Shown: positions 1 to 64,000 of the stretch, piece after piece | How the letters are laid out: each line of letters opens with the position of its first letter | Position numbering within the stretch: position 1 is the first letter of the stretch | Assembly: GCA_002269645.1 (NCBI GenBank) | Contig: NIVC01000862.1 | Coordinates: 124,001 to 188,000 of the forward strand | DNA: 64,000 nt | Origin: Macrostomum lignano | Taxonomy: Eukaryota | Direction of reading: 5' to 3' | Made by a program: the position numbers and the translations under genes | The notes under the pieces: generated by a model | Seen by the model: only the letters and a program-made list of their open reading frames with translations | Told to the model about the DNA's origin: nothing | The model's database searches: none

Positions 1-3000
1 ATAAGCAACACTTCCACCCTGATAAGCACTACTCCCACCCAGATAAGCAACACTTCCACCCTGATAAGCACTACTCCCACCCAGATAAGCAACACTTCCA
101 CCCTGATAAGCATCACTCCCACCCAGATAAGCAACACTTCCACCCTGATAAGCACTACTCCCACCCAGATAAGCAACACTTCCACCCTGATAAGCACTAC
201 TCCCACCCAGATAAGCAACACTTCCACCCTGATAAGCATCACTCCCACCCAGATAAGCAACACTTCCACCCTGATAAGCATCACTCCCACCCAGATAAGC
301 AACACTTCCACCCTGATAAGCATCACTCCCACCCAGATAAGCAACACTTCCACCCTGATAAGCACTACTCCCACCCAGATAAGCAACACTTCCACCCTGA
401 TAAGCACTACTCCCACCCAGATAAGCAACACTTCCACCCTGATAAGCACTACTCCCACCCAGATAAGCAACACTTCCACCCTGATAAGCATCACTCCCAC
501 CCAGATAAGCAACACTTCCACCCTGATAAGCATCACTCCCACCCAGATAAGCAACACTTCCACCCTGATAAGCATCACTCCCACCCAGATAAGCAACACT
601 TCCACCCTGATAAGCATCACTCCCACCCAGATAAGCAACACTTCCACCCTGATAAGCATCACTCCCACCCAGATAAGCAACACTTCCACCCTGATAAGCA
701 CTACTCCCACCCAGATAAGCATCACTCCCACCCAGATAAGCAACACTTCCACCCTGATAAGCACTACTCCCACCCAGATAAGCAACACTTCCACCCTGAT
801 AAGCACTACTCCCACCCAGATAAGCAACACTTCCACCCTGATAAGCATCACTCCCACCCAGATAAGCAACACTTCCACCCTGATAAGCATCACTCCCACC
901 CAGATAAGCAACACTTCCACCCTGATAAGCATCACTCCCACCCAGATAAGCAACACTTCCACCCTGATAAGCATCACTCCACCCAGATAAGCAACACTTC
1001 CACCCTGATAAGCATCACTCCCACCCAGATAAGCAACACTTCCACCCTGATAAGCACTACTCCCACCCAGATAAGCAACACTTCCACCCTGATAAGCACT
1101 ACTCCCACCCAGATAAGCAACACTTCCACCCTGATAAGCACACTCCACCCAGATAAGCAACACTTCCACCCTGATAAGCATCACTCCCACCCAGATAAGC
1201 AACACTTCCACCCTGATAAGCACTACTCCCACCCAGATAAGCAACACTTCCACCCTGATAAGCACTACTCCCACCCAGATAAGCAACACTTCCACCCTGA
1301 TAAGCATCACTCCCACCAGATAAGCAACACTTCCACCCTGATAAGCACTACTCCCACCCAGATAAGCAACACTTCCACCCTGATAAGCACTACTCCCACC
1401 CAGATAAGCAACACTTCCACCCTGATAAGCACTACTCCCACCCAGATAAGCAACACTTCCACCCTGATAAGCACTACTCCCACCCAGATAAGCAACACTT
1501 CCACCCTGATAAGCATCACTCCCACCCAGATAAGCAACACTTCCACCCTGATAAGCACTACTCCCACCCAGATAAGCAACACTTCCACCCTGATAAGCAT
1601 CACTCCCACCCAGATAAGCAACACTTCCACCCTGATAAGCACTACTCCCACCCAGATAAGCAACACTTCCACCCTGATAAGCACTACTCCCACCCAGATA
1701 AGCAACACTTCCACCCTGATAAGCATCACTCCCACCCAGATAAGCAACACTTCCACCCTGATAAGCACTACTCCCACCCAGATAAGCAACACTTCCACCC
1801 TGATAAGCACTACTCCCACCCAGATAAGCAACACTTCCACCCTGATAAGCACTACTCCCACCCAGATAAGCAACACTTCCACCCTGATAAGCACTACTCC
1901 CACCCAGATAAGCAACACTTCCACCCTGATAAGCATCACTCCCACCCAGATAAGCAACACTTCCACCCTGATAAGCACTACTCCCACCCAGATAAGCAAC
2001 ACTTCCACCCTGATAAGCACTACTCCCACCCAGATAAGCAACACTTCCACCCTGATAAGCACTACTCCCACCCAGATAAGCAACACTTCCACCCTGATAA
2101 GCACTACTCCCACCCAGATAAGCAACACTTCCACCCTGATAAGCATCACTCCCACCCAGATAAGCAACACTTCCACCCTGATAAGCACTACTCCCACCCA
2201 GATAAGCAACACTTCCACCCTGATAAGCATCACTCCCACCCAGATAAGCAACACTTCCACCCTGATAAGCACTACTCCCACCCAGATAAGCAACACTTCC
2301 ACCCTGATAAGCACTACTCCCACCCAGATAAGCAACACTTCCACCCTGATAAGCACTACTCCCACCCAGATAAGCAACACTTCCACCCAGATAAGCACTA
2401 CTCCCACCCAGATAAGCAACACTTCCACCCTGATAAGCACTACTCCCACCCAGATAAGCAACACTTCCACCCAGATAAGCAACACTTCCACCCTGATAAG
2501 CAACACTTCCACCCTGATAAGCACTACTCCCACCCAGATAAGCACTACTCCCACCCAGATAAGCAACACTTCCACCCAGATAAGCAACACTTCCACCCTG
2601 ATAAGCACTACTCCCACCCAGATAAGCAACACTTCCACCCAGATAAGCACTACTCCCACCCAGATAAGCAACACTTCCACCCAGATAAGCAACACTTCCA
2701 CCCTGATAAGCAACACTTCCACCCTGATAAGCATCACTCCCACCCAGATAAGCAACACTTCCACCCTGATAAGCACTACTCCCACCCAGATAAGCAACAC
2801 TTCCACCCTGATAAGCATCACTCCCACCCAGATAAGCAACACTTCCACCCAGATAAGCAACACTTCCACCCAGATAAGCACCACTCCCACCCAGATAAGC
2901 AACACTCCCACCCAGATAAGCAACACTTCCACCCAGATAAGCAACACTTCCACCCTGATAAGCAACACTTCCACCCTGATAAGCACTACTCCCACCCAGA

Positions 3001-5715
3001 TAAGCAACACTCCCACCCAGATAAGCAACACTTCCACCCAGATAAGCAACACTTCCACCCTGATAAGCACTACTCCCACCCAGATAAGCAACACTTCCAC
3101 CCAGATAAGCAACACTTCCACCCAGATAAGCAACACTTCCACCCTGATAAGCAACACTTCCACCCTGATAAGCACTACTCCCACCCAGATAAGCAACACT
3201 TCCACCCAGATAAGCAACACTTCCACCCTGATAAGCACTACTCCCACCCAGATAAGCAACACTTCCACCCAGATAAGCAACACTTCCACCCAGATAAGCA
3301 ACACTCCCACCCAGATAAGCAACACTTCCACCCAGATAAGCACTACTCCCACCCAGATAAGCAACACTCCCACCCAGATAAGCAACACTTCCACCCTGAT
3401 AAGCACTACTCCCACCCAGATAAGCAACACTTCCACCCAGATAAGCAACACTTCCACCCAGATAAGCAACACTTCTACCCTGATAAGCAACACTTCCACC
3501 CTGATAAGCAACACTTCCACCCTGATAAGCAACACTTCCACCCAGATAAGCAACACTTCCACCCTGATAAGCAACACTTCCACCCAGATAAGCAACACTT
3601 CCACCCTGATAAGCACTACTCCCACCCAGATAAGCAACACTTCCACCCAGATAAGCAACACTTCCACCCAGATAAGCAACACTTCCACCCAGATAAGCAA
3701 CACTTCCACCCTGATAAGCAACACTTCCACCCTGATAAGCATCACTTCCACCCTGATAAGCAACACTTCCACCCTGATAAGCAACACTTCCACCCAGATA
3801 AGCACTACTCCCACCCAGATAAGCAACACTCCCACCCAGATAAGCAACACTTCCACCCTGATAAGCACTACTCCCACCCAGATAAGCAACACTTCCACCC
3901 AGATAAGCAACACTTCCACCCAGATAAGCAACACTTCCACCCTGATAAGCACTACTCCCACCCAGATAAGCATCACTTCCACCCTGATAAGCAACACTTC
4001 CACCCTGATAAGCAACACTTCCACCCTGATAAGCAACACTTCCACCCAGATAAGCAACACTTCCACCCTGATAAGCAACACTTCCACCCTGATAAGCAAC
4101 ACTTCCACCCTGATAAGCAACACTTCCACCCTGATAAGCAACACTTCCACCCTGATAAGCAACACTTCCACCCTGATAAGCAACACTTCCACCCTGATAA
4201 GCAACACTCCCACCCTGATAAGCAACACTTCCACCCAGATAAGCAACACTTCCACCCAGATAAGCAACACTTCCACCCTGATAAGCAACACTTCCACCCA
4301 GATAAGCAACACTTCCACCCAGATAAGCAACACTTCCACCCTGATAAGCACTACTCCCACCCAGATAAGCGACACTTCCACCCTGATAAGCACTACTCCC
4401 ACCCAGATAAGCAACACTTCCACCCTGATAAGCAACACTTCCACCCAGATAAGCAACACTTCCACCCAGATAAGCAACACTTCCACCCTGATAAGCACTA
4501 CTCCCACCCAGATAAGCAACACTTCCACCCTGATAAGCACTACTCCCACCCAGATAAGCAACACTTCCACCCTGATAAGCAACACTTCCACCCAGATAAG
4601 CAACACTTCCACCCTGATAAGCAACACTTCCACCCAGATAAGCAACACTTCCACCCAGATAAGCAACACTTCCACCCTGATAAGCACTACTCCACCCAGA
4701 TAAGCGACACTTCCACCCTGATAAGCACTACTCCCACCCAGATAAGCAACACTTCCACCCTGATAAGCAACACTTCCACCCAGATAAGCAACACTTCCAC
4801 CCAGATAAGCAACACTTCCACCCTGATAAGCACTACTCCCACCCAGATAAGCAACACTTCCACCCTGATAAGCACTACTCCCACCCAGATAAGCAACACT
4901 TCCACCCTGATAAGCAACACTTCCACCCAGATAAGCAACACTTCCACCCTGATAAGCAACACTTCCACCCAGATAAGCAACACTTCCACCCAGATAAGCA
5001 ACACTTCCACCCTGATAAGCACTACTCCCACCCAGATAAGCAACACTTCCACCCTGATAAGCACTACTCCCACCCAGATAAGCAACACTTCCACCCTGAT
5101 AAGCAACACTTCCACCCAGATAAGCAACACTTCCACCCAGATAAGCAACACTTCCACCCTGATAAGCACTACTCCCACCCAGATAAGCAACACTTCCACC
5201 CTGATAAGCACTACTTCCACCCAGATAAGCAACACTTCCACCCTGATAAGCAACACTTCCACCCAGATAAGCAACACTTCCACCCTGATAAGCAACACTT
5301 CCACCCAGATAAGCAACACTTCCACCCAGATAAGCAACACTTCCACCCTGATAAGCACTACTCCCACCCAGATAAGCAACACTTCCACCCTGATAAGCAC
5401 TACTCCCACCCAGATAAGCAACACTTCCACCCTGATAAGCACTACTCCCACCCAGATAAGCAACACTTCCACCCAGATAAGCAACACTTCCACCCTGATA
5501 AGCACTACTCCCACCCAGATAAGCAACACTTCCACCCAGATAAGCACTACTCCCACCCAGATAAGCAACACTTCCACCCAGATAAGCACTACTCCCACCC
5601 AGATAAGCACTACTCCCACCCAGATAAGCACTACTCCCACCCAGATAAGCACTACTCCCACCCAGATAAGCACTACTCCCACCCAGATAAGCACTACTCC
5701 CACCCAGATAAGCAC
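1..5715. repeat. 21-bp satellite (monomers ATAAGCAACACTTCCACCCTG and ATAAGCACTACTCCCACCCAG), often an alternating 42-bp dimer; extends beyond window start
   Basis: Repeat units read directly. The 1493-aa and 342-aa minus-strand ORFs are translations of the repeat. Confidence 0.98.
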
Positions 5716-5936
5716 TGCACTCCCAAACTGGCATAAACGCGAAAACGCAATTAAAAATTATGGTTGAGGCATTCAACCTGTAAAGCAAAATTCCACTGAC
5801 AGACAGACTTTAAATAGAAATTTCTAAGTATATTGGGATAATAATGAAAATTCGAGCAAGTTGACGAGGAACTCATCGTGTTAAAAACACATAAAGCATG
5901 GCCATAATAACGCATCTCAGTCAATGTCGCTTGCAG

Positions 5937-8900
5937 CGAACTGCTCAGCAGTCACCTGCTTCAACGGCGGCAACTGCAACGAGTACACTGCCAGCCCGCA
6001 CTGTCTCTGCCCACTGCCCTACATCGCACCATACTGCCAATCAGCTGCAGACTACTGCTTCACCCTGCAGCCTGACATTGGCATCACTGAGCTGCCTGTG
6101 TGCCTGAATGGCGGCAACTGCACACTGATTTACACACATCCGTACTTTAATTGCAGCTGTCCCGATGGCTATGCAGGTGGGTATCTGATATTTCAAAGCA
6201 TTTCCTGTAGCTAACTTTAACGGCATATGATATAGCAAGCAAGCTATTAAGGATTCAGTCTGAAAGCATATTTAATACTCGCATTTACTGCCAGGAATCA
6301 GGTGCAACGAATTACCAGCAGTCATCGATGTTGGTATGTGTGACACAAATGTTCTTTCTTGACTGACTAACCTGTAATATACGACATTAACTGTTGTTTT
6401 GTGCAGTGTAAGAACTCATGGGAAGACTGCTTTACTGAGTGAGTATTGTTTAGCATATATCTATTCATACAAGCTGTTGAAACCCAAAGATATTGAAAGC
6501 GCTTAATTCCAATCACTCAACTTTTTCTCTGTTTAAATACTGTTAAAATATTCTAGAGAAACTAAACAGAATTAAATATGCAGGCCAGTAGTTCTTGCTT
6601 GAAGGAAAAGGCAGGTCCGATGCAATTCTATTGCCTTTGCCGGATCCTGTCACGATTGTCTGCCTTAATCACATTCGAGAAGTGTTGCTTGAAGATTAAC
6701 CGTAAGATAGATCTGGTGCATTGTAACAAAAATTGGGGGACCAAATTTCGATAAAAAACTTTTTTTACGAGCGTACCTTAAGGGCCAGATAAAGAATACA
6801 GCTTATGGCTGTGGGTTTCATGAGAGTGGAAAGGAGGGGTAATGGAAGATTAGAGAAGAGATATGAAATCAGAACAATACGAGCTAGAAGAAGAGAGAAG
6901 AGCGGAGAGAGGAGAAGGGAAGGAGAGACGGAAGAGGGGAGAAAGGAGGAGAAAGGGAGAAAAGTGGAGAGAGGAGAGGAGAGAGGAAGCTGGCGACACT
7001 GGAGGGCCTCACTGGCCGGCACCAACCCTTCGTCCATAGCGACGCGTCGGTCGTTCAGGGCCAAGTCGGAGCCTCGAGGGTCAGCGCTTCCACCCAACTC
7101 GGCCCCCTCAGTTGCACGCACAAGCCAAGACAAACAAGGAGACACGTCGGCCACCTCTTTAAGACAAGATTCGGGGCGCCACCTTCAATTCCAGCACTCT
7201 CAGTCAGAAATAGAGACTACAGGAGCTGACAAGGCTGGCGGCTGACTTCAACACATTCATCCTGGTAGTTCAAGAACATCGGCGGCAGAACTCTGGCGAG
7301 ACTGTGGATCTGGGCCTGAGCCGGCAATTCAGGGCTGCCCCAGCCCCTCCGCAGGGAACTGGAGGCATTGGCTTCCAGGTCTCGCCTGCCGCATACACAG
7401 AGCTGCTGGACATCAAGTTCCCATCCGAGCGCCTGGGACACGCCTCCGCTCTGTGTTTACCTCAGAAACAGCTGACTGGCAGGAAGCCCAGGCCCAACGC
7501 TCCAAATGTGCCTCTCCTGCCAACCAGACTTTGACCCAGCCCAGCCAGGCGCCTTCAACACCGGCTCCATCGCTGCAGGCCAGGGTGGTAGAGCACCGAG
7601 TACCATGCGAGCTGATGCTGCCGCTGGGGGTGGACGCCATCCCTCCCAGAGTCCTAAAGCTGTCTGAGCTCACCTGATCATCACCAGCCTGCTGAACTAG
7701 CACAGCAGTCTTGGAGGCAACGAGGCTGCCTCAGCTCCTCAGCAATAATTGCACTTCCAAGATTGTCTCCATCCCGAAGAAAGGCCTGGACAACCAGTCT
7801 GGACAACCAGTCTGGACAACCAGTCTGGACAACCAGTCTGGACAACCAGTCTGGACAACCAGTCTGGACAACCAGTCTGGACAACCAGTCTGGACAACCA
7901 GTCTGGACAACCAGTCTGGACAACCAGTCTGGACAACCAGTCTGGACAACCAGTCTGGACAACCAGTAGGGCATCAAGCTAGAATGCCCAAGTTGCTGAA
8001 TTCTGCGCAACCGCCTCCTGCCCGGCCTCAACCCGCTGCTGCTGAGCCTTCAAAGCGGCTTCCGCCCGGGTAGGTCCACCACCGAGCAGGTTGCCACTAT
8101 CCGCTCTGTCATCGAGGCCTGCAAGACCCGCCAGCGCTCCGTGTCAATCATCTTCGTCGACTTCCGCAAGGCGTTTGACTTGGTGCCCAGGCCTGCAATC
8201 GCGTGGCTCCTATCTCACTATGGCGTACCTGCTGCGCTGGTGAGCGCAGTGATGAACCTCTATAGCGACTCCAGGGCTTTTCAGGTCATTCACTGAAGAG
8301 TTCGGCTCCAGCTCACGGCGACACACTGCATCCTCTACTCTTCCTCGTGGTTTTGGACTACGTGCTTTGTCGGTCCCTCCGCGAGGATGACAGCTACTTG
8401 CTGGTCCAATGCCGAAGCTCCAGGCACCCTAATGTTTCGCTTCCCGCTCTCAAGTATGCTGACGACATCGCTCTGCTCTGCCCAGATCCAGCTCCTGTCT
8501 AGCGCGCTCTCACAAGGCTCTGCGATGAGGGCTCCAGTGCTCGCAAGACGCAGGCACTGCACGTGGGCACGAATACCGCCCCAACTCTCATGCTGCCTAA
8601 TGGAGACGGCATCGCGGTGTGCGAGGACTTTCGGTACCTCGGCGCCCTGGTGATTAAACCTGACGCGATTGTCGCCGACAGGAGGAACCAGGCCTGGCGC
8701 GCCGCGCATCTCCTCAGGAACGTCTTTAATTCAGCTGTCAAAGACGACTTGAAGGTGCGCCTGTTCCAACCGGCCGTTGAGCCGGTCCTCCTGTGCGTCA
8801 TGGAGGCTGTGCCGCTGACCGACACGCAAGGGCGGGCCCTGGACGCCCTCTACCGATCGCTGCTGCGCTACGCGCTGGGCGTTCATTACCCGGAGCGCTT

Positions 8901-11900
8901 GCCTGTAGACTCTTGCTGGAGCTCCACCCCTGAGTGCTACCTTTTTGCCAGCACCATCAAATGCTGCTGGGCCACTGCCTACGGACTCTGGGCCGCGGTG
9001 CGCACGTCCCTCTGGCCGTGGCCCTGCTGCACCGGCCGACCGAGCAACTGCGCCGCGGCCAACCCCGGTCTGCCACTCTGACTGACTGCCTGACTGCCTG
9101 ACTGCCTCATCGCCGACATTTATTATAGATGAATGGACTAGCCATTTAGCCCCCTCTGGGGGGCGCAAGAATGACGCAAAGTGGTTTCTGTTTGTGCGCA
9201 ATACTAACTTAACCAATTATTTTAAATGTTGATTTCCGTGAATAGAAAAAACTCTTTTTCTCATTTTTTAAAAGATAATCTACCATGAATCAAAATTTTC
9301 ACCAGACAAAAAATTTTCCTTCCTCAGCCCAAAACCTTTTTGCACAGCAAATAATGCTTATCCCTTCAAGCAAAAACTCTTCGTGCCTATCGTCATTAAC
9401 CTGGGTATATTCTGGTCCCTAACAGCTCAATATGGCAATCCATGACGGCCATAAAACCCTCTTAATTAGCCTAAGTATAAAGATCGAACCTCATATTTAC
9501 TATCCAAATATACTAAATTATTTACTATTAGCAAAAATCAGCATCACTTAGGTGTGTTATCTCACACATGATCTCTGAATTAAATGACTTACTTGAGCCG
9601 TACTATTGTACTTGACTGATTATCCAACAATTGCCAAACAACTTAACCTCCCTCCCCAACAATTTAGCAATTCCCTCCAGTAAGCCTTGAAACCTCAATA
9701 ACTCTCGAAATCTCAGCATGTCAACTACAGCCTTGACATCTACGAGTCTCCCAGCCCAGTAAGCTTTAACATCCCAACGACCCAACTCCACTCCATCAAC
9801 AATTCAGCAATCCCCTCATGAGCCTTGACATCTTAGAAACTCCCATCTTAGGAAATATTTCATGGTTCACACAGCGATTATTCTATGGGTGAACCAAAAC
9901 TGACCCTAAACCTAACCCTAACACCATAAGTGAGTCTTAGCATCCAGTCTTAACCATTCTCTCATAAGCCATGAGCCTTAGCATTTAAGCAAATCCCTCA
10001 TAAGATTAGAAATCTAAATTTTCCCCGAAAGCTATGACCTGTCAGCAATTCCCCCATGAGCCTTTGTACATCTTAGCAATTCCCTCATGAACCCTTTTTT
10101 GTTGACACGACGGTTTTTGTATAATTGAACCATAACCATAGTCCTTAATCTGCAGCTAGCCGAGGCGCAACATTTCATCAACTCCCTTTCAGCCCAATAA
10201 TTTCAAAATTTAGCAACTAACAGTTTGATATCTTGGAAATTAGTCTTATGGTTCCAAATGTAAATAACTCAGAAAGGCTTTTTTCTTATTTTTAACGTAG
10301 ATACTTGGCGTATAATATTCAAGACCTAAACGAATGTTGCTGTTTATACAGTAAATTGACTTCACCTGCGACTATTTTTGTGCTTTATAAATTTCGCCTA
10401 TTTGTATAAAAACTCAAAAACATAAACGACTGTTTTACAGAGCTATGCGGTCTGTACGCTACCTGCACAGACACGTCGGGGTCCTACAATTGCACCTGCA
10501 TCGATGGAGTTCAAAGCAACGGAAAGGATAATTGCACCGGTAAATAAAAACTTTCGACTTAAATAACTTGTTAAAATGCAGTTACTTGCACATGTAACTT
10601 CACTTATGCTCTTATGAGATCGGCCATGAACTGAATCCAATTAGATGTCAACAAGTGCCTCAGCAGCTCCAAATGCGATGCCAATGCCGACTCCATTAAC
10701 CTGATCGGCTCATTTGATTGCATTTGCAAGCCAGGTTTCTATGGCAACGGGACTGTCTGCTATCGTGAGTTGACATGACATATCATATATAATTTGACTG
10801 AAATCGCTCCAGTTGTCTCAATCCCGGATGCATTTTGCAGCTAAGATGCTCCTACCGACAGTAAATGCAACCAATATCACGGACCATGACATTGTCCACG
10901 CACCACGTGGCGTTCCGTTTCTGATTGGCAGTCACGAAAGTTCGTCTTTTCAAGTAAGTACCGCTTTGAAACAACTTACTTTTCGTACAGAGTTGAACTG
11001 TAACTTCGAATTGACAGTTTTTCTGAGAGCTGAAAAAATATTGTTAGAAAAGCCGTAATTAATAAGAATCAACTCCACGATTATCCTGTTCATTTCACTG
11101 TTCATTTAATATTTAAAAAATCTCCACATTAAGGTCAGTAACTATGGCGCCATCAGTTTCTCTGGGTATCTGTGGTATTTACCATACAACTCCACCACGG
11201 CGAAGGTCAACTTTCCTGGAGCCGTCGTGGCACCTTACTGGTTCGTTTATCCTCGTACCTGGAGAGGACGTTGGACTCCAAAACTTTCCTACGAGCTGCT
11301 GAATTCGAGAAACCACAGCTCCAGCTCGAACTGGCGCGCGGTCAAGCAGATCATTGAGCAGGAGATTCGATCCGAGTTCAACCCTCTGACGGCGCTCATC
11401 GTGACTTGGCGCATTCTGACGCCGTCACTGCCGTCACGGTACTATTGGAATCGATTCGACTGCGTCAGAAAATGTCATTCTAGGCCTTGGAACCAGACGA
11501 ACGGCTACATCAGCCTTTGTCTGAGCCTGTGTTCTCAAGCCAAGGCGAATGCGGTAAGTGGGGGAATGTCTCTGAAGTGACAGAGTTCTTCCCAATGACC
11601 ATAATATGCGCTTCTTGCTGGCGATGACCCACAGATGTAAATGTATAACGTACTTACTAACAAGCAGCTGTAGTTTAAAGTTTTCACTTTATAACAGAAG
11701 GTTTTTCATAAAAGAAAGAATACCAAAACATCAGAATGTTATTTTATTCTGTAAAAGGTCAACCGTTTTGCATGCACATTTTCATACTTGAGTTAGATTT
11801 ATTCCATGAAGATCTGACGATCCGGGTACATGTATATTAAGTCTTACCGCTGCACCAAATGAAGAAGTCACAGTTTTTTCATAATTAGAAATATGACATC

Positions 11901-14900
11901 AAGTCAAGCTTCTCGGCTCTTTCTCACCCAGCTGATCACTACGCGGAATTTCAGAGCATCGAGTTCCAAGCAGTTGTAACGCGCAACGAGACTCACTCAT
12001 ACGCCATTTTTAACTACGGCGACTTCCACTTGCCTGTGCCGAGAATCTTCAACTTGAGCTCTCAAAAGTGGGAACTGACAGCATTCTCAGGATTCACGGA
12101 TAATTTTTTAGTTCGAAAAGAGCTCCCATTCAGCCTGCGCCCAGACTGGCCCGAGCTGCCCAATCTGAGCCCCGGAAGTTCGGGAAGACCCGGACGTCAC
12201 GTGCTCCAGCTCAGCATCGGGCACGAGGGTGCACCTGAGTGCGGCAGTTGGATCGCAGCCGCCAGAGCCAACCAGAGCAGCTCTGACTCTCCAGGCTGCT
12301 CCGACTGTCCCTTCGATTTTCGCACGGCAGTCCTTGACAGGCGGTACAGGCCGTACGATTTTGAGTGCTCTGGTGGCAGCATCCGGATGTGCTTCAGCAA
12401 CACCACCTTCAAGTGCGCTCAGAGCTTCACAGGCAGCAGTGCGAGCGGTTGTAAGCCGGAAAATTCCTTGAGATGCGAGCTTGAGAATTGCCGTCAACTG
12501 GTGTCGACCAGGTGCTGCTACAGAATGTCATCGGCAGCTGCTGGCAGCGAAATCAGTCAGCTGTGCCGTAGAAGTCAGTCCCTCGGGAATGTGAGAGCTG
12601 AAATGCGACGGATCCTGTTCGGCATGCCAACCAGTGAGTCAGAACCTGAGCATTGAATAGTAGAATAAGTTGAAGCTGATTATAAACATTATCAAGTTCT
12701 AATTTACTGAATAAAAAAAATCATCATTTGCAGCTGGCCACCTCATCAGCAGCAGCCCAGACGGCGCCGGACACGTAAGGTACTTCTATCGGAACAGCAC
12801 GAATGATAGCATTCAATTTGGTTTCGGGTCTCCACAGTATCAAAATGAATTGTACGGCCTAAGAGTCTGCTCAGCGGCCGGAATGATGGCCGCTTATTCT
12901 GCCGTAAGACCCGTGTGCACCAGCCAGCACTACCAGCCACCAGCCGGAGGTAACTGCCTTGCTTGATCTGGTGCTCTTACTTCTTTTTTGAGTATCTTAA
13001 TAATTTATTTACTCTTGGCTGCTTTGTTGCGGCTCAACAGCTTTAGAACGCGTATTTGGTATATAATATTCAAAACTAACAAAATCTTAAGTTATGTACA
13101 TACAGTGATTTGGCGCGACGTGCGACTATTGTTGTGCGTAATAAACTCCACTAATTTGTCCATAAACTCTAAAAACATCAGACTGTTCTTCAATGCTATG
13201 CGGACAGTACGCTGCCTGCACAGTAGCACCGGGGTCCTACAACTGCACCTGCATCGATGGATTTCAAGGCAACGGGACTGATAATTGCACCGGTAAATGA
13301 GAACCTTCGACTTCATAACTTTTTAACAAATTCTGTTACTTGTAACTTCGCTTATGCTTGCATGAAATCGGACATACCCTGTACTTAATTAAAGATGTCA
13401 ACGAGTGTCTCAACAGCTCCAAATGCGATGCCAATGCCGACTGCATCAACCTGATCGGCTCATTTGATTGCATCTGCAAACCTGGTTACTATGGCAACGG
13501 GACTGTCTGCTATCGTGAGTTGACATGATCTCTTCGTATTGTAACTTGGCTGAAGTCGCTCCAGTCGTCTCAATCCCGGATGCGTTTTGCAGCTCAGATG
13601 CTCCTATCGACAGTAAATGCAACCAATATCTCGGACTATGACATTGTGCACGCACCAGGTGGCGTTCCGTTTCTGATTGGAAGTCAGGAAATTTCGTCTT
13701 TCCAAGTGAGTCCGGTTCCGCAACATCTGACATTGTGTACAGAGTTGAACTTTAACTTGAAATTAACAGTTGCTTCTATGAGCTGAGGAAAAATCAGCTC
13801 AAATTAACTCCTTAATTACGCTTTGAATTTATGTGTATATTTAATGTTTAAAAAATCTCAACACTCAGGTCAGTAACTTCGGCGCCATCAGTTTCTCTGT
13901 GTATCTGAGGTATTTACCATACAACTCCATCACGGCCAAGATCAACTTTCCTGGAGCTGTCGTGGCGCCTTACTGGTTCGTTAAGCCTACTCCCCTCTAC
14001 TACCGAAGCGACTGGACTCCAAAGGTGTGCTACGAGCTGCTGAATTCAAGTAACCACAGCTCCAGCTCGAACTGGCGAGCGGTCAAGCAGATCATTGAGC
14101 AGAAGATTCGATCCGAGTTCAACCCTCTGACTGCGCTCATCGTCACTTGGCGCATTCTGACGCCATCACTGCCGTGGCAGAGCTATCGGAATCGATTCGA
14201 CTGCGTTTCGAAATGTTATTCTAACCAAACCTGGAACGAGACGAACGGCTACATCGACCTCTGCCGGGGCCTGTGTTCCCGAGCCGAGGCAAATGCTGTA
14301 AGTGGAAAAGTGTCTGCAAAATAGCAGAGCTCATTTTATCGACCATAATTTACACTTTAATTCGCTTGCGATGACCTGCAGATTGAAAAATATCGTAGTT
14401 ACTAAGGCCGGCCCTATTGGTTTGTAGCGCATCTCCGAGGATTCCTGCAACTCAAATGTTAAACCGGCATCAATAGACGCAGTTTTTAAGCAACTGGCAC
14501 ACGTGGTTTAAAATTTCAACTTTTAACTGAAGTTGCCATGAAAAAAGAGGGACACCAGAATATCAAAATGTTCTTTTTCTCGTCAAAAATCAACAGGTTT
14601 GCATGAACCTTTTAAATAATGGCTTTGTAACCGGTTCCCAGTGGCTGATTAGCTCTTTAGGAGTTTAGGTGCAAGGGCTTATTAGATATTTCATGGCAAA
14701 GCCGAGAGTTATCTACTCGTAGCAAAATCAATTACGTCTAACAGTTGAATTTTCTTTCTTTCAGGAAGATCTGCCACCCGGGAATGTAAAGACTTAGCAG
14801 TATCTGATAATTAAAATGAAAAAGAATGATGCGAGAATGTCAAAACGAAACAAGAAACTACGAATTTAGCGTTTGTAGATATTTTTATAATCTACGAGCG

Positions 14901-17900
14901 TAATCCCAAACCAGGCTTTTCAGCTCTTTCTCATACAGCTGCTTTCTGCATGCAATTTCAGAGCATCGAGTTCCAAGCAGTTGTAACGCGCAACGAGACT
15001 CACTCATACGCCATATTTAACTACGGCGACTTCCACCTGCCTGTGCCGAGAATCTTCAACCCGAGCTCTCAAATATGGGACCTGAAGGCATTCTCAGGAT
15101 TCACGGATAATTTATTCGTTCAAGAAGAGCTGTCATTGAGCCGGAGCCCGGACTGGCCCGAGCTGCCCAACCTGAGTCCCGGAAGTTCGGGAAGACCCGG
15201 ACGTCACGTGCTGCAGCTCAGCATCGAGCAAAATGGTACATCTGAGTGCGGCAGTTGGATCGCAGCCGCCAGAGCCAACCAGAGCAGCCCTGTCTTTCCA
15301 GGCTGCTCCGACTGCCCTACTGATTTTCGCACGGCAGTCCTTGACAGGCGGTACAGTCCGTACGAGCTTGAGTGCTCCGGTGACAGCATCCGGATGTGCT
15401 TCAGCAACACCAGCTACCAGTGCGTTCAGAGCTTCACAGGCAGCAGTTCAAGCGGTTGTAAGCCGGAAAATTCCTGGAGATGCGAGCTTGAGAACTGCCG
15501 TCACCTGGTGTCGACTAGGTGCTGCTACAGAATGTCATCGACAGATGCTGGTAGCAAAATCAGTCAGCTGTGCCGTAGAAGTCAGTCCCTCGGGAAGGTG
15601 AGAGCTGTCCTGCGATGGATCATGTTCGACATGCCACCCAGTGAGTCAGAAATCAAGCATTGAAGAGTTGAATAAGTTGAAGCTGATTCAAACATTATCA
15701 AGTTTTAGTTCACTAAATAAAAAACATCATCATTTGCAGCTGGCCACCTCATCAGCAGCAGCCCAGACGGCGCCGGACACGCAAGGTACTTCTATCGGCG
15801 CAGGACGAATGATAGCATTCAATTTGGCTACGGATCTCCGCAGTATCAAAGTGAATTGAACGGCCTAAGAGTCTGCTCAGCGGCCGGAATGATGGCCGCT
15901 TATTCTACCGTAAGACCCATGTGCACCAGCGAGAACTACCTGCCACCAGCGGGAGGTAACTGCTTTGTTGTAACTGTAGCTCTGAGTACCATATTTTGAA
16001 TAGTTTCAATAATGAATTCACTCTTGGCGGCTACTGGTGGCTCAACTGCTGTAGATCACTTACAAGCATCAAACCAAAACCTGAGCAACTAAGCATCAAA
16101 CCAAAACCTGAGCAACTGAGCATCAAACCGAAACCTGAGCAACTAAGCATCAAACCAAAACCTGAGCAACTGAGCATCAAACCAAAACCTGAGCAACTGA
16201 GCATCAAACCAAAACCTGAGCAACTGAGCATCAAACCAAAACCTGAGCAACTGAGCATCAAACCAAAACCTGAGCAACTGAGCATCAAACCAAACCTTAA
16301 CAACTAAGCATCAAACCAAAACCTAACCAACTAAGCATCAAAACAAAACCTGAGCAACTAAGCATCAAACCAAAACCTAACCAACTAAGCATCAAACCAA
16401 AACCTGAGCAACTAAGCATCAAACCAAAACCTGAGCAACTAAGCATCAAACCAAAACCTGAGCAACTAAGCATCAAACCAAAACCTGAGCAACTAAGCAT
16501 CAAACCAAAACCTGAGCAACTAAGCATCAAACCAAAACCTAAGCAGCTAGGCATCAAACCAAACCTTAACGACTAAGCATCAAACCAAAACCTAACCAGC
16601 TAAGCACCAAAACAAAACCTGAGCAACTAAGCACCAAACCATAACCTAAGCAACTAAGCATCAAACCAAAACCTCAGCAACTAAGCATCAAACCAAAACC
16701 TGAGCAACTAAGCATCAAACCAAAGCCTGAGCAACTAAGCATCAAACCGATCAATCAACCTCCGATCTCCAGGCTTCAACCGAGGCGACCCCCACCTGAG
16801 CACGCTCTCGAACCGCAGCTACACATTCAACGGTCACTGCGAGTACCAACTGCTCACCAGCGAGCGGTGGCCGAACTCACCGACGCTGCGGCTGCAAGCG
16901 CGCACCGCGCCAGTCAGCGGTGGAGCCGCCACGGCCTTCGTCGGCGTCGCGCTGAAGTCCGGCCTCAACGAGCTGGCCGTGTCGGTGATCCGCAACGAAA
17001 GCTCCGACGACCTCGACGTCTTCAGCAGCGACGGACGTCGGATCGGCAGCGTCAGGGGCGAGCTGGCGGCGCTGAGCAACGCGAGCAGACTGGACAGCTA
17101 CCGGCTGGAGGTCCCCGACAACAGCACCATCGACATTGTCGACGAGTCTACCGGCGTCAGCGTCACCGTTACCATGGAGACGAGCTCGCTCAGAGTCGGC
17201 GTTCAACTGGACTTGGCAGGAAAATACCCGAGCGGACTGGACGGGTTGCTAGGCAACAGCAATGCGAGCGGATTCAGACTGAGAAACGGCAGCGTCCTGC
17301 CAGCTAACAGCTCCGAGAGGCAGCTGTTTGAGTTCGGGAACAGCTGGAGACTCAACAGCTCAGAGCCGAGCTACCTGCACTACCCGGCTGGCAAGGGCCG
17401 AGCTGACTTCTGCGATCCCAGCTTCGTGCCAGTCTTTGCCGAGGACTTCAAGGACAACATGCTGGCGCTGTTCGGCGGGAACGCGGGGCTCAAGAACGCT
17501 TCGGAAGAGGTGAGTAGAGAGGATGGGTAGAAGTTAAGAAGTCCCAATGTGAAACTAGAGTACCTGGAAGGAAGTGACAACAAAATGACATTGAATGTGA
17601 CCTGATGTAGATTCATAAGGTCCGCTGACCCTTGAAAGGAAAGGTTCCTGTGAGACGGTCATGATCCCATTCTGCTAACGAACTAAAAAATCTTAATTCG
17701 GTAAAATAGCGCTGAAATCTCGACCTTCGTGAGATGGCTCTTCGATTTCCTGAACAAATGAATAGGTGACCCAATCGAGAAGCACCCTCGATACCCTCCT
17801 TAATAAGGAAGTTGAAAGTTGTTGCATTTCAGGCTAAACATCGTGCATGGATCCCTCACTGCTGTCGCTTTGCCCTGGCAGGTGTGCCGCAGCTCCGGCT

Positions 17901-19512
17901 CCTCCTACCTCACCTGCATGTTCGACGCCGCTCAGCTTCGCTCGGTCGCAGCCGCTCAAGACGCGGCCGTCGCCATTCGAGACGAGACTCGAACTCGGGT
18001 CGTCCTGGCCAACCGACCACCGCAGTTCGTGAGCGCCCCGAGCCAGCTGCGAGTGAACGGCAGCAACAGCGTCGGTGTCACCTTCTCCGTGACGGATCCC
18101 GACGGCGCCTCACCGAATGTCACCGTGCTGGAGGCCGTCGGGGGGACCGCGAAGCTGGAGGCTGGGACCAGCAGCAGCTGGCAGCTCGTGTGGCAGCCCG
18201 TCGACAACTGGCAAGGCGACATCAAACTGCAGCTGGTGGCGGTGGACGAGGTCGGAGCCGTCACGGTGTGGACTCCCAAGATTGTGGTGTGTGACTGCGG
18301 GAGCAGGGGCCGCTGCTGTCCTGACTGCGGCATTGCTGACGACACGGGTGAGTAGCTGACTGACTGACTGACTGACTGACTGACTGACTGACTGCATGAC
18401 TGACTGACTGACTGACTGAATGACTGACTGACTGACTGACTGACTGACTGACTGACTGACTGACTGACTGACTGACTGACTGACTGACTGAATGACTGAC
18501 TGACTGACTGACTGACTGACTGACTGACTGACTGACTGACTGACTGACTGACTGACTGACTGACTGACTGACTGACTGACTGACTGACTGACTGACTGAC
18601 TGACTGACTGACTGACTGACTGACTGACTGACTGACTGACTGACTGACTGACTGACTGACTGACTGACTGACTGACTGACTGACTGACTGACTGACTGAC
18701 TGACTGACTGACTGACTGACTGACTGACTGACTGACTGACTGACTGACTGACTGACTGACTGACTGACTGACTGACTGACTGACTGACTGACTGACTGAC
18801 TGACTGACTGACTGACTGACTGACTGACTGACTGACTGACTGACTGACTGACTGACTGACTGACTGACTGACTGACTGACTGACTGACTGACTGACTGAC
18901 TGACTGACTGACTGACTGACTGACTGACTGACTGACTGACTGACTGACTGACTGACTGACTGACTGACTGACTGACTGACTGACTGACTGACTGACTGAC
19001 TGACTGACTGACTGACTGACTGACTGACTGACTGACTGACTGACTGACTGACTGACTTGAGTGAGTGGGTGACTGACTGACTGACTGACTGACTGACTGA
19101 CTGACTGACTGACTGACTGACTGACTGACTGACTGACTGACTCACTGACTCACCCCCTCACCCGTAACCATTGCAGCTTACTATCACCGTGAAGAGTGCA
19201 AGTGCGATCTGGGATTCACGGGACCCCAGTGCGAGCAGGCAGTGAAAATCTGTCTGACATCTGACTGCCAGGAGCCGCAGGGTGAGCAGCTGCTCAGTAA
19301 ATTACCAGATTGCAAGATGTTCGAGAAACTGAACAAATTATTTTCCTAAACTCTCCGCTTCAGACAAAGGGGATGAAGAGGATGGCAGAGTCGATGACAG
19401 GTGGTCAGGAGTTTTCAGGGTGGGCAGGTCGGTGCACGGGAGGTCCGCCTTCACCGCCACTGTCGGTGCCGTGACGTCACTGGTGCTTCTGTCGGCACGG
19501 CTAATAAACTGA
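5937..19512 (+). CDS. Multi-exon MUC4/SUSD2/Mesh-like extracellular protein (EGF, NIDO, AMOP-like, VWD, EGF, hydrophobic C-terminus); 5' end probably outside the window
   Basis: Phase-compatible GT-AG exons traced by hand: 5937-6176, 6295-6333, 10441-10539, 10645-10764, 10841-10953, 11134-11553, 11955-12573, 12734-12949, 13182-13292, 13395-13514, 13593-13705, 13869-14297, 14962-15580, 15740-15955, 16773-17509, 17882-18347, 19177-19281, 19364-19512. Motifs: EGF CFNGGNC..C.C..GYAG; EGF-Ca DVNEC..C.N..GSF.C.C; NIDO VSNYGAISF..VVAPYW and EFQAVVTRNETHSYAIFNYGD; VWD RGDPHLSTL..YTFNGHCEY and GLLGN. The donors at 12573 and 15580 are the least certain. Confidence 0.85.
7000..9110 (+). mobile_element. 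Degenerate non-LTR retrotransposon (RTE-like LINE: APE endonuclease + reverse transcriptase fragments), intronic
   Basis: APE-like GGIGFQVSPAAYTELLDIKFPSERL (~7360-7440). RT segment GRSTTEQVATIRSVIEACK..IIFVDFRKAFD (~8065-8180) and KYADDIALL (~8452-8480), broken by frameshifts and stops. Ends in a GACT/GCCT simple-repeat tail (~9077-9105). Boundaries are approximate. Confidence 0.8.
7786..7967. repeat. 13-bp tandem array (CTGGACAACCAGT x14) inside the LINE
   Basis: Read directly. Confidence 0.95.
10280..12960 (+). repeat. Copy 1 of an intragenic tandem duplication (six exons: EGF, EGF-Ca, NIDO x2, NIDO/AMOP, AMOP)
   Basis: Exons and flanking intron segments align by eye with 13030-15965. 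Exon lengths match (120/120, 113/113, 619/619, 216/216). Confidence 0.9.
13030..15965 (+). repeat. Copy 2 of the intragenic EGF-EGF-NIDO-AMOP duplication
   Basis: Same exon order and splice phases as copy 1, with diverged introns and many amino-acid substitutions. Confidence 0.9.
16064..16749. repeat. 27-bp intronic minisatellite (AAGCATCAAACCAAAACCTGAGCAACT)
   Basis: Read directly. Ends ~23 bp before the VWD exon acceptor. Confidence 0.95.
18356..19149. repeat. (GACT)n microsatellite filling an intron
   Basis: Read directly. Starts just after the donor at 18348. Confidence 0.98.
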
Positions 19513-20451
19513 GCGACGCTTTGATCTAGAATGAAAAATTGAAAAACTTACGACAAGAAAACACTGTGTGAAGTTTCTTTAATTACACTCAGTGTGTTCC
19601 ATATTTATTCAGATTACACTGCACATGTTTATTACATTAATTTAATTTTTATTCAGCTCCTACCAGTGTTATCAAACAAAAAAATGTTTTAGTGAAGATA
19701 CAGACACGGTTAAAGTACAAGCATAGATCGTATATTCTCCAGATTGGGCCTAAAATTCCTATGCAGTTTTTAGCCATGTTTTCTAATGTTGAAACGTTTT
19801 CTTCAAGTTTGCTGCTTGTTTGTTTTTTTTCTTTTTGTTACCGTTTTCTTGCTTGCTTTTTAATCGCAGTAGTTTATCCTTCATTTGTTTGTTTCAACGG
19901 TTTTTTAACCCAGGCGACTGCGTCATGGCCAAAAAGGCATGCACTTATCGCTCAAGCTACTGAACTTAAACTATAAGTAGACAGTGGTTGCTAAAGCTTA
20001 CACGAAATACATTAGGGTCTATAGGGGCGCCTAAGTACACGGAGAGGACCATCTAGGGAATGTATGATCTATGAGTACAGGTGTTTTTTAGCAGTCTGGT
20101 AGCCATGTACGCTGTAAATAAAACAATCTAATTAACTTTCTCTCTTGTTTTAGTTTTTCTAATTCCAATAATACAGTACTAAACATTTTTTCATTTTTTT
20201 TCTTCGTAAATCTGTTTTTTTAGCCGTAGATAAGTAGTGAATTTTTTCAGCTGACAAAATATAAAGTGAGACGCCTTAAAAAGTCTTTATAGAGTGCATC
20301 ATTTACCTTGCTCTAACAACCACTAATTAGCAGATATTGACACCTGGATCAGTATCTCAATATTGATTTTTTAAAACGCTGGTCTTATTTTGGATACCAT
20401 AGCTATTGCCCCCGACAATATAGTTCTATAAGCGGCGTTCACCTTATCAAC

Positions 20452-20696
20452 AGTTTCTAGAGCAACGGTGTCCTTAGCTAAGGTTTCTATAGCAACAGTC
20501 TCTTTAGCTACGGTTTCTATAGCAACGGTGTCCTTAGCTACGGTTTCTATAGCAACAGTCTCTTTAGCTACGGTTTCTATAGCAACGGTGTCCTTAGCTA
20601 CGGTTTCTATAGCAGCGGTGTCTTTAGCTACGGTTTCTATAGCAACGGAGTCCTTAGCTACGGTTTCTATAGCAACGGTGGCCTTAGCTACAGTCT
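20452..20696. repeat. 30-bp minisatellite (CGGTTTCTATAGCAACGGTGTCCTTAGCTA-like)
   Basis: Read directly. Confidence 0.9.
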
Positions 20697-20842
20697 CCCT
20701 AGTTAAAAAGTATATAGCAACAACTGCCCTATACTCGTCTTAGTGTATCATAGAGCACTACCGTTAAAAATATGCAAAACTGCAAAAGTTATACATGAAA
20801 TCTCTATAGAAATAATATTTTGAGATTGAGCACCGGTATTTA

Positions 20843-23800
20843 TCAAATGATTGTATTTCCCTCCGTGAACACGCTGGCGTTCATTCGCCTGAACTGGTCC
20901 TGCCTCCTAGACCGGTTGTAGATGGCCTTCAGCATGCTGGTGTTGATGCCCGCCATGGACCAGTAGAAGCCGCACTGGAAGAACGACAGGAACAGCTGGA
21001 ATTCAAGTGTTGCGATTCCAGTGTGAGAGTCATTTGGTACTGGTGCGTGTCTTTGGCAAGGGAGTGACGTTTGCGAATTCGGAGCAGGCTCACGTCCACC
21101 ACTTCAGGGCAGGCTCACGTCCACCACTTCAGGGCAGGCTCACATCCTACACTTCAGGCAGCCTCACACCATTTCAGGACCGGCTCACATCATACAATTC
21201 AGGGCCGGCTCACATCCTACACTTCAGGGCAGGCTCACATCCTACACTTCAGGCAGCCTCACACCATTTCAGGGCCGGCTCACATCCTACACTTCAGGCA
21301 GCCTCACACTATTTCAGGGCCGGCTCACATCCTACACTTCAGGGCAGGCTCACATCCTACACTTCAGGCAGCCTCACATCCTACACTTCAGGCAGCCTCA
21401 CACCATTTCAAGTCCGGCTCACATCCTACACTTCAGGCAGCCTCACACCATTTCAGGGCCGGCTCACATCCTACACTTCAGGGCCGGCTCACATCCTAAA
21501 CTTCAGGGCAGGCTCACATCCTACACTTCAGGGCAGGCTCATGCCCTCCGCTTCACCCCCTCCATTTCAGAACTAACACATTCCACTTTAGGACAGGCTC
21601 ACACCCTCCACTCCAGCCAAGACCAATCCATACTTCAGCCAGTTGGCAGCCCTGCTAACAGTTCCAGAACAAACACTACCGATAACCCCAGCTCACGTAG
21701 ATAAACGATCGCCATTTTATCGCCTCCAAGTAGTTCTCGTTAGTTTTGCGAACATCTGCAGCCAAAGTTGGCAGCACCAGGTGAAACAGCAGGTAAGTGA
21801 TTAGCGAGCAGATCAGGTGCACGGTGGACAAGAATGCCGACGGTATCAGTAGCGCCAGTCGGCCGATGAACCTCGTCGTGGAGGACCTCCGATGCAGCCG
21901 CTGTCGCATGATTTTCGCGTCGGGTTTGTCGCCAGAATTTTCGCCCGAAGCGGCGGCGGCGGCTGCTGAAGCGGTGGCGGGCTGCTTCCGCTGGTTGGTC
22001 TGCTTCTTGTCAGAATCCTTCGGCATCAGCAGGGAGAGCAGCTGGCGTCGCTTGCGCTGAAGCAGGCACAGCTCTACCAGGAACATGGCGCAGAACAGCA
22101 GGCCGAATGACAGCACCGTCATGTCCTGCACCTGCGGTTCGGCGGGGTGCGCTGTGTGCAGCGGTTTGTCCTGACTTGCCAGGTTACAGAATCTGACACC
22201 CAATTACAGCATCTGACACCTCTTCACAGCATCCGGCATCTAATTACAGCATCTGACATCCATTATTAGAGCATTTGACACCCTATTACAGCATCTGACA
22301 CCCCATTACAGCATCTGACACCCCATTACAGTATTTGAAACCCAGTTACAACATCTGTCACCCAATTACAGCATCTGACACCCCATTATAGCATTTGACA
22401 CCCGCATTACAGCATCTGACACCCCATTACAGTATCTGACACCCAATTACAGCATCTGACACCCAATTACAGCATCTGACACCCAATTACAGCATCTGAC
22501 ACCTCTTCACAGCATCCGGCATCTAATTACAGCATCTGACATCCATTATTAGAGCATTTGACACCCTATTACAGCATCTGACACCCAATTACAGCATCTG
22601 ACACCCCATTACAGCATCTGACACCCCATTACAGTATTTGAAACCCAGTTACAACATCTGTCACCCAATTACAGCATCTGACACCCCATTATAGCATTTG
22701 ACACCCGCATTACAGCATCTGACACCCCATTACAGTATCTGACACCCAGTTACAACATCTGTCACCCTATTATAGCATCTGAAACCCCATTACAGCATCT
22801 GGACACGCGCATTACAGCATCTGACACCCCATTACAGCATCTTGACACCTGCAATACAGCATCTGACACCCAATTACAGCATATGACACCCAATTACAGC
22901 ATCTGACACCCAATTACAGCATCTGACACCCAATTACAGCATATGACACCCAATTACAGCATCTGACATCCAATTACAGCATCTGACACCCAATTACAGA
23001 ATCTGACATACAATTACAGCATCTGACACCCAATTACAGAATCTGACATACAATTACAGAATCTGACATACAATTACAGCATCTGACACCCAATTACAGA
23101 ATCTGACATACAATTACAGCATCTGACACCCAATTACAGAATCTGACATCCAATTACAGCATCTGACATCCAATTACAGCATCTGACATCTAATTACAGC
23201 ATCTGACATCCAATTACAGCATCTGACATCCAATTGCAGCATCTGACACCCAATTGCAGCATCTGACACCCAATTGCAGCATCTGACACCCAATTACAGC
23301 ATCTGACACCCAATTGCAGCATCTGACACCCAATTGCAGCATCTGACACCCAATTGCAGCATCTGACACCCAATTGCAGCATCTGACACCCAATTACAGC
23401 ATCTGACACCCAATTGCAGCATCTGACACCCAATTGCAGCATCTGACACCCAATTGCAGCATCTGACACCCAATTGCAGCATCTGACACCCAATTGCAGC
23501 ATCTGACACCCAATTACAGCATCTGACACCCAATTGCAGCATCTGACAACCCTTGAACTGTATTGACATTGACACGCCTTTTATTTACAGCAATTTTCAT
23601 CTACGATCCATTATCCAATGGAAGCATCTGGCATAAATTACCTACCTGATTAGTTTACAGAATAAAGCTACTAGCCCTACAATCAAATGGCTGCATATAA
23701 ATGTAGATAGCAACAGGCACAGCAGCTCACTAAGAGCTTCCCACTACTCACATTGGTCAGATAGCAGACGGCCGCAATTTCGTTATGAATCGCTGACAGA

Positions 23801-26305
23801 GGATTTTGGATGTCCTCGGCGAAGAACCAGCGACTGATCAAGCTGAAGCAGGCCTTACCGCAGATCTTGAACATGGGCCTCAGCATGAACACGTGAATGA
23901 CCACCAGCAGTGCGTAGCAAGTCACGGAGGTCACGGTCAGCAGTAGGCGAAAACCTTGATTAAAAATCATGTTGAAGTCCACCTTAGCTAAGCGTAATAG
24001 AAACATCTTGCAGACCGATTAATTGTCTATACTCGAATTACCTGGCTAATTAAGTAATTAAAGTCGGCTTATCTTAGCTAGATAAAGATAATTATATAGT
24101 ATAAATAAAATTGTTCTTCATGACACTTTCTCAGGCAGATCGCGGGTGAAATCGTTAATTGGTCTATGGGCTTGCAGATATAATAATTATACTATAGAGG
24201 TGAAATTCAGCTGGTTAGGTATTGAAGACCCCCAACTCAACACTGGCGTTTTGTGGACAGTAAATTTATTTAAAGCTATGAATTTTATTCATAAAAATTT
24301 TGTGACGAAATGTAATAATACGACGTAATAATAGTAATTATTATTTTTAAAAGTGCAAACCCCGAGAGCTGTTTTTGAAATATTATTTGAGGCGAACTAA
24401 TTAGCTCGTGCTCCAACATAAAGCATCAGGGCAGTAGCATTATTGCTTGTGTCAGGTCTAGTACGACAATTTGCGCGGGTCCTGTTCTCGTAAGGAATCT
24501 TGGTCTCGCAGACTGTGAAAAGGTACGCTTTAATTTTGAATTGGAAATTGTAAAAACGCTCACACAGGGTGCAAAGCAAACCCCCCCCCGGTTAATTTTC
24601 GTGCACAAGTCCCTAGATCAATCGATCCATCAATAAATCAATTAATAAATCAATCAATCAATCAATCAATTTATCTATCCATCTACCTATCTATTTTTTT
24701 ATTATAGGCAGGGGGGTTGTGTGCACCCTGGCGCACTTTAAGCGACATGGGCACACAACCGGCGAGAGGCATTACTGCCCATTCCGCCGACTCCCCTGAG
24801 CAGGCATACAAGCGCGCGGATACGTACGCAGGCACACACTCACAGAGTGTACAGCGGCCCTAACTTTATATTATCGTTAGGCATGTACACTTCACTGGGC
24901 TTTGGGGGGTTGGCTCTCAAGGCCGTTAATTGCACGAGTAGAGCCAAGCCGAGATTCCAATTCAGCCCCAAATTAATGTGACTGCACTTGGAATCGAGCC
25001 TGGGTCGCTGGCACACCAGAGCCTGCGCTACCGCTGGGCTACGCCCCCCATCTACCTATCTATCCATCTATCTATATTTTTCTTATCGATGTTTTTCAGA
25101 AAAACAGAATTTCTACATTTTAAAGCACACAATGTACGATTTTATTTTTTTGTCATGAAACGATCACACGAAGCTAGCAGGGCGTTTCGACTTGAGAAAC
25201 TGCTACTGGACATATAAAGACACTGAGATAATATCAACCGCATGAGTATTTATCAGCGTAGATGATTTCAAAATTCAAAATGATCAAGTGAAATCGCTAC
25301 ATTTATTTTTTTATTTTAGTAAGAAATTTGTTTTTTGATCTTACAGCTAGAAGTTGCCCCGGCTCATGCAGTGAGACAACAAATCGACAGGCAGTTTGCA
25401 GCGCGTCAGAAAATATAATCAGTTTAGATAGCAAAGGAACGCTGGATTATTAGTAATGCTTTTGTAAAAGTTTGTTTTATTGTTTTTTACGTAGTGTGCA
25501 GCTATCGGACTTATTACAGACAGACAGACAGACAGACAGAGATAGACAGATACTAAGACAGACAGACAGACAGACAGACAAAGAGAATAGATAAACATCA
25601 TTATTTCTGGAGATTCACAAAGCCTCATATTTCTAAAGCCACAAGATCCGCAAGCATATTCAGAAACTTTAACTATCGAAAACCGTAATTTTCAGCATGA
25701 TTCAGCAAGCCAACAAAAGTACAACCTGAACTGTTATTATGCCCGCAAAAAAGTCGCAAAACTTACAACAGACACCTGATTAGTGTAGATCATAAAAAAT
25801 TGTACATCAGCAGCAATTTAAATCAATATTGTTGATCTAATCTACATGTAAGGCAACCTAAAATATGCAGCTTTGGAAATATAGAAGTAAACAGAAAGGC
25901 ACAAGCAGATCAGGGAACATGGGCTCAACTACAGGCAATAGCAAGTGTAAGCGACAGGCAGTCTCTACGCAAAGGCCAGCCTATGATAGATGAGACGGAG
26001 GGGTTTTGAAAAAAGTACCTGGACTGTGTTACCTCTGTGAACGACAGGAGTGACTTAAATGATACCCGCAACTGAGTTACCACTGTCACTGTTGCCAAAA
26101 TGAGATGCCGTTGGTTCTCCTTTGATCTCATAGTCTGAAAAGATACGAGAAAACTGATTGGGGTAGCTTTAATCCGTCCAACCCTCGCACACCGCTCCCC
26201 CACTCCATTCCTGAACTCAAGTCTGCCGTGGCGTAGCTGAGTTGCGTCACTCGCCAAGATTGAGAGAGACTTTACCTGCACTTCTGGAATCTTCTGTGAT
26301 GGCAA
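20843..26305 (-). CDS. Divergent multipass membrane protein, possibly 7TM/GPCR-like; multi-exon, 5' part uncertain
   Basis: Phase-compatible exons 23752-~23987, 21697-22131 and 20843-20995 (stop TGA). They give alternating hydrophobic helices and a long basic/low-complexity loop. A possible upstream exon lies within ORF 25925-26305 (TMRSKENQRHLILATVTVV). Confidence 0.55.
21086..21610. repeat. Composite ~22-44-bp intronic minisatellite (GGCTCACATCCTACACTTCAGGGC-like)
   Basis: Read directly. Confidence 0.9.
22190..23547. repeat. 20-bp intronic minisatellite (ACAGCATCTGACACCCAATT)
   Basis: Read directly. Confidence 0.97.
24695..25049 (-). mobile_element. tRNA-derived SINE with target-site duplication
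   Basis: Minus strand begins GGGGGCGTAGCCCAGCGGTAGCGC (A box) and contains GGCTCGATTCC (B box). It ends in an A-rich tail. Flanked by the direct repeat ATCTACCTATCTAT (24681-24694 and 25050-25063). Confidence 0.75.
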
Positions 26306-26817
26306 CTTTTCGATGTTGCTGAGTATAAACTACTAAAATTTCACATCATTTCAAAGTCCAAAAACTTTTGCAACACCCCTAAGAAAGCTAGTTAGTTAAG
26401 CTGACAAAAAAGCATTAATTACTTATTGCACAACCAAATTTCGAATGAGAAACAGTTGATGCAAAACAACTACTGACGAAGCGCAATTTCACCGACAGAG
26501 TACAAAATCGCAAATAACGTAAAAAAGGCATTGAAAAGTAAAAAATAAACTGAAAAACAAGACGGAATTAACAGAAGTTATCACTGACAGTAGCAATAAA
26601 TATAAAGGCCGGTTTTCTATTAAATACGGGCTGCTTAATTACAGCCAGTGCAATATCTATAAACTATAACAGAGTAAAAATTATAAATTGTTGTTGAATG
26701 CTTTGCAAAACCAATCGGCAATGCAGTGGGGATTCGAGTTAAAGCCACAGCCTGGGACGGAAAAGTCAGATTTTAAACTGGCATTGGACCTGTTTTGTGC
26801 GTTAGATAATTATAAAC

Positions 26818-27235
26818 ATTCTGTTAGACACAGGACTCTTAACCTGTTAGACACAGGACTCTTAACCTGTTAGACACAGGACTCTTAACCTGTTAGATAC
26901 AGGACTCATAACCTGTAGGATACATGACTCTTAACCTGTTAGATACAAGTCTAACCTGTTAGACACAAGTCTAACCTGTTAGACACAAGTCTAACCTGTC
27001 AGACACAAGTCTAACCTGTTAGACACAAGTCTAACCTGTTAGACACAAGTCTAACCTGTTAGACACAAGTCTAACCTGTTAGACACAAGTCTAACCTGTT
27101 AGACACAAGTCTAACCTGTTAGACACAAGTCTAACCTGTTAGACACAAGTCTAACCTGTCAGACACAAGTCCAACCTGTTAGACACAAGTCTAACCTGTT
27201 AGGTACAGGACTCGTAGCCTGTTAGAGACAGGACT
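26818..27235. repeat. 20/23-bp tandem array (CTAACCTGTTAGACACAAGT and related)
   Basis: Read directly. Confidence 0.93.
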
Positions 27236-27400
27236 CTTACAGAGAGTCTTACAGGGAGTCTTACAGGTGGCCTAAATTTTAACCAAAATCACATTTTTTC
27301 AAACACCCTTTCGCATTAGCCTACTCGATATCAGTAGAAATAAACGCTTATTTTGTTCTAATTAATAAATGTTTTTAAAAAAACACATTTCAATTCAGTG

Positions 27401-30400
27401 TTAAAAACTTCTATCAGAATTTGCGTCTTCCAGACCGTCGCCCGCTCCGTCTGGAGCTTCGCCATCGCCGAGTGCTTCGGCCACCGAGCGCATCAGCTGA
27501 TGAAAAGGTGGTGCCGGTTCAGCAGCAGCAGCAGCAGCACGAGGAGACGGAAGATCAATAAGCTGCTTGACTGATCTGGCCGTGTCTGTTCTGGGCGTGT
27601 CCGCTTCGAGAATTGGGTCCAGCTGCGGCAGCCTCTGGTGCTGCTGCTGCGCCACACCATATCCATCAGCATTGTTGTCAAGGTCATCATCACCCGGATG
27701 TTGGTCAGTTTTGTCGTCCTCCTGCCGATCAAGTCCCAGATCGAGACGAGGCACTGCTGCTCCGCTGCTAGCAGCTGTCTGAGTCTTGGCTAAATATGAG
27801 TCATACGCCTGCTGGGCATCTGTGCGGGTCATCAACAAGTCATCCGCTCGGGTCGCTGGTGGGTCATACTTGCTGGCTACGTGAGCTGTCACCGATGAGT
27901 CATAGGCATAGCTACTACTGCTGGCTTTGGTCATCGGTGGGTCATAACTGTTAGAGGTGTGAGTCAGCAATGAGTCATAGGTCTGGTTGCTAGCTATGGT
28001 ACTCATCGGAGTGTCATTGAATCTGGCATGAGCTGCAGATGAGTCATAGTACTGATTGCTGGCTTTAGTGGTCATCGGAAGGTCATACTTGCTGGCATGA
28101 GCCCCTGGTGAGTCATAGACCTGGTTGCTGGGTTTGGCGGTCGTCTGAGGGTTATACTTGCTGGCATGAGCTGCAGATGAGTCATAGGTCTGATTGCTGG
28201 CTTTAGCGGTCATTTGAGGGTCATGGAAGCTTGCATGAGCCCCTGATGAGTCATAGGTCTGATTGCTGGCTTGGACGGTCATCGGAAGGTCATACTTGCT
28301 GGCATGGGATCCAGATGAGTCATAGGTCTGATTGCTGGCTTTAGCGGTCATTTGAGGGTCATGGAAGCTTGCATGAGCCCCTGATGAGTCATAGGTCTGA
28401 TTGCTAGCTTTAGTGGTCATCGGAAAGTCATACTTGCAGGCATGAGCGCCTGGTGAGTCATAAACTTGTTTGCTGGAGTTTTTCATCGTTAATTCGTACT
28501 TATTAGCGACGTGACTCATTGATGAGTCATAGGAAGAACTGCTGTTTTGCGTCAACGGTTGGTTGTTGGTTCGACTTTCAGCTGACAAAACCACGGACCC
28601 AGCAGTGGCTTCTCTGCCGATGGCGGCGGGCCTGAATGACTCATCGATAACGTCAGAGGACGAGACTCCATGCAGAGGTGATGAGTCATAGGCTGCAGCC
28701 AAATCTGACTTCGGCTTTCTAGCGGGCGATCCGTGACCATGACTGGCGGTGGCGGAGGGCCCTCTGGTCCCTAATGAGTCAGAAACTGGCTGATGACCTT
28801 TTCCTGATCGAGGTGAGTCATGCGAATGCGAGTCAAAGGAAGCGCGATTCACGGATGAGTCATATGTATGACGAGTTAGTGAGTCATACGCCTGAGCCGC
28901 GCGACCAGATGATGCGTCATATGCATGAGCTCTTTGACCAGCGGATGCAATGCTTCTTTGACCAGCTAATAAGTCATTGGCCTGACCGTCAAAATTAACT
29001 AGTTGGTTGTCATACGCGTGATTGCTATGACGGTTCGATGAGGCATACGCATGACCAGTATGACCGGCAGATGAGTCATACGCATGACCAGTATGACCGG
29101 CAGATGAGTCATACGCATGACCAGTATGACCGGCAGATGAGTCATACGCATGACCAGTATGACCGGCAGATGAGTCATACGCATTACCAGTATGATGAGT
29201 AGATGAGTCATACGCATGACCAGTACGACCGGCAGATGAGTCATACACATGACCAGTATGACCGTCAGATGAGTCATAGTTTTGAACGGCCGAAGAAGAC
29301 GCTTCGTACGGTTTATCGGCCTCGAGCTGGGGTCCACGTCGAAGTCCGATTCTCACCGAGCCGTCACCAGCGGAACCGACTGAATCCTGGGTGACGTTTG
29401 ATCTCGCCGACATCGGCTGCTGGCCCGTACCGACATCGCTTCCGGCACCACCGACGCTGCCGCCACCACCGCTGAGAATGCTCAGAGCGTCGTTGCACTG
29501 GCCCTGCATTACCGACTGCACCAGACCGGCCATTCGGAGTCGCTGCTGGTCCGCATGCCGCTTCTGCTCCTTCCAGTGCTCGCACCGCCTCGACAGCTCT
29601 TCGTTCTCTTCGCGTGCCGACCGAAGTCGCTCCTCCATCTCGGCGCATCTGGGGAGAGTTGAAGCTGGTCAGTGAGTTCTATTCTAAATTCTATGCGGCC
29701 TAATTGGCGCCATTTTAATTTAACTAATCTAATCTAATCAACCTAGCGCCACCCATATCAACCTAGCGCCACCCGTATCAATCTAGCGCCACCCATATCA
29801 ACCTAACGTCACCCATATCAACCTAGCGCCACCCATATCAATCTAGCGCCACTCATATCAATCTAGCGCCACCCATATCAATCTAGCGCCACTCTAATCA
29901 ACCTAGCGCCACCCGTATCAATCTAGCGCCACTCATATCAATCTAGCGCCACCCATATCAATCTAGCGCCACCCCAATCAATCTAACGCATATCTGATCA
30001 ATCTAGCCCTACTCTGATCAAAATAGCGCCACTCTGATCAATCTAGCGCCGCTATCACTAGTCACCTGGCATCCAGCTCTTCCTCGAACCGCCGTCTCAG
30101 CGTCTCCTTCTCCTTCGCCCAGCGCTCCCGCAGGCCTCGAATCTCTGCTTGCGCTGAGTCGCGCGCAGCTCGTTCGCGCCGGGACCAATCGGCGCGCGCC
30201 GCCTCCAGCCGTTCGGCGGCTTCGCGCTCCGCTCTGGCGCGCGCCTCGGACTCGGCCTTGCGCCTGGCGGGCTCCAGCTGGGCTTCGCGAGCCTCCCAGG
30301 CGGACTGGAGGTCACTAAGCTCGCTGGATAGGCGCTCCTGCTCCGAGGCTGAACGGCGAAGATCTGCTTGGGCCTGCGGGTGGGGAAAATTAATTTGATA

Positions 30401-33400
30401 GCTAGAAATACACATATCTGAAATATTTTAGATCCCAAAATATCATTCAAAAGATTTAAGACTCTAAAAATCCAATTCTCAAACTTTGAGGTCCCAAAAA
30501 TCCCAATAACAAATTTTGAGATCCCAAAAAATCCCATTTTCAAACTTTGAGATCCCAAAAAATCCCATTCTCAAACTTTGAGATCCCAAAAATCCCATTC
30601 TCAAACTTTGAGATCCCAAAAATCCCATTCTCAAACTTTGAGATTTCAAAAATCCCATTCTCAAACTTTGAGATCCCAAAAAATCCCATTCTCAAACTTT
30701 GAGATCCCAAAAATCCCATTCTCAAACTTTGAGATTTCAAAAATCCCATTCTCAAACTTTGAGATTTCAAAAATCCCATTCTCAAACTTTGAGATTTCAA
30801 AAATCCCATTCTCAAACTTTGAGATTTCAAAAATCCTATTCTCAAACTTTGAGATTTCAAAAATCCCATTCTCAAACTTTGAGATTTCAAAAATCCCATT
30901 CTCAAACTTTGAGATTTCAAAAATCCCATTCTCAAACTTTGAGATTTCAAAAATCCCATTCCAAAATTTCGAGATCCCAGAAATTCATTCCCAAATCTAC
31001 GAATGCCGACCTGATCCAGGGCTCGCTTCAAATCCGCCACCACCCGCTCCAGCTCTTCTCGTTCGGCGTGTCTGGCGCGCTCCGTCTCAGCCTGGCGCGC
31101 CTGCCACTCCGCCTGGCGCTCCGACCAGCCGCGCGCCTCCGCTTCCAGAACGCGCTCGCGTTGACGCGCAGACGCCTCGGTGTTGCGCTTCTCGGCGCGC
31201 GCCGCTTCCAGCTCGGCAGCCAGGCTGGCGCGGGCCTCAGCTTCGCGTCGAAGCTCCTCCCGGACGCGCGCCAACTCGGTGGCGCCAGTTTCCGCGGCGC
31301 GCGCCGCGTTCGCCTCGGCAGCTTCGGCTCTGGCGCGCCAGTCGCGCAATTGGCGCTCGGTTTGCTGCGCAGCGGCGCCGATTTCCTGCTGCGATTGGCG
31401 AGCGCGCGCGTTGGCGTTGGCCAGCTCGTGTTCCAGTGCGCTGGCGCGTTCAGTGACGCGGCGCGCCGATTGCTCGCGTTCGGCGTCTCTTCGGCGCCAG
31501 TTTTCGTTCAGCTTCTCGGTCGAGTCTTCCAGCTGCCGGATCTGAATAAAAGTTTTGACGCGATTCTTAGAAATCGTTGAATAAACTCTTTGAAAGCTTG
31601 CTGACAGCTTTTAGAATCACGTAGGAGCGATTCTAAGAAATAACTCGGATGACTTTAGCATAGCGTGCGGGTGATTCTAAAAAGATCGTTGAGCCATTCT
31701 TAGAAAGCATCTGAGAAATTCTTAGAAAGCACCTGAGAAATTCTTAGAAAGCACCTGAGAAATTCTTAGAAAGCGTCTGAGAAATTCGTAGAAAGCATCT
31801 GAGAAATTCTAAGAAAGCATCGAAAAAATTCTAAGAAAGCATCGAAAAAATTCTTAGAAAGCATCTGAGAAATTCTTAGAAAGCATCGAAAAAATTCGTA
31901 GAAAGCATCTAAGAAATTCTTAGAAATCATCGAAAAATTCGTAGAAAGCATCTGAGAAATTCTTAGAAAGCATCGAAAAAATTTGTAGAAAGCATCTGAG
32001 AAATTCTTAGAAAGCATCGAAAAATTCGTAGAAAGCATCTGAGAAATTCTTAGAAAGCATCGAAAAAATTCTTAGAAAGCATCGAAAAAATTCTTAGAAA
32101 GCATCGAAAAAATTCTTAGAAAGCATCTGAGAAATTCTTAAAAAGCATCGAAAAAATTCTTAGAAAGCATCTGAGAAATTCTTAGAAAGCATCGAAAAAT
32201 TCTTAGAAAGCATCTGAGAAATTCTTAGAAAGCATCGAAAAAATTCTTAGAAAGCATCTGAGAAATTCTTAGAAAGCTTCGCAGAAAATTTAAGAACGCC
32301 TCGGAGAAATTCTTCTTAGAAAAATTTTACAGTAACAATTCTTAGAAATGCATAGGACCGATTCTAAGAAATAAGTGAGGCGATTGTAACAAAGTGTGGT
32401 AGGTGGGGCTACCACCGTGTTTTTTTCTTTTTCCGGGTTTGGTCTCCTCTGTCCACCCTGAGATGCCCCATGACGTGTTTCCGCCCATCTCTCGCTCCCT
32501 GGTTTGCCCCTTTGGTTGGTCCTCTCTTGCGCCCTTGTGTGGTTTGTATTTTTCCCGGTTGTCGCCCCTTCCCGTGGTCATTTACTTTTGCATGCGTTTA
32601 AGTTCATTATTATTTTGTTTAATTTTGTTCACATGATGCGCCATTCGTGGCTCCCGGAGTTGCCCCTTTTGCGGTACCAATGCATGCTCCAATCAATGTA
32701 CTGCTTGCTTTCTTTGCATAACTATTTTAACGCTGGAAACGATGCGCAATCTAGCTTCCTCTCGGTCCTCTCCTCTTTCTCTCTTCCGCCGGATCGCCAA
32801 AATCTCTAATAGCGTCGCGTCTCAAGTAACCTTTAATTTTAATTAATTTTGTTTGATAATCTTTTACTAGCCGTTAATAATAATAAGCAGCTCACATTTA
32901 TTGACTAATTTATCTTCATTAAGTAATTGAAGCCCCGGTAGTTTATATTAAGTCATTTGCCCACGGGGCGTAAAACAATTAACGTTCTCAACTCAAAGAA
33001 GCTCTGAGACTAATTGCGTTCCGTAATACGAGAATGACGGTGGTGGCAGCTCTACCCTACTGATAGTAATCAGCTCAGCATATCGACGCATTAATTCACG
33101 GTGTCAGAGTCTCCGGTGTCTACCATTTGAACTACCGTGCCGTTAACAGACCGCTCGCCTACGATTGCAACTACCCTCCCCCCTGGAGTAAAACAGGAGA
33201 AAACTTCGTTGTGATTCGTCTGCGCGATTCTCCGGATTTAACTCGTGCGAACGTGCGAACGCCGTCGGAAATTCAAAGTTTAAAAACGTCCAACCGCCAG
33301 AAAAAGTTTCATTTCTCCGCCCCATCTCAAAAGCTTGACGGGCCTTTGTTACAATGATTAAGCATATTCCTAGAAACATTTCTTAGAAAGCTACAGGATC

Positions 33401-36400
33401 CACTCTGAAAATTATTGGGGGGGCATTTCTTAGAAAAAATGGGGTATCCTTAGAATGATTGACGTTCAAATTGAATGAGAATGAAAGAACACCGTAAGAA
33501 GCTTAAGTGTGACTCGAGATTGTATACACAATTTTCACTCATAATAGCAAGTGAAACTTCTAACTAATAATAACTGATTACTAACAAGTGAGTAAATTTT
33601 CGCATATACTACTTACTAGCTTACCAAACAAGATATTACTGCATGCACGACTATTGAAGAAATAATAAAAAAGGAAAAAGTGGGTTTGACTTCTCGAAAT
33701 TATTGACAGATTTTCACCTACAACTCTAAAGACAAACTTGGTTACAAGTTAAGAAGCGAATAGCTACTGCCGTTGGAGTCGGCCCCAAAAGCAGCGGATT
33801 AGTTGAGGCTGGTAGCTTTAGCTGGTGGATTCAGCTGGTAGCTTCAGCTGGTAGATTCAGCTGGTAGCTTCAGCTGGTACCTTCAGCTGGTAGCTTCAGC
33901 TGGTACCTTCAGCTGGTAGCTTCAGCTGGTAGATTCAGCTGGTAGATTCAGCTGGTAGCTTCAGCTGGTAGCTTCAGCTGGTAGCTTCAGCTGGTACCTT
34001 CAGCTGGTAGCTTCAGCTGGTACCTTCAGCTGGTAGCTTCAGCTGGTAGATTCAGCTGGTAGATTCAGCTGGTAGATTCAGCTGGTACCTTCAGCTGGTA
34101 GCTTCAGCTGGTACCTTCAGCTGGTAGCTTCAGCTGGTACCTTCAGCTGGTAGCTTCAGCTGGTAGATTCAGCTGGTAGATTCAGCTGGTAGCTTCAGCT
34201 ATTAGCTTCAGCTGGTAGCTTTAGCTGACCAGTAGATTCAGCTGTTAGCTTCAGCTGGTAGCTTTAGCTGGTAGCTTTAGCTGGTAGATTCAGCTGGTAG
34301 CTTTAGCTGGTAGATTCAGCTGGTAGCTTCAGCTGGTAGATTTATCTGGTAGATTTAGCTAGTAGATTCAGCCCAATTAACACAACATACAAGATCATGC
34401 AAGTCTCACGCCTTCACCCAACTCACAGTCTGATCTTTTCTCTCGCAGGCTGCCCTGAGACCTGTCAGCTCCTGGTCCTTTTTGAAGGCCTCCTGCTGCT
34501 TGGACCGCAGCTGAGTCTCGCACTCCTGCCGTTTCCGGCGCTCTTCATCGAGCTCAGATTTAAGCCGATTCAACTGCAACTCGAAAGCCTGACGAACGCC
34601 TTCAGCTCGGTCGGCTGCGTGACCGTTCTGGGTGGAGCTGGTCGATTCCGCATCAGCGCCTGCGGCTCCAGCTCCGGCCTCGCTGCTGCCGCCACCGCCG
34701 CCGCTCAACCGACGATGCAAACTTCGTCTGACTCGCTCGATGGTCTCCACACTGATGGCCGTCTGCCCGCCAGCGCTGTTGCCGCCAACTGACGAGATGC
34801 CGGATCTGAGAACAGATGAAAACAATACCTTGGTGAATGTCTTAGAGTGGTCAAATAATTGCTCTTATGAGTCAATTAGACGAATTAGTGACGCTTTTAT
34901 AGGGGCCGTAGAGTCTAAAGCGCATCTGCGTCACTTGATGAATCAGTAAGCTGTTTGTAACATTTTTAACGAGCCAACGGCCAAGCCCCAATAGTCGCAT
35001 TAATAAGTACTGTATCGCTTGCATATGGTAAACCACTCCTTGAAAATGTGAACTTCAATATTTAAACCACACGGAATTCCTCCCACACCTCCAGAGCTCA
35101 CCTTTCTATTGAAGGCTGCTGCTGCTGCTGTACATGATGAGCTGACAGGTAATATGATGAAGAAGGCTGCGTTTGCATCGCTGGTGGCCGAGTAAGTGAT
35201 GAAGCCCCACTGTAAGGCTGCTGATGCTGCTGATGGTGGTACTTTGATGTTGCCGCCTGCTGCGACTGGCCCGTGTAATGACTGCTGAGCTGACTGGGGA
35301 CACCGTTGGAGTTGCTGGAGAGAATAGTGAAATAGTAATTGACTTTGTAGCTGTATTATGGAATGGATTGCTAATCTAGCCAATCACAGATCAATTGGAA
35401 TATAATGGATTGCTAATCTAGCCAATCACAAATCAATTGGAATAGAATGGATTGCTAATCTAGCCAATCACAGATCAATTGGAATAGAATGGATTGCTAA
35501 TCTAGCCAATCACAGATCAATTGGAATAGAATGGATTGCTAATCTAGCCAATCACAGATCAATTGGAATAGAATGGATTGCTAATCTAGCCAATCACAGA
35601 TCAATTGGAATAGAATGGATTGCTAATCTAGCCAATCACGGATTATTTGGAATAGAATGGATTGCTAATCTAGCCAATCACAGATCAATTTGAATAGAAT
35701 GGATTGCTAATCTAGCCAATCACAGATCAATTGGAATAGAATGGATTGCTAATCTAGACAATCACAGATCAATTGGAATAGAATGAATTGCTAATCTAGC
35801 CAATCACAGATCAATTGGAATAGAATGGATTGCTAATCTAGCCAATCACTGATCAATTGGAATAGAATGGATTGCTAATCTAGCCAATCACAAATCAATT
35901 GGAATAGAATGGATTGCTAATCTAGCCAATCACGGATTATTTGGAATAGAATGGATTGCTAATCTAGCCAATCACAGATCAATTGGAATAGAATGGATTG
36001 CTAATCTAGCCAATCACGGATCAACTGGAATAGAATGGATTGCTAATCTAGCCAATCACGGATCAACTGGAATAGAATGGATTGCTAATCTAGACAATCA
36101 CAGATCAATTGGAATAGAATGGATTGCTAATCTAGCCAATCACAGATCAATTGGAATAGAATGGATTGCTAATCTAGCCAATCACAGATCAATTGGAATA
36201 GAATGAATTGCTAATCTAGCCAATCACAGATCAATTGGAATAGAATGGATTGCTAATCTAGCCAATCACAGATCAACTGGAATAGAATGGATTGCTAATC
36301 TAGCCAATCACAAATCAATTGGAATAGAATGGATTGCTAATCTAGCCAATCACGGATTATTTGGAATAGAATGGATTGCTAATCTAGCCAATCACAGATC

Positions 36401-39400
36401 AATTGGAATAGAATGGATTGCTAATCTAGCCAATCACAAATCAATTGGAATAGAATGGATTGCTAATCTAGACAATCACAGATCAATTGGAATAGAATGA
36501 ATTGCTAATCTAGCCAATCACAGATCAATTGGAATAGAATGGATTGCTAATCTAGCCAATCACTGATCAATTGGAATAGAATGGATTGCTAATCTAGACA
36601 ATCACAAATCCATTGGAATAGAATGGATTGCTAATCTAGCCAATCACGGATTATTTGGAATAGAATGGATTGCTAATCTAGCCAATCACAGATCAATTGG
36701 AATAGAATGGATTGCTAATCTAGCCAATCACGGATCAACTGGAATAGAATGGATTGCTAATCTAGCCAATCACGGATCAACTGGAATAGAATGGATTGCT
36801 AATCTAGACAATCACAGATCAATTGGAATAGAATGGATTGCTAATCTAGCCAATCACAGATCAATTGGAATAGAATGGATTGCTAATCTAGCCAATCACA
36901 GATCAATTGGAATAGAATGGATTGCTAATTTAGACAATCACAGATCAATTGGAATAGAATGGATTGCTAATCTAGCCAATCACAGATCAATTGGAATAGA
37001 ATGGATTGCTAATCTAGCCAATCACAAATCAATTGGAATAGAATGGATTGCTAATCTAGACAATCACAGATCAATTGGAATAGAATGGATTGCTAATCTA
37101 GACAATCACAGATCAATTGGAATAGAATGGATTGCTAATCTAGCCAATCACAAATCAATTGGAATAGAATGGATTGCTAATCTAGCCAATCACAGATCAA
37201 TTGGAATAGAATGGATTGCTAATCTAGACAATCACAGATCAATTGGAATAGAATGGATTGCTAATCTAGACAATCACAGATCAATTGGAATAGAATGGAT
37301 TGCTAATCTAGCCAATCACAAATCAATTGGAATAGAATGGATTGCTAATCTAGCCAATCACAGATCAATTGGAATAGAATGGATTGCTAATCTAGCCAAT
37401 CACAAATCAATTGGAATAGAATGGATTGCTAATCTAGCCAATCACAGATCAATTGGAATAGAATGGATTGCTAATCTAGCCAATCACAGATCAATTGGAA
37501 TAGAATGGATTGCTAATCTAGCCAATCACAGATCAATTGGAATAGAATGGATTGCTAATCTAGCCAATCACGGATTATTTGGAATAGAATGGATTGCTAA
37601 TCTAGCCAATCACAGATCAATTGGAATAGAATGGATTGCTAATCTAGCCAATCACAAATCAATTGGAATAGAATGGATTGCTAATCTAGACAATCACAGA
37701 TCAATTGGAATAGAATGAATTGCTAATCTAGCCAATCACAGATCAATTGGAATAGAATGGATTGCTAATCTAGCCAATCACTGATCAATTGGAATAGAAT
37801 GGATTGCTAATCTAGACAATCACAAATCCATTGGAATAGAATGGATTGCTAATCTAGCCAATCACGGATTATTTGGAATAGAATGGATTGCTAATCTAGC
37901 CAATCACAGATCAATTGGAATAGAATGGATTGCTAATCTAGCCAATCACGGATCAACTGGAATAGAATGGATTGCTAATCTAGCCAATCACGGATCAACT
38001 GGAATAGAATGGATTGCTAATCTAGACAATCACAGATCAATTGGAATAGAATGGATTGCTAATCTAGCCAATCACAGATCAATTGGAATAGAATGGATTG
38101 CTAATCTAGCCAATCACAGATCAATTGGAATAGAATGGATTGCTAATTTAGACAATCACAGATCAATTGGAATAGAATGGATTGCTAATCTAGCCAATCA
38201 CAGATCAATTGGAATAGAATGGATTGCTAATCTAGCCAATCACAGATCAATTGGAATAGAATGGATTGCTAATCTAGACAATCACAGATCAATTGGAATA
38301 GAATGGATTGCTAATCTAGACAATCACAGATCAATTGGAATAGAATGGATTGCTAATCTAGCCAATCACAAATCAATTGGAATAGAATGGATTGCTAATC
38401 TAGCCAATCACAGATCAATTGGAATAGAATGGATTGCTAATCTAGACAATCACAGATCAATTGGAATAGAATGGATTGCTAATCTAGACAATCACAGATC
38501 AATTGGAATAGAATGGATTGCTAATCTAGCCAATCACAAATCAATTGGAATAGAATGGATTGCTAATCTAGCCAATCACAGATCAATTGGAATAGAATGG
38601 ATTGCTAATCTAGCCAATCACAAATCAATTGGAATAGAATGGATTGCTAATCTAGCCAATCACAGATCAATTGGAATAGAATGGATTGCTAATCTAGCCA
38701 ATCACAGATCAATTGGAATAGAATGGATTGCTAATCTAGCCAATCACAGATCAATTGGAATAGAATGGATTGCTAATCTAGCCAATCACAGATCAATTGG
38801 AATAGAATGGATTGCTAATCTAGCCAATCACAGATCAATTGGAATAGAATGGATTGCTAATTTAGACAATCACAGATCAATTGGAATAGAATGGATTGCT
38901 AATCTAGCCAATCACGGATCAACTGGAATAGAATGGATTGCTAATCTAGCCAATCACAGATCAATTGGAATAGAATGGATTGCTAATCTAGACAATCACA
39001 GATCAATTGGAATAGAATGGATTGCTAATCTAGACAATCACAGATCAATTGGAATAGAATGGATTGCTAATCTAGCCAATCACAAATCAATTGGAATAGA
39101 ATGGATTGCTAATCTAGCCAATCACAGATCAATTGGAATAGAATGGATTGCTAATCTAGCCAATCACAGATCAATTGGAATAGAATGGATTGCTAATCTA
39201 GCCAATCACAGATCAATTGGAATAGAATGGACTGCTAATTTAGACAATCACAGATCAATTGGAATAGAATGGATTGCTAATCTAGCCAATCACAGATCAA
39301 TTGGAATAGAATGGATTGCTAATCTAGCCAATCACAAATCAATTGGAATAGAATGGATTGCTAATCTAGCCAATCACAGATCAATTGGAATAGAATGGAT

Positions 39401-40142
39401 TGCTAATCTAGCCAATCACAAATCAATTGGAATAGAATGGATTGCTAATCTAGCCAATCACAGATCAATTGGAATAGAATGGATTGCTAATCTAGCCAAT
39501 CACAGATCAATTGAAACAGAGTGGATTGCTAATCTAGTGAAAACAAGAATTCAAAAGTTAAGCAGAATTCCAATTCGAGCCTCACAAACTGTTTCTGCCG
39601 TCCATCAGCCGAGAAGCGCTGCTACTCCTATACATGGCCATGGCTGCGGCAGCAGTGGTTGAAGTACCAGTTGAACTTGTCAGTGGACCAGCGGACGAAG
39701 TTCTGAAGATTTTAAGTTTATTATTGAAAATTTTCAATAAAAATTTGCGTTCTACCATTTTAACAGCATTGATTCCAAGGACCTACATGCCAGAGGTCCC
39801 ATTGGCAGCACCATAGGAAGACAGCACTCCATCATGGTACAGAGCACCGGCCCTGACTGTGTGACTTCGGGAACCCGCCATGGCAGAACTGGACGACACA
39901 AAACCGGAAGTCGAGGCCGAGGAAGTGTACAGCGGAGGCTTGCCCGACAGTGACAGGGATGGCGGGGGCCTCATCGACGAGGTGGATGGTTGTACATCGT
40001 CAATGACAGCTGGCAGGCGGGACACAGTGCTGAAGTCGCTCAATGCTGCCTCACTGCGCTCTGTCAGCTGGGCACTTTGTGCCAGCAGGGGGTCCAGACC
40101 TTCTAGCAGGTCGTCAGTCTTGTCAGAGCCATGCTGAGACAT
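27401..40142 (-). CDS. CNTROB: Centrobin-like centriolar coiled-coil protein, 7 exons, ~1383 aa
   Basis: Exons 39787-40142 (ATG), 39586-39702, 35102-35314, 34427-34805, 31011-31541, 30066-30373, 27401-29648 (TAA). All have GT-AG boundaries with matching phases (4152 nt). EERRKRQECETQLRS..RAACERKDQTIRQLEDSTEKLNENWRRRDAERE and LVQSVMQGQCNDALSIL match my recollection of human centrobin (ERTRRKHCERHIQSLQ..AADRKKDTMIEQLDKTLARVVEGWNRHEAERT; LQAMLQAHWDEANQLL). This needs BLAST confirmation. Confidence 0.8.
29755..30055. repeat. 20-bp intronic minisatellite (ATCAATCTAGCGCCACCCAT)
   Basis: Read directly. Confidence 0.9.
30476..30985. repeat. 30-bp intronic minisatellite (ATTCTCAAACTTTGAGATTTCAAAAATCCC) with internal CTCAAA/TTTGAG inverted repeat
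   Basis: Read directly. Confidence 0.95.
31698..32300. repeat. ~20-bp intronic minisatellite (GAAATTCTTAGAAAGCATCT variants)
   Basis: Read directly. Confidence 0.93.
33808..34372. repeat. 13-bp intronic minisatellite (CAGCTGGTAGCTT/AGATT/ACCTT)
   Basis: Read directly. Confidence 0.93.
35364..39538. repeat. 42-bp satellite (~99 copies; GGATTGCTAATCTAGCCAATCACAGATCAATTGGAATAGAAT) filling centrobin intron 2
   Basis: Read directly. Variant units recur with a 1218-bp (29-unit) period. Confidence 0.98.
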
Positions 40143-43100
40143 TGTTAAGTAGGTTGGATCTCACCTTGTTTCAACCACTAATGGTCTCCACAAGCGATTT
40201 GGTCCTTTTTAATGCACTGCTGAAATAATATTCAGTTTTATAAGATAAGACAGAGCAAAAATGTATTTTAGCATTAAAAATAAATTGCTGCTACAGTTAA
40301 TCATTTAGTAAAAACTAAAATGATTTACTATTATTATTAATATAAATTACAATGGAAAGTTCTTGCAGTTCTCTAAAATGCATAATTACACTCAGGCCAT
40401 TATAGTGGTCTTATAGTTCTTTGTCAAGACTCAGAATGGAACGTATTGTTGGCAAAAAGTTTAATAGTGATAGAAATAGGTGATAAATAGATAGAGATAT
40501 AAGGACTGTAAGATGGATGTGGCAGAATACATAATGGCCTATTTTTGACCAGGATATTAGAATTCTATAGATAGAAATTGAGAAGCTTATTAAGTGTTGG
40601 CACATGATAATTGCGGGTAATGGAGATTATTTTAGTGACCAAGTGCTTGATTTATATTACGGTGTATAATTATATTTTAGAAAACTACAGGAACATTCTA
40701 TCATCTCTTATAGATTAAAATATATTTAATGATAATTTTTCAACAAAATATATTTTAAAGTCTTAAGTTTTCTAATTATAAAGATAAAAATGGGCCTATT
40801 ATAAGCTATAAATTAATATAAAAGGTTTTAAATAAAAAATATAGCTAGTCCAATTAGTTTATATTGCCAAGAAACTATAACCTAAAATCTAGAATCTAGA
40901 TATTTAATAGAATATTTGATATCAAATAAAAAGCCCTAGGGCCAAGGTTAGATATATAAATATACTATTAAATATTAAATGGCTATTAAATGCTAAGTTA
41001 TAAAATTTCTGGACTAAATAAATACCAAATTTGATTTTAGAATTTTTATTTAATATAGATTCAGCAATATTTTTAATTTTCTACCCAAAAACAGAGGCCA
41101 CCTTTTTTCAGATCCTAGCTCTAAGTGACGCAGTTCTCATAAAGCCTCTCTAAACTAAAGGGTGGGTGATGAAATTTGCACCACAATGCACTCACTACCT
41201 TACACTGTGAGGAGAAAGTGGAAAGTTACAACTAGAACAAAGGTTTTGGGTGGAAGCTTTAACATGTTGCTAATTGTAAGTTTTTTCAAAGTCCAGTGTT
41301 TATTTTATTAAAGTTAAAGTATTAATAAAAGCCAAAAGGCAATTAGGCACCGAATTTTCAATAATCAATACAATAAATGTCAATGCCAAAATAGGTTTTT
41401 AAAATGTTCTCCTAAAGTTTACGAACTTATAGATATTCGAACAATAGAAAAAATAGAAGAGAAGTTATGACTCGTCACGCCACAAACAAATATGTTCTCA
41501 AAGCTCCATTTGTGCACTACTGATGTAATTTGGTCGGGTGGTCCACTTAAAACCATGGAAAAATGCTTAAGAATTACTAAACTAAAAGTAAGCTGTTTAA
41601 ATAGGATGCATAAAAATAACAAAGTTTTTATAAAACTTTGAAACAAAATACTTTTATTGAACTTAAAAAGTATCTTAAATTGTCAATTTTAGTTTGAAAC
41701 TTCAAAACTGTCAAAATATATGTTGATATACTATTTGCACAATGTGACACACCGTAAGAAACTGTAAATTTTTGCATTCCTCGATTTATAGAAAGTGTCA
41801 ATAAAAAATCCTATATACTAAAAATGAGTTGTCTGCAGGCGGTCGCCACTGATGGGACAGGAGGGACATATCCCCCAGCAGGAAAAGCTTTGGGGGGAGG
41901 ACCATGCCAATGCTTGTCCCCTCCACCCCCACCTTGTGAATCGTTTGTGGTAATCAACAATTTTTAAGGGGCCAAAATATAGCGCCTTCGGCGCCAAAAT
42001 GAGTGCCTGTGGCGCTAAAAGGAATGCCAAAATGAGTGCCTACGGCGCTAAAAGGAATGCCAAAATGAGTGCCTGCGGCGCTAAAATGAGTGCCTGCGGC
42101 GCTAAAAGGAATGTCTGAGGCGCCAAAAGGAGTGCCTGCGGTGCCAAAATGAGTGCCAAAATTTATTCATGTACATGTACATGTTGAATTCTTGGCTTGT
42201 CCCCCCACCATAAACTTCATGGCGAGGCCAATTGACATTCTAGGTAATGTGTGATTAATTGTCAGAAAATCAAAGCTAAGCGAGTTGGTACCTTTTAAAA
42301 GGGTCCCAATATTTTATGTCTTATTGGGTGCTCTTGGTGGGCGCCCCTGTCTTTGGAAGACAGCCCCTGGCCTATCTTTCAAATGTAGTTTGCGACCCCT
42401 AACCTCTAACCAGTCTCTTAGACCGCCGCCAAGTCCAAGAGAGCTTAGGTGGCATAAGCAAGGACGTACGTTGAGCTCCTGTCATTTCGTCAAGCTTGGC
42501 CCCTTTTTGCCATTCTTCCTGGCTGCGCCCCCTGACTACATGTACGAGGTATATTCCATTAGAATTCGTAATTATGCTGAGCGCCTGGAGTTAAACTAAC
42601 CTGGTATAAAAATTTAGTGAAACAAAAGACTCCCGCATGCTTGCAGTAATTATAATTTCGCCTCTTCCGCAAACAAAGAGGAAATCGTAATTCTTTCAGC
42701 GAATTTTATTCGCGAGGTTGCCAGGGGTCTAGCGCGGTTGCCATGCTGGACTAAGACAGACGTCTGAATTGTACAATTCAGACCGTCGAAGTTGACTACA
42801 CGAAAATACCTTTTTGACTTCATATGTCATACAGACATGTGCATGTACATGTTGGATACTTCATGCTGTATGAGTCCCAAGGAAAACTCTAGCTCAAAGT
42901 TGAGCGAAAAGAGTTACAAAAATAGGACTTTAAGCACGCTCATATGATTATCTTATACACATGTAATTCCTGTGGGGTTCCTCCTCTAAGTATACAGGAA
43001 TCGGCATCTAGTCAACTAGAAAATTCAACTATAATTTTGAAACTACGCTGCTAGTTTTCGCAAATATTTTAAATATCGCTAAATCATCATGTCGATTTTA

Positions 43101-43625
43101 AATGTATGACTTTGACTATACATCATGTAAAGTGCCATATGTCGTGTCATGTCATATCATGTAAAGTGACGCTAATAAATATATCGATCACTGCCCCGCG
43201 GGGGCTTTCGTGGTTTGATCTCGCACTGCGTAACACTAGTGTTACAAATGTATCTGGATTTTTGGTCCTATAGCTATGTTGGATTCCTGTACGGGCGTAA
43301 CCAAGGAAGGAAGCACTGCTGGGGATACAAAATTAGCTATGGGAGTGACATTCCAAAAACTTGACAACAGGATAGGCGGATAAACGCGGTTTAGTGCATT
43401 TGCGCAATATTCTGGACTTCCGAGCATCAAAGCCACTTTTGATAAACTTGGTCTCGTTTCAAAGCTGAATATAAATCCTTCACTACTAACAGAGCTTCAA
43501 TAAGACGTTTAATAAAGTATTAATAGTGCTCCCTCGCCATAAAGGCTTTCATCCATTTTTCCAGACCACGAGACCTCGGGGATACTGCACGGTTTCTTTC
43601 CCAAAGCTTGTGACAGAAGACTGTG

Positions 43626-43737
43626 AGTAGTATGGGATAACAGAACTCTGCCGCAGGAATTTCCGTGGAAAAGCCATGGGCCCTAGTGAGTGAACATACG
43701 GCCCTATGTAAATCCATTGAGCGACTCTGCCGCAGGG
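43626..43737 (+). repeat. Polinton left terminal inverted repeat
   Basis: AGTAGTATGGGATAACAGAACTCTGCCGCAGG...GCCGCAGGG is the exact reverse complement of 59281-59392 and 59487-59598. Imperfect similarity continues ~20 bp further in. Confidence 0.95.
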
Positions 43738-43866
43738 AAAGCCACGGAAATTCCATGGGGGGCACATCGGGTGGGCATGGGGGTCCGGTGAGATAACAAA
43801 GCGCATGCTGGTATATGTACTGAAGGAAACTCATTATTGCACCCACCCCACTCCGCCTAGAAAGTA

Positions 43867-43874
43867 TATATAAG
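43867..43874 (+). promoter_or_regulatory. TATA box (TATATAAG) upstream of the PC4-like gene
   Basis: Canonical TATAWAW-type sequence ~75 bp upstream of ATG 43949. Confidence 0.55.
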
Positions 43875-43948
43875 ATGGGCGATTTTTTGAGGTTGGCTTC
43901 ATGACGAAAGGAATTTTTGTGCATCTTTCTTAAAGAAGCATCTCATTA

Positions 43949-44671
43949 ATGGATCTCTGTGACGGCTTCAAAGTTCAAGTGCAAGAGTACGAAGGTCATC
44001 GCTTTATTGCAATCCGACGTTTCTTCTCCTCTGAAAGCGGGCTCAGAGCGGGCATCCCTGGCTTTAACCTCAATGCGTACCAATGGGAGAAGTTGAAGCA
44101 GCTGAAACGCCAGCTTGTGCACTCGGCAGTCAATCGGCACAGCGTCACAGTCAAGCTTGGCTTTGATAAACTCGTTGTGGTCAGCAGGGGCATCATCTGG
44201 CTGAAGCGTCTGCCGGAAGACTGTACAGAGGATTATCTGCGGCGGAACTCAGTGGCGCTGACTCCCCGTCTATGGGGAGAACTCTGGAAGAAGGCCGAGT
44301 GGATCGACAACGAGCTGCGAGAGAAGTCGGCGGAGAGTGAGTATCAGCTGGAGGCCGAGGACATCAAGCATGAGGGCCAAGAAGCACAGCTGGTCAGCGA
44401 AGAAGAAGAGGAGAAGAGGCTGCGCATCGTCGAGTCGGACAATGCAACCAGCTCGCCTGTTCTGCCAGAGACTTCAGTCGGGCGCATACCCCAGCAAGAC
44501 AGCGACCTGTCGCACGACCCACTGTGGTACCGGTTCCGTGCTGCTTCAGGGCTCGGCAACAGCGGCTGTCACAAACGAAAGCTTCCGTGGCCCCTGCGCA
44601 GGCAAAATGCAATCAAGTTGCCCAAAGTGATCAATGGTGGAGAGGATGGTGACGCAGAAAAAAGTGCTTGA
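43949..44671 (+). CDS. PC4/Sub1-like ssDNA-binding protein (two PC4-like repeats + acidic tail)
   Basis: FKVQVQEYEGHRFIAIRRFF..GLRAGIPGFNLNAYQWEKLK fits the PC4 pattern V.V.EF.G...IDIR.Y....G.KGISL...QW..L. A weaker second unit is KLGFDKLVVV..IIWLKR..NSVALTPRLWGEL. Confidence 0.75.
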   Translation: MDLCDGFKVQVQEYEGHRFIAIRRFFSSESGLRAGIPGFNLNAYQWEKLKQLKRQLVHSAVNRHSVTVKLGFDKLVVVSRGIIWLKRLPEDCTEDYLRRNSVALTPRLWGELWKKAEWIDNELREKSAESEYQLEAEDIKHEGQEAQLVSEEEEEKRLRIVESDNATSSPVLPETSVGRIPQQDSDLSHDPLWYRFRAASGLGNSGCHKRKLPWPLRRQNAIKLPKVINGGEDGDAEKSA

Positions 44672-44898
44672 TAAACTTTTTAAGTGACTATGCGTGGACA
44701 TTGCTATGCCATCTGTACGAGTATTGATGTCTAACAGTTCTATTTATCCAGCTTTTTCAGCTTATTCATTAATGTCCTATTAAATGAGCTCGTTTAAAAT
44801 TAAAAATAAAATAAAATAAGCATCTCTCTCTATAATTATGCTAGTTTACTGGTAAACTTAAGAATGCGAAATGAGTTTAATTTTTTCTCTAATTGAAA

Positions 44899-45966
44899 AT
44901 GGAAAAGATTTACTTTAACCCTGAGCAGCCAGCAAGCTTTTCTGGCTGCAATAAATTTATTAATGAAGTTCGCACGCAGGGTATCCGAGTGAGTGAAAAA
45001 GCTGCGAAAAACTGGCTTAACGATCAGACAGTCTACACATTACATAAGCCAGCAAGGAGGAATTATCCGAGGGCCCCAATCATAGTTCGAAGTATTGATG
45101 ACCAATGGGAGTTGGATCTGGTGGAGATGATTCCTTTTTCCAAGTATAATAACGGCTACAGGTATATTCTAACATGCATTGATGTGCTGTCCAAGTACGG
45201 ATGGGCGAGGGCATTAAAGAACAAGTCTTCTATTGAAGTGAAGTCGGCATTCGAGAGCATATTAAGAAGTTCAAAGCGGCAACCGCGCACTGTTCGCACT
45301 GATCAAGGGAAAGAGTTTATCAACTCTACTTTTCGCCAATGCTGTATGGAAAGGGGAATCCTGGCATTCCCAACCAACAGTGAGCAGAAGGCGGCTGTCA
45401 TTGAACGATGGAACCGAACTTTAAAGAGCAAAATGTGGCGCTACTTCACCCACAACAGCACTCTGCATTGGCTTGATGTGCTGGCTAAGCTAGTGAAGTC
45501 CTACAACAAAACTTACCACAGAAGCATACGAATGGCACCAACGAATGTCAGCCAGGAGAACGAGTCCGAGGTCTGGATGAGCCTATATGACGGGAAAGCG
45601 ATTGAAACTGTGGAAAAGCTGGGAAAGCCAAAGTTCAGCGAAAACCAGTCTGTGCGGATTTCCAATGCACCCAGGCTTTTTAGAAAAGGGTACAAGGCCA
45701 ACTGGAGCGAAGAAGTGTACACGGTGGTGTCCAGAGCTCCAAAGCATTATCCCTACATGTACAAGATAAAAGACATGGAAGGAGAAGAGATTCGTGGGCT
45801 TTTTCACGAGCATGAACTGCAGGCCGTTCCGGAGTCGCAGCGGCTGTATGTGATTGAGAAGATTCTGAAGACTGAGAAGCGGAGGCGTAAGATCCGATAT
45901 CTGGTCAAGTGGGCCGGCTACGACTTCACTGACTGGGTGGATGAGAAGGACTTAAGAAAAGTGTAA
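44899..45966 (+). CDS. Retroviral-like (rve) integrase with C-terminal chromodomain
   Basis: IYFNPEQPASFSG N-terminus; catalytic WELDLVEM, RTDQGKEF and VIERWNRTLK; chromodomain YVIEKILK..YLVKWAGY..DW. Frame intact. Confidence 0.95.
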   Translation: MEKIYFNPEQPASFSGCNKFINEVRTQGIRVSEKAAKNWLNDQTVYTLHKPARRNYPRAPIIVRSIDDQWELDLVEMIPFSKYNNGYRYILTCIDVLSKYGWARALKNKSSIEVKSAFESILRSSKRQPRTVRTDQGKEFINSTFRQCCMERGILAFPTNSEQKAAVIERWNRTLKSKMWRYFTHNSTLHWLDVLAKLVKSYNKTYHRSIRMAPTNVSQENESEVWMSLYDGKAIETVEKLGKPKFSENQSVRISNAPRLFRKGYKANWSEEVYTVVSRAPKHYPYMYKIKDMEGEEIRGLFHEHELQAVPESQRLYVIEKILKTEKRRRKIRYLVKWAGYDFTDWVDEKDLRKV

Positions 45967-45978
45967 GATGCCGACATT

Positions 45979-46806
45979 GTGCAGCCATTCCCAATTATGA
46001 GAAGCATCATCATTAACAGCGAAAATGCTGAAGGTACTCCTACTGACTTTCATTTTCACCTGCCTTCACCTATTTACTTGGATCGAAATGTGGACTATGA
46101 GGCAGGTCTGGCTGAAATCCATCTGCCTGCTGCATGGTTCAATGTTGACGAGCCTTACTGCTTCACTGTCTCAGATGGAAGAGAGCATGAGGCCTTGGTT
46201 CTTCAACCCGGACGCTTTGCTAGAGTGGAGGAGTTGGTGGAGCGCATGAATGAACTGCTGGCCAACTCTGAGTCACTGTTCTTCGATGCAATGAGCGAGA
46301 GGGAGTCTGAAATGGAGGCTGATGAGTCTGGTTTAATGGGGCGGAGCAGCGCTAGAGATATTGGCATAAAGTTTGAGATCCAAGAATTGAGAACGGTAGT
46401 GCTCAACAACACGGCTCGAGCAGAATTATTCCTTCCATCAAGTAAAATTCTGCAGTGGCTGGGATTCGGAAATCAGTCCGTGAAAATTCCACCTGGGCGC
46501 CAAGTTTCCATGTACCACATTGGCTGCCCGCCCACCAATCTGATCAACGTGCATTGTAGCATTGTGGAGTCAACTAATTGCAACTGGAATTCCCTGCTGC
46601 GAACTGTGAACATGAATCCTGAAGCCGGATGGGGAAGCTACTGGAGCAAAGTGTTTAAGAAAACAGTTTTCTTCCCCATTCAGAAAACAAATTTTCTACA
46701 CAGCATTCGAGTTCAACTGCGAGACATCTTTGGCTTCTCACTGACTGCTCATAGCGGCAGCCCTGTTCTGCTCACAATTCTGATACGTGAGAGACCAATG
46801 CAATGA
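45979..46806 (+). CDS. Minor capsid protein (penton-like single jelly-roll)
   Basis: DFHFHLPSPIYL..YEAGLAEIHLPAAWFNV and C-terminal INVHCSIVE..LLRTV..IRVQLRDIFG resemble Polinton minor capsid proteins. Position in the gene cluster fits. First ATG is at 45997. Confidence 0.75.
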   Translation: MQPFPIMRSIIINSENAEGTPTDFHFHLPSPIYLDRNVDYEAGLAEIHLPAAWFNVDEPYCFTVSDGREHEALVLQPGRFARVEELVERMNELLANSESLFFDAMSERESEMEADESGLMGRSSARDIGIKFEIQELRTVVLNNTARAELFLPSSKILQWLGFGNQSVKIPPGRQVSMYHIGCPPTNLINVHCSIVESTNCNWNSLLRTVNMNPEAGWGSYWSKVFKKTVFFPIQKTNFLHSIRVQLRDIFGFSLTAHSGSPVLLTILIRERPMQ

Positions 46807-47219
46807 ACTATCAGCAGCTGATTCGGCAGTATTCAGGGACTCGGACGGGAAATGAAAAGTCCATGCTCTATGGCTGCGGGAGTTTTCCTGGAATAATGAC
46901 TTACCAGCCTCCTCCAGCACCTTCCATAACATCATCATCATCATTAGCATCAAAGCCTGTACAAACCAGCAGTAGCAGCAGAAGCAATAGTACGAGTAAT
47001 AGAAACATAGGAAATCAAGCACAGGCTAAAAAGGTGAATAAGAAGCAGGTGCGCATGAAGAAGAAGAAAAAAAGTGGCGAAGCACGCAAAACAAGCAAGG
47101 TCAGAACAAGCAAGCAACCTAAGAAAAGAACGACTAAAACACAGACCAAGAAAACAGGCAAAAGAAACCAAAAAGTGGGCAAAGAAACTGTGAAGCGTGT
47201 TCTGGACTCACTCTCATAG
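46803..47219 (+). CDS. Small basic, Lys-rich putative core (DNA-condensing) protein
   Basis: Lies immediately upstream of MCP. K/R-rich C-terminal half. LYGCG fits the adenain cleavage consensus (M/L/I)xGx/G. ATGA overlap with the upstream stop. Confidence 0.55.
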   Translation: MNYQQLIRQYSGTRTGNEKSMLYGCGSFPGIMTYQPPPAPSITSSSSLASKPVQTSSSSRSNSTSNRNIGNQAQAKKVNKKQVRMKKKKKSGEARKTSKVRTSKQPKKRTTKTQTKKTGKRNQKVGKETVKRVLDSLS

Positions 47220-47221
47220 CA

Positions 47222-48504
47222 ATGGCTTACGGATTCAACCCGAGACTCGATTTGTTCAAGTCCCCCGTGCTGCAGACTGCTATTGAAAAATCCACGTATG
47301 TTGATATTCACCCCGTGAACTCTATTACTACTAACTCACCTATTGAATTCGACTGCCATCCATCGGCTGATGAGTACACTGATCTGCTGAGCTCATTCCT
47401 GTATATTCGCTGTCGCCTAGTCCGGCTTGGCGGGGCTTTGATGAGGGAGGAGGTTCGGAATGCCGATGGAGTTGTCACTGAGCGCAGAGACAGTGGGGTG
47501 CACCCAGAAAACTTTGTCCTGTCTACGGCATTCTCAGATGTAATCGTGAGCATCAACCAGCGCATTGTCTCAGGTGGAGACCAGCTCTACCCCTACCATG
47601 CCTACCTAAAAGCTCTCATGAGCTCATCCGATGCTCAGCAGTTAAATTTCTACCCCGCCGGATTCCTGGAACCCGAAACTGCTGCTGAGGGGCATGCCGA
47701 GAGACACAGGGAGTCCCGCTGGGTGGAGTATGCGGGACCGCTGCTCAGCGACATCTTCCAGTGTCCTGTTCTGCTGCTGAACAATTTACACCTGCACATC
47801 AAGCTGATGCCCAGTGATGCTGCATTCGCCATTCGAACCCCAGATGAGAACAACACAGCCTACCGAATGGAAATCTCCCACTGCATTCTGAACCTGCGCC
47901 GAGTCAAAGTGGCGCCTCACATCAGCCTAGCGCATGAGCAGGGACTTACCAATCAGAACGCACTTTACCCCATCGAGCGAACCGAAATGCAAAACTTCAT
48001 TCTACCCCAGGGAATTCAGTCAAAAAACATTGAAGGATTCACCCATGGCAAACTGCCGAAGTTCGTTATGCTGGTCTTCGTGAACCACCGAGCCTTCAAT
48101 GGCCATCACCATTCCAGCCCCTTCGAGTTCCAGAGCTTCAACCTCAGCCAGCTAGCACTAAAGAAAGGTGGTGAAGCCATGTGCCACGCTGCATTTGCAC
48201 CTGAGAATAATTCATTCGTGAGAGAGTACTTGCACTACCTGAAAAGCTGTCAGTCTGCCAGCCCTACCAACTCGGTTCCGTGGGTCCCCTACCAGTTGTT
48301 CTCCAACGGCAACACAGCTTTCGCATTCGATCTCACGCCTGAGGGAGCGGCCCTGTGGTACGGACAGAAGGAGGGAATTTGCGGCTGGAGATTCGCTTCC
48401 GACAGGCCCTGGAGGAGCCTGTATCTCTGATTGTTATGTGCCTGTATGACTCACTGATTGAGGTCACGAAGCACAGGGAGATTCTGCTAGATTTTCCATC
48501 CTAG
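47222..48504 (+). CDS. Major capsid protein (double jelly-roll); one frameshift near 48372
   Basis: LDLFKSPVLQTAIEKSTYVDIHP..PIEF..DEYTDL and FEFQSFNLSQL are Maverick MCP motifs. The shifted frame gives the expected C-terminus GNLRLEIRF..LIVMCLYDSLIEV..REILLDF*. Confidence 0.9.
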
Positions 48505-48527
48505 GAGTACGCTGGCGCAACGCTAAT

Positions 48528-49040
48528 ATGGATGCTTTTCAACTGCTTAAACTGGCTAAAAGCTTTTTGCCACAAAATAACTATTTAATTATTGTCTTGA
48601 ATTCAATAAATAAAACATCTTATGCTTTAAACTTTATTCAGCGAGCAACTCTCAAAAGAAATTTATCTCGATGTAAGTTTATTTTCTTTCTGCTTCAGTA
48701 CGGCTCGTCCTTTGGTCACTGGGTGGTTTGTTATGCCAATAAGGAGAATTCCATAGAACTCTTTAACTCTCTGGGCTGGGACTCAAGCACTTTAGAGATC
48801 ATTCACAGAGCACTGAAATCCTTTTGGTATTCTCCATTCTACTTACGTAGCAATGTGAATCGAATTCAGAGCTGCAACTCTGCTAAATGCGGTTTGTTCT
48901 GTCTCTTGTTTGCCTATCAAAAGTTTCGTTTCAAGCGCTCGTTTGAGTGGGTTCTGCGGCACCTCCATGCAAATCAGCAGAGCCACTTGAATGAAAGAAT
49001 TCTGCAAAGGTTTGAGAGTTGCTTAAGAAAAAAAATTTAA
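48528..49040 (+). CDS. Adenain-like cysteine protease
   Basis: GHWVVCY (His), IELFNSLG, and RIQSCNSAKCGLFC (Gln, Cys). Confidence 0.85.
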   Translation: MDAFQLLKLAKSFLPQNNYLIIVLNSINKTSYALNFIQRATLKRNLSRCKFIFFLLQYGSSFGHWVVCYANKENSIELFNSLGWDSSTLEIIHRALKSFWYSPFYLRSNVNRIQSCNSAKCGLFCLLFAYQKFRFKRSFEWVLRHLHANQQSHLNERILQRFESCLRKKI

Positions 49041-49077
49041 TTAGACTTTTAAAATCAAGGATTTAGCTCAACAGGCG

Positions 49078-49729
49078 ATGGAAACACGTGAGCGGATAAA
49101 CTGTTATGATGTGCGCCTGCGACAGGAAGCTGCATGATTGTCAGCGGGCCTACAAATGCAGGAAAGACAACCTTCGTGAAACATCTGATACAATACAAGG
49201 ATGTCATGTTTGATGTGAAGCCTGGGAGAGTTCTGTGGTACTACGGAATTTCACAAGCAGCACACTCTGAGCTCAGCAGTCTCGGCGTGCACTGCAGCAG
49301 GGATTTCCCAGCAGTATCGAGACCGCACTGAGACCCAATGACCTGGTTGTATTTGATGACCTGATTGAAGAAACTTCCAATTCTGCTGCAATGCGAAATG
49401 TTTTCACTGGAATTGCCCATCATTTGCCCTGCTTTCTGGTTATGCTGACCCAAAATGTATTTTTTAAAGGGAAGGAGTTGCGAACAATGAGTCTGAATGC
49501 GATGTACTTTGTGATCATGAAGAACCCCAGAGACCAGCTGCAGATTGCGGCGCTGGGCAGGCAGTGTTTTGCTGAGAAGCCCGGCTTTCTGCTGTCAGTG
49601 TTCAAGCACGTGACATCGCACGGCAGGGGAGCCTACCTGCTCCTGGATTTTCACCCTTCCACCCCTGATGAGCTGCGGGTCCGGGCTCGAATCCTGCCCA
49701 ATCAGCGACCCCACCTGGTTTACACTTAA
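49078..49729 (+). CDS. A32/FtsK-like packaging ATPase; two apparent 1-nt deletions (~49125, ~49290)
   Basis: Walker A GPTNAGKT; Walker B LVVFDDL in the next frame; HH..LVMLTQNVF..RTMSLNAMYFVIMKNPRD..YLLLDFHP. Confidence 0.9.
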
Positions 49730-49776
49730 GAATAACAGCCGAGATTTTGCCATTTGCTCTATATTCTGCAACACTA

Positions 49777-50094
49777 ATGATAATGGAAACATTCGACTCA
49801 CATGAAAGTTTGTTTGATGTTCTCGCCTCACCGAAATATTCCATCAGCTTTAAACGTCTGTTGATCAGAGCGGGTCCAAAAGCAGTACATGAATTTCTCA
49901 TTGAGGCCTGCTATAACCTATTGCAAAACACTCTGTCGTTCTCACTCACTGAAAAGGCAGCGCTAGTGAAGCAAAAGCAAATAATCCGCAAAATTTCTAC
50001 ACATAGAAGAGCTGCGGATCTGCTAAATACGGGTTTTATCAAAATTCTCTACATTCTAATAAAGCTAGTGAAGAAAAAGAAACAAAATGAATAA
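49777..50094 (+). CDS. Conserved small Polinton protein (PW-like), function unknown
   Basis: LLIRAGPKAVHEFLIEACYNLL..EKAALVKQKQIIRKIS resembles the recurrent Maverick pattern I..CICECALN.L.G...L...K..LR.LA. Confidence 0.55.
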   Translation: MIMETFDSHESLFDVLASPKYSISFKRLLIRAGPKAVHEFLIEACYNLLQNTLSFSLTEKAALVKQKQIIRKISTHRRAADLLNTGFIKILYILIKLVKKKKQNE

Positions 50095-50779
50095 GTTCTC
50101 AGAAATGGTTCTGATCCCCAAGTCAGAATACGACATGCTCACACAGAATTTGAAGCCAGTTGAGTCTGAACTCGACACTGCTGTGAGATATGCGCAGAGG
50201 AAATGCAATGATATTTTGCTTGCCGAGGATTGCCCAGACGATGTGAAAGCTGCCATGTACCATGATGCGATGAAGAGTTTGCTGGCCAAGCGCAAGCGGA
50301 CTGGAAAGGATGATGCGGTACCTGCGAGTGATGCAAAGATGCTGAAAACTGATATTGCACCAAGCAGCTGGGGGGAAAAGATCACCCAATCCGTGCCGCA
50401 GAAGTTTAAAGCGAGAGCCCGCAGTCTATGGGCCATCCTATCTGGCAATCCTTCTCTGATTCGGGTGTCCGAAAATGGCGAGGCGCAAATTTGTGGGAAG
50501 ACAATACCCTCCTCAAACATCCTGGATTTGTTTCACAGTGCCGTGAGGGATTCGAAATGTGCCAGCGAGCCGGTGGGCTGGAGTGAGTTTGTCTCATTGC
50601 TCCAAGATAAAAAGCTTAACATCCCAGCTTCGGCCATAGGAAAGTCAGTTAGGCAGCTAATTTCTAAACCTGCTGTTTCTCCAGAGGCCGCCCCTGCTCA
50701 TCATACAGTTAAAGGATTCGGGAGTGGGAGAGCTTGGCTACAGCTGAACAGGAAAAAACTATTTAAGAAGGGGAACTGA
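50087..50779 (+). CDS. Uncharacterised Polinton protein (230 aa)
   Basis: Intact ORF overlapping the upstream stop. MVLIP, SNILDL, P.GW..F..LL...NIP..AIG resemble a family recurrent in Mavericks. Confidence 0.6.
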   Translation: MNKFSEMVLIPKSEYDMLTQNLKPVESELDTAVRYAQRKCNDILLAEDCPDDVKAAMYHDAMKSLLAKRKRTGKDDAVPASDAKMLKTDIAPSSWGEKITQSVPQKFKARARSLWAILSGNPSLIRVSENGEAQICGKTIPSSNILDLFHSAVRDSKCASEPVGWSEFVSLLQDKKLNIPASAIGKSVRQLISKPAVSPEAAPAHHTVKGFGSGRAWLQLNRKKLFKKGN

Positions 50780-50819
50780 GTCGGCTTCCCGATATCAGGC
50801 ATCTTGAAACCATCCGATC

Positions 50820-51314
50820 ATGAACTATATTGACTTCCAAGGCTTCCCACGCGAGAGATCGAGCAGAGATTTCGTTGTGAAGGAGCTAGCCATTGCCCAA
50901 GTCCGGGCAGGCAGTTACCATATCACTCATCACGTGTACGCCTCTCCGTTCTCATGGGAGCGAATCTCACCTGAGATGCAGGTGCATTACAGAAAGCTCT
51001 CAAAGAATTTGCATCATTTCAAGTGGACAGATGGATCCCGATCGTACATGCATTTGGCAAATGACATTCTAAACATTGCTTACGGCCCCACCTGGACAAG
51101 CGGGGTGAAAAAGTCCATCTTTCTGACTGAGCTGCTTGGCAGACAGGTGTACAACCTAGAGGATCTGGGATCACCTTTGATTCAAGCATCTGATACTGGT
51201 TGTGCAGTGAAAAATGTATTGCTCTACTACAACTGGCTGAAGCCAAAGTTCTGTATCAACTTAAGAAGCGAGTGTGCCCGCACACTCAAAGGCTCTCAAA
51301 GACAGCACCACTGA
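50820..51314 (+). CDS. DnaQ/DEDD-exonuclease-like small protein
   Basis: YIDFQGF..FVVKELAI..HHFKWTDG..Y..NLEDLG..CAVKNV pattern. The fold assignment is inference. Confidence 0.5.
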   Translation: MNYIDFQGFPRERSSRDFVVKELAIAQVRAGSYHITHHVYASPFSWERISPEMQVHYRKLSKNLHHFKWTDGSRSYMHLANDILNIAYGPTWTSGVKKSIFLTELLGRQVYNLEDLGSPLIQASDTGCAVKNVLLYYNWLKPKFCINLRSECARTLKGSQRQHH

Positions 51315-51331
51315 CAGAAAGGACTCTCTAA

Positions 51332-51895
51332 ATGAGTACACCTGCGACAGCCCTGCGAGTGACCAATCTGGTTGGCGGCGTGGATCTGAGGCTGGCTGGA
51401 GGCAGGGGTGCCCAGTTGCCTCTGCGGGAACTGGCTCTCAGCATGGCTCATGTCATCTATCGCCCGTCTGGCCCCGAGTGCTCATCAAGAGGATGCGGAA
51501 TCCCAGAGTGACTCTATTGCTCTATCCGACTGGACAACTGAGTATCTGTGGCGCCCGGAGCTACTCGGCCTCAGTCAGGCTGCCCGTCGCTTCGTGGCTA
51601 TGCTGCATCGCAGAGTTCCGCCTCAACTGCTGCCTCGTCAATCCGTTTGTGTCGAATTAAGACTATTACTGCTTATGGAAAAATAGACTTGCCCAAGGCT
51701 CTATCACTAAGAAACCTCTGTGAAGTGCTACCGAATGCGAAATATGAACCTGAAAGTTTTACTGCTTTAGTTTGTCAGCTTCAATACTGCAAGTGTACGC
51801 TTTTTCACAATGGCTCATTTGTGCTCAGCGGAGCAAAGTCTAAGCATATGCTACAATCAGACCGTTCCCTATTAGCTTGCTTGCTTTCAAACTGA
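51332..51895 (+). CDS. TATA-binding protein (TBP)-like gene, ~188 aa after correcting three 1-nt deletions
   Basis: Repeat 1: LRVTNLVGGVDL..LPLRELALSMAHVIYRPSGP/RVLIKRMRNPRVTLLLYPTGQLSICGARS/LSQAARRFVAML. Repeat 2: IKTITAYGKIDLPKALSLRNLCEVLPNAKYEPESFTALVCQLQYCKCTLFHNGSFVLSGAKS. Both align to the TBP core (QNIV..V.L..LDL..IA....AEYNP..F..VIMR..P..T.LIF.SGK.V.TGAKS..AARK.AR; YEPELF.GL..). Confidence 0.8.
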
Positions 51896-52453
51896 AATAA
51901 ATAAAAAGAAAGAATAAATCGCGGCTTGTTTAATTAAAATATTCAAATTAATTCTCTCTCATGCACTAGCTTTTTGTCTTCATTTTTAATTGCAATGAAA
52001 AACCAGTGGTGAACATCTTGTAGAGATAAACAAATAGCAAGCTAAAAGCAAATACGAGCAAGCAGATAAACCACTACAAAAATAGGAAAAAATAGTCCAA
52101 AAGCAGATGGAATATATTAAAACTTATAAAGCAATATCAGGATTCAAAAAACCAACCACAAAGTACAGGTAAAATTAGAAAAAAATAAAACTCTCACATG
52201 CCATCACCGCAAACACACCACCACCACTAACGAAGCATTGGTTTCATTATCATCATCGCGCAATTGTAAGTAAATATTGTGAAGCAAAAAATTGTTGCTA
52301 GCCTCAGCAGATGATCAAAGTTTTTATTGCATTTGGGAAAAATCCTATTTAGATTAGCGGTTAACCTTTATTCAATGTCAAAGAAAGAAACTTTGAAATC
52401 GCAAAGAAATTATTGTTTTTGTTTAGCAAGCTTGTTGTACTCATTATTCAATT

Positions 52454-52571
52454 TCAAAGTAGTCGGCGCCGTTTTGATGATTTCTGCTGCTGTTGCTGTT
52501 GTTGCTGTTGTTGTTGTTGTTGTTGCTGCTGTTGCTGTTGTTGCTGTTGTTGTTGTTGTTGTTGTTGTTGT

Positions 52572-52613
<42 letters not shown>

Positions 52614-55600
52614 AGCAGCCGAATGTGACCAAATGGGAGACTATAGTTAGGGCTCAGCCAAGCGCGCTTGTCTTCCCAAATGCTTAAGGCACACTTCCGC
52701 TGCTGCAAAGTGTACAGTCGGTGATGGATGCTGGCAATACGATGAACAACGACAGAATGGCTGCAGAGCTCATTGAACACCCTTAGGTAGTCACTGTGAG
52801 CCAGCTCTTTCTTAACAATGCATCCTTGAACTCCTTTGGCCTTCTTCTTTTCCGCGGCTTGGCTACTCGCCTTGAATGAGTAAAGCTTCGGCCTTAGGAG
52901 CAGCCACTCCTCAAAGCGAGCACCGGCTGCTTCATCCTTAATGCAGCCAAGTCGCGCTTTTAAATCATTCGAGAATAGCGCGTGCTCTTGAGGATAGTTT
53001 GAAGTGTCGAGCAGCTGCTTCGACTTCAACAGCGGTAGAACTTTAGACTGAACGCTCATGTTGCTGATTGAGAGAAAGAAAGAATCGGTATCACCACCGC
53101 ATAGCTTGATGACACCTCCATCGTTCTCTATCCAGGGCTTCAGTTTGTCGTAAAACAGCTCGTACATAATCATTTTCGAAAAGTCTAGGACGCATTGCCC
53201 GATAAAAATAGGCCGATCGAGCTTTAATTTTGTCTTTTGCAGTTCCAAAACGCTTAGTGAATCAGTAATTATGATAAAATTGGTAATTGTCGGCTTGGCA
53301 AGCAGTACCTTTACCTTTTCCACGTTGGTGCAGACTCGAATATCACGCCGCTTTCGCACATTCTCCATAGTTTTGCCGAATAGCGCGTTATTCTTTAACT
53401 TGTAGAAATCCTTTTCGAAGTTGGTTTTCGCTGCAGCCCGCTTCTGGCTATTTTTCTCGACGTAGGCAGCAAAGAGAGGCTCTTGGTGAAACTCAATCAT
53501 GCGATTGATGCGTCTAACCCGCATTCCATGGTTCAGGTAGAACGCCAAAATAGAGGAATGAACCACATAGGAAGGCTTATCGTGACAAGTGAGCATCAGC
53601 TTCTCTGTCGGATGATAGGTGGAGTTCTCCGTACCGACCTTTTCCCACAGCTGCTGCATGTATTCAGGAAATTCCCTGAAATTCGGGGCAGCCTTTTCCG
53701 GTGCAAATGGCAGGTCTTCGGTGGTTTCGTGAATCTCTGGGGGATACTCAAGGTCAACATCAAAGAGGTAGGCGAGTGGATCGGTTAGCTTGAGTCCTCG
53801 AATGCGATCTTCAGTCCACAAAAGCAGCTCATCATCGTCCAGCCAACGGAATCCTCCGACTGGTAAGTTCATAGTGAGCGCCTGTCCATACAGGTTGTTT
53901 GCATCCACAGCAAGAAGCTCGGTGAGGCCAGCATGAATAGTAGGAGTGCCACCATCAACATCCTCATTGCTGTCAACACCAGTGCTGGCGCCCGCTGCTG
54001 AGGTAGCCTGCACTTTGTGGATGTTAACAAACGACATGCCGCCGCGAATGCCGCGCTCAAACAGCGAATACATCTGCGCATCTGTTAGCAGTTCAATCCC
54101 TGACTTGATGGATTTCAATGCCGAAGCGAATGATAGGCCTGGTGTCGAAATAAAATGGACTGGATCAAGGCCATCCTCTTGCATGCTGATCTTGCGAAAA
54201 TTTTCAAAAATATCAGCCAACTGCCTGATGTCGAGCTCGAGGTAGCACAGCATGTACTCTTTTAGATTTGAAACCTGAAATTCTCGCCAGGCGCGTTGAG
54301 CATGCTCATAGTCAGAGTTGGTGCAGTGGCTCTTAGTCAGAGCATTGTAGAAGCTCTCTTGGCTGGGAAGCACGGCATCCTTCAGCACGTCTGAATTTTT
54401 AAGATAGTCATACGGGAAAACTCCCTTGCTGAAAAGCACTTCGGATGATAGCAGTGGGAATCTGCTGCGTAGGCGACTAGTGATACGACATTCAGCCTCT
54501 GGTAAATTTTTGATGAGCTGTGAGAGGCTGGCATTAAGAAATTGATTCGAATCAATGAACTGAATAGTAAAATTTAGGCTTGATCTTGCCCTCACTCTCA
54601 TACTCGCCGATTTTAAATTCGATTTTCATCGACAGAAACTGCTCTGGATTCAGAGGGATGACGGAGATTTTCCAACCCTCCATCAGACCCAAAGCGGATG
54701 ACATCATGAGATGGAGATCGTACCCCTTGAAATTGTGGAACACGACGGGAAGGAAAGACCTCTTTAGTCTGGCCTTCATATTACAATCAGCACACGCAGC
54801 TCCCCGAAATTCTCCGCTGAGGTGGTCGTGATCCCAATGTTTATTGGACCCTTCCGTGAATTCGCTTCCACAATAGCAGCAAGCTGTGGCTTCTCTGAAC
54901 TGTCGCCCTGCCATCTCTGTTCTTATCGCTGCTTGTCGACTGAACTCCGTGTTCCAGCCGTAAACTTCACGAGCGAGCTTCTCCAGCGATTGCAGGAAAT
55001 CGGAAATGCACTTATTAGGATCGTCGCTGACAAAAGTGCTCACTTTATCATCCGCTCCTCTGGGCGCTAGACCAGTCATCCCTTCTCTGTGCAGCACGAT
55101 GTAGCCAGCAGCAACAGCAATGTGCTCAGTTAACTTCTTCGTTGCTATACCAGCAATCGAATCTTCTTGGCATGGAGCATTCAATGCTTCGAAGTCGGCG
55201 TAAACAACAAATGGCGGACTAATTGTTTTTTCCCATGATGAGAATCGGAGAATATTATTCCTTTCATCCGGCAACTCTTCCTTTACGTTGATCACTCCAG
55301 GTTGACAAGGAGCTCGCTGTGTTCTTCAAAGGCTGCATCACTATGAAAGGGCAGCAAGCAGCGCTCACACCACTTCCGCCGATGCAGAGCTGCCTTGCTA
55401 TTAAGAAGCCTGTTGATGCTTGAAACAGCACACCAATGACCCGAGGCCTCGTCTTCTGATGGTGGAATAAATAAGAGTAGAACAACTTCTCGATCTTTAA
55501 TTGTAGCTGCAGTAGGCAAGCGGAGGACTTGAGCGCTCTCTTTCTCCCAGATGAAAACCGTGAAGCAAAGTCTCGGGTTCAGTCTCTCAACAATGGAAAG

Positions 55601-56763
55601 GTCAGTGACATTGATTGGCAAGTCAATTCCACTCATGTTAAGTTCATCCAGCCAGTCAGTGTAGGAAGACTCGCGTTGCGCTGATTTCTTTATTTTGTTG
55701 TCTTCCTTGTGCAGAAAAGCAAGGCATGCGTAAAGAAAGCAATTTACACCATTGCTTGGAGGACAAATAACCGCCTTCTTCCGAAGAAGTGGAGTCGGTA
55801 GAATAAATTCCGCAGCATGCCCGTGTAGTAGGAAACTCGTTCGACGAGAGCTGAGTAAAGTTCAAAAAAATTAATTTTTTCAATTATCCAGCCACTACCG
55901 TTGGTGTTGTAGACATCGACTTTGCGCTCCAGCTCTGTAAACTGCTGTCTCCACCAATCATCAAACTCCTGTATATCTACCATCAATCCGAGTTGTGTGC
56001 TCATCCATTTATCCTCCCCCTTGACAGCTTCTGACGCCTGCACTCTGACCATGTGCAAATTCAGTTTGATCTGAGCTTTAACAGAGCAATTATCCGAAGA
56101 GTCGAAGCGAATTTCAAGACACTGCTGCACTGCGATTTTGCAGAAATCGAGAAACTCGAATGTTTCAGTGGCAGCTCCAGGTGTAAATCGATGAACTTGA
56201 AGAACATCTTCGTGAGCGCTGGTTTTTAACGCCAGGGTGAATGAAGGTCCTACAATTGAAGAAGGGAAGATAGTATTAAAATATTTATGGAAAGTGGAAA
56301 TGATGAGAAATGTCTCTGGGAGTTATGGAAGTCGAATATTTTATTGCCCTTTTTACACTTACGAGTATACTATTTATCCTACTACCTTATATCTAGATTT
56401 AATATTTTTTTATTAATCAATACGAGCTACGTATAAGTGTAAAAAAAGAATTTGAAGAGTTATTATTGAAGAAATAGATGGAGTTCTGCTTTCGCATTTT
56501 TGTCAATTCATCTAATGAGGAATAAAAATGTCTCATTATTGTGAGTTCTCCGGCTTAATCCTGTTGGGAACCATTTGGGAGTTGTTGTGTAGGCGAGAAA
56601 AATAAAATATATAATTCCGTTGCTAAGAGACAGGAATGCAACAAACAGAAATGCATGAGTTCATAAAACCAGCAATGGAATGAAAAAACTCACCACTCGG
56701 TCCAAATTCGTGGCTGACAGCTGGGTCCACCGGCTCGTCCTCTTGACTCGATGAGGTGGCCAT
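52454..56763 (-). CDS. Protein-primed DNA polymerase B (pPolB), ~1290 aa, probably spliced; three small deletions in this copy
   Basis: Motifs: VVYADFEA (ExoI), EndoVII-like CCYC..DHDHLSGEFRGAAC..CN, VVFHNFKGYDLH, KGVFPYDY, AVDANNLYGQAL, KLKNNALFGKT, GGDTDSFF, KKKAKGV. Exon 1 is 56694-56763 and exon 2 runs 56249 to 52454. The deletions at ~54577 (2 nt), ~55317 and ~55827 are absent from the duplicate copy. Confidence 0.93.
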
Positions 56764-57466
56764 TGCAGAGGATTAATATTAGAAATAGAGCGACATTCAG
56801 TGAAGAACTCAATGCTGCTGAAATTCCAGTGTAAAAGTGTTGTTTGATAAATTTAACCCAAGAGCAATTCTGTCAGAGATGTAGTGGAGTGATAAATTTC
56901 CAGCATTCAGAGCTCTATGGAGCAGAAATTGAATCTAACCAAAGTCATGCTTGACTAACCAAATTCATGTCATTCTAAACATTGGGTATCATAGATAATC
57001 AATCCCATATTATACTCATAGAGTTGAGTAGATGCTGTGAACCTAACGGTAATTCTATAAGCCAGTGAACTTATAACTTCTTCGAAGATATTCATGTTTG
57101 AAAAAAAACAAGTAATGAATTCAACAAAGTCCAAGAAAGTGCAAAAGCTTTCATTAAAAGCAACCATCAATCCATTATATTTCTGGTAAAGCATTTCCCA
57201 ATGCAAAAAATCATGCTCGTTAGTCACCCTACTAATTAAAGCTGCTTATTAAAGCTTTATTATAAGAATAAGTTTGAATAGTAAGCCTAAATGATTTTCT
57301 TTTTCACTTTGCTTAGGATATTAATGAGAAACCTGTATGAGCACGATGAGGTGCAACGTAATTACGCTCGTAGTTAATATTTATGCAGGGTAGAATGCAT
57401 TGGTTTTCGGCTAAAAATATACAAATCTCGTTTCCCCTACTTTTAAATACTTTGAACTGGGACACT

Positions 57467-58453
57467 TTAAGAGCTACTTAAGCGAATGCGAGTTCCTCCC
57501 CCAAGGTCAATAAAATACTCGCCCTCGACTCTGCTCGGTAGTACCAGCTGAATGCAGAGTGACGGTGGCATCGGTGGCATGGCTGCTACGACTGGGATGT
57601 CACCGGTTTGGATTTCTGGTGCAGCCGGTGGAGTAGGAGGTTCGAATTCTCGCAGGAGATCGGTTAGGCTTGCTTCTGCCATCATTCTGGCTTGCTCCAT
57701 TTTTTTTCCTGCGACTGGAACAGGCCTGTAGGGTGGCATCTGTTGCTGCTCAGCTTCTTCATTTGCCATCTCAACAGGCTCCAACTCGATATCCTGGAAG
57801 AAGGCAGTATCCAACTCCGAAGGAGCTGCAAAACCAGTGGAATCGTCAGCCGGGTGGCCGGCATCAGCAGTTGGAAGCCCGGCACCGTCAGCGGGGAGGC
57901 CGGCATCAGCAGTTGGAAGGCCGGCACCGTCAGCGGGGAGGCCGGCATCAGTAGTTGGAAGGCCGGCACCGTCAGCTGGGAGGCCGGCATCAGTAGTTGG
58001 AAGGCCGGCACCGGTTGAACCAAAAAAATCTGATTGCTGCTCCACAGCGGCAAGTGCAGCAGCAAGCAGATCAAAGTTTGCGTCGGTAGCGTGCTGAAAA
58101 TCTTCATCAGGCTGCTGAAAGACGCCCTGAATTGTCTGGCTGAGTGCGCTGACCGGTGCTCGACTGCGCTCGATAATGTTGAGCTGCTCTTGACGCTGGG
58201 CAGCCTCCAAGGCAGCAAAGCGGGCTCGTTTTAAATCTCCAGGTGAGCTCCAGTTAATAATAATGTGGTTTTTGTGAGCTCGAACTTGCTGGCGCACATT
58301 AAAGAGCTCACGCGTCTGGCACTCGTGGCAAAGCAGCCAGCGACTGACATTGCAGCTGCTTTTCATTTTGTGACGTTTTAAGCCACCGAGCTCACATGAG
58401 TTGCAGGAAATGCATACCTCGTACACATATGAAGGGCAGCGCGATTTATTCAT
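57467..58453 (-). CDS. Uncharacterised 328-aa protein: Cys/His-rich N-terminus, four 14-aa repeats, acidic/Pro-rich C-terminal half
   Basis: Intact ATG-to-stop ORF, identical in the duplicate copy, with a TATA box upstream. Confidence 0.65.
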   Translation of the reverse strand: MNKSRCPSYVYEVCISCNSCELGGLKRHKMKSSCNVSRWLLCHECQTRELFNVRQQVRAHKNHIIINWSSPGDLKRARFAALEAAQRQEQLNIIERSRAPVSALSQTIQGVFQQPDEDFQHATDANFDLLAAALAAVEQQSDFFGSTGAGLPTTDAGLPADGAGLPTTDAGLPADGAGLPTADAGLPADGAGLPTADAGHPADDSTGFAAPSELDTAFFQDIELEPVEMANEEAEQQQMPPYRPVPVAGKKMEQARMMAEASLTDLLREFEPPTPPAAPEIQTGDIPVVAAMPPMPPSLCIQLVLPSRVEGEYFIDLGGGTRIRLSSS

Positions 58454-58547
58454 TCCAAATTTTTAAATGTTTGAATAGAAAAATCAAATTGAAGTTAAAT
58501 TCAAATTAGAAGTAGAAACTTATGTCCCGTATTCAAGTATACGGTGT

Positions 58548-58555
58548 CTTATATA
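58548..58555 (-). promoter_or_regulatory. TATA box (TATATAAG) upstream of the 328-aa gene
   Basis: Same 8-mer as at 43867, ~95 bp upstream of ATG 58453. Confidence 0.55.
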
Positions 58556-58593
58556 CCTCGCTTATTCGAATCTGCGTTAATAAAAACATAGCC

Positions 58594-58640
58594 GCTATGT
58601 TTACAGCTTAGCTATGTTTACAGCTTAGCTATGTTTACAG
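58594..58640. repeat. 17-bp triplet GCTATGTTTACAGCTTA containing TGTTTAC
   Basis: Read directly: two full copies and one partial. Confidence 0.85.
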
Positions 58641-58893
58641 TCAGTAACCCAGCCGTCTCAGAAACCGGGTTTTTTAAAATAATTTTATTAGAAAACCCAG
58701 GTACAGAGCCTCTATTGAAAGCATACATGTACAAAAGTTCCTTTGCACTTGCCGCCAACTGGAACTCCCGACCAGACTGGGGAGCAATAAAACTGATAAC
58801 TATTGAGCGTCCAATTCCATTTAGCAACACACCCACCACCCCAAGAAAGGGGGAGATGCTTGGCTATTATAATCTTATTAAAGCAGCATCTTG

Positions 58894-58936
58894 TTATTGA
58901 AACTTTTGCCTAATTAATAGGCAAAAGTTTCAATAA
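58894..58936. other. Perfect 19-bp inverted repeat with 5-nt loop (hairpin/cruciform)
   Basis: TTATTGAAACTTTTGCCTA-ATTAA-TAGGCAAAAGTTTCAATAA. Confidence 0.85.
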
Positions 58937-59280
58937 ATTCCAAAATTCCAAAATCCTTAAATTCCAAAATCAAGTGATTTTTTCAACAGTTGGTAGCTCA
59001 AATTTTAGACATGAATTGCAAATTGATTTTATTGTAATCATTGAAATAAAGACACGCCCCTCCTCCTTTTACGATACCCGATTGAATATTAAATGTCATT
59101 CAGAAGCAAAGCATTGCCTGGTTTTATGAACCGAACCGCCTGTGTCCGTCGTAGCAGAACACACATTTGCCAATACTCATTCATTGCGGTTAACGGAATT
59201 CCCGCGGAGCCCCACCCCATTCGCAAATACTTTCACCAATGTACTCTCACTAGGAGGTCTCACGGAATTTCCATGGCCTG

Positions 59281-59392
59281 CCCTGCGGCAGAGTCGCTCA
59301 ATGGATTTACATAGGGCCGTATGTTCACTCACTAGGGCCCATGGCTTTTCCACGGAAATTCCTGCGGCAGAGTTCTGTTATCCCATACTACT
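59281..59392 (-). repeat. Polinton right terminal inverted repeat
   Basis: Reverse complement of 43626-43737; ends ...CCCATACTACT. Confidence 0.95.
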
Positions 59393-59404
59393 ACTGTTAT
59401 CCCA

Positions 59405-59598
59405 TTCCCGCGGAGCCCCACCCCATTCGCAAATACTTTCACCAATGTACTCTCACTAGGAGGTCTCACGGAATTTCCATGGCCTGCCCTGCGGCAGAGT
59501 CGCTCAATGGATTTACATAGGGCCGTATGTTCACTCACTAGGGCCCATGGCTTTTCCACGGAAATTCCTGCGGCAGAGTTCTGTTATCCCATACTACT
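59405..59598 (-). repeat. Tandem duplicate of the right end (59199-59392) including a second full TIR (59487-59598)
   Basis: Direct repeat at a 206-bp offset with 12-nt filler ACTGTTATCCCA. Confidence 0.9.
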
Positions 59599-59599
59599 T

Positions 59600-61918
59600 C
59601 TACAGTGGGAATCTGCTGCGTAGGCGACTAGTGATACGACATTCAGCCTCTGGTAAATTTTTGATGAGCTGTGAGAGGCTGGCATTAAGAAATTGATTCG
59701 AATCAATGAACTGAATAGTAAAATTTAGGGGCTTGATCTTGCCCTCACTCTCATACTCGCCGATTTTAAATTCGATTTTCATCGACAGAAACTGCTCTGG
59801 ATTCAGAGGGATGACGGAGATTTTCCAACCCTCCATCAGACCCAAAGCGGATGACATCATGAGATGGAGATCGTACCCCTTGAAATTGTGGAACACGACG
59901 GGAAGGAAAGACCTCTTTAGTCTGGCCTTCATATTACAATCAGCACACGCAGCTCCCCGAAATTCTCCACTGAGGTGGTCGTGATCCCAATGTTTATTGG
60001 ACCCTTCCGTGAATTCGCTTCCACAATAGCAGCAAGCTGTGGCTTCTCTGAACTGTCGCCCTGCTATCTCAGTTCTTATCGCTGCTTGTCGACTGAACTC
60101 CGTGTTCCAGCCGTAAACTTCACGAGCGAGCTTCTCCAGCGATTGCAGGAAATCGGAAATGCACTTATTAGGATCGTCGCTGACAAAAGTGCTCACTTTA
60201 TCATCCGCTCCTCTGGGCGCTAGACCAGTCATCCCTTCTCTGTGCAGCACGATGTAGCCAGCAGCAACAGCAATGTGCTCAGTTAACTTCTTCGTTGCTA
60301 TACCAGCAATCGAATCTTCTTGGCATGGAGCATTCAATGCTTCGAAGTCGGCGTAAACAACAAATGGCGGACTAATTGTTTTTTCCCATGATGAGAATCG
60401 GAGAATATTATTCCTTTCATCCGGCAACTCTTCCTTTACGTTGATCACTCCAGGTTGACAAGGAGCTCGCCTGTGTTCTTCAAAGGCTGCATCACTATGA
60501 AAGGGCAGCAAGCAGCGCTCACACCACTTCCGCCGATGCAGAGCTGCCTTGCTATTAAGAAGCCTGTTGATGCTTGAAACAGCACACCAATGACCCGAGG
60601 CCTCGTCTTCTGATGGTGGAATAAATAAGAGTAGAACAACTTCTCGATCTTTAATTGTAGCTGCAGTAGGCAAGCGGAGGACTTGAGCGCTCTCTTTCTC
60701 CCAGATGAAAACCGTGAAGCAAAGTCTCGGGTTCAGTCTCTCAACAATGGAAAGGTCAGTGACATTGATTGGCAAGTCAATTCCACTCATGTTAAGTTCA
60801 TCCAGCCAGTCAGTGTAGGAAGACTCGCGTTGCGCTGATTTCTTTATTTTGTTGTCTTCCTTGTGCAGAAAAGCAAGGCATGCGTAAAGAAAGCAATTTA
60901 CACCATTGCTTGGAGGACAAATAACCGCCTTCTTCCGAAGAAGTGGAGTCGGTAGAATAAATTCCGCAGCATGCCCGGTGTAGTAGGAAACTCGTTCGAC
61001 GAGAGCTGAGTAAAGTTCAAAAAAATTAATTTTTTCAATTATCCAGCCACTACCGTTGGTGTTGTAGACATCGACTTTGCGCTCCAGCTCTGTAAACTGC
61101 TGTCTCCACCAATCATCAAACTCCTGTATATCTACCATCAATCCGAGTTGTGTGCTCATCCATTTATCCTCCCCCTTGACAGCTTCTGACGCCTGCACTC
61201 TGACCATGTGCAAATTCAGTTTGATCTGAGCTTTAACAGAGCAATTATCCGAAGAGTCGAAGCGAATTTCAAGACACTGCTGCACTGCGATTTTGCAGAA
61301 ATCGAGAAACTCGAATGTTTCAGTGGCAGCTCCAGGTGTAAATCGATGAACTTGAAGAACATCTTCGTGAGCGCTGGTTTTTAACGCCAGGGTGAATGAA
61401 GGTCCTACAATTGAAGAAGGGAAGATAGTATTAAAATATTTATGGAAAGTGGAAATGATGAGAAATGTCTCTGGGAGTTATGGAAGTCGAATATTTTATT
61501 GCCCTTTTTACACTTACGAGTATACTATTTATCCTACTACCTTATATCTAGATTTAATATTTTTTTATTAATCAATGCGAGCTACGTATAAGTGTAAAAA
61601 AAGAATTTGAAGAGTTATTATTGAAGAAATAGATGGAGTTCTGCTTTCGCATTTGTGTCAATTCATCTAATGAGGAATAAAAATGTCTCATTATTGTGAG
61701 TTCTCCGGCTTAATCCTGTTGGGAACCATTTGGGAGTTGTTGTGTAGGCGAGAAAAATAAAATATATAATTCCGTTGCTAAGAGACAGGAATGCAACAAA
61801 CAGAAATGCATGAGTTCATAAAACCAGCAATGGAATGAAAAAACTCACCACTCGGTCCAAATTCGTGGCTGACAGCTGGGTCCACCGGCTCGTCCTCTTG
61901 ACTCGATGAGGTGGCCAT
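59600..61918 (-). CDS. 5' half of pPolB (~624 aa), frame intact, truncated by a TAG at the duplication junction
   Basis: Exon 1 is 61849-61918, intron 61405-61848, exon 2 61404-59600. The 561-aa ORF in the track lies within exon 2. Confidence 0.8.
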
Positions 61919-64000
61919 TGCAGAGGATTAATATTAGAAATAGAGCGACATTCAGTGAAGAACTCAATGCTGCTGAAATTCCAGTGTAAAAGTGTTGTTT
62001 GATAAATTTAACCCAAGAGCAATTCTGTCAGAGATGTAGTGGAGTGATAAATTTCCAGCATTCAGAGCTCTATGGAGCAGAAATTGAATCTAACCAAAGT
62101 CATGCTTGACTAACCAAATTCATGTCATTCTAAACATTGGGTATCATAGATAATCAATCCCATATTATACTCATAGAGTTGAGTAGATGCTGTGAACCTA
62201 ACGGTAATTCTATAAGCCAGTGAACTTATAACTTCTTCGAAGATATTCATGTTTGAAAAAAAACAAGTAATGAATTCAACAAAGTCCAAGAAAGTGCAAA
62301 AGCTTTCATTAAAAGCAACCATCAATCCATTATATTTCTGGTAAAGCATTTCCCAATGCAAAAAATCATGCTCGTTAGTCACCCTACTAATTAAAGCTGC
62401 TTATTAAAGCTTTATTATAAGAATAAGTTTGAATAGTAAGCCTAAATGATTTTCTTTTTCACTTTGCTTAGGATATTAATGAGAAACCTGTATGAGCACG
62501 ATGAGGTGCAACGTAATTACGCTCGTAGTTAATATTTATGCAGGGTAGAATGCATTGGTTTTCGGCTAAAAATATACAAATCTCGTTTCCCCTACTTTTA
62601 AATACTTTGAACTGGGACACTTTAAGAGCTACTTAAGCGAATGCGAGTTCCTCCCCCAAGGTCAATAAAATACTCGCCCTCGACTCTGCTCGGTAGTACC
62701 AGCTGAATGCAGAGTGACGGTGGCATCGGTGGCATGGCTGCTACGACTGGGATGTCACCGGTTTGGATTTCTGGTGCAGCCGGTGGAGTAGGAGGTTCGA
62801 ATTCTCGCAGGAGATCGGTTAGGCTTGCTTCTGCCATCATTCTGGCTTGCTCCATTTTTTTTCCTGCGACTGGAACAGGCCTGTAGGGTGGCATCTGTTG
62901 CTGCTCAGCTTCTTCATTTGCCATCTCAACAGGCTCCAACTCGATATCCTGGAAGAAGGCAGTATCCAACTCCGAAGGAGCTGCAAAACCAGTGGAATCG
63001 TCAGCCGGGTGGCCGGCATCAGCAGTTGGAAGCCCGGCACCGTCAGCGGGGAGGCCGGCATCAGCAGTTGGAAGGCCGGCACCGTCAGCGGGGAGGCCGG
63101 CATCAGTAGTTGGAAGGCCGGCACCGTCAGCTGGGAGGCCGGCATCAGTAGTTGGAAGGCCGGCACCGGTTGAACCAAAAAAATCTGATTGCTGCTCCAC
63201 AGCGGCAAGTGCAGCAGCAAGCAGATCAAAGTTTGCGTCGGTAGCGTGCTGAAAATCTTCATCAGGCTGCTGAAAGACGCCCTGAATTGTCTGGCTGAGT
63301 GCGCTGACCGGTGCTCGACTGCGCTCGATAATGTTGAGCTGCTCTTGACGCTGGGCAGCCTCCAAGGCAGCAAAGCGGGCTCGTTTTAAATCTCCAGGTG
63401 AGCTCCAGTTAATAATAATGTGGTTTTTGTGAGCTCGAACTTGCTGGCGCACATTAAAGAGCTCACGCGTCTGGCACTCGTGGCAAAGCAGCCAGCGACT
63501 GACATTGCAGCTGCTTTTCATTTTGTGACGTTTTAAGCCACCGAGCTCACATGAGTTGCAGGAAATGCATACCTCGTACACATATGAAGGGCAGCGCGAT
63601 TTATTCATTCCAAATTTTTAAATGTTTGAATAGAAAAATCAAATTGAAGTTAAATTCAAATTAGAAGTAGAAACTTATGTCCCGTATTCAAGTATACGGT
63701 GTCTTATATACCTCGCTTATTCGAATCTGCGTTAATAAAAACATAGCCGCTATGTTTACAGCTTAGCTATGTTTACAGCTTAGCTATGTTTACAGTCAGT
63801 AACCCAGCCGTCTCAGAAACCGGGTTTTTTAAAATAATTTTATTAGAAAACCCAGGTACAGAGCCTCTATTGAAAGCATACATGTACAAAAGTTCCTTTG
63901 CACTTGCCGCCAACTGGAACTCCCGACCAGACTGGGGAGCAATAAAACTGATAACTATTGAGCGTCCAATTCCATTTAGCAACACACCCACCACCCCAAG
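59603..64000. mobile_element. Partial second Polinton copy (right arm), duplicating 54452-~58845; continues past window end
   Basis: Offset 5151-5155 bp. Identical ORFs (85 aa, 328 aa) and only a handful of substitutions seen by eye. Confidence 0.93.
62622..63608 (-). CDS. Second copy of the 328-aa Cys/His-rich repeat protein
   Basis: Translation identical to 57467-58453. Confidence 0.65.
   Translation of the reverse strand: MNKSRCPSYVYEVCISCNSCELGGLKRHKMKSSCNVSRWLLCHECQTRELFNVRQQVRAHKNHIIINWSSPGDLKRARFAALEAAQRQEQLNIIERSRAPVSALSQTIQGVFQQPDEDFQHATDANFDLLAAALAAVEQQSDFFGSTGAGLPTTDAGLPADGAGLPTTDAGLPADGAGLPTADAGLPADGAGLPTADAGHPADDSTGFAAPSELDTAFFQDIELEPVEMANEEAEQQQMPPYRPVPVAGKKMEQARMMAEASLTDLLREFEPPTPPAAPEIQTGDIPVVAAMPPMPPSLCIQLVLPSRVEGEYFIDLGGGTRIRLSSS

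Follow-up and report, generated by a model that had tools for sequence, protein, structure and literature searches.

The window, i.e., the whole 64,000-nt stretch of Macrostomum lignano DNA analysed here, carries an element at 43626-59392 whose length of 15,767 bp lies within the Polinton/Maverick range of about 13-25 kb. From left to right, this element and the DNA attached to its right end comprise the following features (TIR, terminal inverted repeat; mCP and MCP, minor and major capsid protein; pPolB, a DNA polymerase B of the protein-primed type).

43626-43737, + strand: left TIR, begins AGTAGT, with an internal repeat able to form a hairpin
43949-44671, + strand: PC4-like ORF, 240 aa, with an N-terminal PC4-like ssDNA-binding domain and an acidic tail
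44899-45966, + strand: rve integrase, open over 355 aa, with a chromodomain at its C-terminus (Pfam rve, PF00665, E 8e-13; Chromo, E 5e-4)
45997-46806, + strand: minor capsid (penton) candidate, 269 aa, open (Atlas, weak)
46803-47219, + strand: basic ORF between mCP and MCP, 138 aa, 24% K+R (ORF and composition)
47222-48504, + strand: predicted double-jelly-roll MCP gene, its frame changing once in the assembly, near 48.4 kb
48528-49040, + strand: adenain/Ulp1-type cysteine protease, 170 aa, open (Pfam Peptidase_C5, PF00770, E 3e-5, above cut-off)
49078-49729, + strand: packaging ATPase, A32/FtsK-type by motifs and position, its frame changing in the assembly near 49.1 kb and again near 49.3 kb
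49777-50094, + strand: 105-aa ORF (ORF list)
50087-50779, + strand: 230-aa ORF (ORF list)
50820-51314, + strand: 164-aa ORF, putative DEDD/Maelstrom-like nuclease (Atlas)
51332-51895, + strand: divergent TBP-like gene of about 187 codons, its frame changing three times at 51.45-51.66 kb as assembled
52454-56322, - strand: pPolB, frame changes near 54.6, 55.3 and 55.8 kb
57467-58453, - strand: 'Oncoid'-like ORF of 328 aa, lying upstream of pPolB; contains an LxCxE motif, 7-aa repeats and two CxxC motifs
59281-59392, - strand: first right TIR, ends ACTACT
59404-59598, no strand assigned: tandem repeat of the element's right end with its TIR, exact over 195 bp
59603-64000, - strand: another copy, partial, which repeats 54452-58845 from the element's right part and is cut by the window edge

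The two TIRs are identical over exactly 112 bp, as the sequence-only reading had stated, with the first mismatch at position 113, and the match extends to 132 bp at 97%. The left TIR hairpin has a fold z of -2.47, with 3 out of 200 shuffles equally stable. The same (AGT)2//(ACT)2 ends are found in intact vertebrate Mavericks, for which TIRs of 46-1,447 bp and lengths of 12.7-24.6 kb are reported, and the present 112-bp TIR and 15.8 kb fall inside these ranges (Barreat and Katzourakis 2021, PMC8097293).

It had been overlooked that the DNA to the right of 59392 is derived from the element and not from the host. The neighbouring partial copy is 99.8% identical to 54452-58845 (5 mismatches, 3 gaps) and carries the 5' half of pPolB (625 codons open, cut at the junction) together with the Oncoid-like ORF. 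If it continues past the window, its TIR is expected near 64,547, and the outermost right end probably lies beyond the window. The junctions consist of an 11-bp spacer, which repeats TIR sequence, and a 4-bp filler, and they have the look of template switches. No target-site duplication is demonstrated because the right flank is made up of the 195-bp end repeat and the second copy: a clean 6-bp duplication is not visible at the ends in the window, and no target-site match follows the second right TIR in the 195-bp copy. At five of six positions, the bases following the first right TIR agree with those that precede the left TIR. This match, the near identity of the copies and the description of the M. 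lignano assembly as highly redundant would fit an assembly artefact at 59404-64000 that joins two alleles, homeologs or copies, leaving a single real element with a 5-of-6 target-site duplication. We rate such an artefact a little short of an even chance, as it has to be weighed against five substitutions between the copies, the template-switch-like junctions, and the position of the 5-of-6 match within the spacer, where it may be due to chance.

Within the element, the genes of the integrase-to-exonuclease block follow each other at junctions of -8 to +47 nt, i.e., as tight or overlapping as described before, and the integrase, the minor capsid candidate, the protease and most accessory ORFs are indeed open. 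The D-D-E motifs of the integrase are present. The assignment of 47222-48504 as a double-jelly-roll MCP is supported by the predicted fold of its 78% identical relative P0001, which aligns by tblastn at 78% and 81% in two frames and whose model matches the PBCV-1 capsid (E 4e-13) and, in Foldseek, also the SGIV and mavirus capsids. Relatives of the window MCP are few, numbering 10 at E <= 0.001. In the protease, the His, Gln and Cys motifs read from the sequence are kept, with Asn where an acidic residue is usual, presuming the motif layout generally known for the adenain/Ulp1 family; its 3' codons lie inside an A-run where short-read contigs vary in length. The ATPase has its Walker A and B motifs at the expected place, in successive frames, while its P-loop profile matches are weak (best E 0.004) and do not confirm the A32 subfamily. 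The penton candidate is weakly supported: size and position are as expected of a minor capsid gene, and Atlas features match preplasmiviricot clusters, including Sputnik V18/19, at 0.97-0.98, with a recognition value of 2289, barely short of the mark of 2300 and hence weak. It has one relative (59%), and its structure prediction reaches a pLDDT of only 28.5 and leaves the single-jelly-roll fold unconfirmed. Thus, of the six hallmark genes claimed earlier, pPolB, integrase and protease stand by Pfam, the MCP by the fold of a relative and the ATPase by its Walker motifs and weak P-loop matches; the minor capsid gene is the one that is weakly supported. Together with the TIRs, these five support the claim of a Polinton with a virion module.

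The basic 138-aa ORF has no significant family match in Pfam or NCBIfam and possibly encodes a DNA-condensing core protein. Likewise, neither the 105-aa nor the 230-aa ORF has a Pfam or NCBIfam match; the former may resemble the small conserved Polinton gene adjoining PZ and the latter PZ/'GasderminX', and the two together may be likened to the Cupiennin/GasderminX pair of adintoviruses. The 164-aa ORF probably has a DEDD/Maelstrom-like nuclease fold (Atlas 0.95-0.96 to unnamed arthropod clusters and 0.88 to Maelstrom, the latter a lead only), and its 3' end is uncertain because contigs vary in length there.

On the opposite strand, pPolB matches Pfam DNA_pol_B_2 (PF03175, E 2e-11) and Endonuclease_7 (E 1e-7). 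It displays vOTU-like Cys/His motifs as well as the Exo and Pol motifs, contains an EndoVII insert and has a poly-Gln tail. It is collinear with its relative P0170 across residues 26-1252, and its first 90 codons contain no in-frame ATG in either copy. The LxCxE of the upstream 328-aa ORF arises by chance in 5% of 10,000 shuffles and is modest evidence alone; an LxCxE/CxxC protein upstream of PolB, termed Oncoid, is a described feature of adintoviruses (PMC8502044).

Most of the cargo looks ordinary for Polintons, and the unusual part consists of the TBP-like and the PC4-like gene. The unusual accessory cargo announced by the sequence-only reading holds for these two genes only, since the EndoVII insert is common (PF02945 occurs in 100 of the 120 best relatives listed) and the LxCxE protein had already been described. 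The PC4-like ORF is preceded by a TATA-like box at 43865. It matches Pfam PC4 (PF02229) at 22.5-24.2 bits (E 8e-5 at 22.5 bits), under the 25-bit cut-off, and aligns with the human PC4 structure (E 0.005) including the ssDNA-stacking Trp. Two pieces of the TBP-like gene match Pfam TBP (PF00352, E 1e-4 and 2e-9), and its relative P0012, a stand-alone, open protein of 193 aa, aligns to 51344-51892. P0012 comprises two TBP repeats (E 4e-22) and matches 35 solved TBP sequences; its identity to a canonical TBP core is only about 27%. Judged from these alignments, the gene is assigned to the TBP family with two repeats. In P0012, the second conserved Asn motif is replaced, and aromatic residues at four DNA-kinking positions as well as the EPE/F stirrup are retained; we take the kinking and stirrup roles of these residues from what is generally known of TBP. 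Key residues for TATA binding and TFIIB recruitment thus appear to be partly kept. Among the TBP-like genes compared, the present one alone is shown to lie inside a Polinton, as P0012 and a further relative, P0148, are seen as proteins without genomic context.

The element belongs to a family that looks young. In 20 of the 24 listed runs (8 studies, one organism), 57-75% of the sequence words are present, and contigs from four studies are 0-2% away from the window. The family appears to be multi-copy: in run X6, element contigs reach depths of 218-637 compared to 83-112 in the flank bins, a weak indication, since depth is no copy number. At 43.7-48.0 kb, substitutions at 1-2% of positions set the window copy apart from the main contigs, and it is therefore not the dominant variant there. 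The earlier attribute 'recent' is supported at the family level by the perfect TIRs, the 99.8% identical neighbour and the closeness of the four studies' contigs. Open sister genes were found for MCP (77%), mCP (59%) and pPolB (55%), the longest contig for each being 14,411 nt, and probably belong to one element. No relatives were found in IMG/VR. At the protein level, a named M. lignano record matches with 99% and thereby indicates this flatworm as the host.

From these observations we consider it quite likely that the Polinton/Maverick copy in the window is young and belongs to a multi-copy family of the M. lignano germ line, that this family retains open replication and morphogenesis genes, and that most frameshifts are long-read errors. 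A mobilisable virus of this kind would proceed as follows, by analogy with the described biology of the family. The rve integrase would insert the linear DNA, and pPolB would replicate an extrachromosomal copy from the AGT-repeat ends, with its vOTU domain freeing the terminal protein. MCP and penton candidate would build the shell, the ATPase would package the DNA and the protease would mature the shell. The PC4-like protein may bind displaced single strands or melted promoters, serving somewhat more probably as a replication/ssDNA helper than mainly as a coactivator. The TBP-like protein may be a lineage-specific TBP substitute that seats host RNA polymerase II on element promoters; we give this function about an even chance, less to a decoy for host TBP partners, and least to some other role. 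The LxCxE protein would engage Rb.

It is doubtful, yet deserves consideration, that the family is instead a self-synthesising transposon that is active but has capsid genes which have ceased to yield particles, and that TBP and PC4 were picked up as passengers and play no part in a viral cycle. The element is known here from genes and contigs alone, Maverick particles were unobserved as of PMC8097293, and the empty IMG/VR search points the same way. However, MCP, penton candidate and pPolB are open and full-length in the sister element at 55-77% identity, which implies selection, and the TBP-like relatives P0012 and P0148 remain open at about 45-58% identity/divergence.

The preferred reading of a family with open genes also has to account for the assembled sequence, where the frame changes nine times within four genes (MCP 1, ATPase 2, pPolB 3, TBP-like gene 3), so that three of the six hallmark genes (MCP, ATPase, pPolB) are broken. 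Across these breaks, short-read contigs and the window are of unequal length, and most breaks are therefore probably long-read consensus errors; published M. lignano assemblies use PacBio data. The contig comparison covered the MCP, ATPase and TBP breaks, and for each of these 6 frame changes at least one run has a length difference listed no more than a few bases away. In run X1, four contigs over 48233-52187 show 11 gap letters, all in the same direction, versus 3 substitutions in 4,033 nt, and 11 of the 12 listed length differences between contigs and window are of one kind. A one-way excess of gaps over substitutions is atypical of natural decay. At the MCP break, the difference is listed for X6 only (1,496 of 2,543 depth); X1 and X7 have just one gap in a spanning contig, and X16 contigs end there. 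The pPolB breaks were judged from the neighbouring copy, which reads open through all three sites. Since short-read contigs are family-level with rare variants dropped, they cannot show one locus or copy open throughout. 'Near-intact' fails for the copy as assembled and probably applies to the family, given the length differences at the breaks compared.

That the locus is truly defective, with real frameshifts, and survives as a passenger of intact copies elsewhere would agree with the number of frame changes, the rearranged right end, the share of reads at the MCP break (by depth) that lack the length difference, and the mostly degraded state of Mavericks in vertebrate genomes (PMC8097293). 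Given the one-way gaps, the perfect TIRs and the aligned core genes, in which frame changes occur and no sense codon is turned into an in-frame stop, we hold this to be quite improbable. Very improbable is a single fused gene of nuclease-like ORF and TBP-like gene as in P0011 (359 aa), which is recorded as a single protein but has the appearance of a gene model drawn across these very breaks, its middle using a frame that lacks the N-terminal TBP repeat, while this repeat has its own ATG at 51332 in the other frame and matches stand-alone P0012.

Compared to known systems, the likely young Polinton copy shares TIRs, rve integrase, pPolB, MCP, mCP candidate, ATPase and protease with Polintons carrying group 2 pPolB (pPolB1; Jeong et al. 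2023, PMC10748475). Their table counts 748 pPolB1 linked to an integrase, spread over 8 of 73 flatworm genomes, with 175 and 78 rows in two assemblies; among the rows listed, 6 out of 30 share the integrase-to-pPolB layout, spanning 11.2-11.5 kb versus 11.4 kb here, in a comparison of layout alone. Their text and supplement mention no TBP or PC4 cargo ('TBP' has 0 matches in the supplement). The likeness to the pPolB1 class is one of gene content and layout, without a tree. We take the two assemblies to be those of M. lignano. Integrase, PolB, hexon, penton, adenain, packaging ATPase and the LxCxE/CxxC Oncoid upstream of PolB are shared with adintoviruses (Starrett et al. 2021, PMC8502044), the present element being known from its genes; in that paper, TBP appears solely in the legend of a figure on non-animal-dataset elements, and PC4 is absent. 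The gene order differs from vertebrate Mavericks, since here the ATPase and the PZ-like gene lie in the capsid block, opposite pPolB, and the present copy as assembled falls outside 'intact' as defined there (all core ORFs uninterrupted in one copy, together with TIRs and a target-site duplication; PMC8097293), no single open copy having been seen. Transcription-factor cargo has a precedent in Polintons, namely the VLTF3 of coral polintoviruses (10.1101/2023.10.06.561300), and TBP has one among endogenous elements resembling DNA viruses, namely in mirusvirus-like elements (PMC10675990); as far as the accessible part of the former report goes, neither is a case of TBP in an animal Polinton. No report of TBP-like or PC4-like genes in animal Polintons was found in the literature searched.

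Since Polintons occur widely, have been described well and are already tabulated for flatworms, the element itself is ordinary: it is a known kind of element with unusual cargo. A caution follows from its assembly, as long-read indels make live-looking elements seem dead and yielded the fused gene model P0011. A family that looks young and multi-copy, with probably open capsid genes, in a tractable laboratory animal bears on the particle question for endogenous animal Polintons, and the presence of a stand-alone, lineage-specific TBP alongside a PC4-like gene suggests control of transcription initiation by a small element itself. In its boldest form, which we regard as rather improbable, this flatworm Polinton lineage would be an active endogenous virus whose TBP substitute, with altered DNA contacts, and PC4 redirect RNA polymerase II to viral promoters, whose LxCxE protein drives cells into S phase and whose virions form in a laboratory model animal. 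If true, a 16-kb animal element would follow a giant-virus-like transcription strategy, and the Polinton particle question would become testable by observation in M. lignano.

The element at 43626-59392 is a Polinton/Maverick by the features open to testing. It measures 15,767 bp and is bounded by inverted repeats (132 bp at 97%) with the termini AGTAGT and ACTACT. Repeat comparison bears out the perfect 112-bp terminal inverted repeats (TIRs) claimed in the sequence-only reading, exact over this length. In its AGT-type termini, TIR length and overall size the element agrees with described Mavericks (PMC8097293, in part). The genes are arranged as follows:

Plus strand, first half, in order: PC4-like open reading frame (ORF); rve integrase with chromodomain; 269-aa penton candidate; basic 138-aa ORF; major capsid protein (MCP) gene
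Plus strand, second half, in order: adenain-type protease; ATPase; 105-aa ORF; 230-aa ORF; nuclease-like ORF; TBP-like gene
Minus strand: protein-primed DNA polymerase B (pPolB); 328-aa LxCxE protein

Two short ORFs lie in the AT-rich right part, at 56970-57245 (minus strand, 74-91 codons) and 58631-58900 (plus strand, 89 codons); the former is without family match in a Pfam search. Rfam gave no matches in 40000-64000.

Of the six hallmark genes claimed earlier, five stand and the minor capsid is only a candidate. Pfam assigns the integrase, the protease and the pPolB, the latter with an EndoVII insert. The MCP gene is without Pfam match; a 427-aa relative, 78% identical to it, was modelled as a double jelly roll with the PBCV-1 capsid as top structure match (E 4e-13). 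The ATPase is recognised by its Walker A and B motifs, and its profile matches are weak. The penton ORF remains a candidate because it has one relative (59%), a weak Atlas lead towards virophage minor capsids and no usable fold predicted from the 2-sequence alignment.

The pPolB is collinear with residues 26-1252 of a 1,281-aa relative, and its Cys and His motifs sit where the vOTU domain is expected (PMC11071308, in part). The protein ends in about 42 codons of poly-Gln (52454-52613, minus strand), a tract absent from the five relatives examined. Both pPolB copies in the window lack an in-frame ATG in their first 90 codons (56052-56322 and 61207-61477, both minus strand), a region conserved in the database relative P0170. 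One candidate splice acceptor is the pyrimidine-rich CAG at 56320-56316, in which case an upstream exon would supply the pPolB start.

The right boundary had been drawn at 59392. This proved wrong, as self-comparison identifies the DNA beyond it as element-derived:

59404-59598: repeat of the right end, exact over 195 bp
59603-64000: copy of 54452-58845 (5 mismatches, 3 gaps), truncated where the window ends

Continued past the window, the second copy would reach its TIR near 64,547. Five of the 6 bp that follow the first right TIR agree with the left flank; this is not taken as a target-site duplication because the site falls within an 11-bp spacer repeating TIR sequence. We slightly favour a real template-switch product as the origin of the duplication; an assembly artefact that fuses two copies or alleles is only somewhat less probable. 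Published M. lignano assemblies are PacBio-based and described as redundant (PMC5730564, in part).

The element had also been called near-intact. As assembled, it carries frame changes in the MCP gene (one), the ATPase (two), the TBP-like gene (three) and the pPolB (three), and falls outside the stricter 'intact' Maverick definition. For the family, the label nevertheless gains support from the contigs of four runs, each from a different study, aligned to 42200-52450; these contigs represent the family level, rare variants dropping out. In run X1, four contigs spanning 48233-52187 (4,033 nt) show 3 substitutions versus 11 gap letters, the gaps all in one direction, and one kind accounts for 11 of the 12 length differences listed (37 further ones exist). 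For all six frame changes of the MCP, ATPase and TBP-like genes, a length difference is listed a few bases away in at least one run; for the MCP this is, among the rows listed, run X6 only, at a depth of 1,496 of 2,543. When genes decay in nature, substitutions outnumber indels. The excess of gaps over substitutions therefore argues against decay and points to long-read consensus errors. The neighbouring copy at 59603-64000 is open across all three pPolB breaks. The picture is complicated by the family-level nature of the contigs, by the single listed run for the MCP break and by 43.7-48.0 kb, where the main contigs differ from the window by 1-2% substitutions, and several family variants thus exist.

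As to the accessory cargo, described earlier as unusual, this holds for the TBP-like/PC4-like pair. It does not hold for the EndoVII insert, present in 100 of the 120 best pPolB relatives among those listed, nor for the 328-aa ORF upstream of pPolB, whose LxCxE and CxxC motifs fit the description of the adintovirus 'Oncoid' class (PMC8502044, in part); LxCxE by itself turns up in 5% of shuffled sequences. The nuclease-like ORF falls among arthropod protein clusters. ORFs 49777 and 50087 presumably resemble conserved Polinton genes.

The TBP-like gene opens with a separate ATG, at 51332, and a piece of it matches a Macrostomum lignano protein record at 99%. A stand-alone relative with an open frame, P0012 (193 aa; 58% in the C-terminal part), contains a pair of TBP repeats and has matches to 35 solved TBP sequences, with about 27% identity to a canonical core. 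Lineage-specific changes are common to P0012 and a third member, P0148, which is 45% identical to it. At all four positions that kink the DNA, P0012 retains an aromatic residue, and it also keeps the acidic stirrup. The database model P0011 joins the nuclease-like ORF to TBP via a frame missing the first TBP repeat; given the separate ATG, this fused gene is a probable misprediction. Among the TBP-like matches (P0014-P0160), 78 of 149 have at most 200 aa and less than 40% identity to the canonical core. Such short divergent TBPs may represent a wider reservoir carried by viruses or mobile elements; for 13 of the other matches, cluster records give sources and neither host nor context.

The PC4-like domain falls slightly short of the Pfam cut-off and matches human PC4 with E 0.005. 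It keeps the Trp, W89 being the DNA-stacking residue of PC4 (PMC4350104, in part). A second PC4 repeat suspected in ORF 43949 was not supported on repeat check.

For TBP or PC4 in animal Polintons we found no precedent in the openly readable literature, which largely excludes subscription journals, Repbase and bioRxiv supplements; the latter may list such genes. Among the 30 papers listed for PC4, one, on C. elegans annotation, contains the term. In the portions of text covered, neither is mentioned by the coral paper (10.1101/2023.10.06.561300; one section and a term search), the nematode paper PMC10748475, 10.1101/2024.03.25.586562 and 10.64898/2026.06.19.733378 (term search), or PMC11071308. 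The adintovirus paper PMC8502044, as far as its accessible part goes, names TBP only in the legend of a figure on non-animal datasets, and mirusvirus-like elements carry TBP (PMC10675990, in part). The same openly readable literature holds no relevant paper on Polintons in Macrostomum, which does not establish absence from print. The TBP/PC4 pair is the one unusual feature of the element; the Polinton itself is of known type.

Two assemblies holding 175 and 78 rows in the survey of Jeong et al. are, we assume, those of M. lignano. This survey reports 748 integrase-linked pPolB1, spread over 8 of the 73 flatworm genomes, and in 6 of the 30 rows listed layout and span agree with those of the present element, compared by these two properties alone (PMC10748475, in part). 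Between 57 and 75% of the words of 43000-52400 are present in 20 of the 24 runs listed, from eight studies of one organism. In X6, element contigs are two to seven times as deep as flank bins, a depth that is no measure of copy number. Runs X7 and X16, RNA by guess, cover the element and leave part of the flank uncovered; this pattern is uninformative on expression because it is also seen in X1, DNA by guess. Loose contig ends at 43645-43760 (X1 and X16, including 43645-43646) suggest other Polinton families of the same organism that share a sub-terminal TIR motif and have different termini. No other insertion sites appeared among 23 of the 89 loose ends.

For the relatives of MCP (77%), penton (59%) and pPolB (55%) the longest contig is 14,411 nt in every case, suggesting a sister element. 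IMG/VR scans with the MCP (single sequence and alignment), the short TBP P0014 and the pPolB relative P0172 gave no loci. A metagenome scan yielded four loci from 79 candidate stretches, 1.3-2.0 kb long at 26-29% identity, their neighbourhoods lying beyond this length.

The flank contains numerous minisatellites and a NIDO/VWD gene rich in introns:

1-5714 and 35361-39537: two long minisatellite arrays with a 42-bp unit (136 and 99.5 copies; matches of 94-96%)
11110-18355, plus strand: host gene exons, duplicated NIDO-like segments followed by a VWD domain
27401-34864, minus strand: host coiled-coil gene exons, one of them 755 codons long with abundant repeats of 23 and 11 aa

The NIDO-like duplications pair 10346-11561 with 13100-14305 (82%) and 11905-13047 with 14912-16055 (89%), and the gene presumably encodes a mucin-4/SUSD2-like extracellular protein. 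The coiled-coil gene is without Pfam match, and the Polinton is located either upstream of this gene or inside a long intron. Both arrays contain long stop-free frames and are mutually unrelated in sequence; about 20 further arrays occur in 6-43 kb. The translation of the GC-rich stretch 8335-9216 resembles, by eye and without Pfam match, the C-terminal region of a non-LTR reverse transcriptase.

The life cycle would be patterned on the described biology of the Polinton family. The TBP-like protein might recognise the element's own promoters or escape host repression; an own TBP would be most gainful because a nuclear element relies on host RNA polymerase II. The main rival is a decoy for host TBP partners. 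The PC4-like protein would most simply be a single-strand-binding helper for strand-displacement replication, with a coactivator as the rival role. That an active virus carries its own transcription kit appears unlikely. What the flatworm harbours is a real and young Polinton family that is probably still coding.

What the first reader, a model, noticed from the sequence alone, without database searches (positions are those of the whole stretch)
43865..58555. Candidate self-contained transcription module: TBP-like + PC4-like + matching TATATAAG promoters at both ends
Seen: the two outermost inward-facing genes each have an identical TATATAAG 75-95 bp upstream of their ATG. The element encodes homologues of two general transcription factors plus a Cys/His-rich acidic protein. 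Inference: an early/late cascade in which host TBP fires the terminal genes and the element TBP/PC4 pair then drives the capsid cluster, or the reverse. This is the strongest candidate for an undescribed system in the window.
Basis: inference. Interest (0 to 1): 0.72.

Follow-up and report, generated by a model that had tools for sequence, protein, structure and literature searches.

The report
Flatworm Maverick with private TATA code
A virus-like transposon of a flatworm carries its own altered TATA-binding protein, keeps ordinary TATA boxes before its two outermost genes and a conserved variant box (TAAGAA) before most capsid-cluster genes, so it likely uses host factors first and its own factor later to switch on particle-building genes.

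Summary
The region is a Maverick/Polinton of Macrostomum lignano (host named). TATATAAG lies 74 and 94 nt before the PC4-like and 328-aa genes and is kept in subfamilies whose leaders no longer align. The TBP-like gene is a full two-repeat TBP under purifying selection, frame-broken in this copy and open in 9 of 11 siblings.

New here: a second motif, TAAGAA (mostly CTTAAGAA), precedes 8 of 10 internal genes and neither terminal gene. It recurs before 6 of 10 in a distant TBP-bearing family and is missing from a TBP-less family. It sits where other Mavericks have a canonical TATA plus initiator. This resembles the herpesvirus TBP-mimic/TATT late system.

Against: no start sites or binding were measured; host TBP could accept this box; no initiator peak follows it. 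The module is not self-contained: it has no polymerase or TFIIB. PC4 is more likely a replication ssDNA-binding protein, and the 328-aa gene is missing from the second family. Two promoter classes: about 0.85. Element TBP reads the variant box: about 0.55.

The parts
43620..43625 (.). left copy of the 6-bp target-site duplication
   Evidence: same 6 bases follow the last TIR at window-equivalent 64547 in L061
43626..43757 (+). left terminal inverted repeat, AGTAGT terminus
   Evidence: 97% complementary to 59261-59392 and 59467-59598
43867..43874 (+). canonical TATA box (class 1) before the PC4-like gene
   Evidence: TATAWAW in 19 of 19 family-1 PC4 leaders
43949..44671 (+). PC4-fold protein, two PC4-like repeats plus a low-confidence tail; likely ssDNA-binding
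   Evidence: dN/dS 0.08-0.19 where dS is finite
44857..44864 (+). variant box CTTAAGAA before the integrase, intergenic
   Evidence: TAAGAA in 7 of 7 unalignable leaders
44899..45966 (+). retroviral-type integrase with chromodomain
   Evidence: PF00665 E=8e-13, PF00385 E=5e-4
45951..45958 (+). variant box before the penton-like gene, inside the last integrase codons
   Evidence: its two codons are the only 2 of 30 invariant six-fold columns with one codon in all 5 rows
45997..46806 (+). 269-aa ORF, inferred minor capsid (penton-like) protein
   Evidence: no Pfam hit; homologues follow the integrase in metagenomic Mavericks; name inferred from position
46654..46661 (+). variant box TTTAAGAA before the basic ORF
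   Evidence: TAAG at -147 here and -138 in family 2
46803..47219 (+). 138-aa Lys-rich basic ORF, inferred core protein
   Evidence: role inferred
47118..47125 (+). variant box CCTAAGAA before the major capsid gene
   Evidence: TAAG at -102 here and -105 in family 2; lies in Lys-rich coding DNA, so weaker evidence
47222..48500 (+). inferred major capsid protein, frame-broken near its 3' end in this copy
   Evidence: 427 aa in siblings; homologues in metagenomic Mavericks; no Pfam hit
48528..49040 (+). adenovirus-type C5 protease; no variant box in either family
   Evidence: PF00770 E=2.6e-5; 0 of 24 copies
49022..49029 (+). variant box before the packaging ATPase
   Evidence: 25 of 25 family-1 copies; other Mavericks have TATAWAW here in 23 of 50
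49078..49729 (+). packaging ATPase, frame-broken in this copy
   Evidence: 217 aa in siblings; homologues carry PF04665
49725..49732 (+). variant box overlapping the ATPase stop, before the 105-aa ORF
   Evidence: 22 of 24 copies; other Mavericks have TATAAA here in 21 of 61
49777..50779 (+). 105-aa and 230-aa conserved Maverick ORFs; the second has no TAAGAA
50762..50769 (+). variant box TTTAAGAA before the Maelstrom-like ORF; in other subfamilies TATATAAGAA, which fits both classes
   Evidence: 26 of 26 TAAGAA, 15 of 26 also TATAWAW
50820..51314 (+). Maelstrom/DEDDh-like ORF, cut short in this copy; in siblings it runs about 109 codons over the first TBP repeat in another frame
51260..51267 (+). 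variant box before the TBP gene
   Evidence: 27 of 27 family-1 copies; family 2 has canonical TATAAAAG here
51332..51895 (+). two-repeat TBP-like gene, frame-broken in this copy
   Evidence: sibling protein pLDDT 93, TM 0.83 to TBP; dN/dS 0.16-0.40
52454..56322 (-). protein-primed DNA polymerase B, frame-broken in this copy
   Evidence: PF03175 E=2.6e-11; one 1200-aa frame in sibling L046
57467..58453 (-). 328-aa protein: Cys/His N-terminal domain, variable repeats, acidic; family 1 only
   Evidence: no informative Pfam or Atlas hit
58548..58555 (-). canonical TATA box (class 1) before the 328-aa gene
   Evidence: TATAWAW in 10 of 13 copies
59261..59598 (-). two internal copies of the right TIR
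59603..64000 (-). 99.8% duplicate of the right arm; the element ends beyond the window

Best explanation
This Maverick has two classes of conserved upstream boxes and its own selected TBP: canonical TATA boxes before the terminal genes, likely read first by host TBP, and a variant TAAGAA box before most integrase, capsid and packaging genes, likely read later by the element TBP, which would recruit host TFIIB and RNA polymerase II. Shown: the two motif classes, their conservation and positions, the TBP fold, selection on TBP, and co-occurrence in two families. Inferred: that the boxes are core promoters, who binds them, and the timing. The PC4-fold protein is likely an early ssDNA-binding helper of protein-primed replication. 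The 328-aa protein may be a family-1 early activator.
For: (1) TAAGAA within -160..-25 of 8 of 10 internal genes; in 5000 random window sets no 6-mer reached 8 (window chosen after looking). (2) With motif and window fixed beforehand, distant family 2 (TBP 35%, capsid about 40% identical, rearranged) has it before 6 of 10 genes, 7 copies on the sense strand and 0 on the other, 12 of 20000 random sets as high; the protease and the 230/198-aa gene lack it in both families. (3) Terminal genes: TAAGAA in 0 of 19 and 0 of 13 copies, TATAWAW in 19 of 19 and 10 of 13. (4) Kept as DNA: 7 of 7 unalignable integrase leaders, and the only 2 of 30 six-fold columns with a fixed codon. (5) Same place as real TATA boxes: TATAWAW before the ATPase in 23 of 50 other Mavericks (4.2 expected), with an initiator-like word 24-35 nt after 24 of 57 TATA sites. 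(6) TBP and PC4 in 10 of 10 family-2 elements picked by ATPase; TBP-less family 3 lacks the motif before capsid, penton, ATPase, protease and polymerase genes. (7) TBP fold pLDDT 93, TM 0.83, dN/dS 0.16-0.40. (8) 9 of 9 element-type TBPs share changes on the DNA face (yeast numbering F99P, A100R, F116Y, V122S/T, T124C, N159T, V161T/S/N, P191T/S/N) and keep F190, F207, N69, V71, L114 and the E186/E188 stirrup (residue roles partly recalled).
Against: No start site, binding or timing was measured. By PMC13566119 (passages) cellular TBP tolerates any base at positions 1, 6, 7 and 8 and T at 2, so CTTAAGAA fits host TBP structurally. No initiator peak follows the variant box (4 of 37 sites, same as the flanking bins). 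In family 1 the TBP gene itself sits behind the variant box, so it needs leaky host reading or read-through to start. The first TBP repeat is overlapped by a second open frame, which could explain some substitutions. Loss of one intercalating Phe could mean weak DNA binding. The TBP-less control is one distant lineage, and one terminal ORF there has TAAGAA in 5 of 8 copies. Family 2's ATPase has TAAGAG, and its TBP gene a canonical box. TBP+TFIIB Mavericks from metagenomes show no TAAGAA excess (9 of 69 against 5.9), while TAAGAA is mildly enriched over all metagenomic leaders (30 of 304 against 17.4). Integrase leaders also hold TATAWAW in 10 of 18 copies. Copies are not independent.
Confidence: 0.55

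Rival explanations
1. Both boxes are read by host TBP/TFIID. TAAGAA is a deliberately weak TATA box that keeps capsid genes low until templates multiply, and the element TBP does something else, such as boosting all promoters or acting as a decoy for TBP regulators.
For: CTTAAGAA passes the structural rules for cellular TBP (PMC13566119 passages); one box fits both classes in 15 of 26 copies; other Mavericks run the same genes from plain TATA boxes; EBV BcRF1 binds TATA and TATT alike in vitro (PMC4893493 passage).
Against: A merely weak box could take many forms, yet one 6-mer is fixed at 8 unrelated sites and in two distant families; the shared DNA-face changes in 9 of 9 element TBPs point to a changed target.
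Confidence: 0.25
2. TAAGAA is not a TBP site but a start-site or activator element, like the baculovirus late TAAG, read by another element protein (for example the Maelstrom-like ORF) or by a co-infecting virus.
For: The core is TAAG, the baculovirus late element (PMC4893493 passage); no initiator follows it; one family-2 copy lies only 10 nt before an ATG; the Maelstrom-like ORF is next to TBP in both families.
Against: Baculovirus TAAG needs a viral RNA polymerase, and none was seen here. Maelstrom-like relatives are widespread in arthropod clusters, yet TAAGAA is not enriched at the matching sites of 50-61 other Mavericks. The distance to the ATG matches TATA boxes elsewhere.
Confidence: 0.12
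3. One reading: TBP, PC4 and the 328-aa protein act together as one element-encoded transcription complex.
For: TBP and PC4 co-occur in families 1 and 2 and are both missing from family 3; PC4 is a Pol II co-activator in cells (recalled).
Against: 328-aa gene absent from family 2; PC4 found in 2 Maverick contigs without TBP in the DNA held and not in the 7 TBP+TFIIB contigs; PC4 folds bind ssDNA, and the T5 homologue is tied to replication by its PDB title; in family 2 PC4 shares its promoter with the polymerase.
Confidence: 0.15
4. The motif is an RNA-processing signal (trans-splice acceptor or 3'-end signal) that resolves one polycistronic transcript, as in host operons.
For: About 30% of host genes are trans-spliced and 15% lie in operons (PMC8629364 passages); the ten genes are packed on one strand; two of them have no box.
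Against: The host acceptor motif is YTNCAG, not TAAGAA; most sites lack a pyrimidine tract (listing); the integrase box lies 186 nt after the previous stop but 33-60 nt before the ATG in 7 of 7 leaders.
Confidence: 0.06

Closest known systems
Beta/gamma-herpesvirus viral pre-initiation complex (KSHV ORF24, EBV BcRF1; TATT/TATTWAA late promoters)
   Same: A virus without its own RNA polymerase encodes a TBP-fold protein; early genes have canonical TATA boxes and structural genes a non-canonical box; the DNA face is more polar than in cellular TBP (PMC4893493 passages; PMC12529657 abstract and introduction).
   Different: Here a bare 188-aa TBP with no extra domains; no six-protein complex was identified; the TFIIB-side acidic stirrup is kept; the box is (C/T)(T/A)TAAGAA; a 16-kb integrating element; nothing is tested experimentally.
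Mavericks/Polintons (animal adintoviruses; Starrett et al. 2021, PMC8502044)
   Same: TIRs with AGTAGT ends, 6-bp target duplication, integrase, protein-primed PolB, C5 protease, packaging ATPase, inferred capsid genes. The Fig. 5 legend lists a gene 'similar to TATA binding proteins' in a MELD virus (figure not seen).
   Different: That paper's main text has no occurrence of 'promoter', 'PC4' or 'Macrostomum'. Typical Mavericks sampled here use canonical TATA plus initiator at the same sites.
TBP+TFIIB-bearing Mavericks found here in metagenomes (L173, L201, L210, L211, L221, L223, L240)
   Same: Polymerase-less Mavericks with a divergent TBP that shares an FH motif at the fourth Phe.
   Different: They add a TFIIB-like gene, show no PC4 in the DNA held, no TAAGAA excess and no TATA before the ATPase (0 of 9). 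Their TBPs fall apart from the flatworm ones in free trees, but one clade is not rejected (p-AU 0.70).
Baculovirus late TAAG promoter
   Same: TAAG core upstream of structural genes.
   Different: Read by a viral RNA polymerase (PMC4893493 passage); none was seen in this element.
Cellular TBP and TRF2-like paralogues
   Same: Same saddle fold (TM 0.83); the host has a canonical TBP and a TRF-like gene.
   Different: 34% and 26% identical to the element TBP; separate clade (support 99-100).

Membership tests
Maverick/Polinton | Terminal inverted repeats with AGTAGT-type ends | tested here: met
   132-nt TIR, 97%
Maverick/Polinton | 6-bp target-site duplication | tested here: met
   exact for this copy, and for 6 of 10 sibling pairs examined, 1 more with one mismatch
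Maverick/Polinton | Retroviral-type integrase and protein-primed PolB | tested here: met
   PF00665, PF03175
Maverick/Polinton | C5 protease and packaging ATPase | tested here: met
   PF00770; ATPase homologues carry PF04665
Maverick/Polinton | Double jelly-roll major capsid and penton proteins | tested here: inconclusive
   no Pfam hit and not folded; homologous ORFs in other Mavericks
TBP family (PF00352) | Two TBP repeats in a saddle fold | tested here: met
   sibling ORF: pLDDT 93, TM 0.83, E=1e-13
TBP family (PF00352) | Four intercalating phenylalanines | tested here: not met
   F190 and F207 kept; F116 is Tyr; the F99 column is Pro with Trp or His beside it, in 9 of 9. So: a TBP-fold paralogue, not a canonical TBP.
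TBP family (PF00352) | Binds and bends a TATA-type box | not testable with these tools
   needs binding assays
PC4/Sub1 (PF02229) | PC4 fold | tested here: met
   1.7 A over 63 columns to human PC4, E=0.007; Pfam score under cut-off
PC4/Sub1 (PF02229) | Co-activation of Pol II transcription | not testable with these tools
   no binding prediction was obtained
Herpesvirus vPIC-type late system | Virus-encoded TBP-like protein and no viral RNA polymerase | tested here: met
Herpesvirus vPIC-type late system | Non-canonical box before structural genes, canonical before early genes | tested here: met
   by sequence only
Herpesvirus vPIC-type late system | TATTWAA motif | tested here: not met
   motif is TAAGAA; only the box at 50760 reads TATTTAA
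Herpesvirus vPIC-type late system | Six-protein complex and a Pol II-binding N-terminal domain | tested here: not met
   the TBP is 188 aa with no extra domain; the other ORFs had no such Pfam hit; remote homology was not searched
Herpesvirus vPIC-type late system | Late, replication-dependent kinetics | not testable with these tools
   only assembled contigs were available

The most novel reading that the evidence does not exclude
A lineage of flatworm Mavericks has evolved an orthogonal TBP-promoter pair in nature: an altered-specificity TBP and a recoded TATA box at each capsid-cluster promoter. This gives a 16-kb transposon-virus a one-protein late-gene switch, convergent with the six-protein herpesvirus system, and implies that animal Mavericks run a real early/late viral programme.
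Probability: 0.45. Interest if true: 0.85.

Novelty: new variant of a known kind. Interest (0 to 1): 0.7.

Why it matters
How Mavericks switch on their capsid genes, and whether they run a viral cycle at all, is open. A named factor and a named 8-bp box make that testable in a laboratory flatworm by start-site mapping, binding assays and knock-down. If the TBP prefers the variant box, it is a natural altered-specificity TBP that uses host Pol II, a minimal counterpart of herpesvirus late transcription and a possible orthogonal promoter tool. The control set also shows that ordinary Mavericks carry plain TATA-initiator promoters before individual structural genes. I found no paper on either point in searches; the library lacks most subscription journals.

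Tried and rejected
Expression: no RNA holder listed. The runs laid were assembled contigs of uncertain kind that covered the element fairly evenly, so they give no start sites, strand or level.

TBP-PC4 complex prediction: no job ran, so no verdict.

Identity of the two TATATAAG words as evidence by itself: rejected.

Initiator after the variant box: looked for, not found.

TFIIB-like gene in the flatworm elements: best hit E=2.9.

Independent origins of flatworm and metagenomic Maverick TBPs: suggested by two free trees but not shown, p-AU 0.70, and the constrained tree scored higher.

IMG/VR scans gave few relatives: 0, 4, 7 and 1 loci. Atlas search of the 328-aa N-terminus gave nothing above 0.77. 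PC4 homologue search gave 1 protein.

A de novo motif search in family 3 and in the TBP+TFIIB clade found no convincing shared word.

Patikoglou 1999 (PMC317201) is not held, so TBP-base contacts come from a secondary summary and recall. The supplement of PMC8502044 had no hit for TBP, PC4, TATA or Macrostomum; its Fig. 5 and the bioRxiv supplements could not be seen and may show which element carries TBP. 10.1101/2022.05.25.493380 (passages) treats TFIIB only in giant viruses.


Full report
What the region is. Window 43626 onwards is a Maverick/Polinton: a 132-nt TIR with an AGTAGT end, integrase, C5 protease, packaging ATPase, protein-primed PolB and inferred capsid genes. The right arm is duplicated (54452-58845 again at 59603-64000) and the last TIR ends at window-equivalent 64547, followed by the same 6 bases that precede the left end. 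A source label names the host as Macrostomum lignano. A DNA search with the TBP region scored 40 of 135 candidates, 12 at 99-100% and 28 at 84-87%. Several genes are frame-broken in this copy and open in siblings; assembly error is likely but not shown.

The observation. Both TATATAAG boxes are there, 74 and 94 nt before the ATGs. Their identity alone is weak evidence (13 of 100 window shuffles give 3 or more; shuffled leaders share some 8-mer in 805 of 2000). Conservation is strong: across 7 PC4 leaders and 7 leaders of the 328-aa gene that align no better than shuffles, the TATA word is in 6 of 7 each. In family 2 the two terminal boxes are identical for a plain reason: they lie inside long TIRs, in front of PolB at one end and PC4 at the other.

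The TBP. The window gene starts at 51332 and is broken at three places. Nine of 11 siblings have an open 188-aa frame. That protein folds as a full TBP saddle (pLDDT 93; TM 0.83 to solved TBPs), is 34% identical to host TBP and has dN/dS 0.16-0.40 among 6 family-1 copies. Flatworm family-1 and family-2 TBPs and their unnamed database relatives form one clade apart from host TBP and TRF. With yeast numbering taken, 9 of 9 element-type rows keep N69, V71, L114, F190, F207 and E186/E188, and change F99, A100, F116, V122, T124, Q158, N159, V161 and P191. That the four Phe intercalate is from PMC12529657 (introduction); the base rules for V71, L114, V161, L205, V213 and T215 are from PMC13566119 (passages); the other roles, including the TFIIB stirrup and which repeat touches which half of the box, are recalled.

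A second motif. TAAGAA, mostly CTTAAGAA, lies upstream of 8 of the 10 internal genes at about -40 to -147; no 6-mer reached 8 in 5000 random sets of ten windows (the window was set after looking, and the ATPase start used was 5 nt off). Over family-1 copies it precedes integrase 16 of 18, penton-like 20 of 20, basic 21 of 21, capsid 23 of 23, ATPase 25 of 25, 105-aa ORF 22 of 24, Maelstrom-like 26 of 26, TBP 27 of 27, protease 0 of 24, 230-aa ORF 0 of 25, PC4 0 of 19 and 328-aa 0 of 13 (copies are related, and most were picked by TBP). It is kept as DNA: 7 of 7 unalignable integrase leaders (4 of 200 shuffles share some 6-mer in all 7), and the two codons that spell it at the integrase end are the only 2 of 30 invariant six-fold columns with one codon in all 5 rows.

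Independent test and controls. Family 2 was picked by its ATPase (47% identical). All 10 elements have TBP and PC4 hits and none has the 328-aa gene. With motif and window fixed, one copy has TAAGAA before 6 of 10 genes, 7 sense against 0 antisense in 6.8 kb, 12 of 20000 random sets as high; misses are protease, ATPase (TAAGAG), the 198-aa ORF and TBP (canonical TATAAAAG). Family 3, a distant Maverick lineage in the same genome (30 stretches from 12 loci), has no TBP, PC4 or 328-aa hit at E<=1. Of its 11 genes scored, 9 have TAAGAA in no copy, one in 1 of 11, and one terminal ORF in 5 of 8; its integrase leader and one more ORF were not scored.

What kind of element the motif is. I fetched 81 other Maverick-type loci by ATPase (the best 80 of 444 metagenomic matches plus 1 viral contig). 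In those outside the TBP+TFIIB clade, canonical TATAWAW precedes the ATPase in 23 of 50 (4.2 expected), mostly at -35 to -64, and TATAAA lies at the ATPase stop in 21 of 61 (5.7 expected); TAAGAA is at chance there (2 of 50, 5 of 61). An initiator-like word follows 24 of 57 TATA sites at 24-35 nt, peaking at 32-34. The flatworm element has TAAGAA at these same two positions. This argues that it is a TATA-position core element. Against that, it has no such initiator peak (4 of 37). It does not match the host trans-splice acceptor YTNCAG (PMC8629364 passages).

Mechanism. Most likely, host TBP and Pol II first fire the terminal TATA promoters (PC4 and the 328-aa gene in family 1; PC4 and PolB in family 2). 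Element TBP is then made from a canonical box (family 2), or by leaky or read-through transcription followed by self-amplification (family 1, where the box before the neighbouring gene fits both classes in 15 of 26 copies). It binds the variant box, recruits host TFIIB and Pol II, and turns on integrase, capsid and packaging genes. The motif classes, positions, fold, selection and co-occurrence are shown; binding, start sites and order are inferred. The main rival is that host TBP reads a weak box: PMC13566119 reports that cellular TBP accepts any base at positions 1, 6, 7 and 8. A further caveat: the upstream Maelstrom-like frame runs 89-128 codons over the first TBP repeat in 11 of 11 copies checked from both families (125, 34 and 9 of 5000 after synonymous resampling), and synonymous change there is 0.29 against 0.62 in the rest, so that half is under double constraint.

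PC4 and the 328-aa protein. The PC4-like protein has two PC4-type repeats and matches human PC4 structurally, with modest statistics. It is selected. Nothing ties it to TBP beyond co-occurrence in families 1 and 2. PC4 hits also occur in 2 of the 81 other loci with no TBP in the DNA held. A role as ssDNA-binding protein in strand-displacement replication is the simpler reading (inference). The 328-aa protein has a conserved Cys/His head, variable repeats and an acidic part, which would suit an activator, but it is confined to family 1.

Wider picture. Seven of the 81 loci carry a TBP, and all 7 have an adjacent TFIIB-like gene; 2 more end in a TFIIB tail. They show no TAAGAA excess and no TATA before the ATPase (0 of 9). 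Whether their TBP shares an origin with the flatworm one is open. Earlier AI notes of this scan report that clade and two other Polinton cases with a short TBP and a shared box; I take them as leads only.

Literature. Starrett et al. 2021 (PMC8502044: passages, section 3.4, supplement search; preprint 10.1101/697771: passages) list a TBP-like gene in a figure legend with no discussion of promoters. Searches (listings) showed no paper on TBP-linked promoter classes in animal Mavericks. The closest working model is the herpesvirus TBP mimic with TATT late promoters (PMC4893493 passages; PMC12529657 abstract and introduction). The element works like that system on sequence evidence but is not a member of it. 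PMC4402545 (passages) added only that TBP avoids guanine clashes through Hoogsteen pairs.

Verdict. Real, well conserved and more specific than first described, but not self-contained and not yet shown to be a cascade. New variant of a known kind; interest 0.7.

Noticed in passing
L173, L201, L210, L211, L221, L223, L240 (tails in L229, L243): Metagenomic Mavericks with an adjacent TBP and TFIIB-like gene pair; TBP is head-to-head with the capsid gene, 18-41 nt apart, in the 5 loci where both starts are held.
   Followed up: partly
L164-L244, before the ATPase and at its stop: Ordinary Mavericks carry canonical TATA boxes with an initiator-like word about 32-34 nt downstream in front of single structural genes.
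   Followed up: yes
window 50820-51660; L043 8805-9650; L110 1395-2276: The Maelstrom/DEDDh-like ORF runs on over the whole first TBP repeat in another frame in both families, with suppressed synonymous change: a conserved dual-coding stretch. Two copies have the two frames fused (L009, L010).
   Followed up: partly
L107 about 5486-5820, also L109, L113: The family-2 integrase appears to be split by a short GT..AG intron near its 5' end; not checked against RNA.
   Followed up: no
window 54452-64000 and L061 1-1548: Tandem duplication of the right arm with extra internal TIR copies; real or assembly artefact not determined.
   Followed up: partly
L090 3639-4125: A right arm where PolB is cut off and followed by a PC4 gene with its TATA box facing inward, as if the left end were copied to the right.
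   Followed up: no
L123-L134, L146-L163: A third, very abundant Maverick family (117 scored of 1691 candidates) with short A/T-rich leaders and no TATA or TAAGAA before most genes.
   Followed up: partly
window 58590-58635 (-): Three tandem TGTAAACATAGC-like units upstream of the 328-aa gene's TATA box, resembling forkhead sites (recalled); AAACATA is in 4 of 7 leaders.
   Followed up: no
window 52485-52613: The PolB frame ends in a long Gln-coding microsatellite.
   Followed up: no
window 1-5700: Long 21/42-nt tandem repeat with strong strand skew.
   Followed up: no
window 41971-42229: Short very high-copy repeat (contig depth in the thousands).
   Followed up: no

Follow-up and report, generated by a model that had tools for sequence, protein, structure and literature searches.

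A Polinton of Macrostomum lignano encodes its own homologue of the TATA-binding protein (TBP); the gene is part of the element, as an earlier note on this DNA had supposed, and is under selection. We consider it probable that the protein is a viral late-promoter factor, which would borrow TFIIB and RNA polymerase II (Pol II) from the host. Coordinates below are those of the window, i.e., the whole stretch of 64,000 nucleotides that was analysed.

The element occupies 43626-59392 (15.8 kb) between 132-nt inverted repeats starting with AGTAGT. It is a Polinton, and the Polinton/Maverick hallmarks are present: terminal inverted repeats (TIRs) with AG-type ends, a target duplication, a protein-primed DNA polymerase (pPolB; PF03175, E 2e-11), an rve integrase (PF00665, E 8e-13), a capsid protein and a protease. 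The target duplication is perfect (6/6 bp) in the sister copy C114. A model of the capsid protein matches the capsids of iridovirus, PBCV-1, Sputnik and mavirus (Foldseek E 9e-15). The protease profile PF00770, run over the own genome and controls, gave no match in either. The following features have been assigned.

43626..43757, left terminal inverted repeat, AGTAGT end
43865..43874, plus strand, canonical TATA box before the PC4-like gene (9/9 copies, 72-112 nt)
43949..44671, plus strand, PC4-like gene (PF02229 E 8e-5, under the cut-off)
44857..44864, plus strand, word CTTAAGAA, 41 nt before the integrase gene
44899..45966, plus strand, rve integrase with a chromo-like end (Pfam)
45951..45958, plus strand, word CTTAAGAA, 45 nt before the penton-like gene
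45997..46806, plus strand, likely minor capsid (penton) gene, from its position; without Pfam hit
46654..46661, plus strand, word TTTAAGAA, 148 nt before the small basic gene preceding the capsid gene
47222..48430, plus strand, double jelly-roll major capsid protein; 427 aa in sisters, with a break close to the end of the gene in the window copy
48528..49040, plus strand, adenain-type protease (PF00770 over the cut-off)
49022..49029, plus strand, word CTTAAGAA, 55 nt before the ATPase gene
49078..49729, plus strand, P-loop ATPase, likely for packaging; broken here, weak Pfam hits
49725..49732, plus strand, word CTTAAGAA, about 50-57 nt before the 105-aa gene
50762..50769, plus strand, word TTTAAGAA, 57 nt upstream of the 281-aa gene; replaced by TATAAGAA or CATAAGAA in the other module type
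50820..51660, plus strand, conserved Polinton gene (281-aa gene), without family; 278-283 aa when unbroken, broken here
51260..51267, plus strand, word YTTAAGAA, 71 nt before the TBP start (64-79 nt in 10/10 copies)
51332..51895, plus strand, TBP-like gene; broken in the window, 188 aa in sisters; assigned by PF00352 and the fold of a natural sister copy
51896..51905, plus strand, AATAAA poly(A)-type signals directly 3' of the TBP stop; AATAAA behind the ORF in 8/8 copies
52454..56322, minus strand, PolB of the protein-primed type, carrying an endonuclease VII/HNH-type domain; split over several frames in the window, 1200 aa in a sister
57467..58453, minus strand, 328-aa gene, without known family; canonical TATA box at 58555, minus strand
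59261..59392, right terminal inverted repeat; its 6-bp flank matches the left one at 5/6 bases

The penton label of 45997..46806 is our assumption from motif likeness. PC4 is a transcription cofactor and a single-stranded DNA-binding protein, and the PC4-like protein could have a role in replication or give help to the element TBP; its gene is also present in the lineage called 2 below, and in the window it has a canonical TATA box upstream. The 281-aa gene (50820-51260) matches arthropod-rich unnamed clusters (0.96) and, weakly and as a lead, Maelstrom (0.86); it opens with an acidic motif presumably resembling that of DEDD-type nucleases.

In the window, the TBP-like reading runs from an ATG at 51332 to a stop at 51893-51895 in four segments and three frames, with breaks near 51463, 51577 and 51653, and two natural, unjoined frame pieces score 24.2 and 38.0 bits with PF00352, above the cut-off of 22.9. 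A DNA search of the own genome with this gene gave 134 candidates, and 12 of the best 40, which were scored, were 98-100% identical. Since 23 of the 30 sister loci fetched (the best DNA matches in the own genome) have an unbroken ORF of 187-188 aa, naturally unbroken copies were used for all later work on the TBP gene. The description of the gene in the earlier note as hidden across three frames is therefore true of the window copy but not of the gene. Its joined reading of a core-only, two-repeat TBP-like protein of about 188 aa was correct; natural sisters of exactly 188 aa have two PF00352 lobes (E 1.3e-22). Among 68 loci in all, 39 are unbroken, 14 have a start but a broken frame, and 15 have no start. 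Compared with seven sisters that are identical to one another, the window gene has one substitution and three indels. Of 28 bases that the window lacks along 13 kb of the element, 23 adjoin a like base, and the same kind of breakage is found in most other genes of the window copy, mostly next to runs of like bases; the frame breaks are thus likely an assembly error. Four runs of assembled contigs (three presumed to be RNA), pooled over copies, cover coding and non-coding parts of the element alike, so that they are silent on expression and, being pooled, cannot settle whether the window breaks are real.

The sister-copy protein matches PF00352 in both lobes, with 79.8 bits over two stretches (cut-off 22.9). 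An AlphaFold2 model of a natural sister copy (9 sequences, pLDDT 82) resembles solved TBPs (Foldseek TM 0.8; VIA Z 19, rmsd 2.2, 172 aligned), and by this model the protein folds as a TBP saddle; a profile match and a structural match had been set beforehand as a check, and both were obtained. The saddle is shared with cellular and archaeal TBPs (1cdw, 1ais, 3eik; Z 18.7-19, rmsd 2.2-2.4 over about 173 residues), as are the N-lobe Asn, both C-lobe Phe and the C-lobe Glu-Pro-Glu stirrup. Unlike cellular TBP, to which it is about 25% identical (host TBP included), the element protein has no N-terminal extension, is encoded by a mobile element, and is altered at the N-lobe Phe positions, with Lys-Thr for Gln-Asn and Thr or Ser for Pro.

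Two of the four intercalating Phe of TBP are kept (F144 and F159, both in the C-lobe), and the motifs in which they had been read in repeat 2, YEPESF and CTLF, are both present. The N-lobe Phe positions are occupied by Tyr65 and by Trp47 or Pro48, the register being ambiguous here. For repeat 1, LLLY and the asparagine of TN were read correctly in the earlier note, while its SGP is the product of a shifted frame; the putative site has Trp-Pro-Arg in 12/12 distinct unbroken proteins. The central Asn is kept in the N-lobe (N12), Lys-Thr stands in place of the C-lobe Gln-Asn pair, and Thr or Ser in place of the Pro that follows the first C-lobe Phe (Phe144). Because half of the intercalating Phe are kept and Lys-Thr has replaced Gln-Asn, DNA binding of the element TBP could be weak. 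Glu-Pro-Glu-x-Phe is invariant in 12/12 aligned proteins, and E140 and E142 stand at the TFIIB-contact positions C.L3.2 and C.L3.4, these two glutamates being given as TFIIB contacts of TBP in the available part of PMC7221094. In the alignment, an acidic pair at these positions is common to all four lineages described below. Across 7 variants of lobe 2, 35 of 81 columns are invariant, including K111, T112, T114, F144 and F159.

The TBP-like gene is under purifying selection. For the whole gene, dN/dS was 0.14-0.45 in 45/45 pairs of ten copies, and synonymous sites of lobe 2 are near saturation between variants. Confirmed lesions in all copies with no purifying selection, which the earlier note had named as evidence against itself, are not what was found, most sisters being unbroken.

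When 7-mers were ranked in each element copy without any word named beforehand, TTAAGAA came first among all 7-mers in five of six copies and second in the sixth, with 7-10 coding-strand sites per copy, compared with 0-1 on the opposite strand (expected 0.5-0.9). The form YTTAAGAA is located 38-79 nt upstream of the integrase (7/7 copies), penton-like (8/8), ATPase (8/8, after one false regex hit was dropped), 105-aa (10/10) and TBP (10/10) genes, and the word is also found 147-148 nt before the small basic gene in 8/8 copies. Before the 281-aa gene, the word is TTTAAGAA in one type of virion module (type A) and TATAAGAA or CATAAGAA in the other (type B); the capsid gene has the word in 0/4 copies of type A and, at 109 nt, in 4/4 of type B. 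The word is kept in both module types though these are about 73% alike, and five of seven window words start with C. Six of eight window sites lie 35-80 nt before a start, with 0 of 20000 random placements as good, and in a second positional count five of nine sites fall in this range, with 1 of 20000 random placements, the range having been picked after seeing the data. Two promoter classes are separate in 9/9 copies, i.e., TATA at the PC4-like gene and YTTAAGAA at the virion-side genes. No YTTAAGAA was found before the protease (0/9 copies) or the 230-aa gene (0/10) or in the window terminal repeats, and a TATA box before pPolB was inconsistent across copies. Longer transcripts might cover the genes with no word; the available part of PMC8629364 reports trans-splicing in Macrostomum lignano.

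The two virion-module types are 96-99% alike within a type and 72-73% between types. Within a type, the TBP gene stays highly similar over its first 300 nt; where the polymerases of a pair differ, identity drops to 43-70% by +360, and pairs that share lobe 2 share the polymerase end too (98-99%). To judge from these alignments, lobe 1 travels with the virion module and lobe 2 with the polymerase module, and in-frame chimeras have been found with at least seven lobe 2 variants on two lobe 1 types. The tail of the 281-aa gene overlaps TBP lobe 1 in another frame. The overlap is 332 nt long in types A and B and 389 nt long in lineage 2, with probabilities of 0.024, 0.016 and 0.006 for such a frame to be open (the first two values are not independent). 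Conservation of lobe 1 only through stronger selection on the protein was considered and rejected, since synonymous sites are also near-identical within a module type.

The TBP gene had been presented in the earlier note as a rarity of one element, and this has to be given up: TBP-like frames are present in all four Polinton lineages sampled in this genome. Lineages 2-4 were found by searching with distant capsid and TBP relatives. Lineage 2 (two copies examined) has a TBP of 199 aa (68 bits), the favoured 7-mer ATAAGAA and the word TATAAGAA. In lineage 3, a TBP-like frame is found in 6/8 copies (Pfam 31.0, 26.4 and 20.9 bits in the three tested), and the word TATAAGC ranks first or second in 5/5 copies; of the two copies with no such frame, one is cut by a contig start and the other also has no polymerase arm. 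Lineage 4 has a weaker TBP-like frame in 3/3 copies (own-profile E 7e-7 to 1e-5; Pfam 22.6 bits in one of two tested and none in the other), and its word is TATAAATA, a canonical TATA box. The words of lineages 3 and 4 are near-canonical or canonical, and lineage words are one-stranded and almost exclusive to their own lineage. In lineages 3 and 4, the TBP frame lacks a start codon and, by its sequence, resembles a second exon. Only lineage 3, with a word that begins in T, retains the proline behind the C-lobe Phe; this residue is absent from lineages 1 (that of the window) and 2, with words starting with C, yet lineage 4 has a T-starting word and no proline; this pattern fits a relation between proline and first word base, in a thin way. 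A Polinton lineage with no TBP was sought as a control in this genome and none was found, and four lineages are too few for showing co-evolution of protein and word.

Some derivatives of these lineages were also observed. TIR-bounded lineage 4 elements of about 10 kb (L132-L137, on C296, C181 and C10) have an integrase, a capsid, an ATPase and a TBP-like frame and no pPolB match, and are possibly polymerase-less satellites controlling their own transcription. A multi-copy derivative of lineage 3 (L130-L131 and L148-L152, on C424, C593 and C641) retains about 130 bases of pPolB together with TBP-like, integrase and capsid frames. In one lineage 3 copy (L141:1497-2846, minus strand, C297), the TBP-like frame runs stop-free into a deoxynucleoside kinase domain (PF01712, E 2e-23), which is either a real fusion or a lost stop.

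A PF00352 search of the genome, in which 150 of 330 candidates were scored, gave the host TBP and a TRF2-like gene at three places each and at least 112 further places. The three places are near-identical for each host gene (TBP on C70, C713 and C1301 of G000; TRF2-like on C350, C3090 and C3513), which suggests a partly triplicated genome or assembly. The TBP gene lies between the 281-aa gene and the end of pPolB in 9/10 flanks examined. Among the matches listed, 71 of 97 capsid places have a TBP 2.5-5 kb downstream, and the converse holds for 67 of 112; when 20 of the 26 capsid places with no listed TBP were checked, seven had one and the other 13 had no neighbouring gene either. The TFIIB profile PF00382 gave 15 genome matches, all at host loci, and none in the element copies or element ORFs scanned; a strongly diverged TFIIB may still be present among the unnamed ORFs.

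In a profile search against 1.84 billion proteins, and in two word searches, the only close relatives were flatworm-labelled and unnamed assembly proteins, the database label of the closest being Macrostomum lignano. The next relatives are a few unnamed environmental proteins, P0009 near lineage 1 and P0015, P0162 and P0163 near lineage 2. Broken or mis-joined element TBP copies are listed in databases as host proteins (P0005-P0008), some of them fused to unrelated exons and one named TATA-box-binding protein. In quick trees of 63 and 73 rows, built from a random subset of 147 usable hits, lineages 1 and 2 join (support 93 and 85) apart from cellular TBPs and with unnamed divergent proteins; lineages 3 and 4 form long branches whose placement is uncertain, and grouping with host TBP was not rejected by the AU test (p 0.38). 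Scans of IMG/VR with the TBP alignments and the capsid gave no relative, and the capsid had no match in phage records. A metagenome scan gave 11 loci of 25-48% identity, and the three examined (L089, L093 and L094) are ordinary or context-poor TBPs.

In the reading that we favour, host TBP would at first read the ordinary TATA boxes of the PC4-like and 328-aa genes and, in one module type, also that of the gene just upstream of TBP. The element TBP would then build up, bind YTTAAGAA, the TATA variant of its lineage, upstream of the integrase, penton-like, ATPase and TBP genes, strengthen its own promoter and switch on the integration and virion genes, with host TFIIB and Pol II recruited through the two kept glutamates. 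A C at the first position of the word would be allowed by loss of the proline behind the C-lobe Phe, this proline favouring T at the first TATA position according to the available part of PMC12529657. Each co-resident lineage would own a TBP-word pair. A wider proposal is more tentative, and we put it at a little less than an even chance: animal Polintons would run the smallest known viral early-late programme, in which each lineage has one bare TBP that reads a private TATA variant with borrowed host TFIIB and co-resident lineages are wired apart by orthogonal TBP-word pairs, and TBP would act as a genome hinge, of which the dual-coded lobe 1 stays with the virion module and the exchangeable lobe 2 moves with the polymerase module.

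The earlier note had offered a promoter factor or a decoy, and the former option has gained support from the strand- and position-specific word and the kept TFIIB glutamates, while the latter has become weaker. As a decoy, an unlikely role in our estimate, the protein would soak up host TFIIB or TBP regulators (NC2, Mot1, TAF1), so that host transcription is lowered or host TBP is shielded at element promoters, and the words would be read by host TBP or its TRF2-like paralogue. Conservation is indeed greater at the TFIIB glutamates than on the DNA face, the host has a TRF2-like gene as well as TBP, and the lineage 4 word is a canonical TATA box. Structure titles also indicate that some single TATA variants are bound by host TBP; as crystal structures of wild-type TBP exist with the T(-30) and G(-26) variants of the TATA box (1qna and 1qn5, entry titles), host TBP may read TTTAAGAA, and it may read some of the lineage words. 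However, soaking up host factors gives no reason for private, nearly lineage-exclusive words, DNA-facing strands are among the invariant lobe 2 columns (35/81, 7 variants), and five of seven window words start with C. The word continuum TATAAGAA, TTTAAGAA and CTTAAGAA at the same promoter across module types would rather suit an unspecific booster, a TFIID-independent spare TBP serving all element promoters where host TBP is scarce, for which the word differences would be drift within each lineage. The location of the TBP gene behind a word that its product must read is also compatible with it, but the separation of TATA and YTTAAGAA promoter classes in 9/9 copies and the fixed, lineage-wide changes of the DNA face argue against such a booster, and we regard it as improbable.

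Inheritance of lobe 2 with the polymerase module could also point outside transcription, to a saddle reassigned to terminal-repeat binding or to DNA bending for replication or packaging, and TBP-like lobes do have other nucleic-acid roles in bacteria (PMC7221094, available part). This is very improbable, because the TFIIB glutamates are kept, YTTAAGAA is absent from the window terminal repeats, and lineage 4 keeps its TBP-like frame with no polymerase match between its inverted repeats. We give hardly any credence to a dead passenger, i.e., a recently captured and decaying copy of host TBP. The broken window copy, the 14 of 68 loci with a start but a broken frame and the AU result (p 0.38) would be expected of one; it is largely refuted by dN/dS well under 1, and the identity of about 25% to host TBP, the fixed position in 9/10 flanks and the relatives among environmental proteins are further points against it.

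The late-promoter factor has a functional analogue in the TBP-like proteins (vTBPs) of beta- and gammaherpesviruses. In the available part of PMC12529657, KSHV ORF24 reads a late word TATTWAA, and a viral TBP fold with an altered DNA face would be common to both systems, as would, by analogy, a private late TATA variant, ordinary early TATA boxes and the use of host Pol II. ORF24 is described there as having no TFIIB acidic residues, an N-terminal domain that binds Pol II and a need for five partner proteins, whereas the element TBP, unlike ORF24/UL87, is a bare 188-aa core with the acidic pair kept, and has neither a Pol II-binding N-terminal domain nor an extended C-terminal DNA-binding domain. 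The element TBP is no member of the herpesvirus vTBP system, and on balance we expect it to act in the manner of a herpesvirus late TBP mimic while using host TFIIB. TBPs of large DNA viruses are likewise virus-encoded and two-lobed, and such proteins are among the fold matches. According to the available part of PMC7221094, conservation of the TFIIB glutamate among viral TBPs is only about 40%, and nearly every genome with a viral TBP also encodes a viral TFIIB; in contrast, the acidic pair is kept in four lineages here and no TFIIB match is found in the elements.

With Polintons/Mavericks/adintoviruses and MELD elements, as described in the accessible text of PMC8502044 and 10.1101/2023.08.22.554363, the present elements share TIRs, target duplication, pPolB with an HNH-type insertion, rve integrase, protease, ATPase and double jelly-roll capsid. 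TBP is outside the core genes listed for Polintons in the accessible text of PMC8502044 (preprint 10.1101/697771), where promoter words are not described; a gene label "TBP" in the legend of its Fig. 5, undiscussed in the main text, is the sole direct trace of a Polinton/Maverick TBP in the literature searched, supplements and most subscription papers being outside the search. Such genes may be present in the supplement gene maps of PMC8502044 and the viral lists of PMC7221094. TBP, TATA and transcription all go unmentioned in the main texts of 10.1101/2023.08.22.554363, PMC11161782 and 10.64898/2026.10.13.758929. In Polisuviricotina, virion and polymerase modules re-assort (10.64898/2026.10.13.758929, accessible text), whereas the join described here is inside the TBP gene, between the lobes, and gives in-frame chimeras; no description of a join between TBP lobes was found in the accessible part of the literature searched. 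What is newly added here is the set of four TBP-word pairs in a single genome, together with the module join between the lobes.

With a defined factor and an 8-base word, the way in which Polintons express their capsid and integration genes becomes directly testable in vitro and by start-site mapping. A TBP of their own likely lets these small elements turn on capsid-side genes via the host polymerase, and factor and word together provide a signature by which elements with self-sufficient transcription could be recognised in sequence data. For studies of altered TBP specificity, natural TBPs in which the DNA face has been re-cut and the word matched to it would be a convenient set, and they might also yield orthogonal promoter tools. 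In databases, element TBP genes are mislabelled as host "TATA-box-binding protein".

The surroundings of the element in the window have their own repeats. Right behind the right TIR, at 59404-64000, the TIR region is duplicated in tandem over 206 nt, and 54452-58845 recurs as a copy of 99.8% identity that has the N-terminal 625 aa of pPolB in one frame; this is either a nested partial duplication or an assembly artefact. Two 42-nt tandem arrays, at 1-5714 (136 copies) and 35361-39537 (99.5 copies), result in long spurious ORFs, and matches to Phage_CI_repr at 36567-39662 are due to the second of these arrays.

Follow-up and report, generated by a model that had tools for sequence, protein, structure and literature searches.

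The locus analysed here raises the question of how the polymerase gene of a flatworm Polinton obtains its start codon. The window, a stretch of 64,000 nt of the Macrostomum lignano genome (contig NIVC01000862.1, positions 124,001 to 188,000 of the forward strand), contains the polymerase frame twice, and in both copies no in-frame Met is found upstream of a strong acceptor site. The original prediction had placed a spliceosomal intron ahead of this frame, with a short upstream exon supplying the ATG. On re-reading, the 70-nt exon, the GTGAGT donor, the 444-nt intron, the acceptor and the matching phases were all correct, the same exon-1 peptide was obtained, and the frame of the first copy indeed has no ATG ahead of the acceptor, its first in-frame Met being codon 66 of exon 2 (position 56052). 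Judging the splice from DNA comparisons, we conclude that a core Polinton gene very probably contains a genuine spliceosomal intron of old date here. We put at roughly 85% the probability that RNA polymerase II transcribes the gene and that the host spliceosome removes the intron constitutively, which would yield a leader-TP-vOTU-PolB polyprotein and make production of the full-length polymerase dependent on host splicing.

The element at 43626-59392 is a Polinton, and the nearest named proteins carry the label Macrostomum lignano. It is bounded by 132-nt TIRs, falls in the 15-20 kb length range of these elements and resembles Polintons/Mavericks (eupolintoviruses, adintoviruses) as characterised in the consulted parts of 10.1101/2024.03.18.585575 and PMC8097293, with AGTAGT TIRs, a 6-bp target duplication, an rve integrase, an adenain protease, a probable capsid and ATPase, and a pPolB with predicted TP and vOTU domains (Table 1). 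The 6-bp target-site duplication is perfect around a sister copy on contig C2389 (L083/L073) and matches at 5/6 positions at the window locus, where the right end is rearranged. The polymerase gene matches PF03175 (E 2e-11) and PF02945 (Endonuclease_7); its frame is broken near 55820, 55315 and 54575 in the first window copy, and open polymerase frames of about 1,300 codons are present in several other genomic copies. In copy L083 each non-polymerase gene reads, local frame breaks aside, as one ORF that starts with ATG, among them the TBP-like gene (188 aa) and the packaging ATPase candidate (a 217-aa P-loop ORF). A further frame, ORF-X, precedes the leader in those families that were inspected; its sole Pfam match is the low-complexity DUF1502, and an AATAAA follows it near 57260.

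Table 1. Coordinates of the window Polinton, its predicted polymerase exons and the duplicated right part
Feature	Position	Strand	Basis or remark
Left TIR	43626..43757	+	AGTAGT start
PC4-like gene	43934-44671		window Polinton
rve integrase with chromodomain	44893..45966	+	PF00665 (E 8e-13), PF00385
Probable DJR capsid	47138..48430	+	clusters containing PF21738 (share 15-65%) matched on Atlas features at 0.97; recognition score under the tool's threshold, no Pfam match
Adenain-type cysteine protease	48462..49040	+	PF00770
Probable packaging ATPase	49079..49729	+	weak P-loop and Pox_A32 matches only; frame broken
TBP-like gene (TATA-binding protein fold)	51265-51895	+	PF00352
Predicted exon 2: TP, vOTU-like motif, Endonuclease_7 (HNH-type) insert, protein-primed PolB	52454..56249	-	ORFs, Pfam, Foldseek
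Start of exon 2: predicted TP/D1 domain	55843..56249	-	model, invariant columns, topology comparison
Predicted GT-AG spliceosomal intron	56250..56693	-	444 nt, 32% GC
Predicted exon 1, coding part	56694..56763	-	70 nt, 60% GC, 3n+1 = phase 1
ORF-X (Cys-rich N-terminus, acidic repeats)	57467..58462	-	ORF listing
Right TIR	59261..59392	-	second copy at 59467-59598
Tandem duplicate of 54452-58845	59603..64000	-	99.8% identity; truncated exon 2
Copy 2 intron	61405-61848	-	inside tandem duplicate
Copy 2 exon 1	61849-61918	-	inside tandem duplicate

Read on the minus strand, exon 1 would start with the ATG at 56763 (context GCAATGG), continue for 23 further codons and 1 nt, and encode an acidic, Ser-rich leader. 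The predicted intron begins with GTGAGT (56693) and ends with TTCTTCAATTGTAG (56250), after which exon 2 opens with GA CCT at 56249 in phase 1; stops are present in all three frames of the intron. The features of a major (U2-type) intron are thus in place, namely a GTRAGT-like donor, a YAG acceptor and phase-compatible exons. As to the branch point, a CTAAT-like word precedes the acceptor in the related family C, and none is obvious in the window intron. The same structure does occur in the second copy, as had been pointed out, but that copy lies within a tandem duplication of 99.8% identity and so adds no independent support. Its polymerase is truncated at 59600. The duplication of the element's right part, which includes a doubled TIR (59198-59601), is either recent or an assembly artefact.

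Independent evidence was sought in other copies in the genome, the conservation of splice sites in related elements having been named beforehand as a check. Genome searches returned at least 39 matches by DNA and at least 128 with the 135-aa start of exon 2 as a query. From these we picked 70 loci spanning the identity range, of which 67 match the TP region. A phase-1 YAG acceptor was found 17-29 nt ahead of a conserved motif (S/T/Q/R-A-H/Y) in 62/67 of these; the remaining five have a damaged acceptor (L013), are interrupted by a contig end (L015) or have their 5' part replaced (L060, L061 and L068). The 62 acceptor-bearing loci form nine families whose TP domains share 30-67% protein identity with one another (with family B represented by L019 in the identity matrix, L064 having a frame break). 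The family donor, GTRAGT or AG/GTATG, is present at 58/62 loci, and 49/58 of these have an open phase-1 leader that begins with ATG. Family D also has a cryptic donor, which is closer than the in-phase donor.

The introns themselves range from 179 to 1143 nt, their lengths cover all three remainders modulo 3, and they align between families no better than shuffles do, except between G1 and G2 and between I and K. Within family A, to which the window copies belong, the donor is GTAAGT in 11/11 copies outside the window and exon 1 is 70 nt long and in frame in 11/12 other loci (69 nt in L013); indels number 41 per 5,328 aligned intron nt against 6 per 5,040 exon nt, although homopolymers and differences common to several copies inflate these numbers. 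Minisatellites vary the intron length in family C (369-1143 nt) and family B (522-773 nt) and leave the splice sites intact (L019-L034). Three further loci (L016-L018, on C538, C2146 and C4033) carry degenerate relatives of the first exon and 5' intron of family A, at 77-78% identity and with a stop at codon 4, followed, where the polymerase would stand, by an unrelated frame of about 140 codons that has no Pfam match.

A phase-matched YAG arises by chance in 10-21% of shuffles per family, and the product over families, 5e-8, exaggerates their independence, since the families have common ancestry and the acceptor patterns were fixed only once the loci had been inspected. An arrangement of this kind at a single locus could be chance; its recurrence across nine divergent families is not plausibly so.

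The leader exons encode 16-396 aa, mostly acidic and Ser-rich, and their repeats grow in frame, reaching 120-138 aa in most copies of family L and 107-396 aa in families I and K. Not all of them carry a start codon: the single family F locus (L038) has a donor and a long open acidic phase-1 exon with no ATG, and the same kind of ATG-less exon is found at 7/8 family G loci (L039-L041, L043, L046, L047 and L057). The two-exon model is therefore incomplete for these two families, and F and most G loci would need either another upstream exon or a non-AUG start. They bring in an alternative for the locus as a whole, according to which the leader is an internal exon of a longer transcript that begins in ORF-X or in an upstream exon and is alternatively spliced, as a unit with shared leaders like that of adenoviruses. 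Besides the ATG-less exons, this alternative draws on a phase-0 acceptor candidate before the acidic exon of family F together with a GTGAGT in phase 0 within the open frame of ORF-X, on candidates in families I and K for an upstream acceptor and for an ATG-bearing phase-0 donor, and on gene models in UniRef (P0001, P0123 and P0142) that join the same acceptor to ORF-X. In the window family, though, a second strong donor with an exon that carries an ATG was not found within 2 kb, the ATG of exon 1 has a good context, and the AATAAA lies between ORF-X and the leader. We consider a longer transcript unlikely as a general account; for families F and G only, it fits alongside the two-exon reading that we prefer.

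Public gene models speak to that two-exon reading as well. Macrostomum lignano models in UniRef carry the exact family-C junction in 10/10, 3/4 and 2/2 members of three clusters, under unrelated automatic names and with no recognition of the gene as Polinton. Such models reflect agreement between predictors and are no proof of splicing, and the three that use ORF-X instead show that gene predictors disagree on the donor. To look at the junction in public sequence, we aligned eight contig sets (X1, X2, X6, X9, X10, X11, X12 and X14; 5 study codes), taken from 24 runs of which none is recorded as RNA, to 52700-59100. The spliced joint was found in 0/8 sets, whose data type is unrecorded and may be DNA and whose contigs show presence, not absence. 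Among the pieces listed, unspliced contigs, which are possibly DNA, bridge the donor in at least 7/8 sets and the acceptor in at least 5/8. As the sets may contain DNA, and the alignment covered the Polinton stretch and no spliced host gene as a control, they weigh neither for nor against splicing. Comparative DNA and a predicted fold give strong backing to a spliceosomal intron that provides the start codon, and the dependence of pPolB expression on host splicing is predicted from it.

The unspliced contigs would also suit an intron that works as a regulated switch, retained in most cells and removed in the germline, in stem cells or after induction. The third intron of the P element, which is subject to regulated retention and splicing, offers a parallel, and a retained intron would place stop codons before the polymerase. 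Against a switch, donor and acceptor are near consensus (the GTAAGT of the other family-A copies included), and a comparison of the family introns found no intronic element conserved between families. We regard a switch as quite improbable, and for the earlier suggestion that splicing could be regulated nothing was found in support.

Whether the gene could do without an intron altogether depends on what the residues after the acceptor do. We modelled exon 2 of the second copy in its natural frame (near-identical to the first copy) with AlphaFold from a 67-sequence alignment (mean pLDDT 79.5), after discarding a single-sequence fold (pLDDT 32). The model has strands at residues 3-9 and 16-23, a helix at 29-49, strands at 54-70 and 73-83, a second helix at 92-115, Ser118, and a last strand at 120-136. 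Ser118 (motif NGSGW, near 55894-55896) is invariant and is a candidate linking residue. This topology agrees with the description of the TP/D1 domain given in the available text of 10.1101/2024.03.18.585575, where the linking residue comes after helix 2 and before the last strand; the agreement is with that description rather than from superposition on a TP. As predicted, the model matches the hallmarks of a PRD1/adenovirus-type D1 domain (a sheet of four or five strands, two helices and, between helix 2 and the last strand, a Ser or Tyr near a Gly), and Foldseek groups it with adintovirus (E 4e-23) and adenovirus PolB models.

The intron would accordingly sit at the edge, at the first strand, of the predicted TP domain. 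Translation from the first Met of exon 2, which falls in strand 54-70, would delete half the domain, losing two strands and a helix. This weighs against an account that dispenses with a functional intron, takes the AT-rich block for promoter or intergenic DNA and has translation start at an intronic, internal or non-AUG codon. An in-frame Met just before the acceptor, in the 3' end of the intron, does exist in 21/62 loci (12/13 in family B, 7/7 in C and 2/13 in A), from which unspliced RNA could be translated, and the Logan-derived relative P0003 was called from an internal Met. Such a Met is absent from the other 41/62 loci, both window copies included, and the account leaves the conserved phase-1 pair of donor and acceptor and the in-frame leader repeats unexplained; we hold it to be very unlikely.

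Turning to more distant polymerases, we found at least 20 residues before the equivalent position in 61/66 aligned database relatives (by a gene-calling method that is not stated). An IMG/VR scan gave two distant loci (21-24% identity) whose frames are continuous upstream of the TP region, and a metagenome scan with P0004 as a query returned no relatives. In the flatworm elements the extension ahead of the TP takes the form of an acidic, Ser-rich leader with repeats, whereas distant relatives carry zinc-finger or Rho_N-like extensions. Taken together, these comparisons suggest that the intron was gained in one lineage, at the boundary of the TP with an N-terminal extension that varies.

Introns of other kinds have been described in related elements, as far as the sections of PMC12220804 and PMC12166617 at hand go: protist PLVs have group I introns, and dinoflagellate Polintons have introners. 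The PLV introns resemble ours in lying within a gene of a Polinton-like element and differ in being self-splicing (RF00028) and placed in a small gene (PMC12220804, in the portion consulted). The introners are likewise spliceosomal introns within eupolintoviral elements; they are mobile, mostly young and acquired after integration, according to the accessible text of PMC12166617, whereas the flatworm intron holds a fixed site in an essential gene of deeply diverged families. That the flatworm intron is itself a group I or mobile intron can practically be dismissed, given its GT-AG ends, the lack of any Rfam match at E <= 0.1 in 43000-64000 (RF00028 included), AT-rich sequence that is unalignable across families, and a position that families with 30-67% protein identity have in common, which speaks against an insertion of recent date.

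For Polintons themselves, core genes are generally reported to be intronless. Intact vertebrate Mavericks have no introns, a result described as consistent with Kapitonov and Jurka 2006 (PMC8097293, available sections); nematode Mavericks have intronless core genes and introns only in cargo (10.1101/2022.07.12.499685, in the part consulted); and the passages seen of PMC10120064 state that endogenous viruses of this type 'do not contain introns'. The same passages indicate that this large survey used prokaryotic gene callers, genes being assumed to be intronless. The conserved predicted intron in the flatworm pPolB departs from these accounts; intronless core genes are a descriptive rather than a defining trait of Polintons, one that the predicted gene does not share. 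In the articles searched (Repbase and supplements aside), we came across no earlier description of a Polinton pPolB with a spliceosomal intron. The intron would contradict the common description of Polintons, and its mechanism would be an ordinary one.

The comparison with adenoviral E2B that accompanied the original prediction is sound as an analogy. Adenovirus pTP is spliced from two exons (PMC11304566, in the text available), and the predicted flatworm splice would similarly join an upstream exon to the body of a terminal-protein gene. The arrangement differs in that adenovirus pTP and pol are on separate mRNAs with shared 5' exons, whereas TP, vOTU and polymerase share one frame in the flatworm. 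Common ancestry of the two splices is unsupported, since distant Polinton polymerases have an N-terminal extension with no apparent break, and convergence is probably the better explanation of the likeness.

On our preferred account, a host-type GT-AG phase-1 intron was probably gained once, in the ancestor of a flatworm Polinton group (a tree-free estimate), and would now divide an ATG-bearing acidic leader from the TP-vOTU-polymerase body. If the vOTU cleaves behind the TP, as hypothesised in the consulted part of 10.1101/2024.03.18.585575, the leader would stay attached to the terminal protein, at the ends of the DNA. The probable reason for the intron's persistence is that in most families it provides the sole ATG before the domain. 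Supply of the start codon, escape from the silencing of intronless RNA, as with HUSH (described in the sections seen of PMC8770142) and regulation are candidate reasons for which it may be kept.

It may also offer a frame-safe site of recombination. We compared two loci of family I (L044 and L045) with three of family K (L048-L050), and also L084 and L085. Between the two families DNA identity is 90-96% through ORF-X, the leader and 90 nt at the start of the intron, at which point the similarity ends abruptly, and their polymerase segments have 44-65% protein identity. The simplest reading is that a crossover within the intron set a different polymerase behind the same leader, with phase 1 kept. 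The breakpoint suggests exon shuffling as a route by which polymerases could be exchanged between Polinton families. A wider and tentative extension, which we think doubtful as a whole, would make the intron a hinge: whole TP-vOTU-polymerase bodies would be swapped behind a common promoter and leader by recombination in the intron, as in families I and K, the leader would be a variable host-facing tag on the genome-linked TP, and the ATG-less families would be spliced from the upstream gene as an adenovirus-style unit.

If the intron is real, at least one lineage of animal Polintons needs both transcription in the nucleus and the host spliceosome, and ORF-based annotation will truncate such polymerases or assign them false N-termini. 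The junction would then serve as a simple assay that tells Polinton expression from DNA contamination in a laboratory flatworm, which bears on when Polintons are active.

Several other observations were made along the way. The C-terminal end of the polymerase is a long CAG-type poly-Gln run (52454-52650). In contig sets X2 and X9, contigs link 55570 to the reverse complement near 52190 (52160-52189), which suggests an inverted rearranged copy. Another Polinton-like gene set with capsid-like ORFs adjoins two family-A copies (in the flanks of L077 and of L078, the latter with no right end), possibly as nested Polintons. Elsewhere in the window, at positions 1-5800 and 35358-39537, long open frames accompany extended tandem arrays (21-nt spacing; 42/84-nt period).
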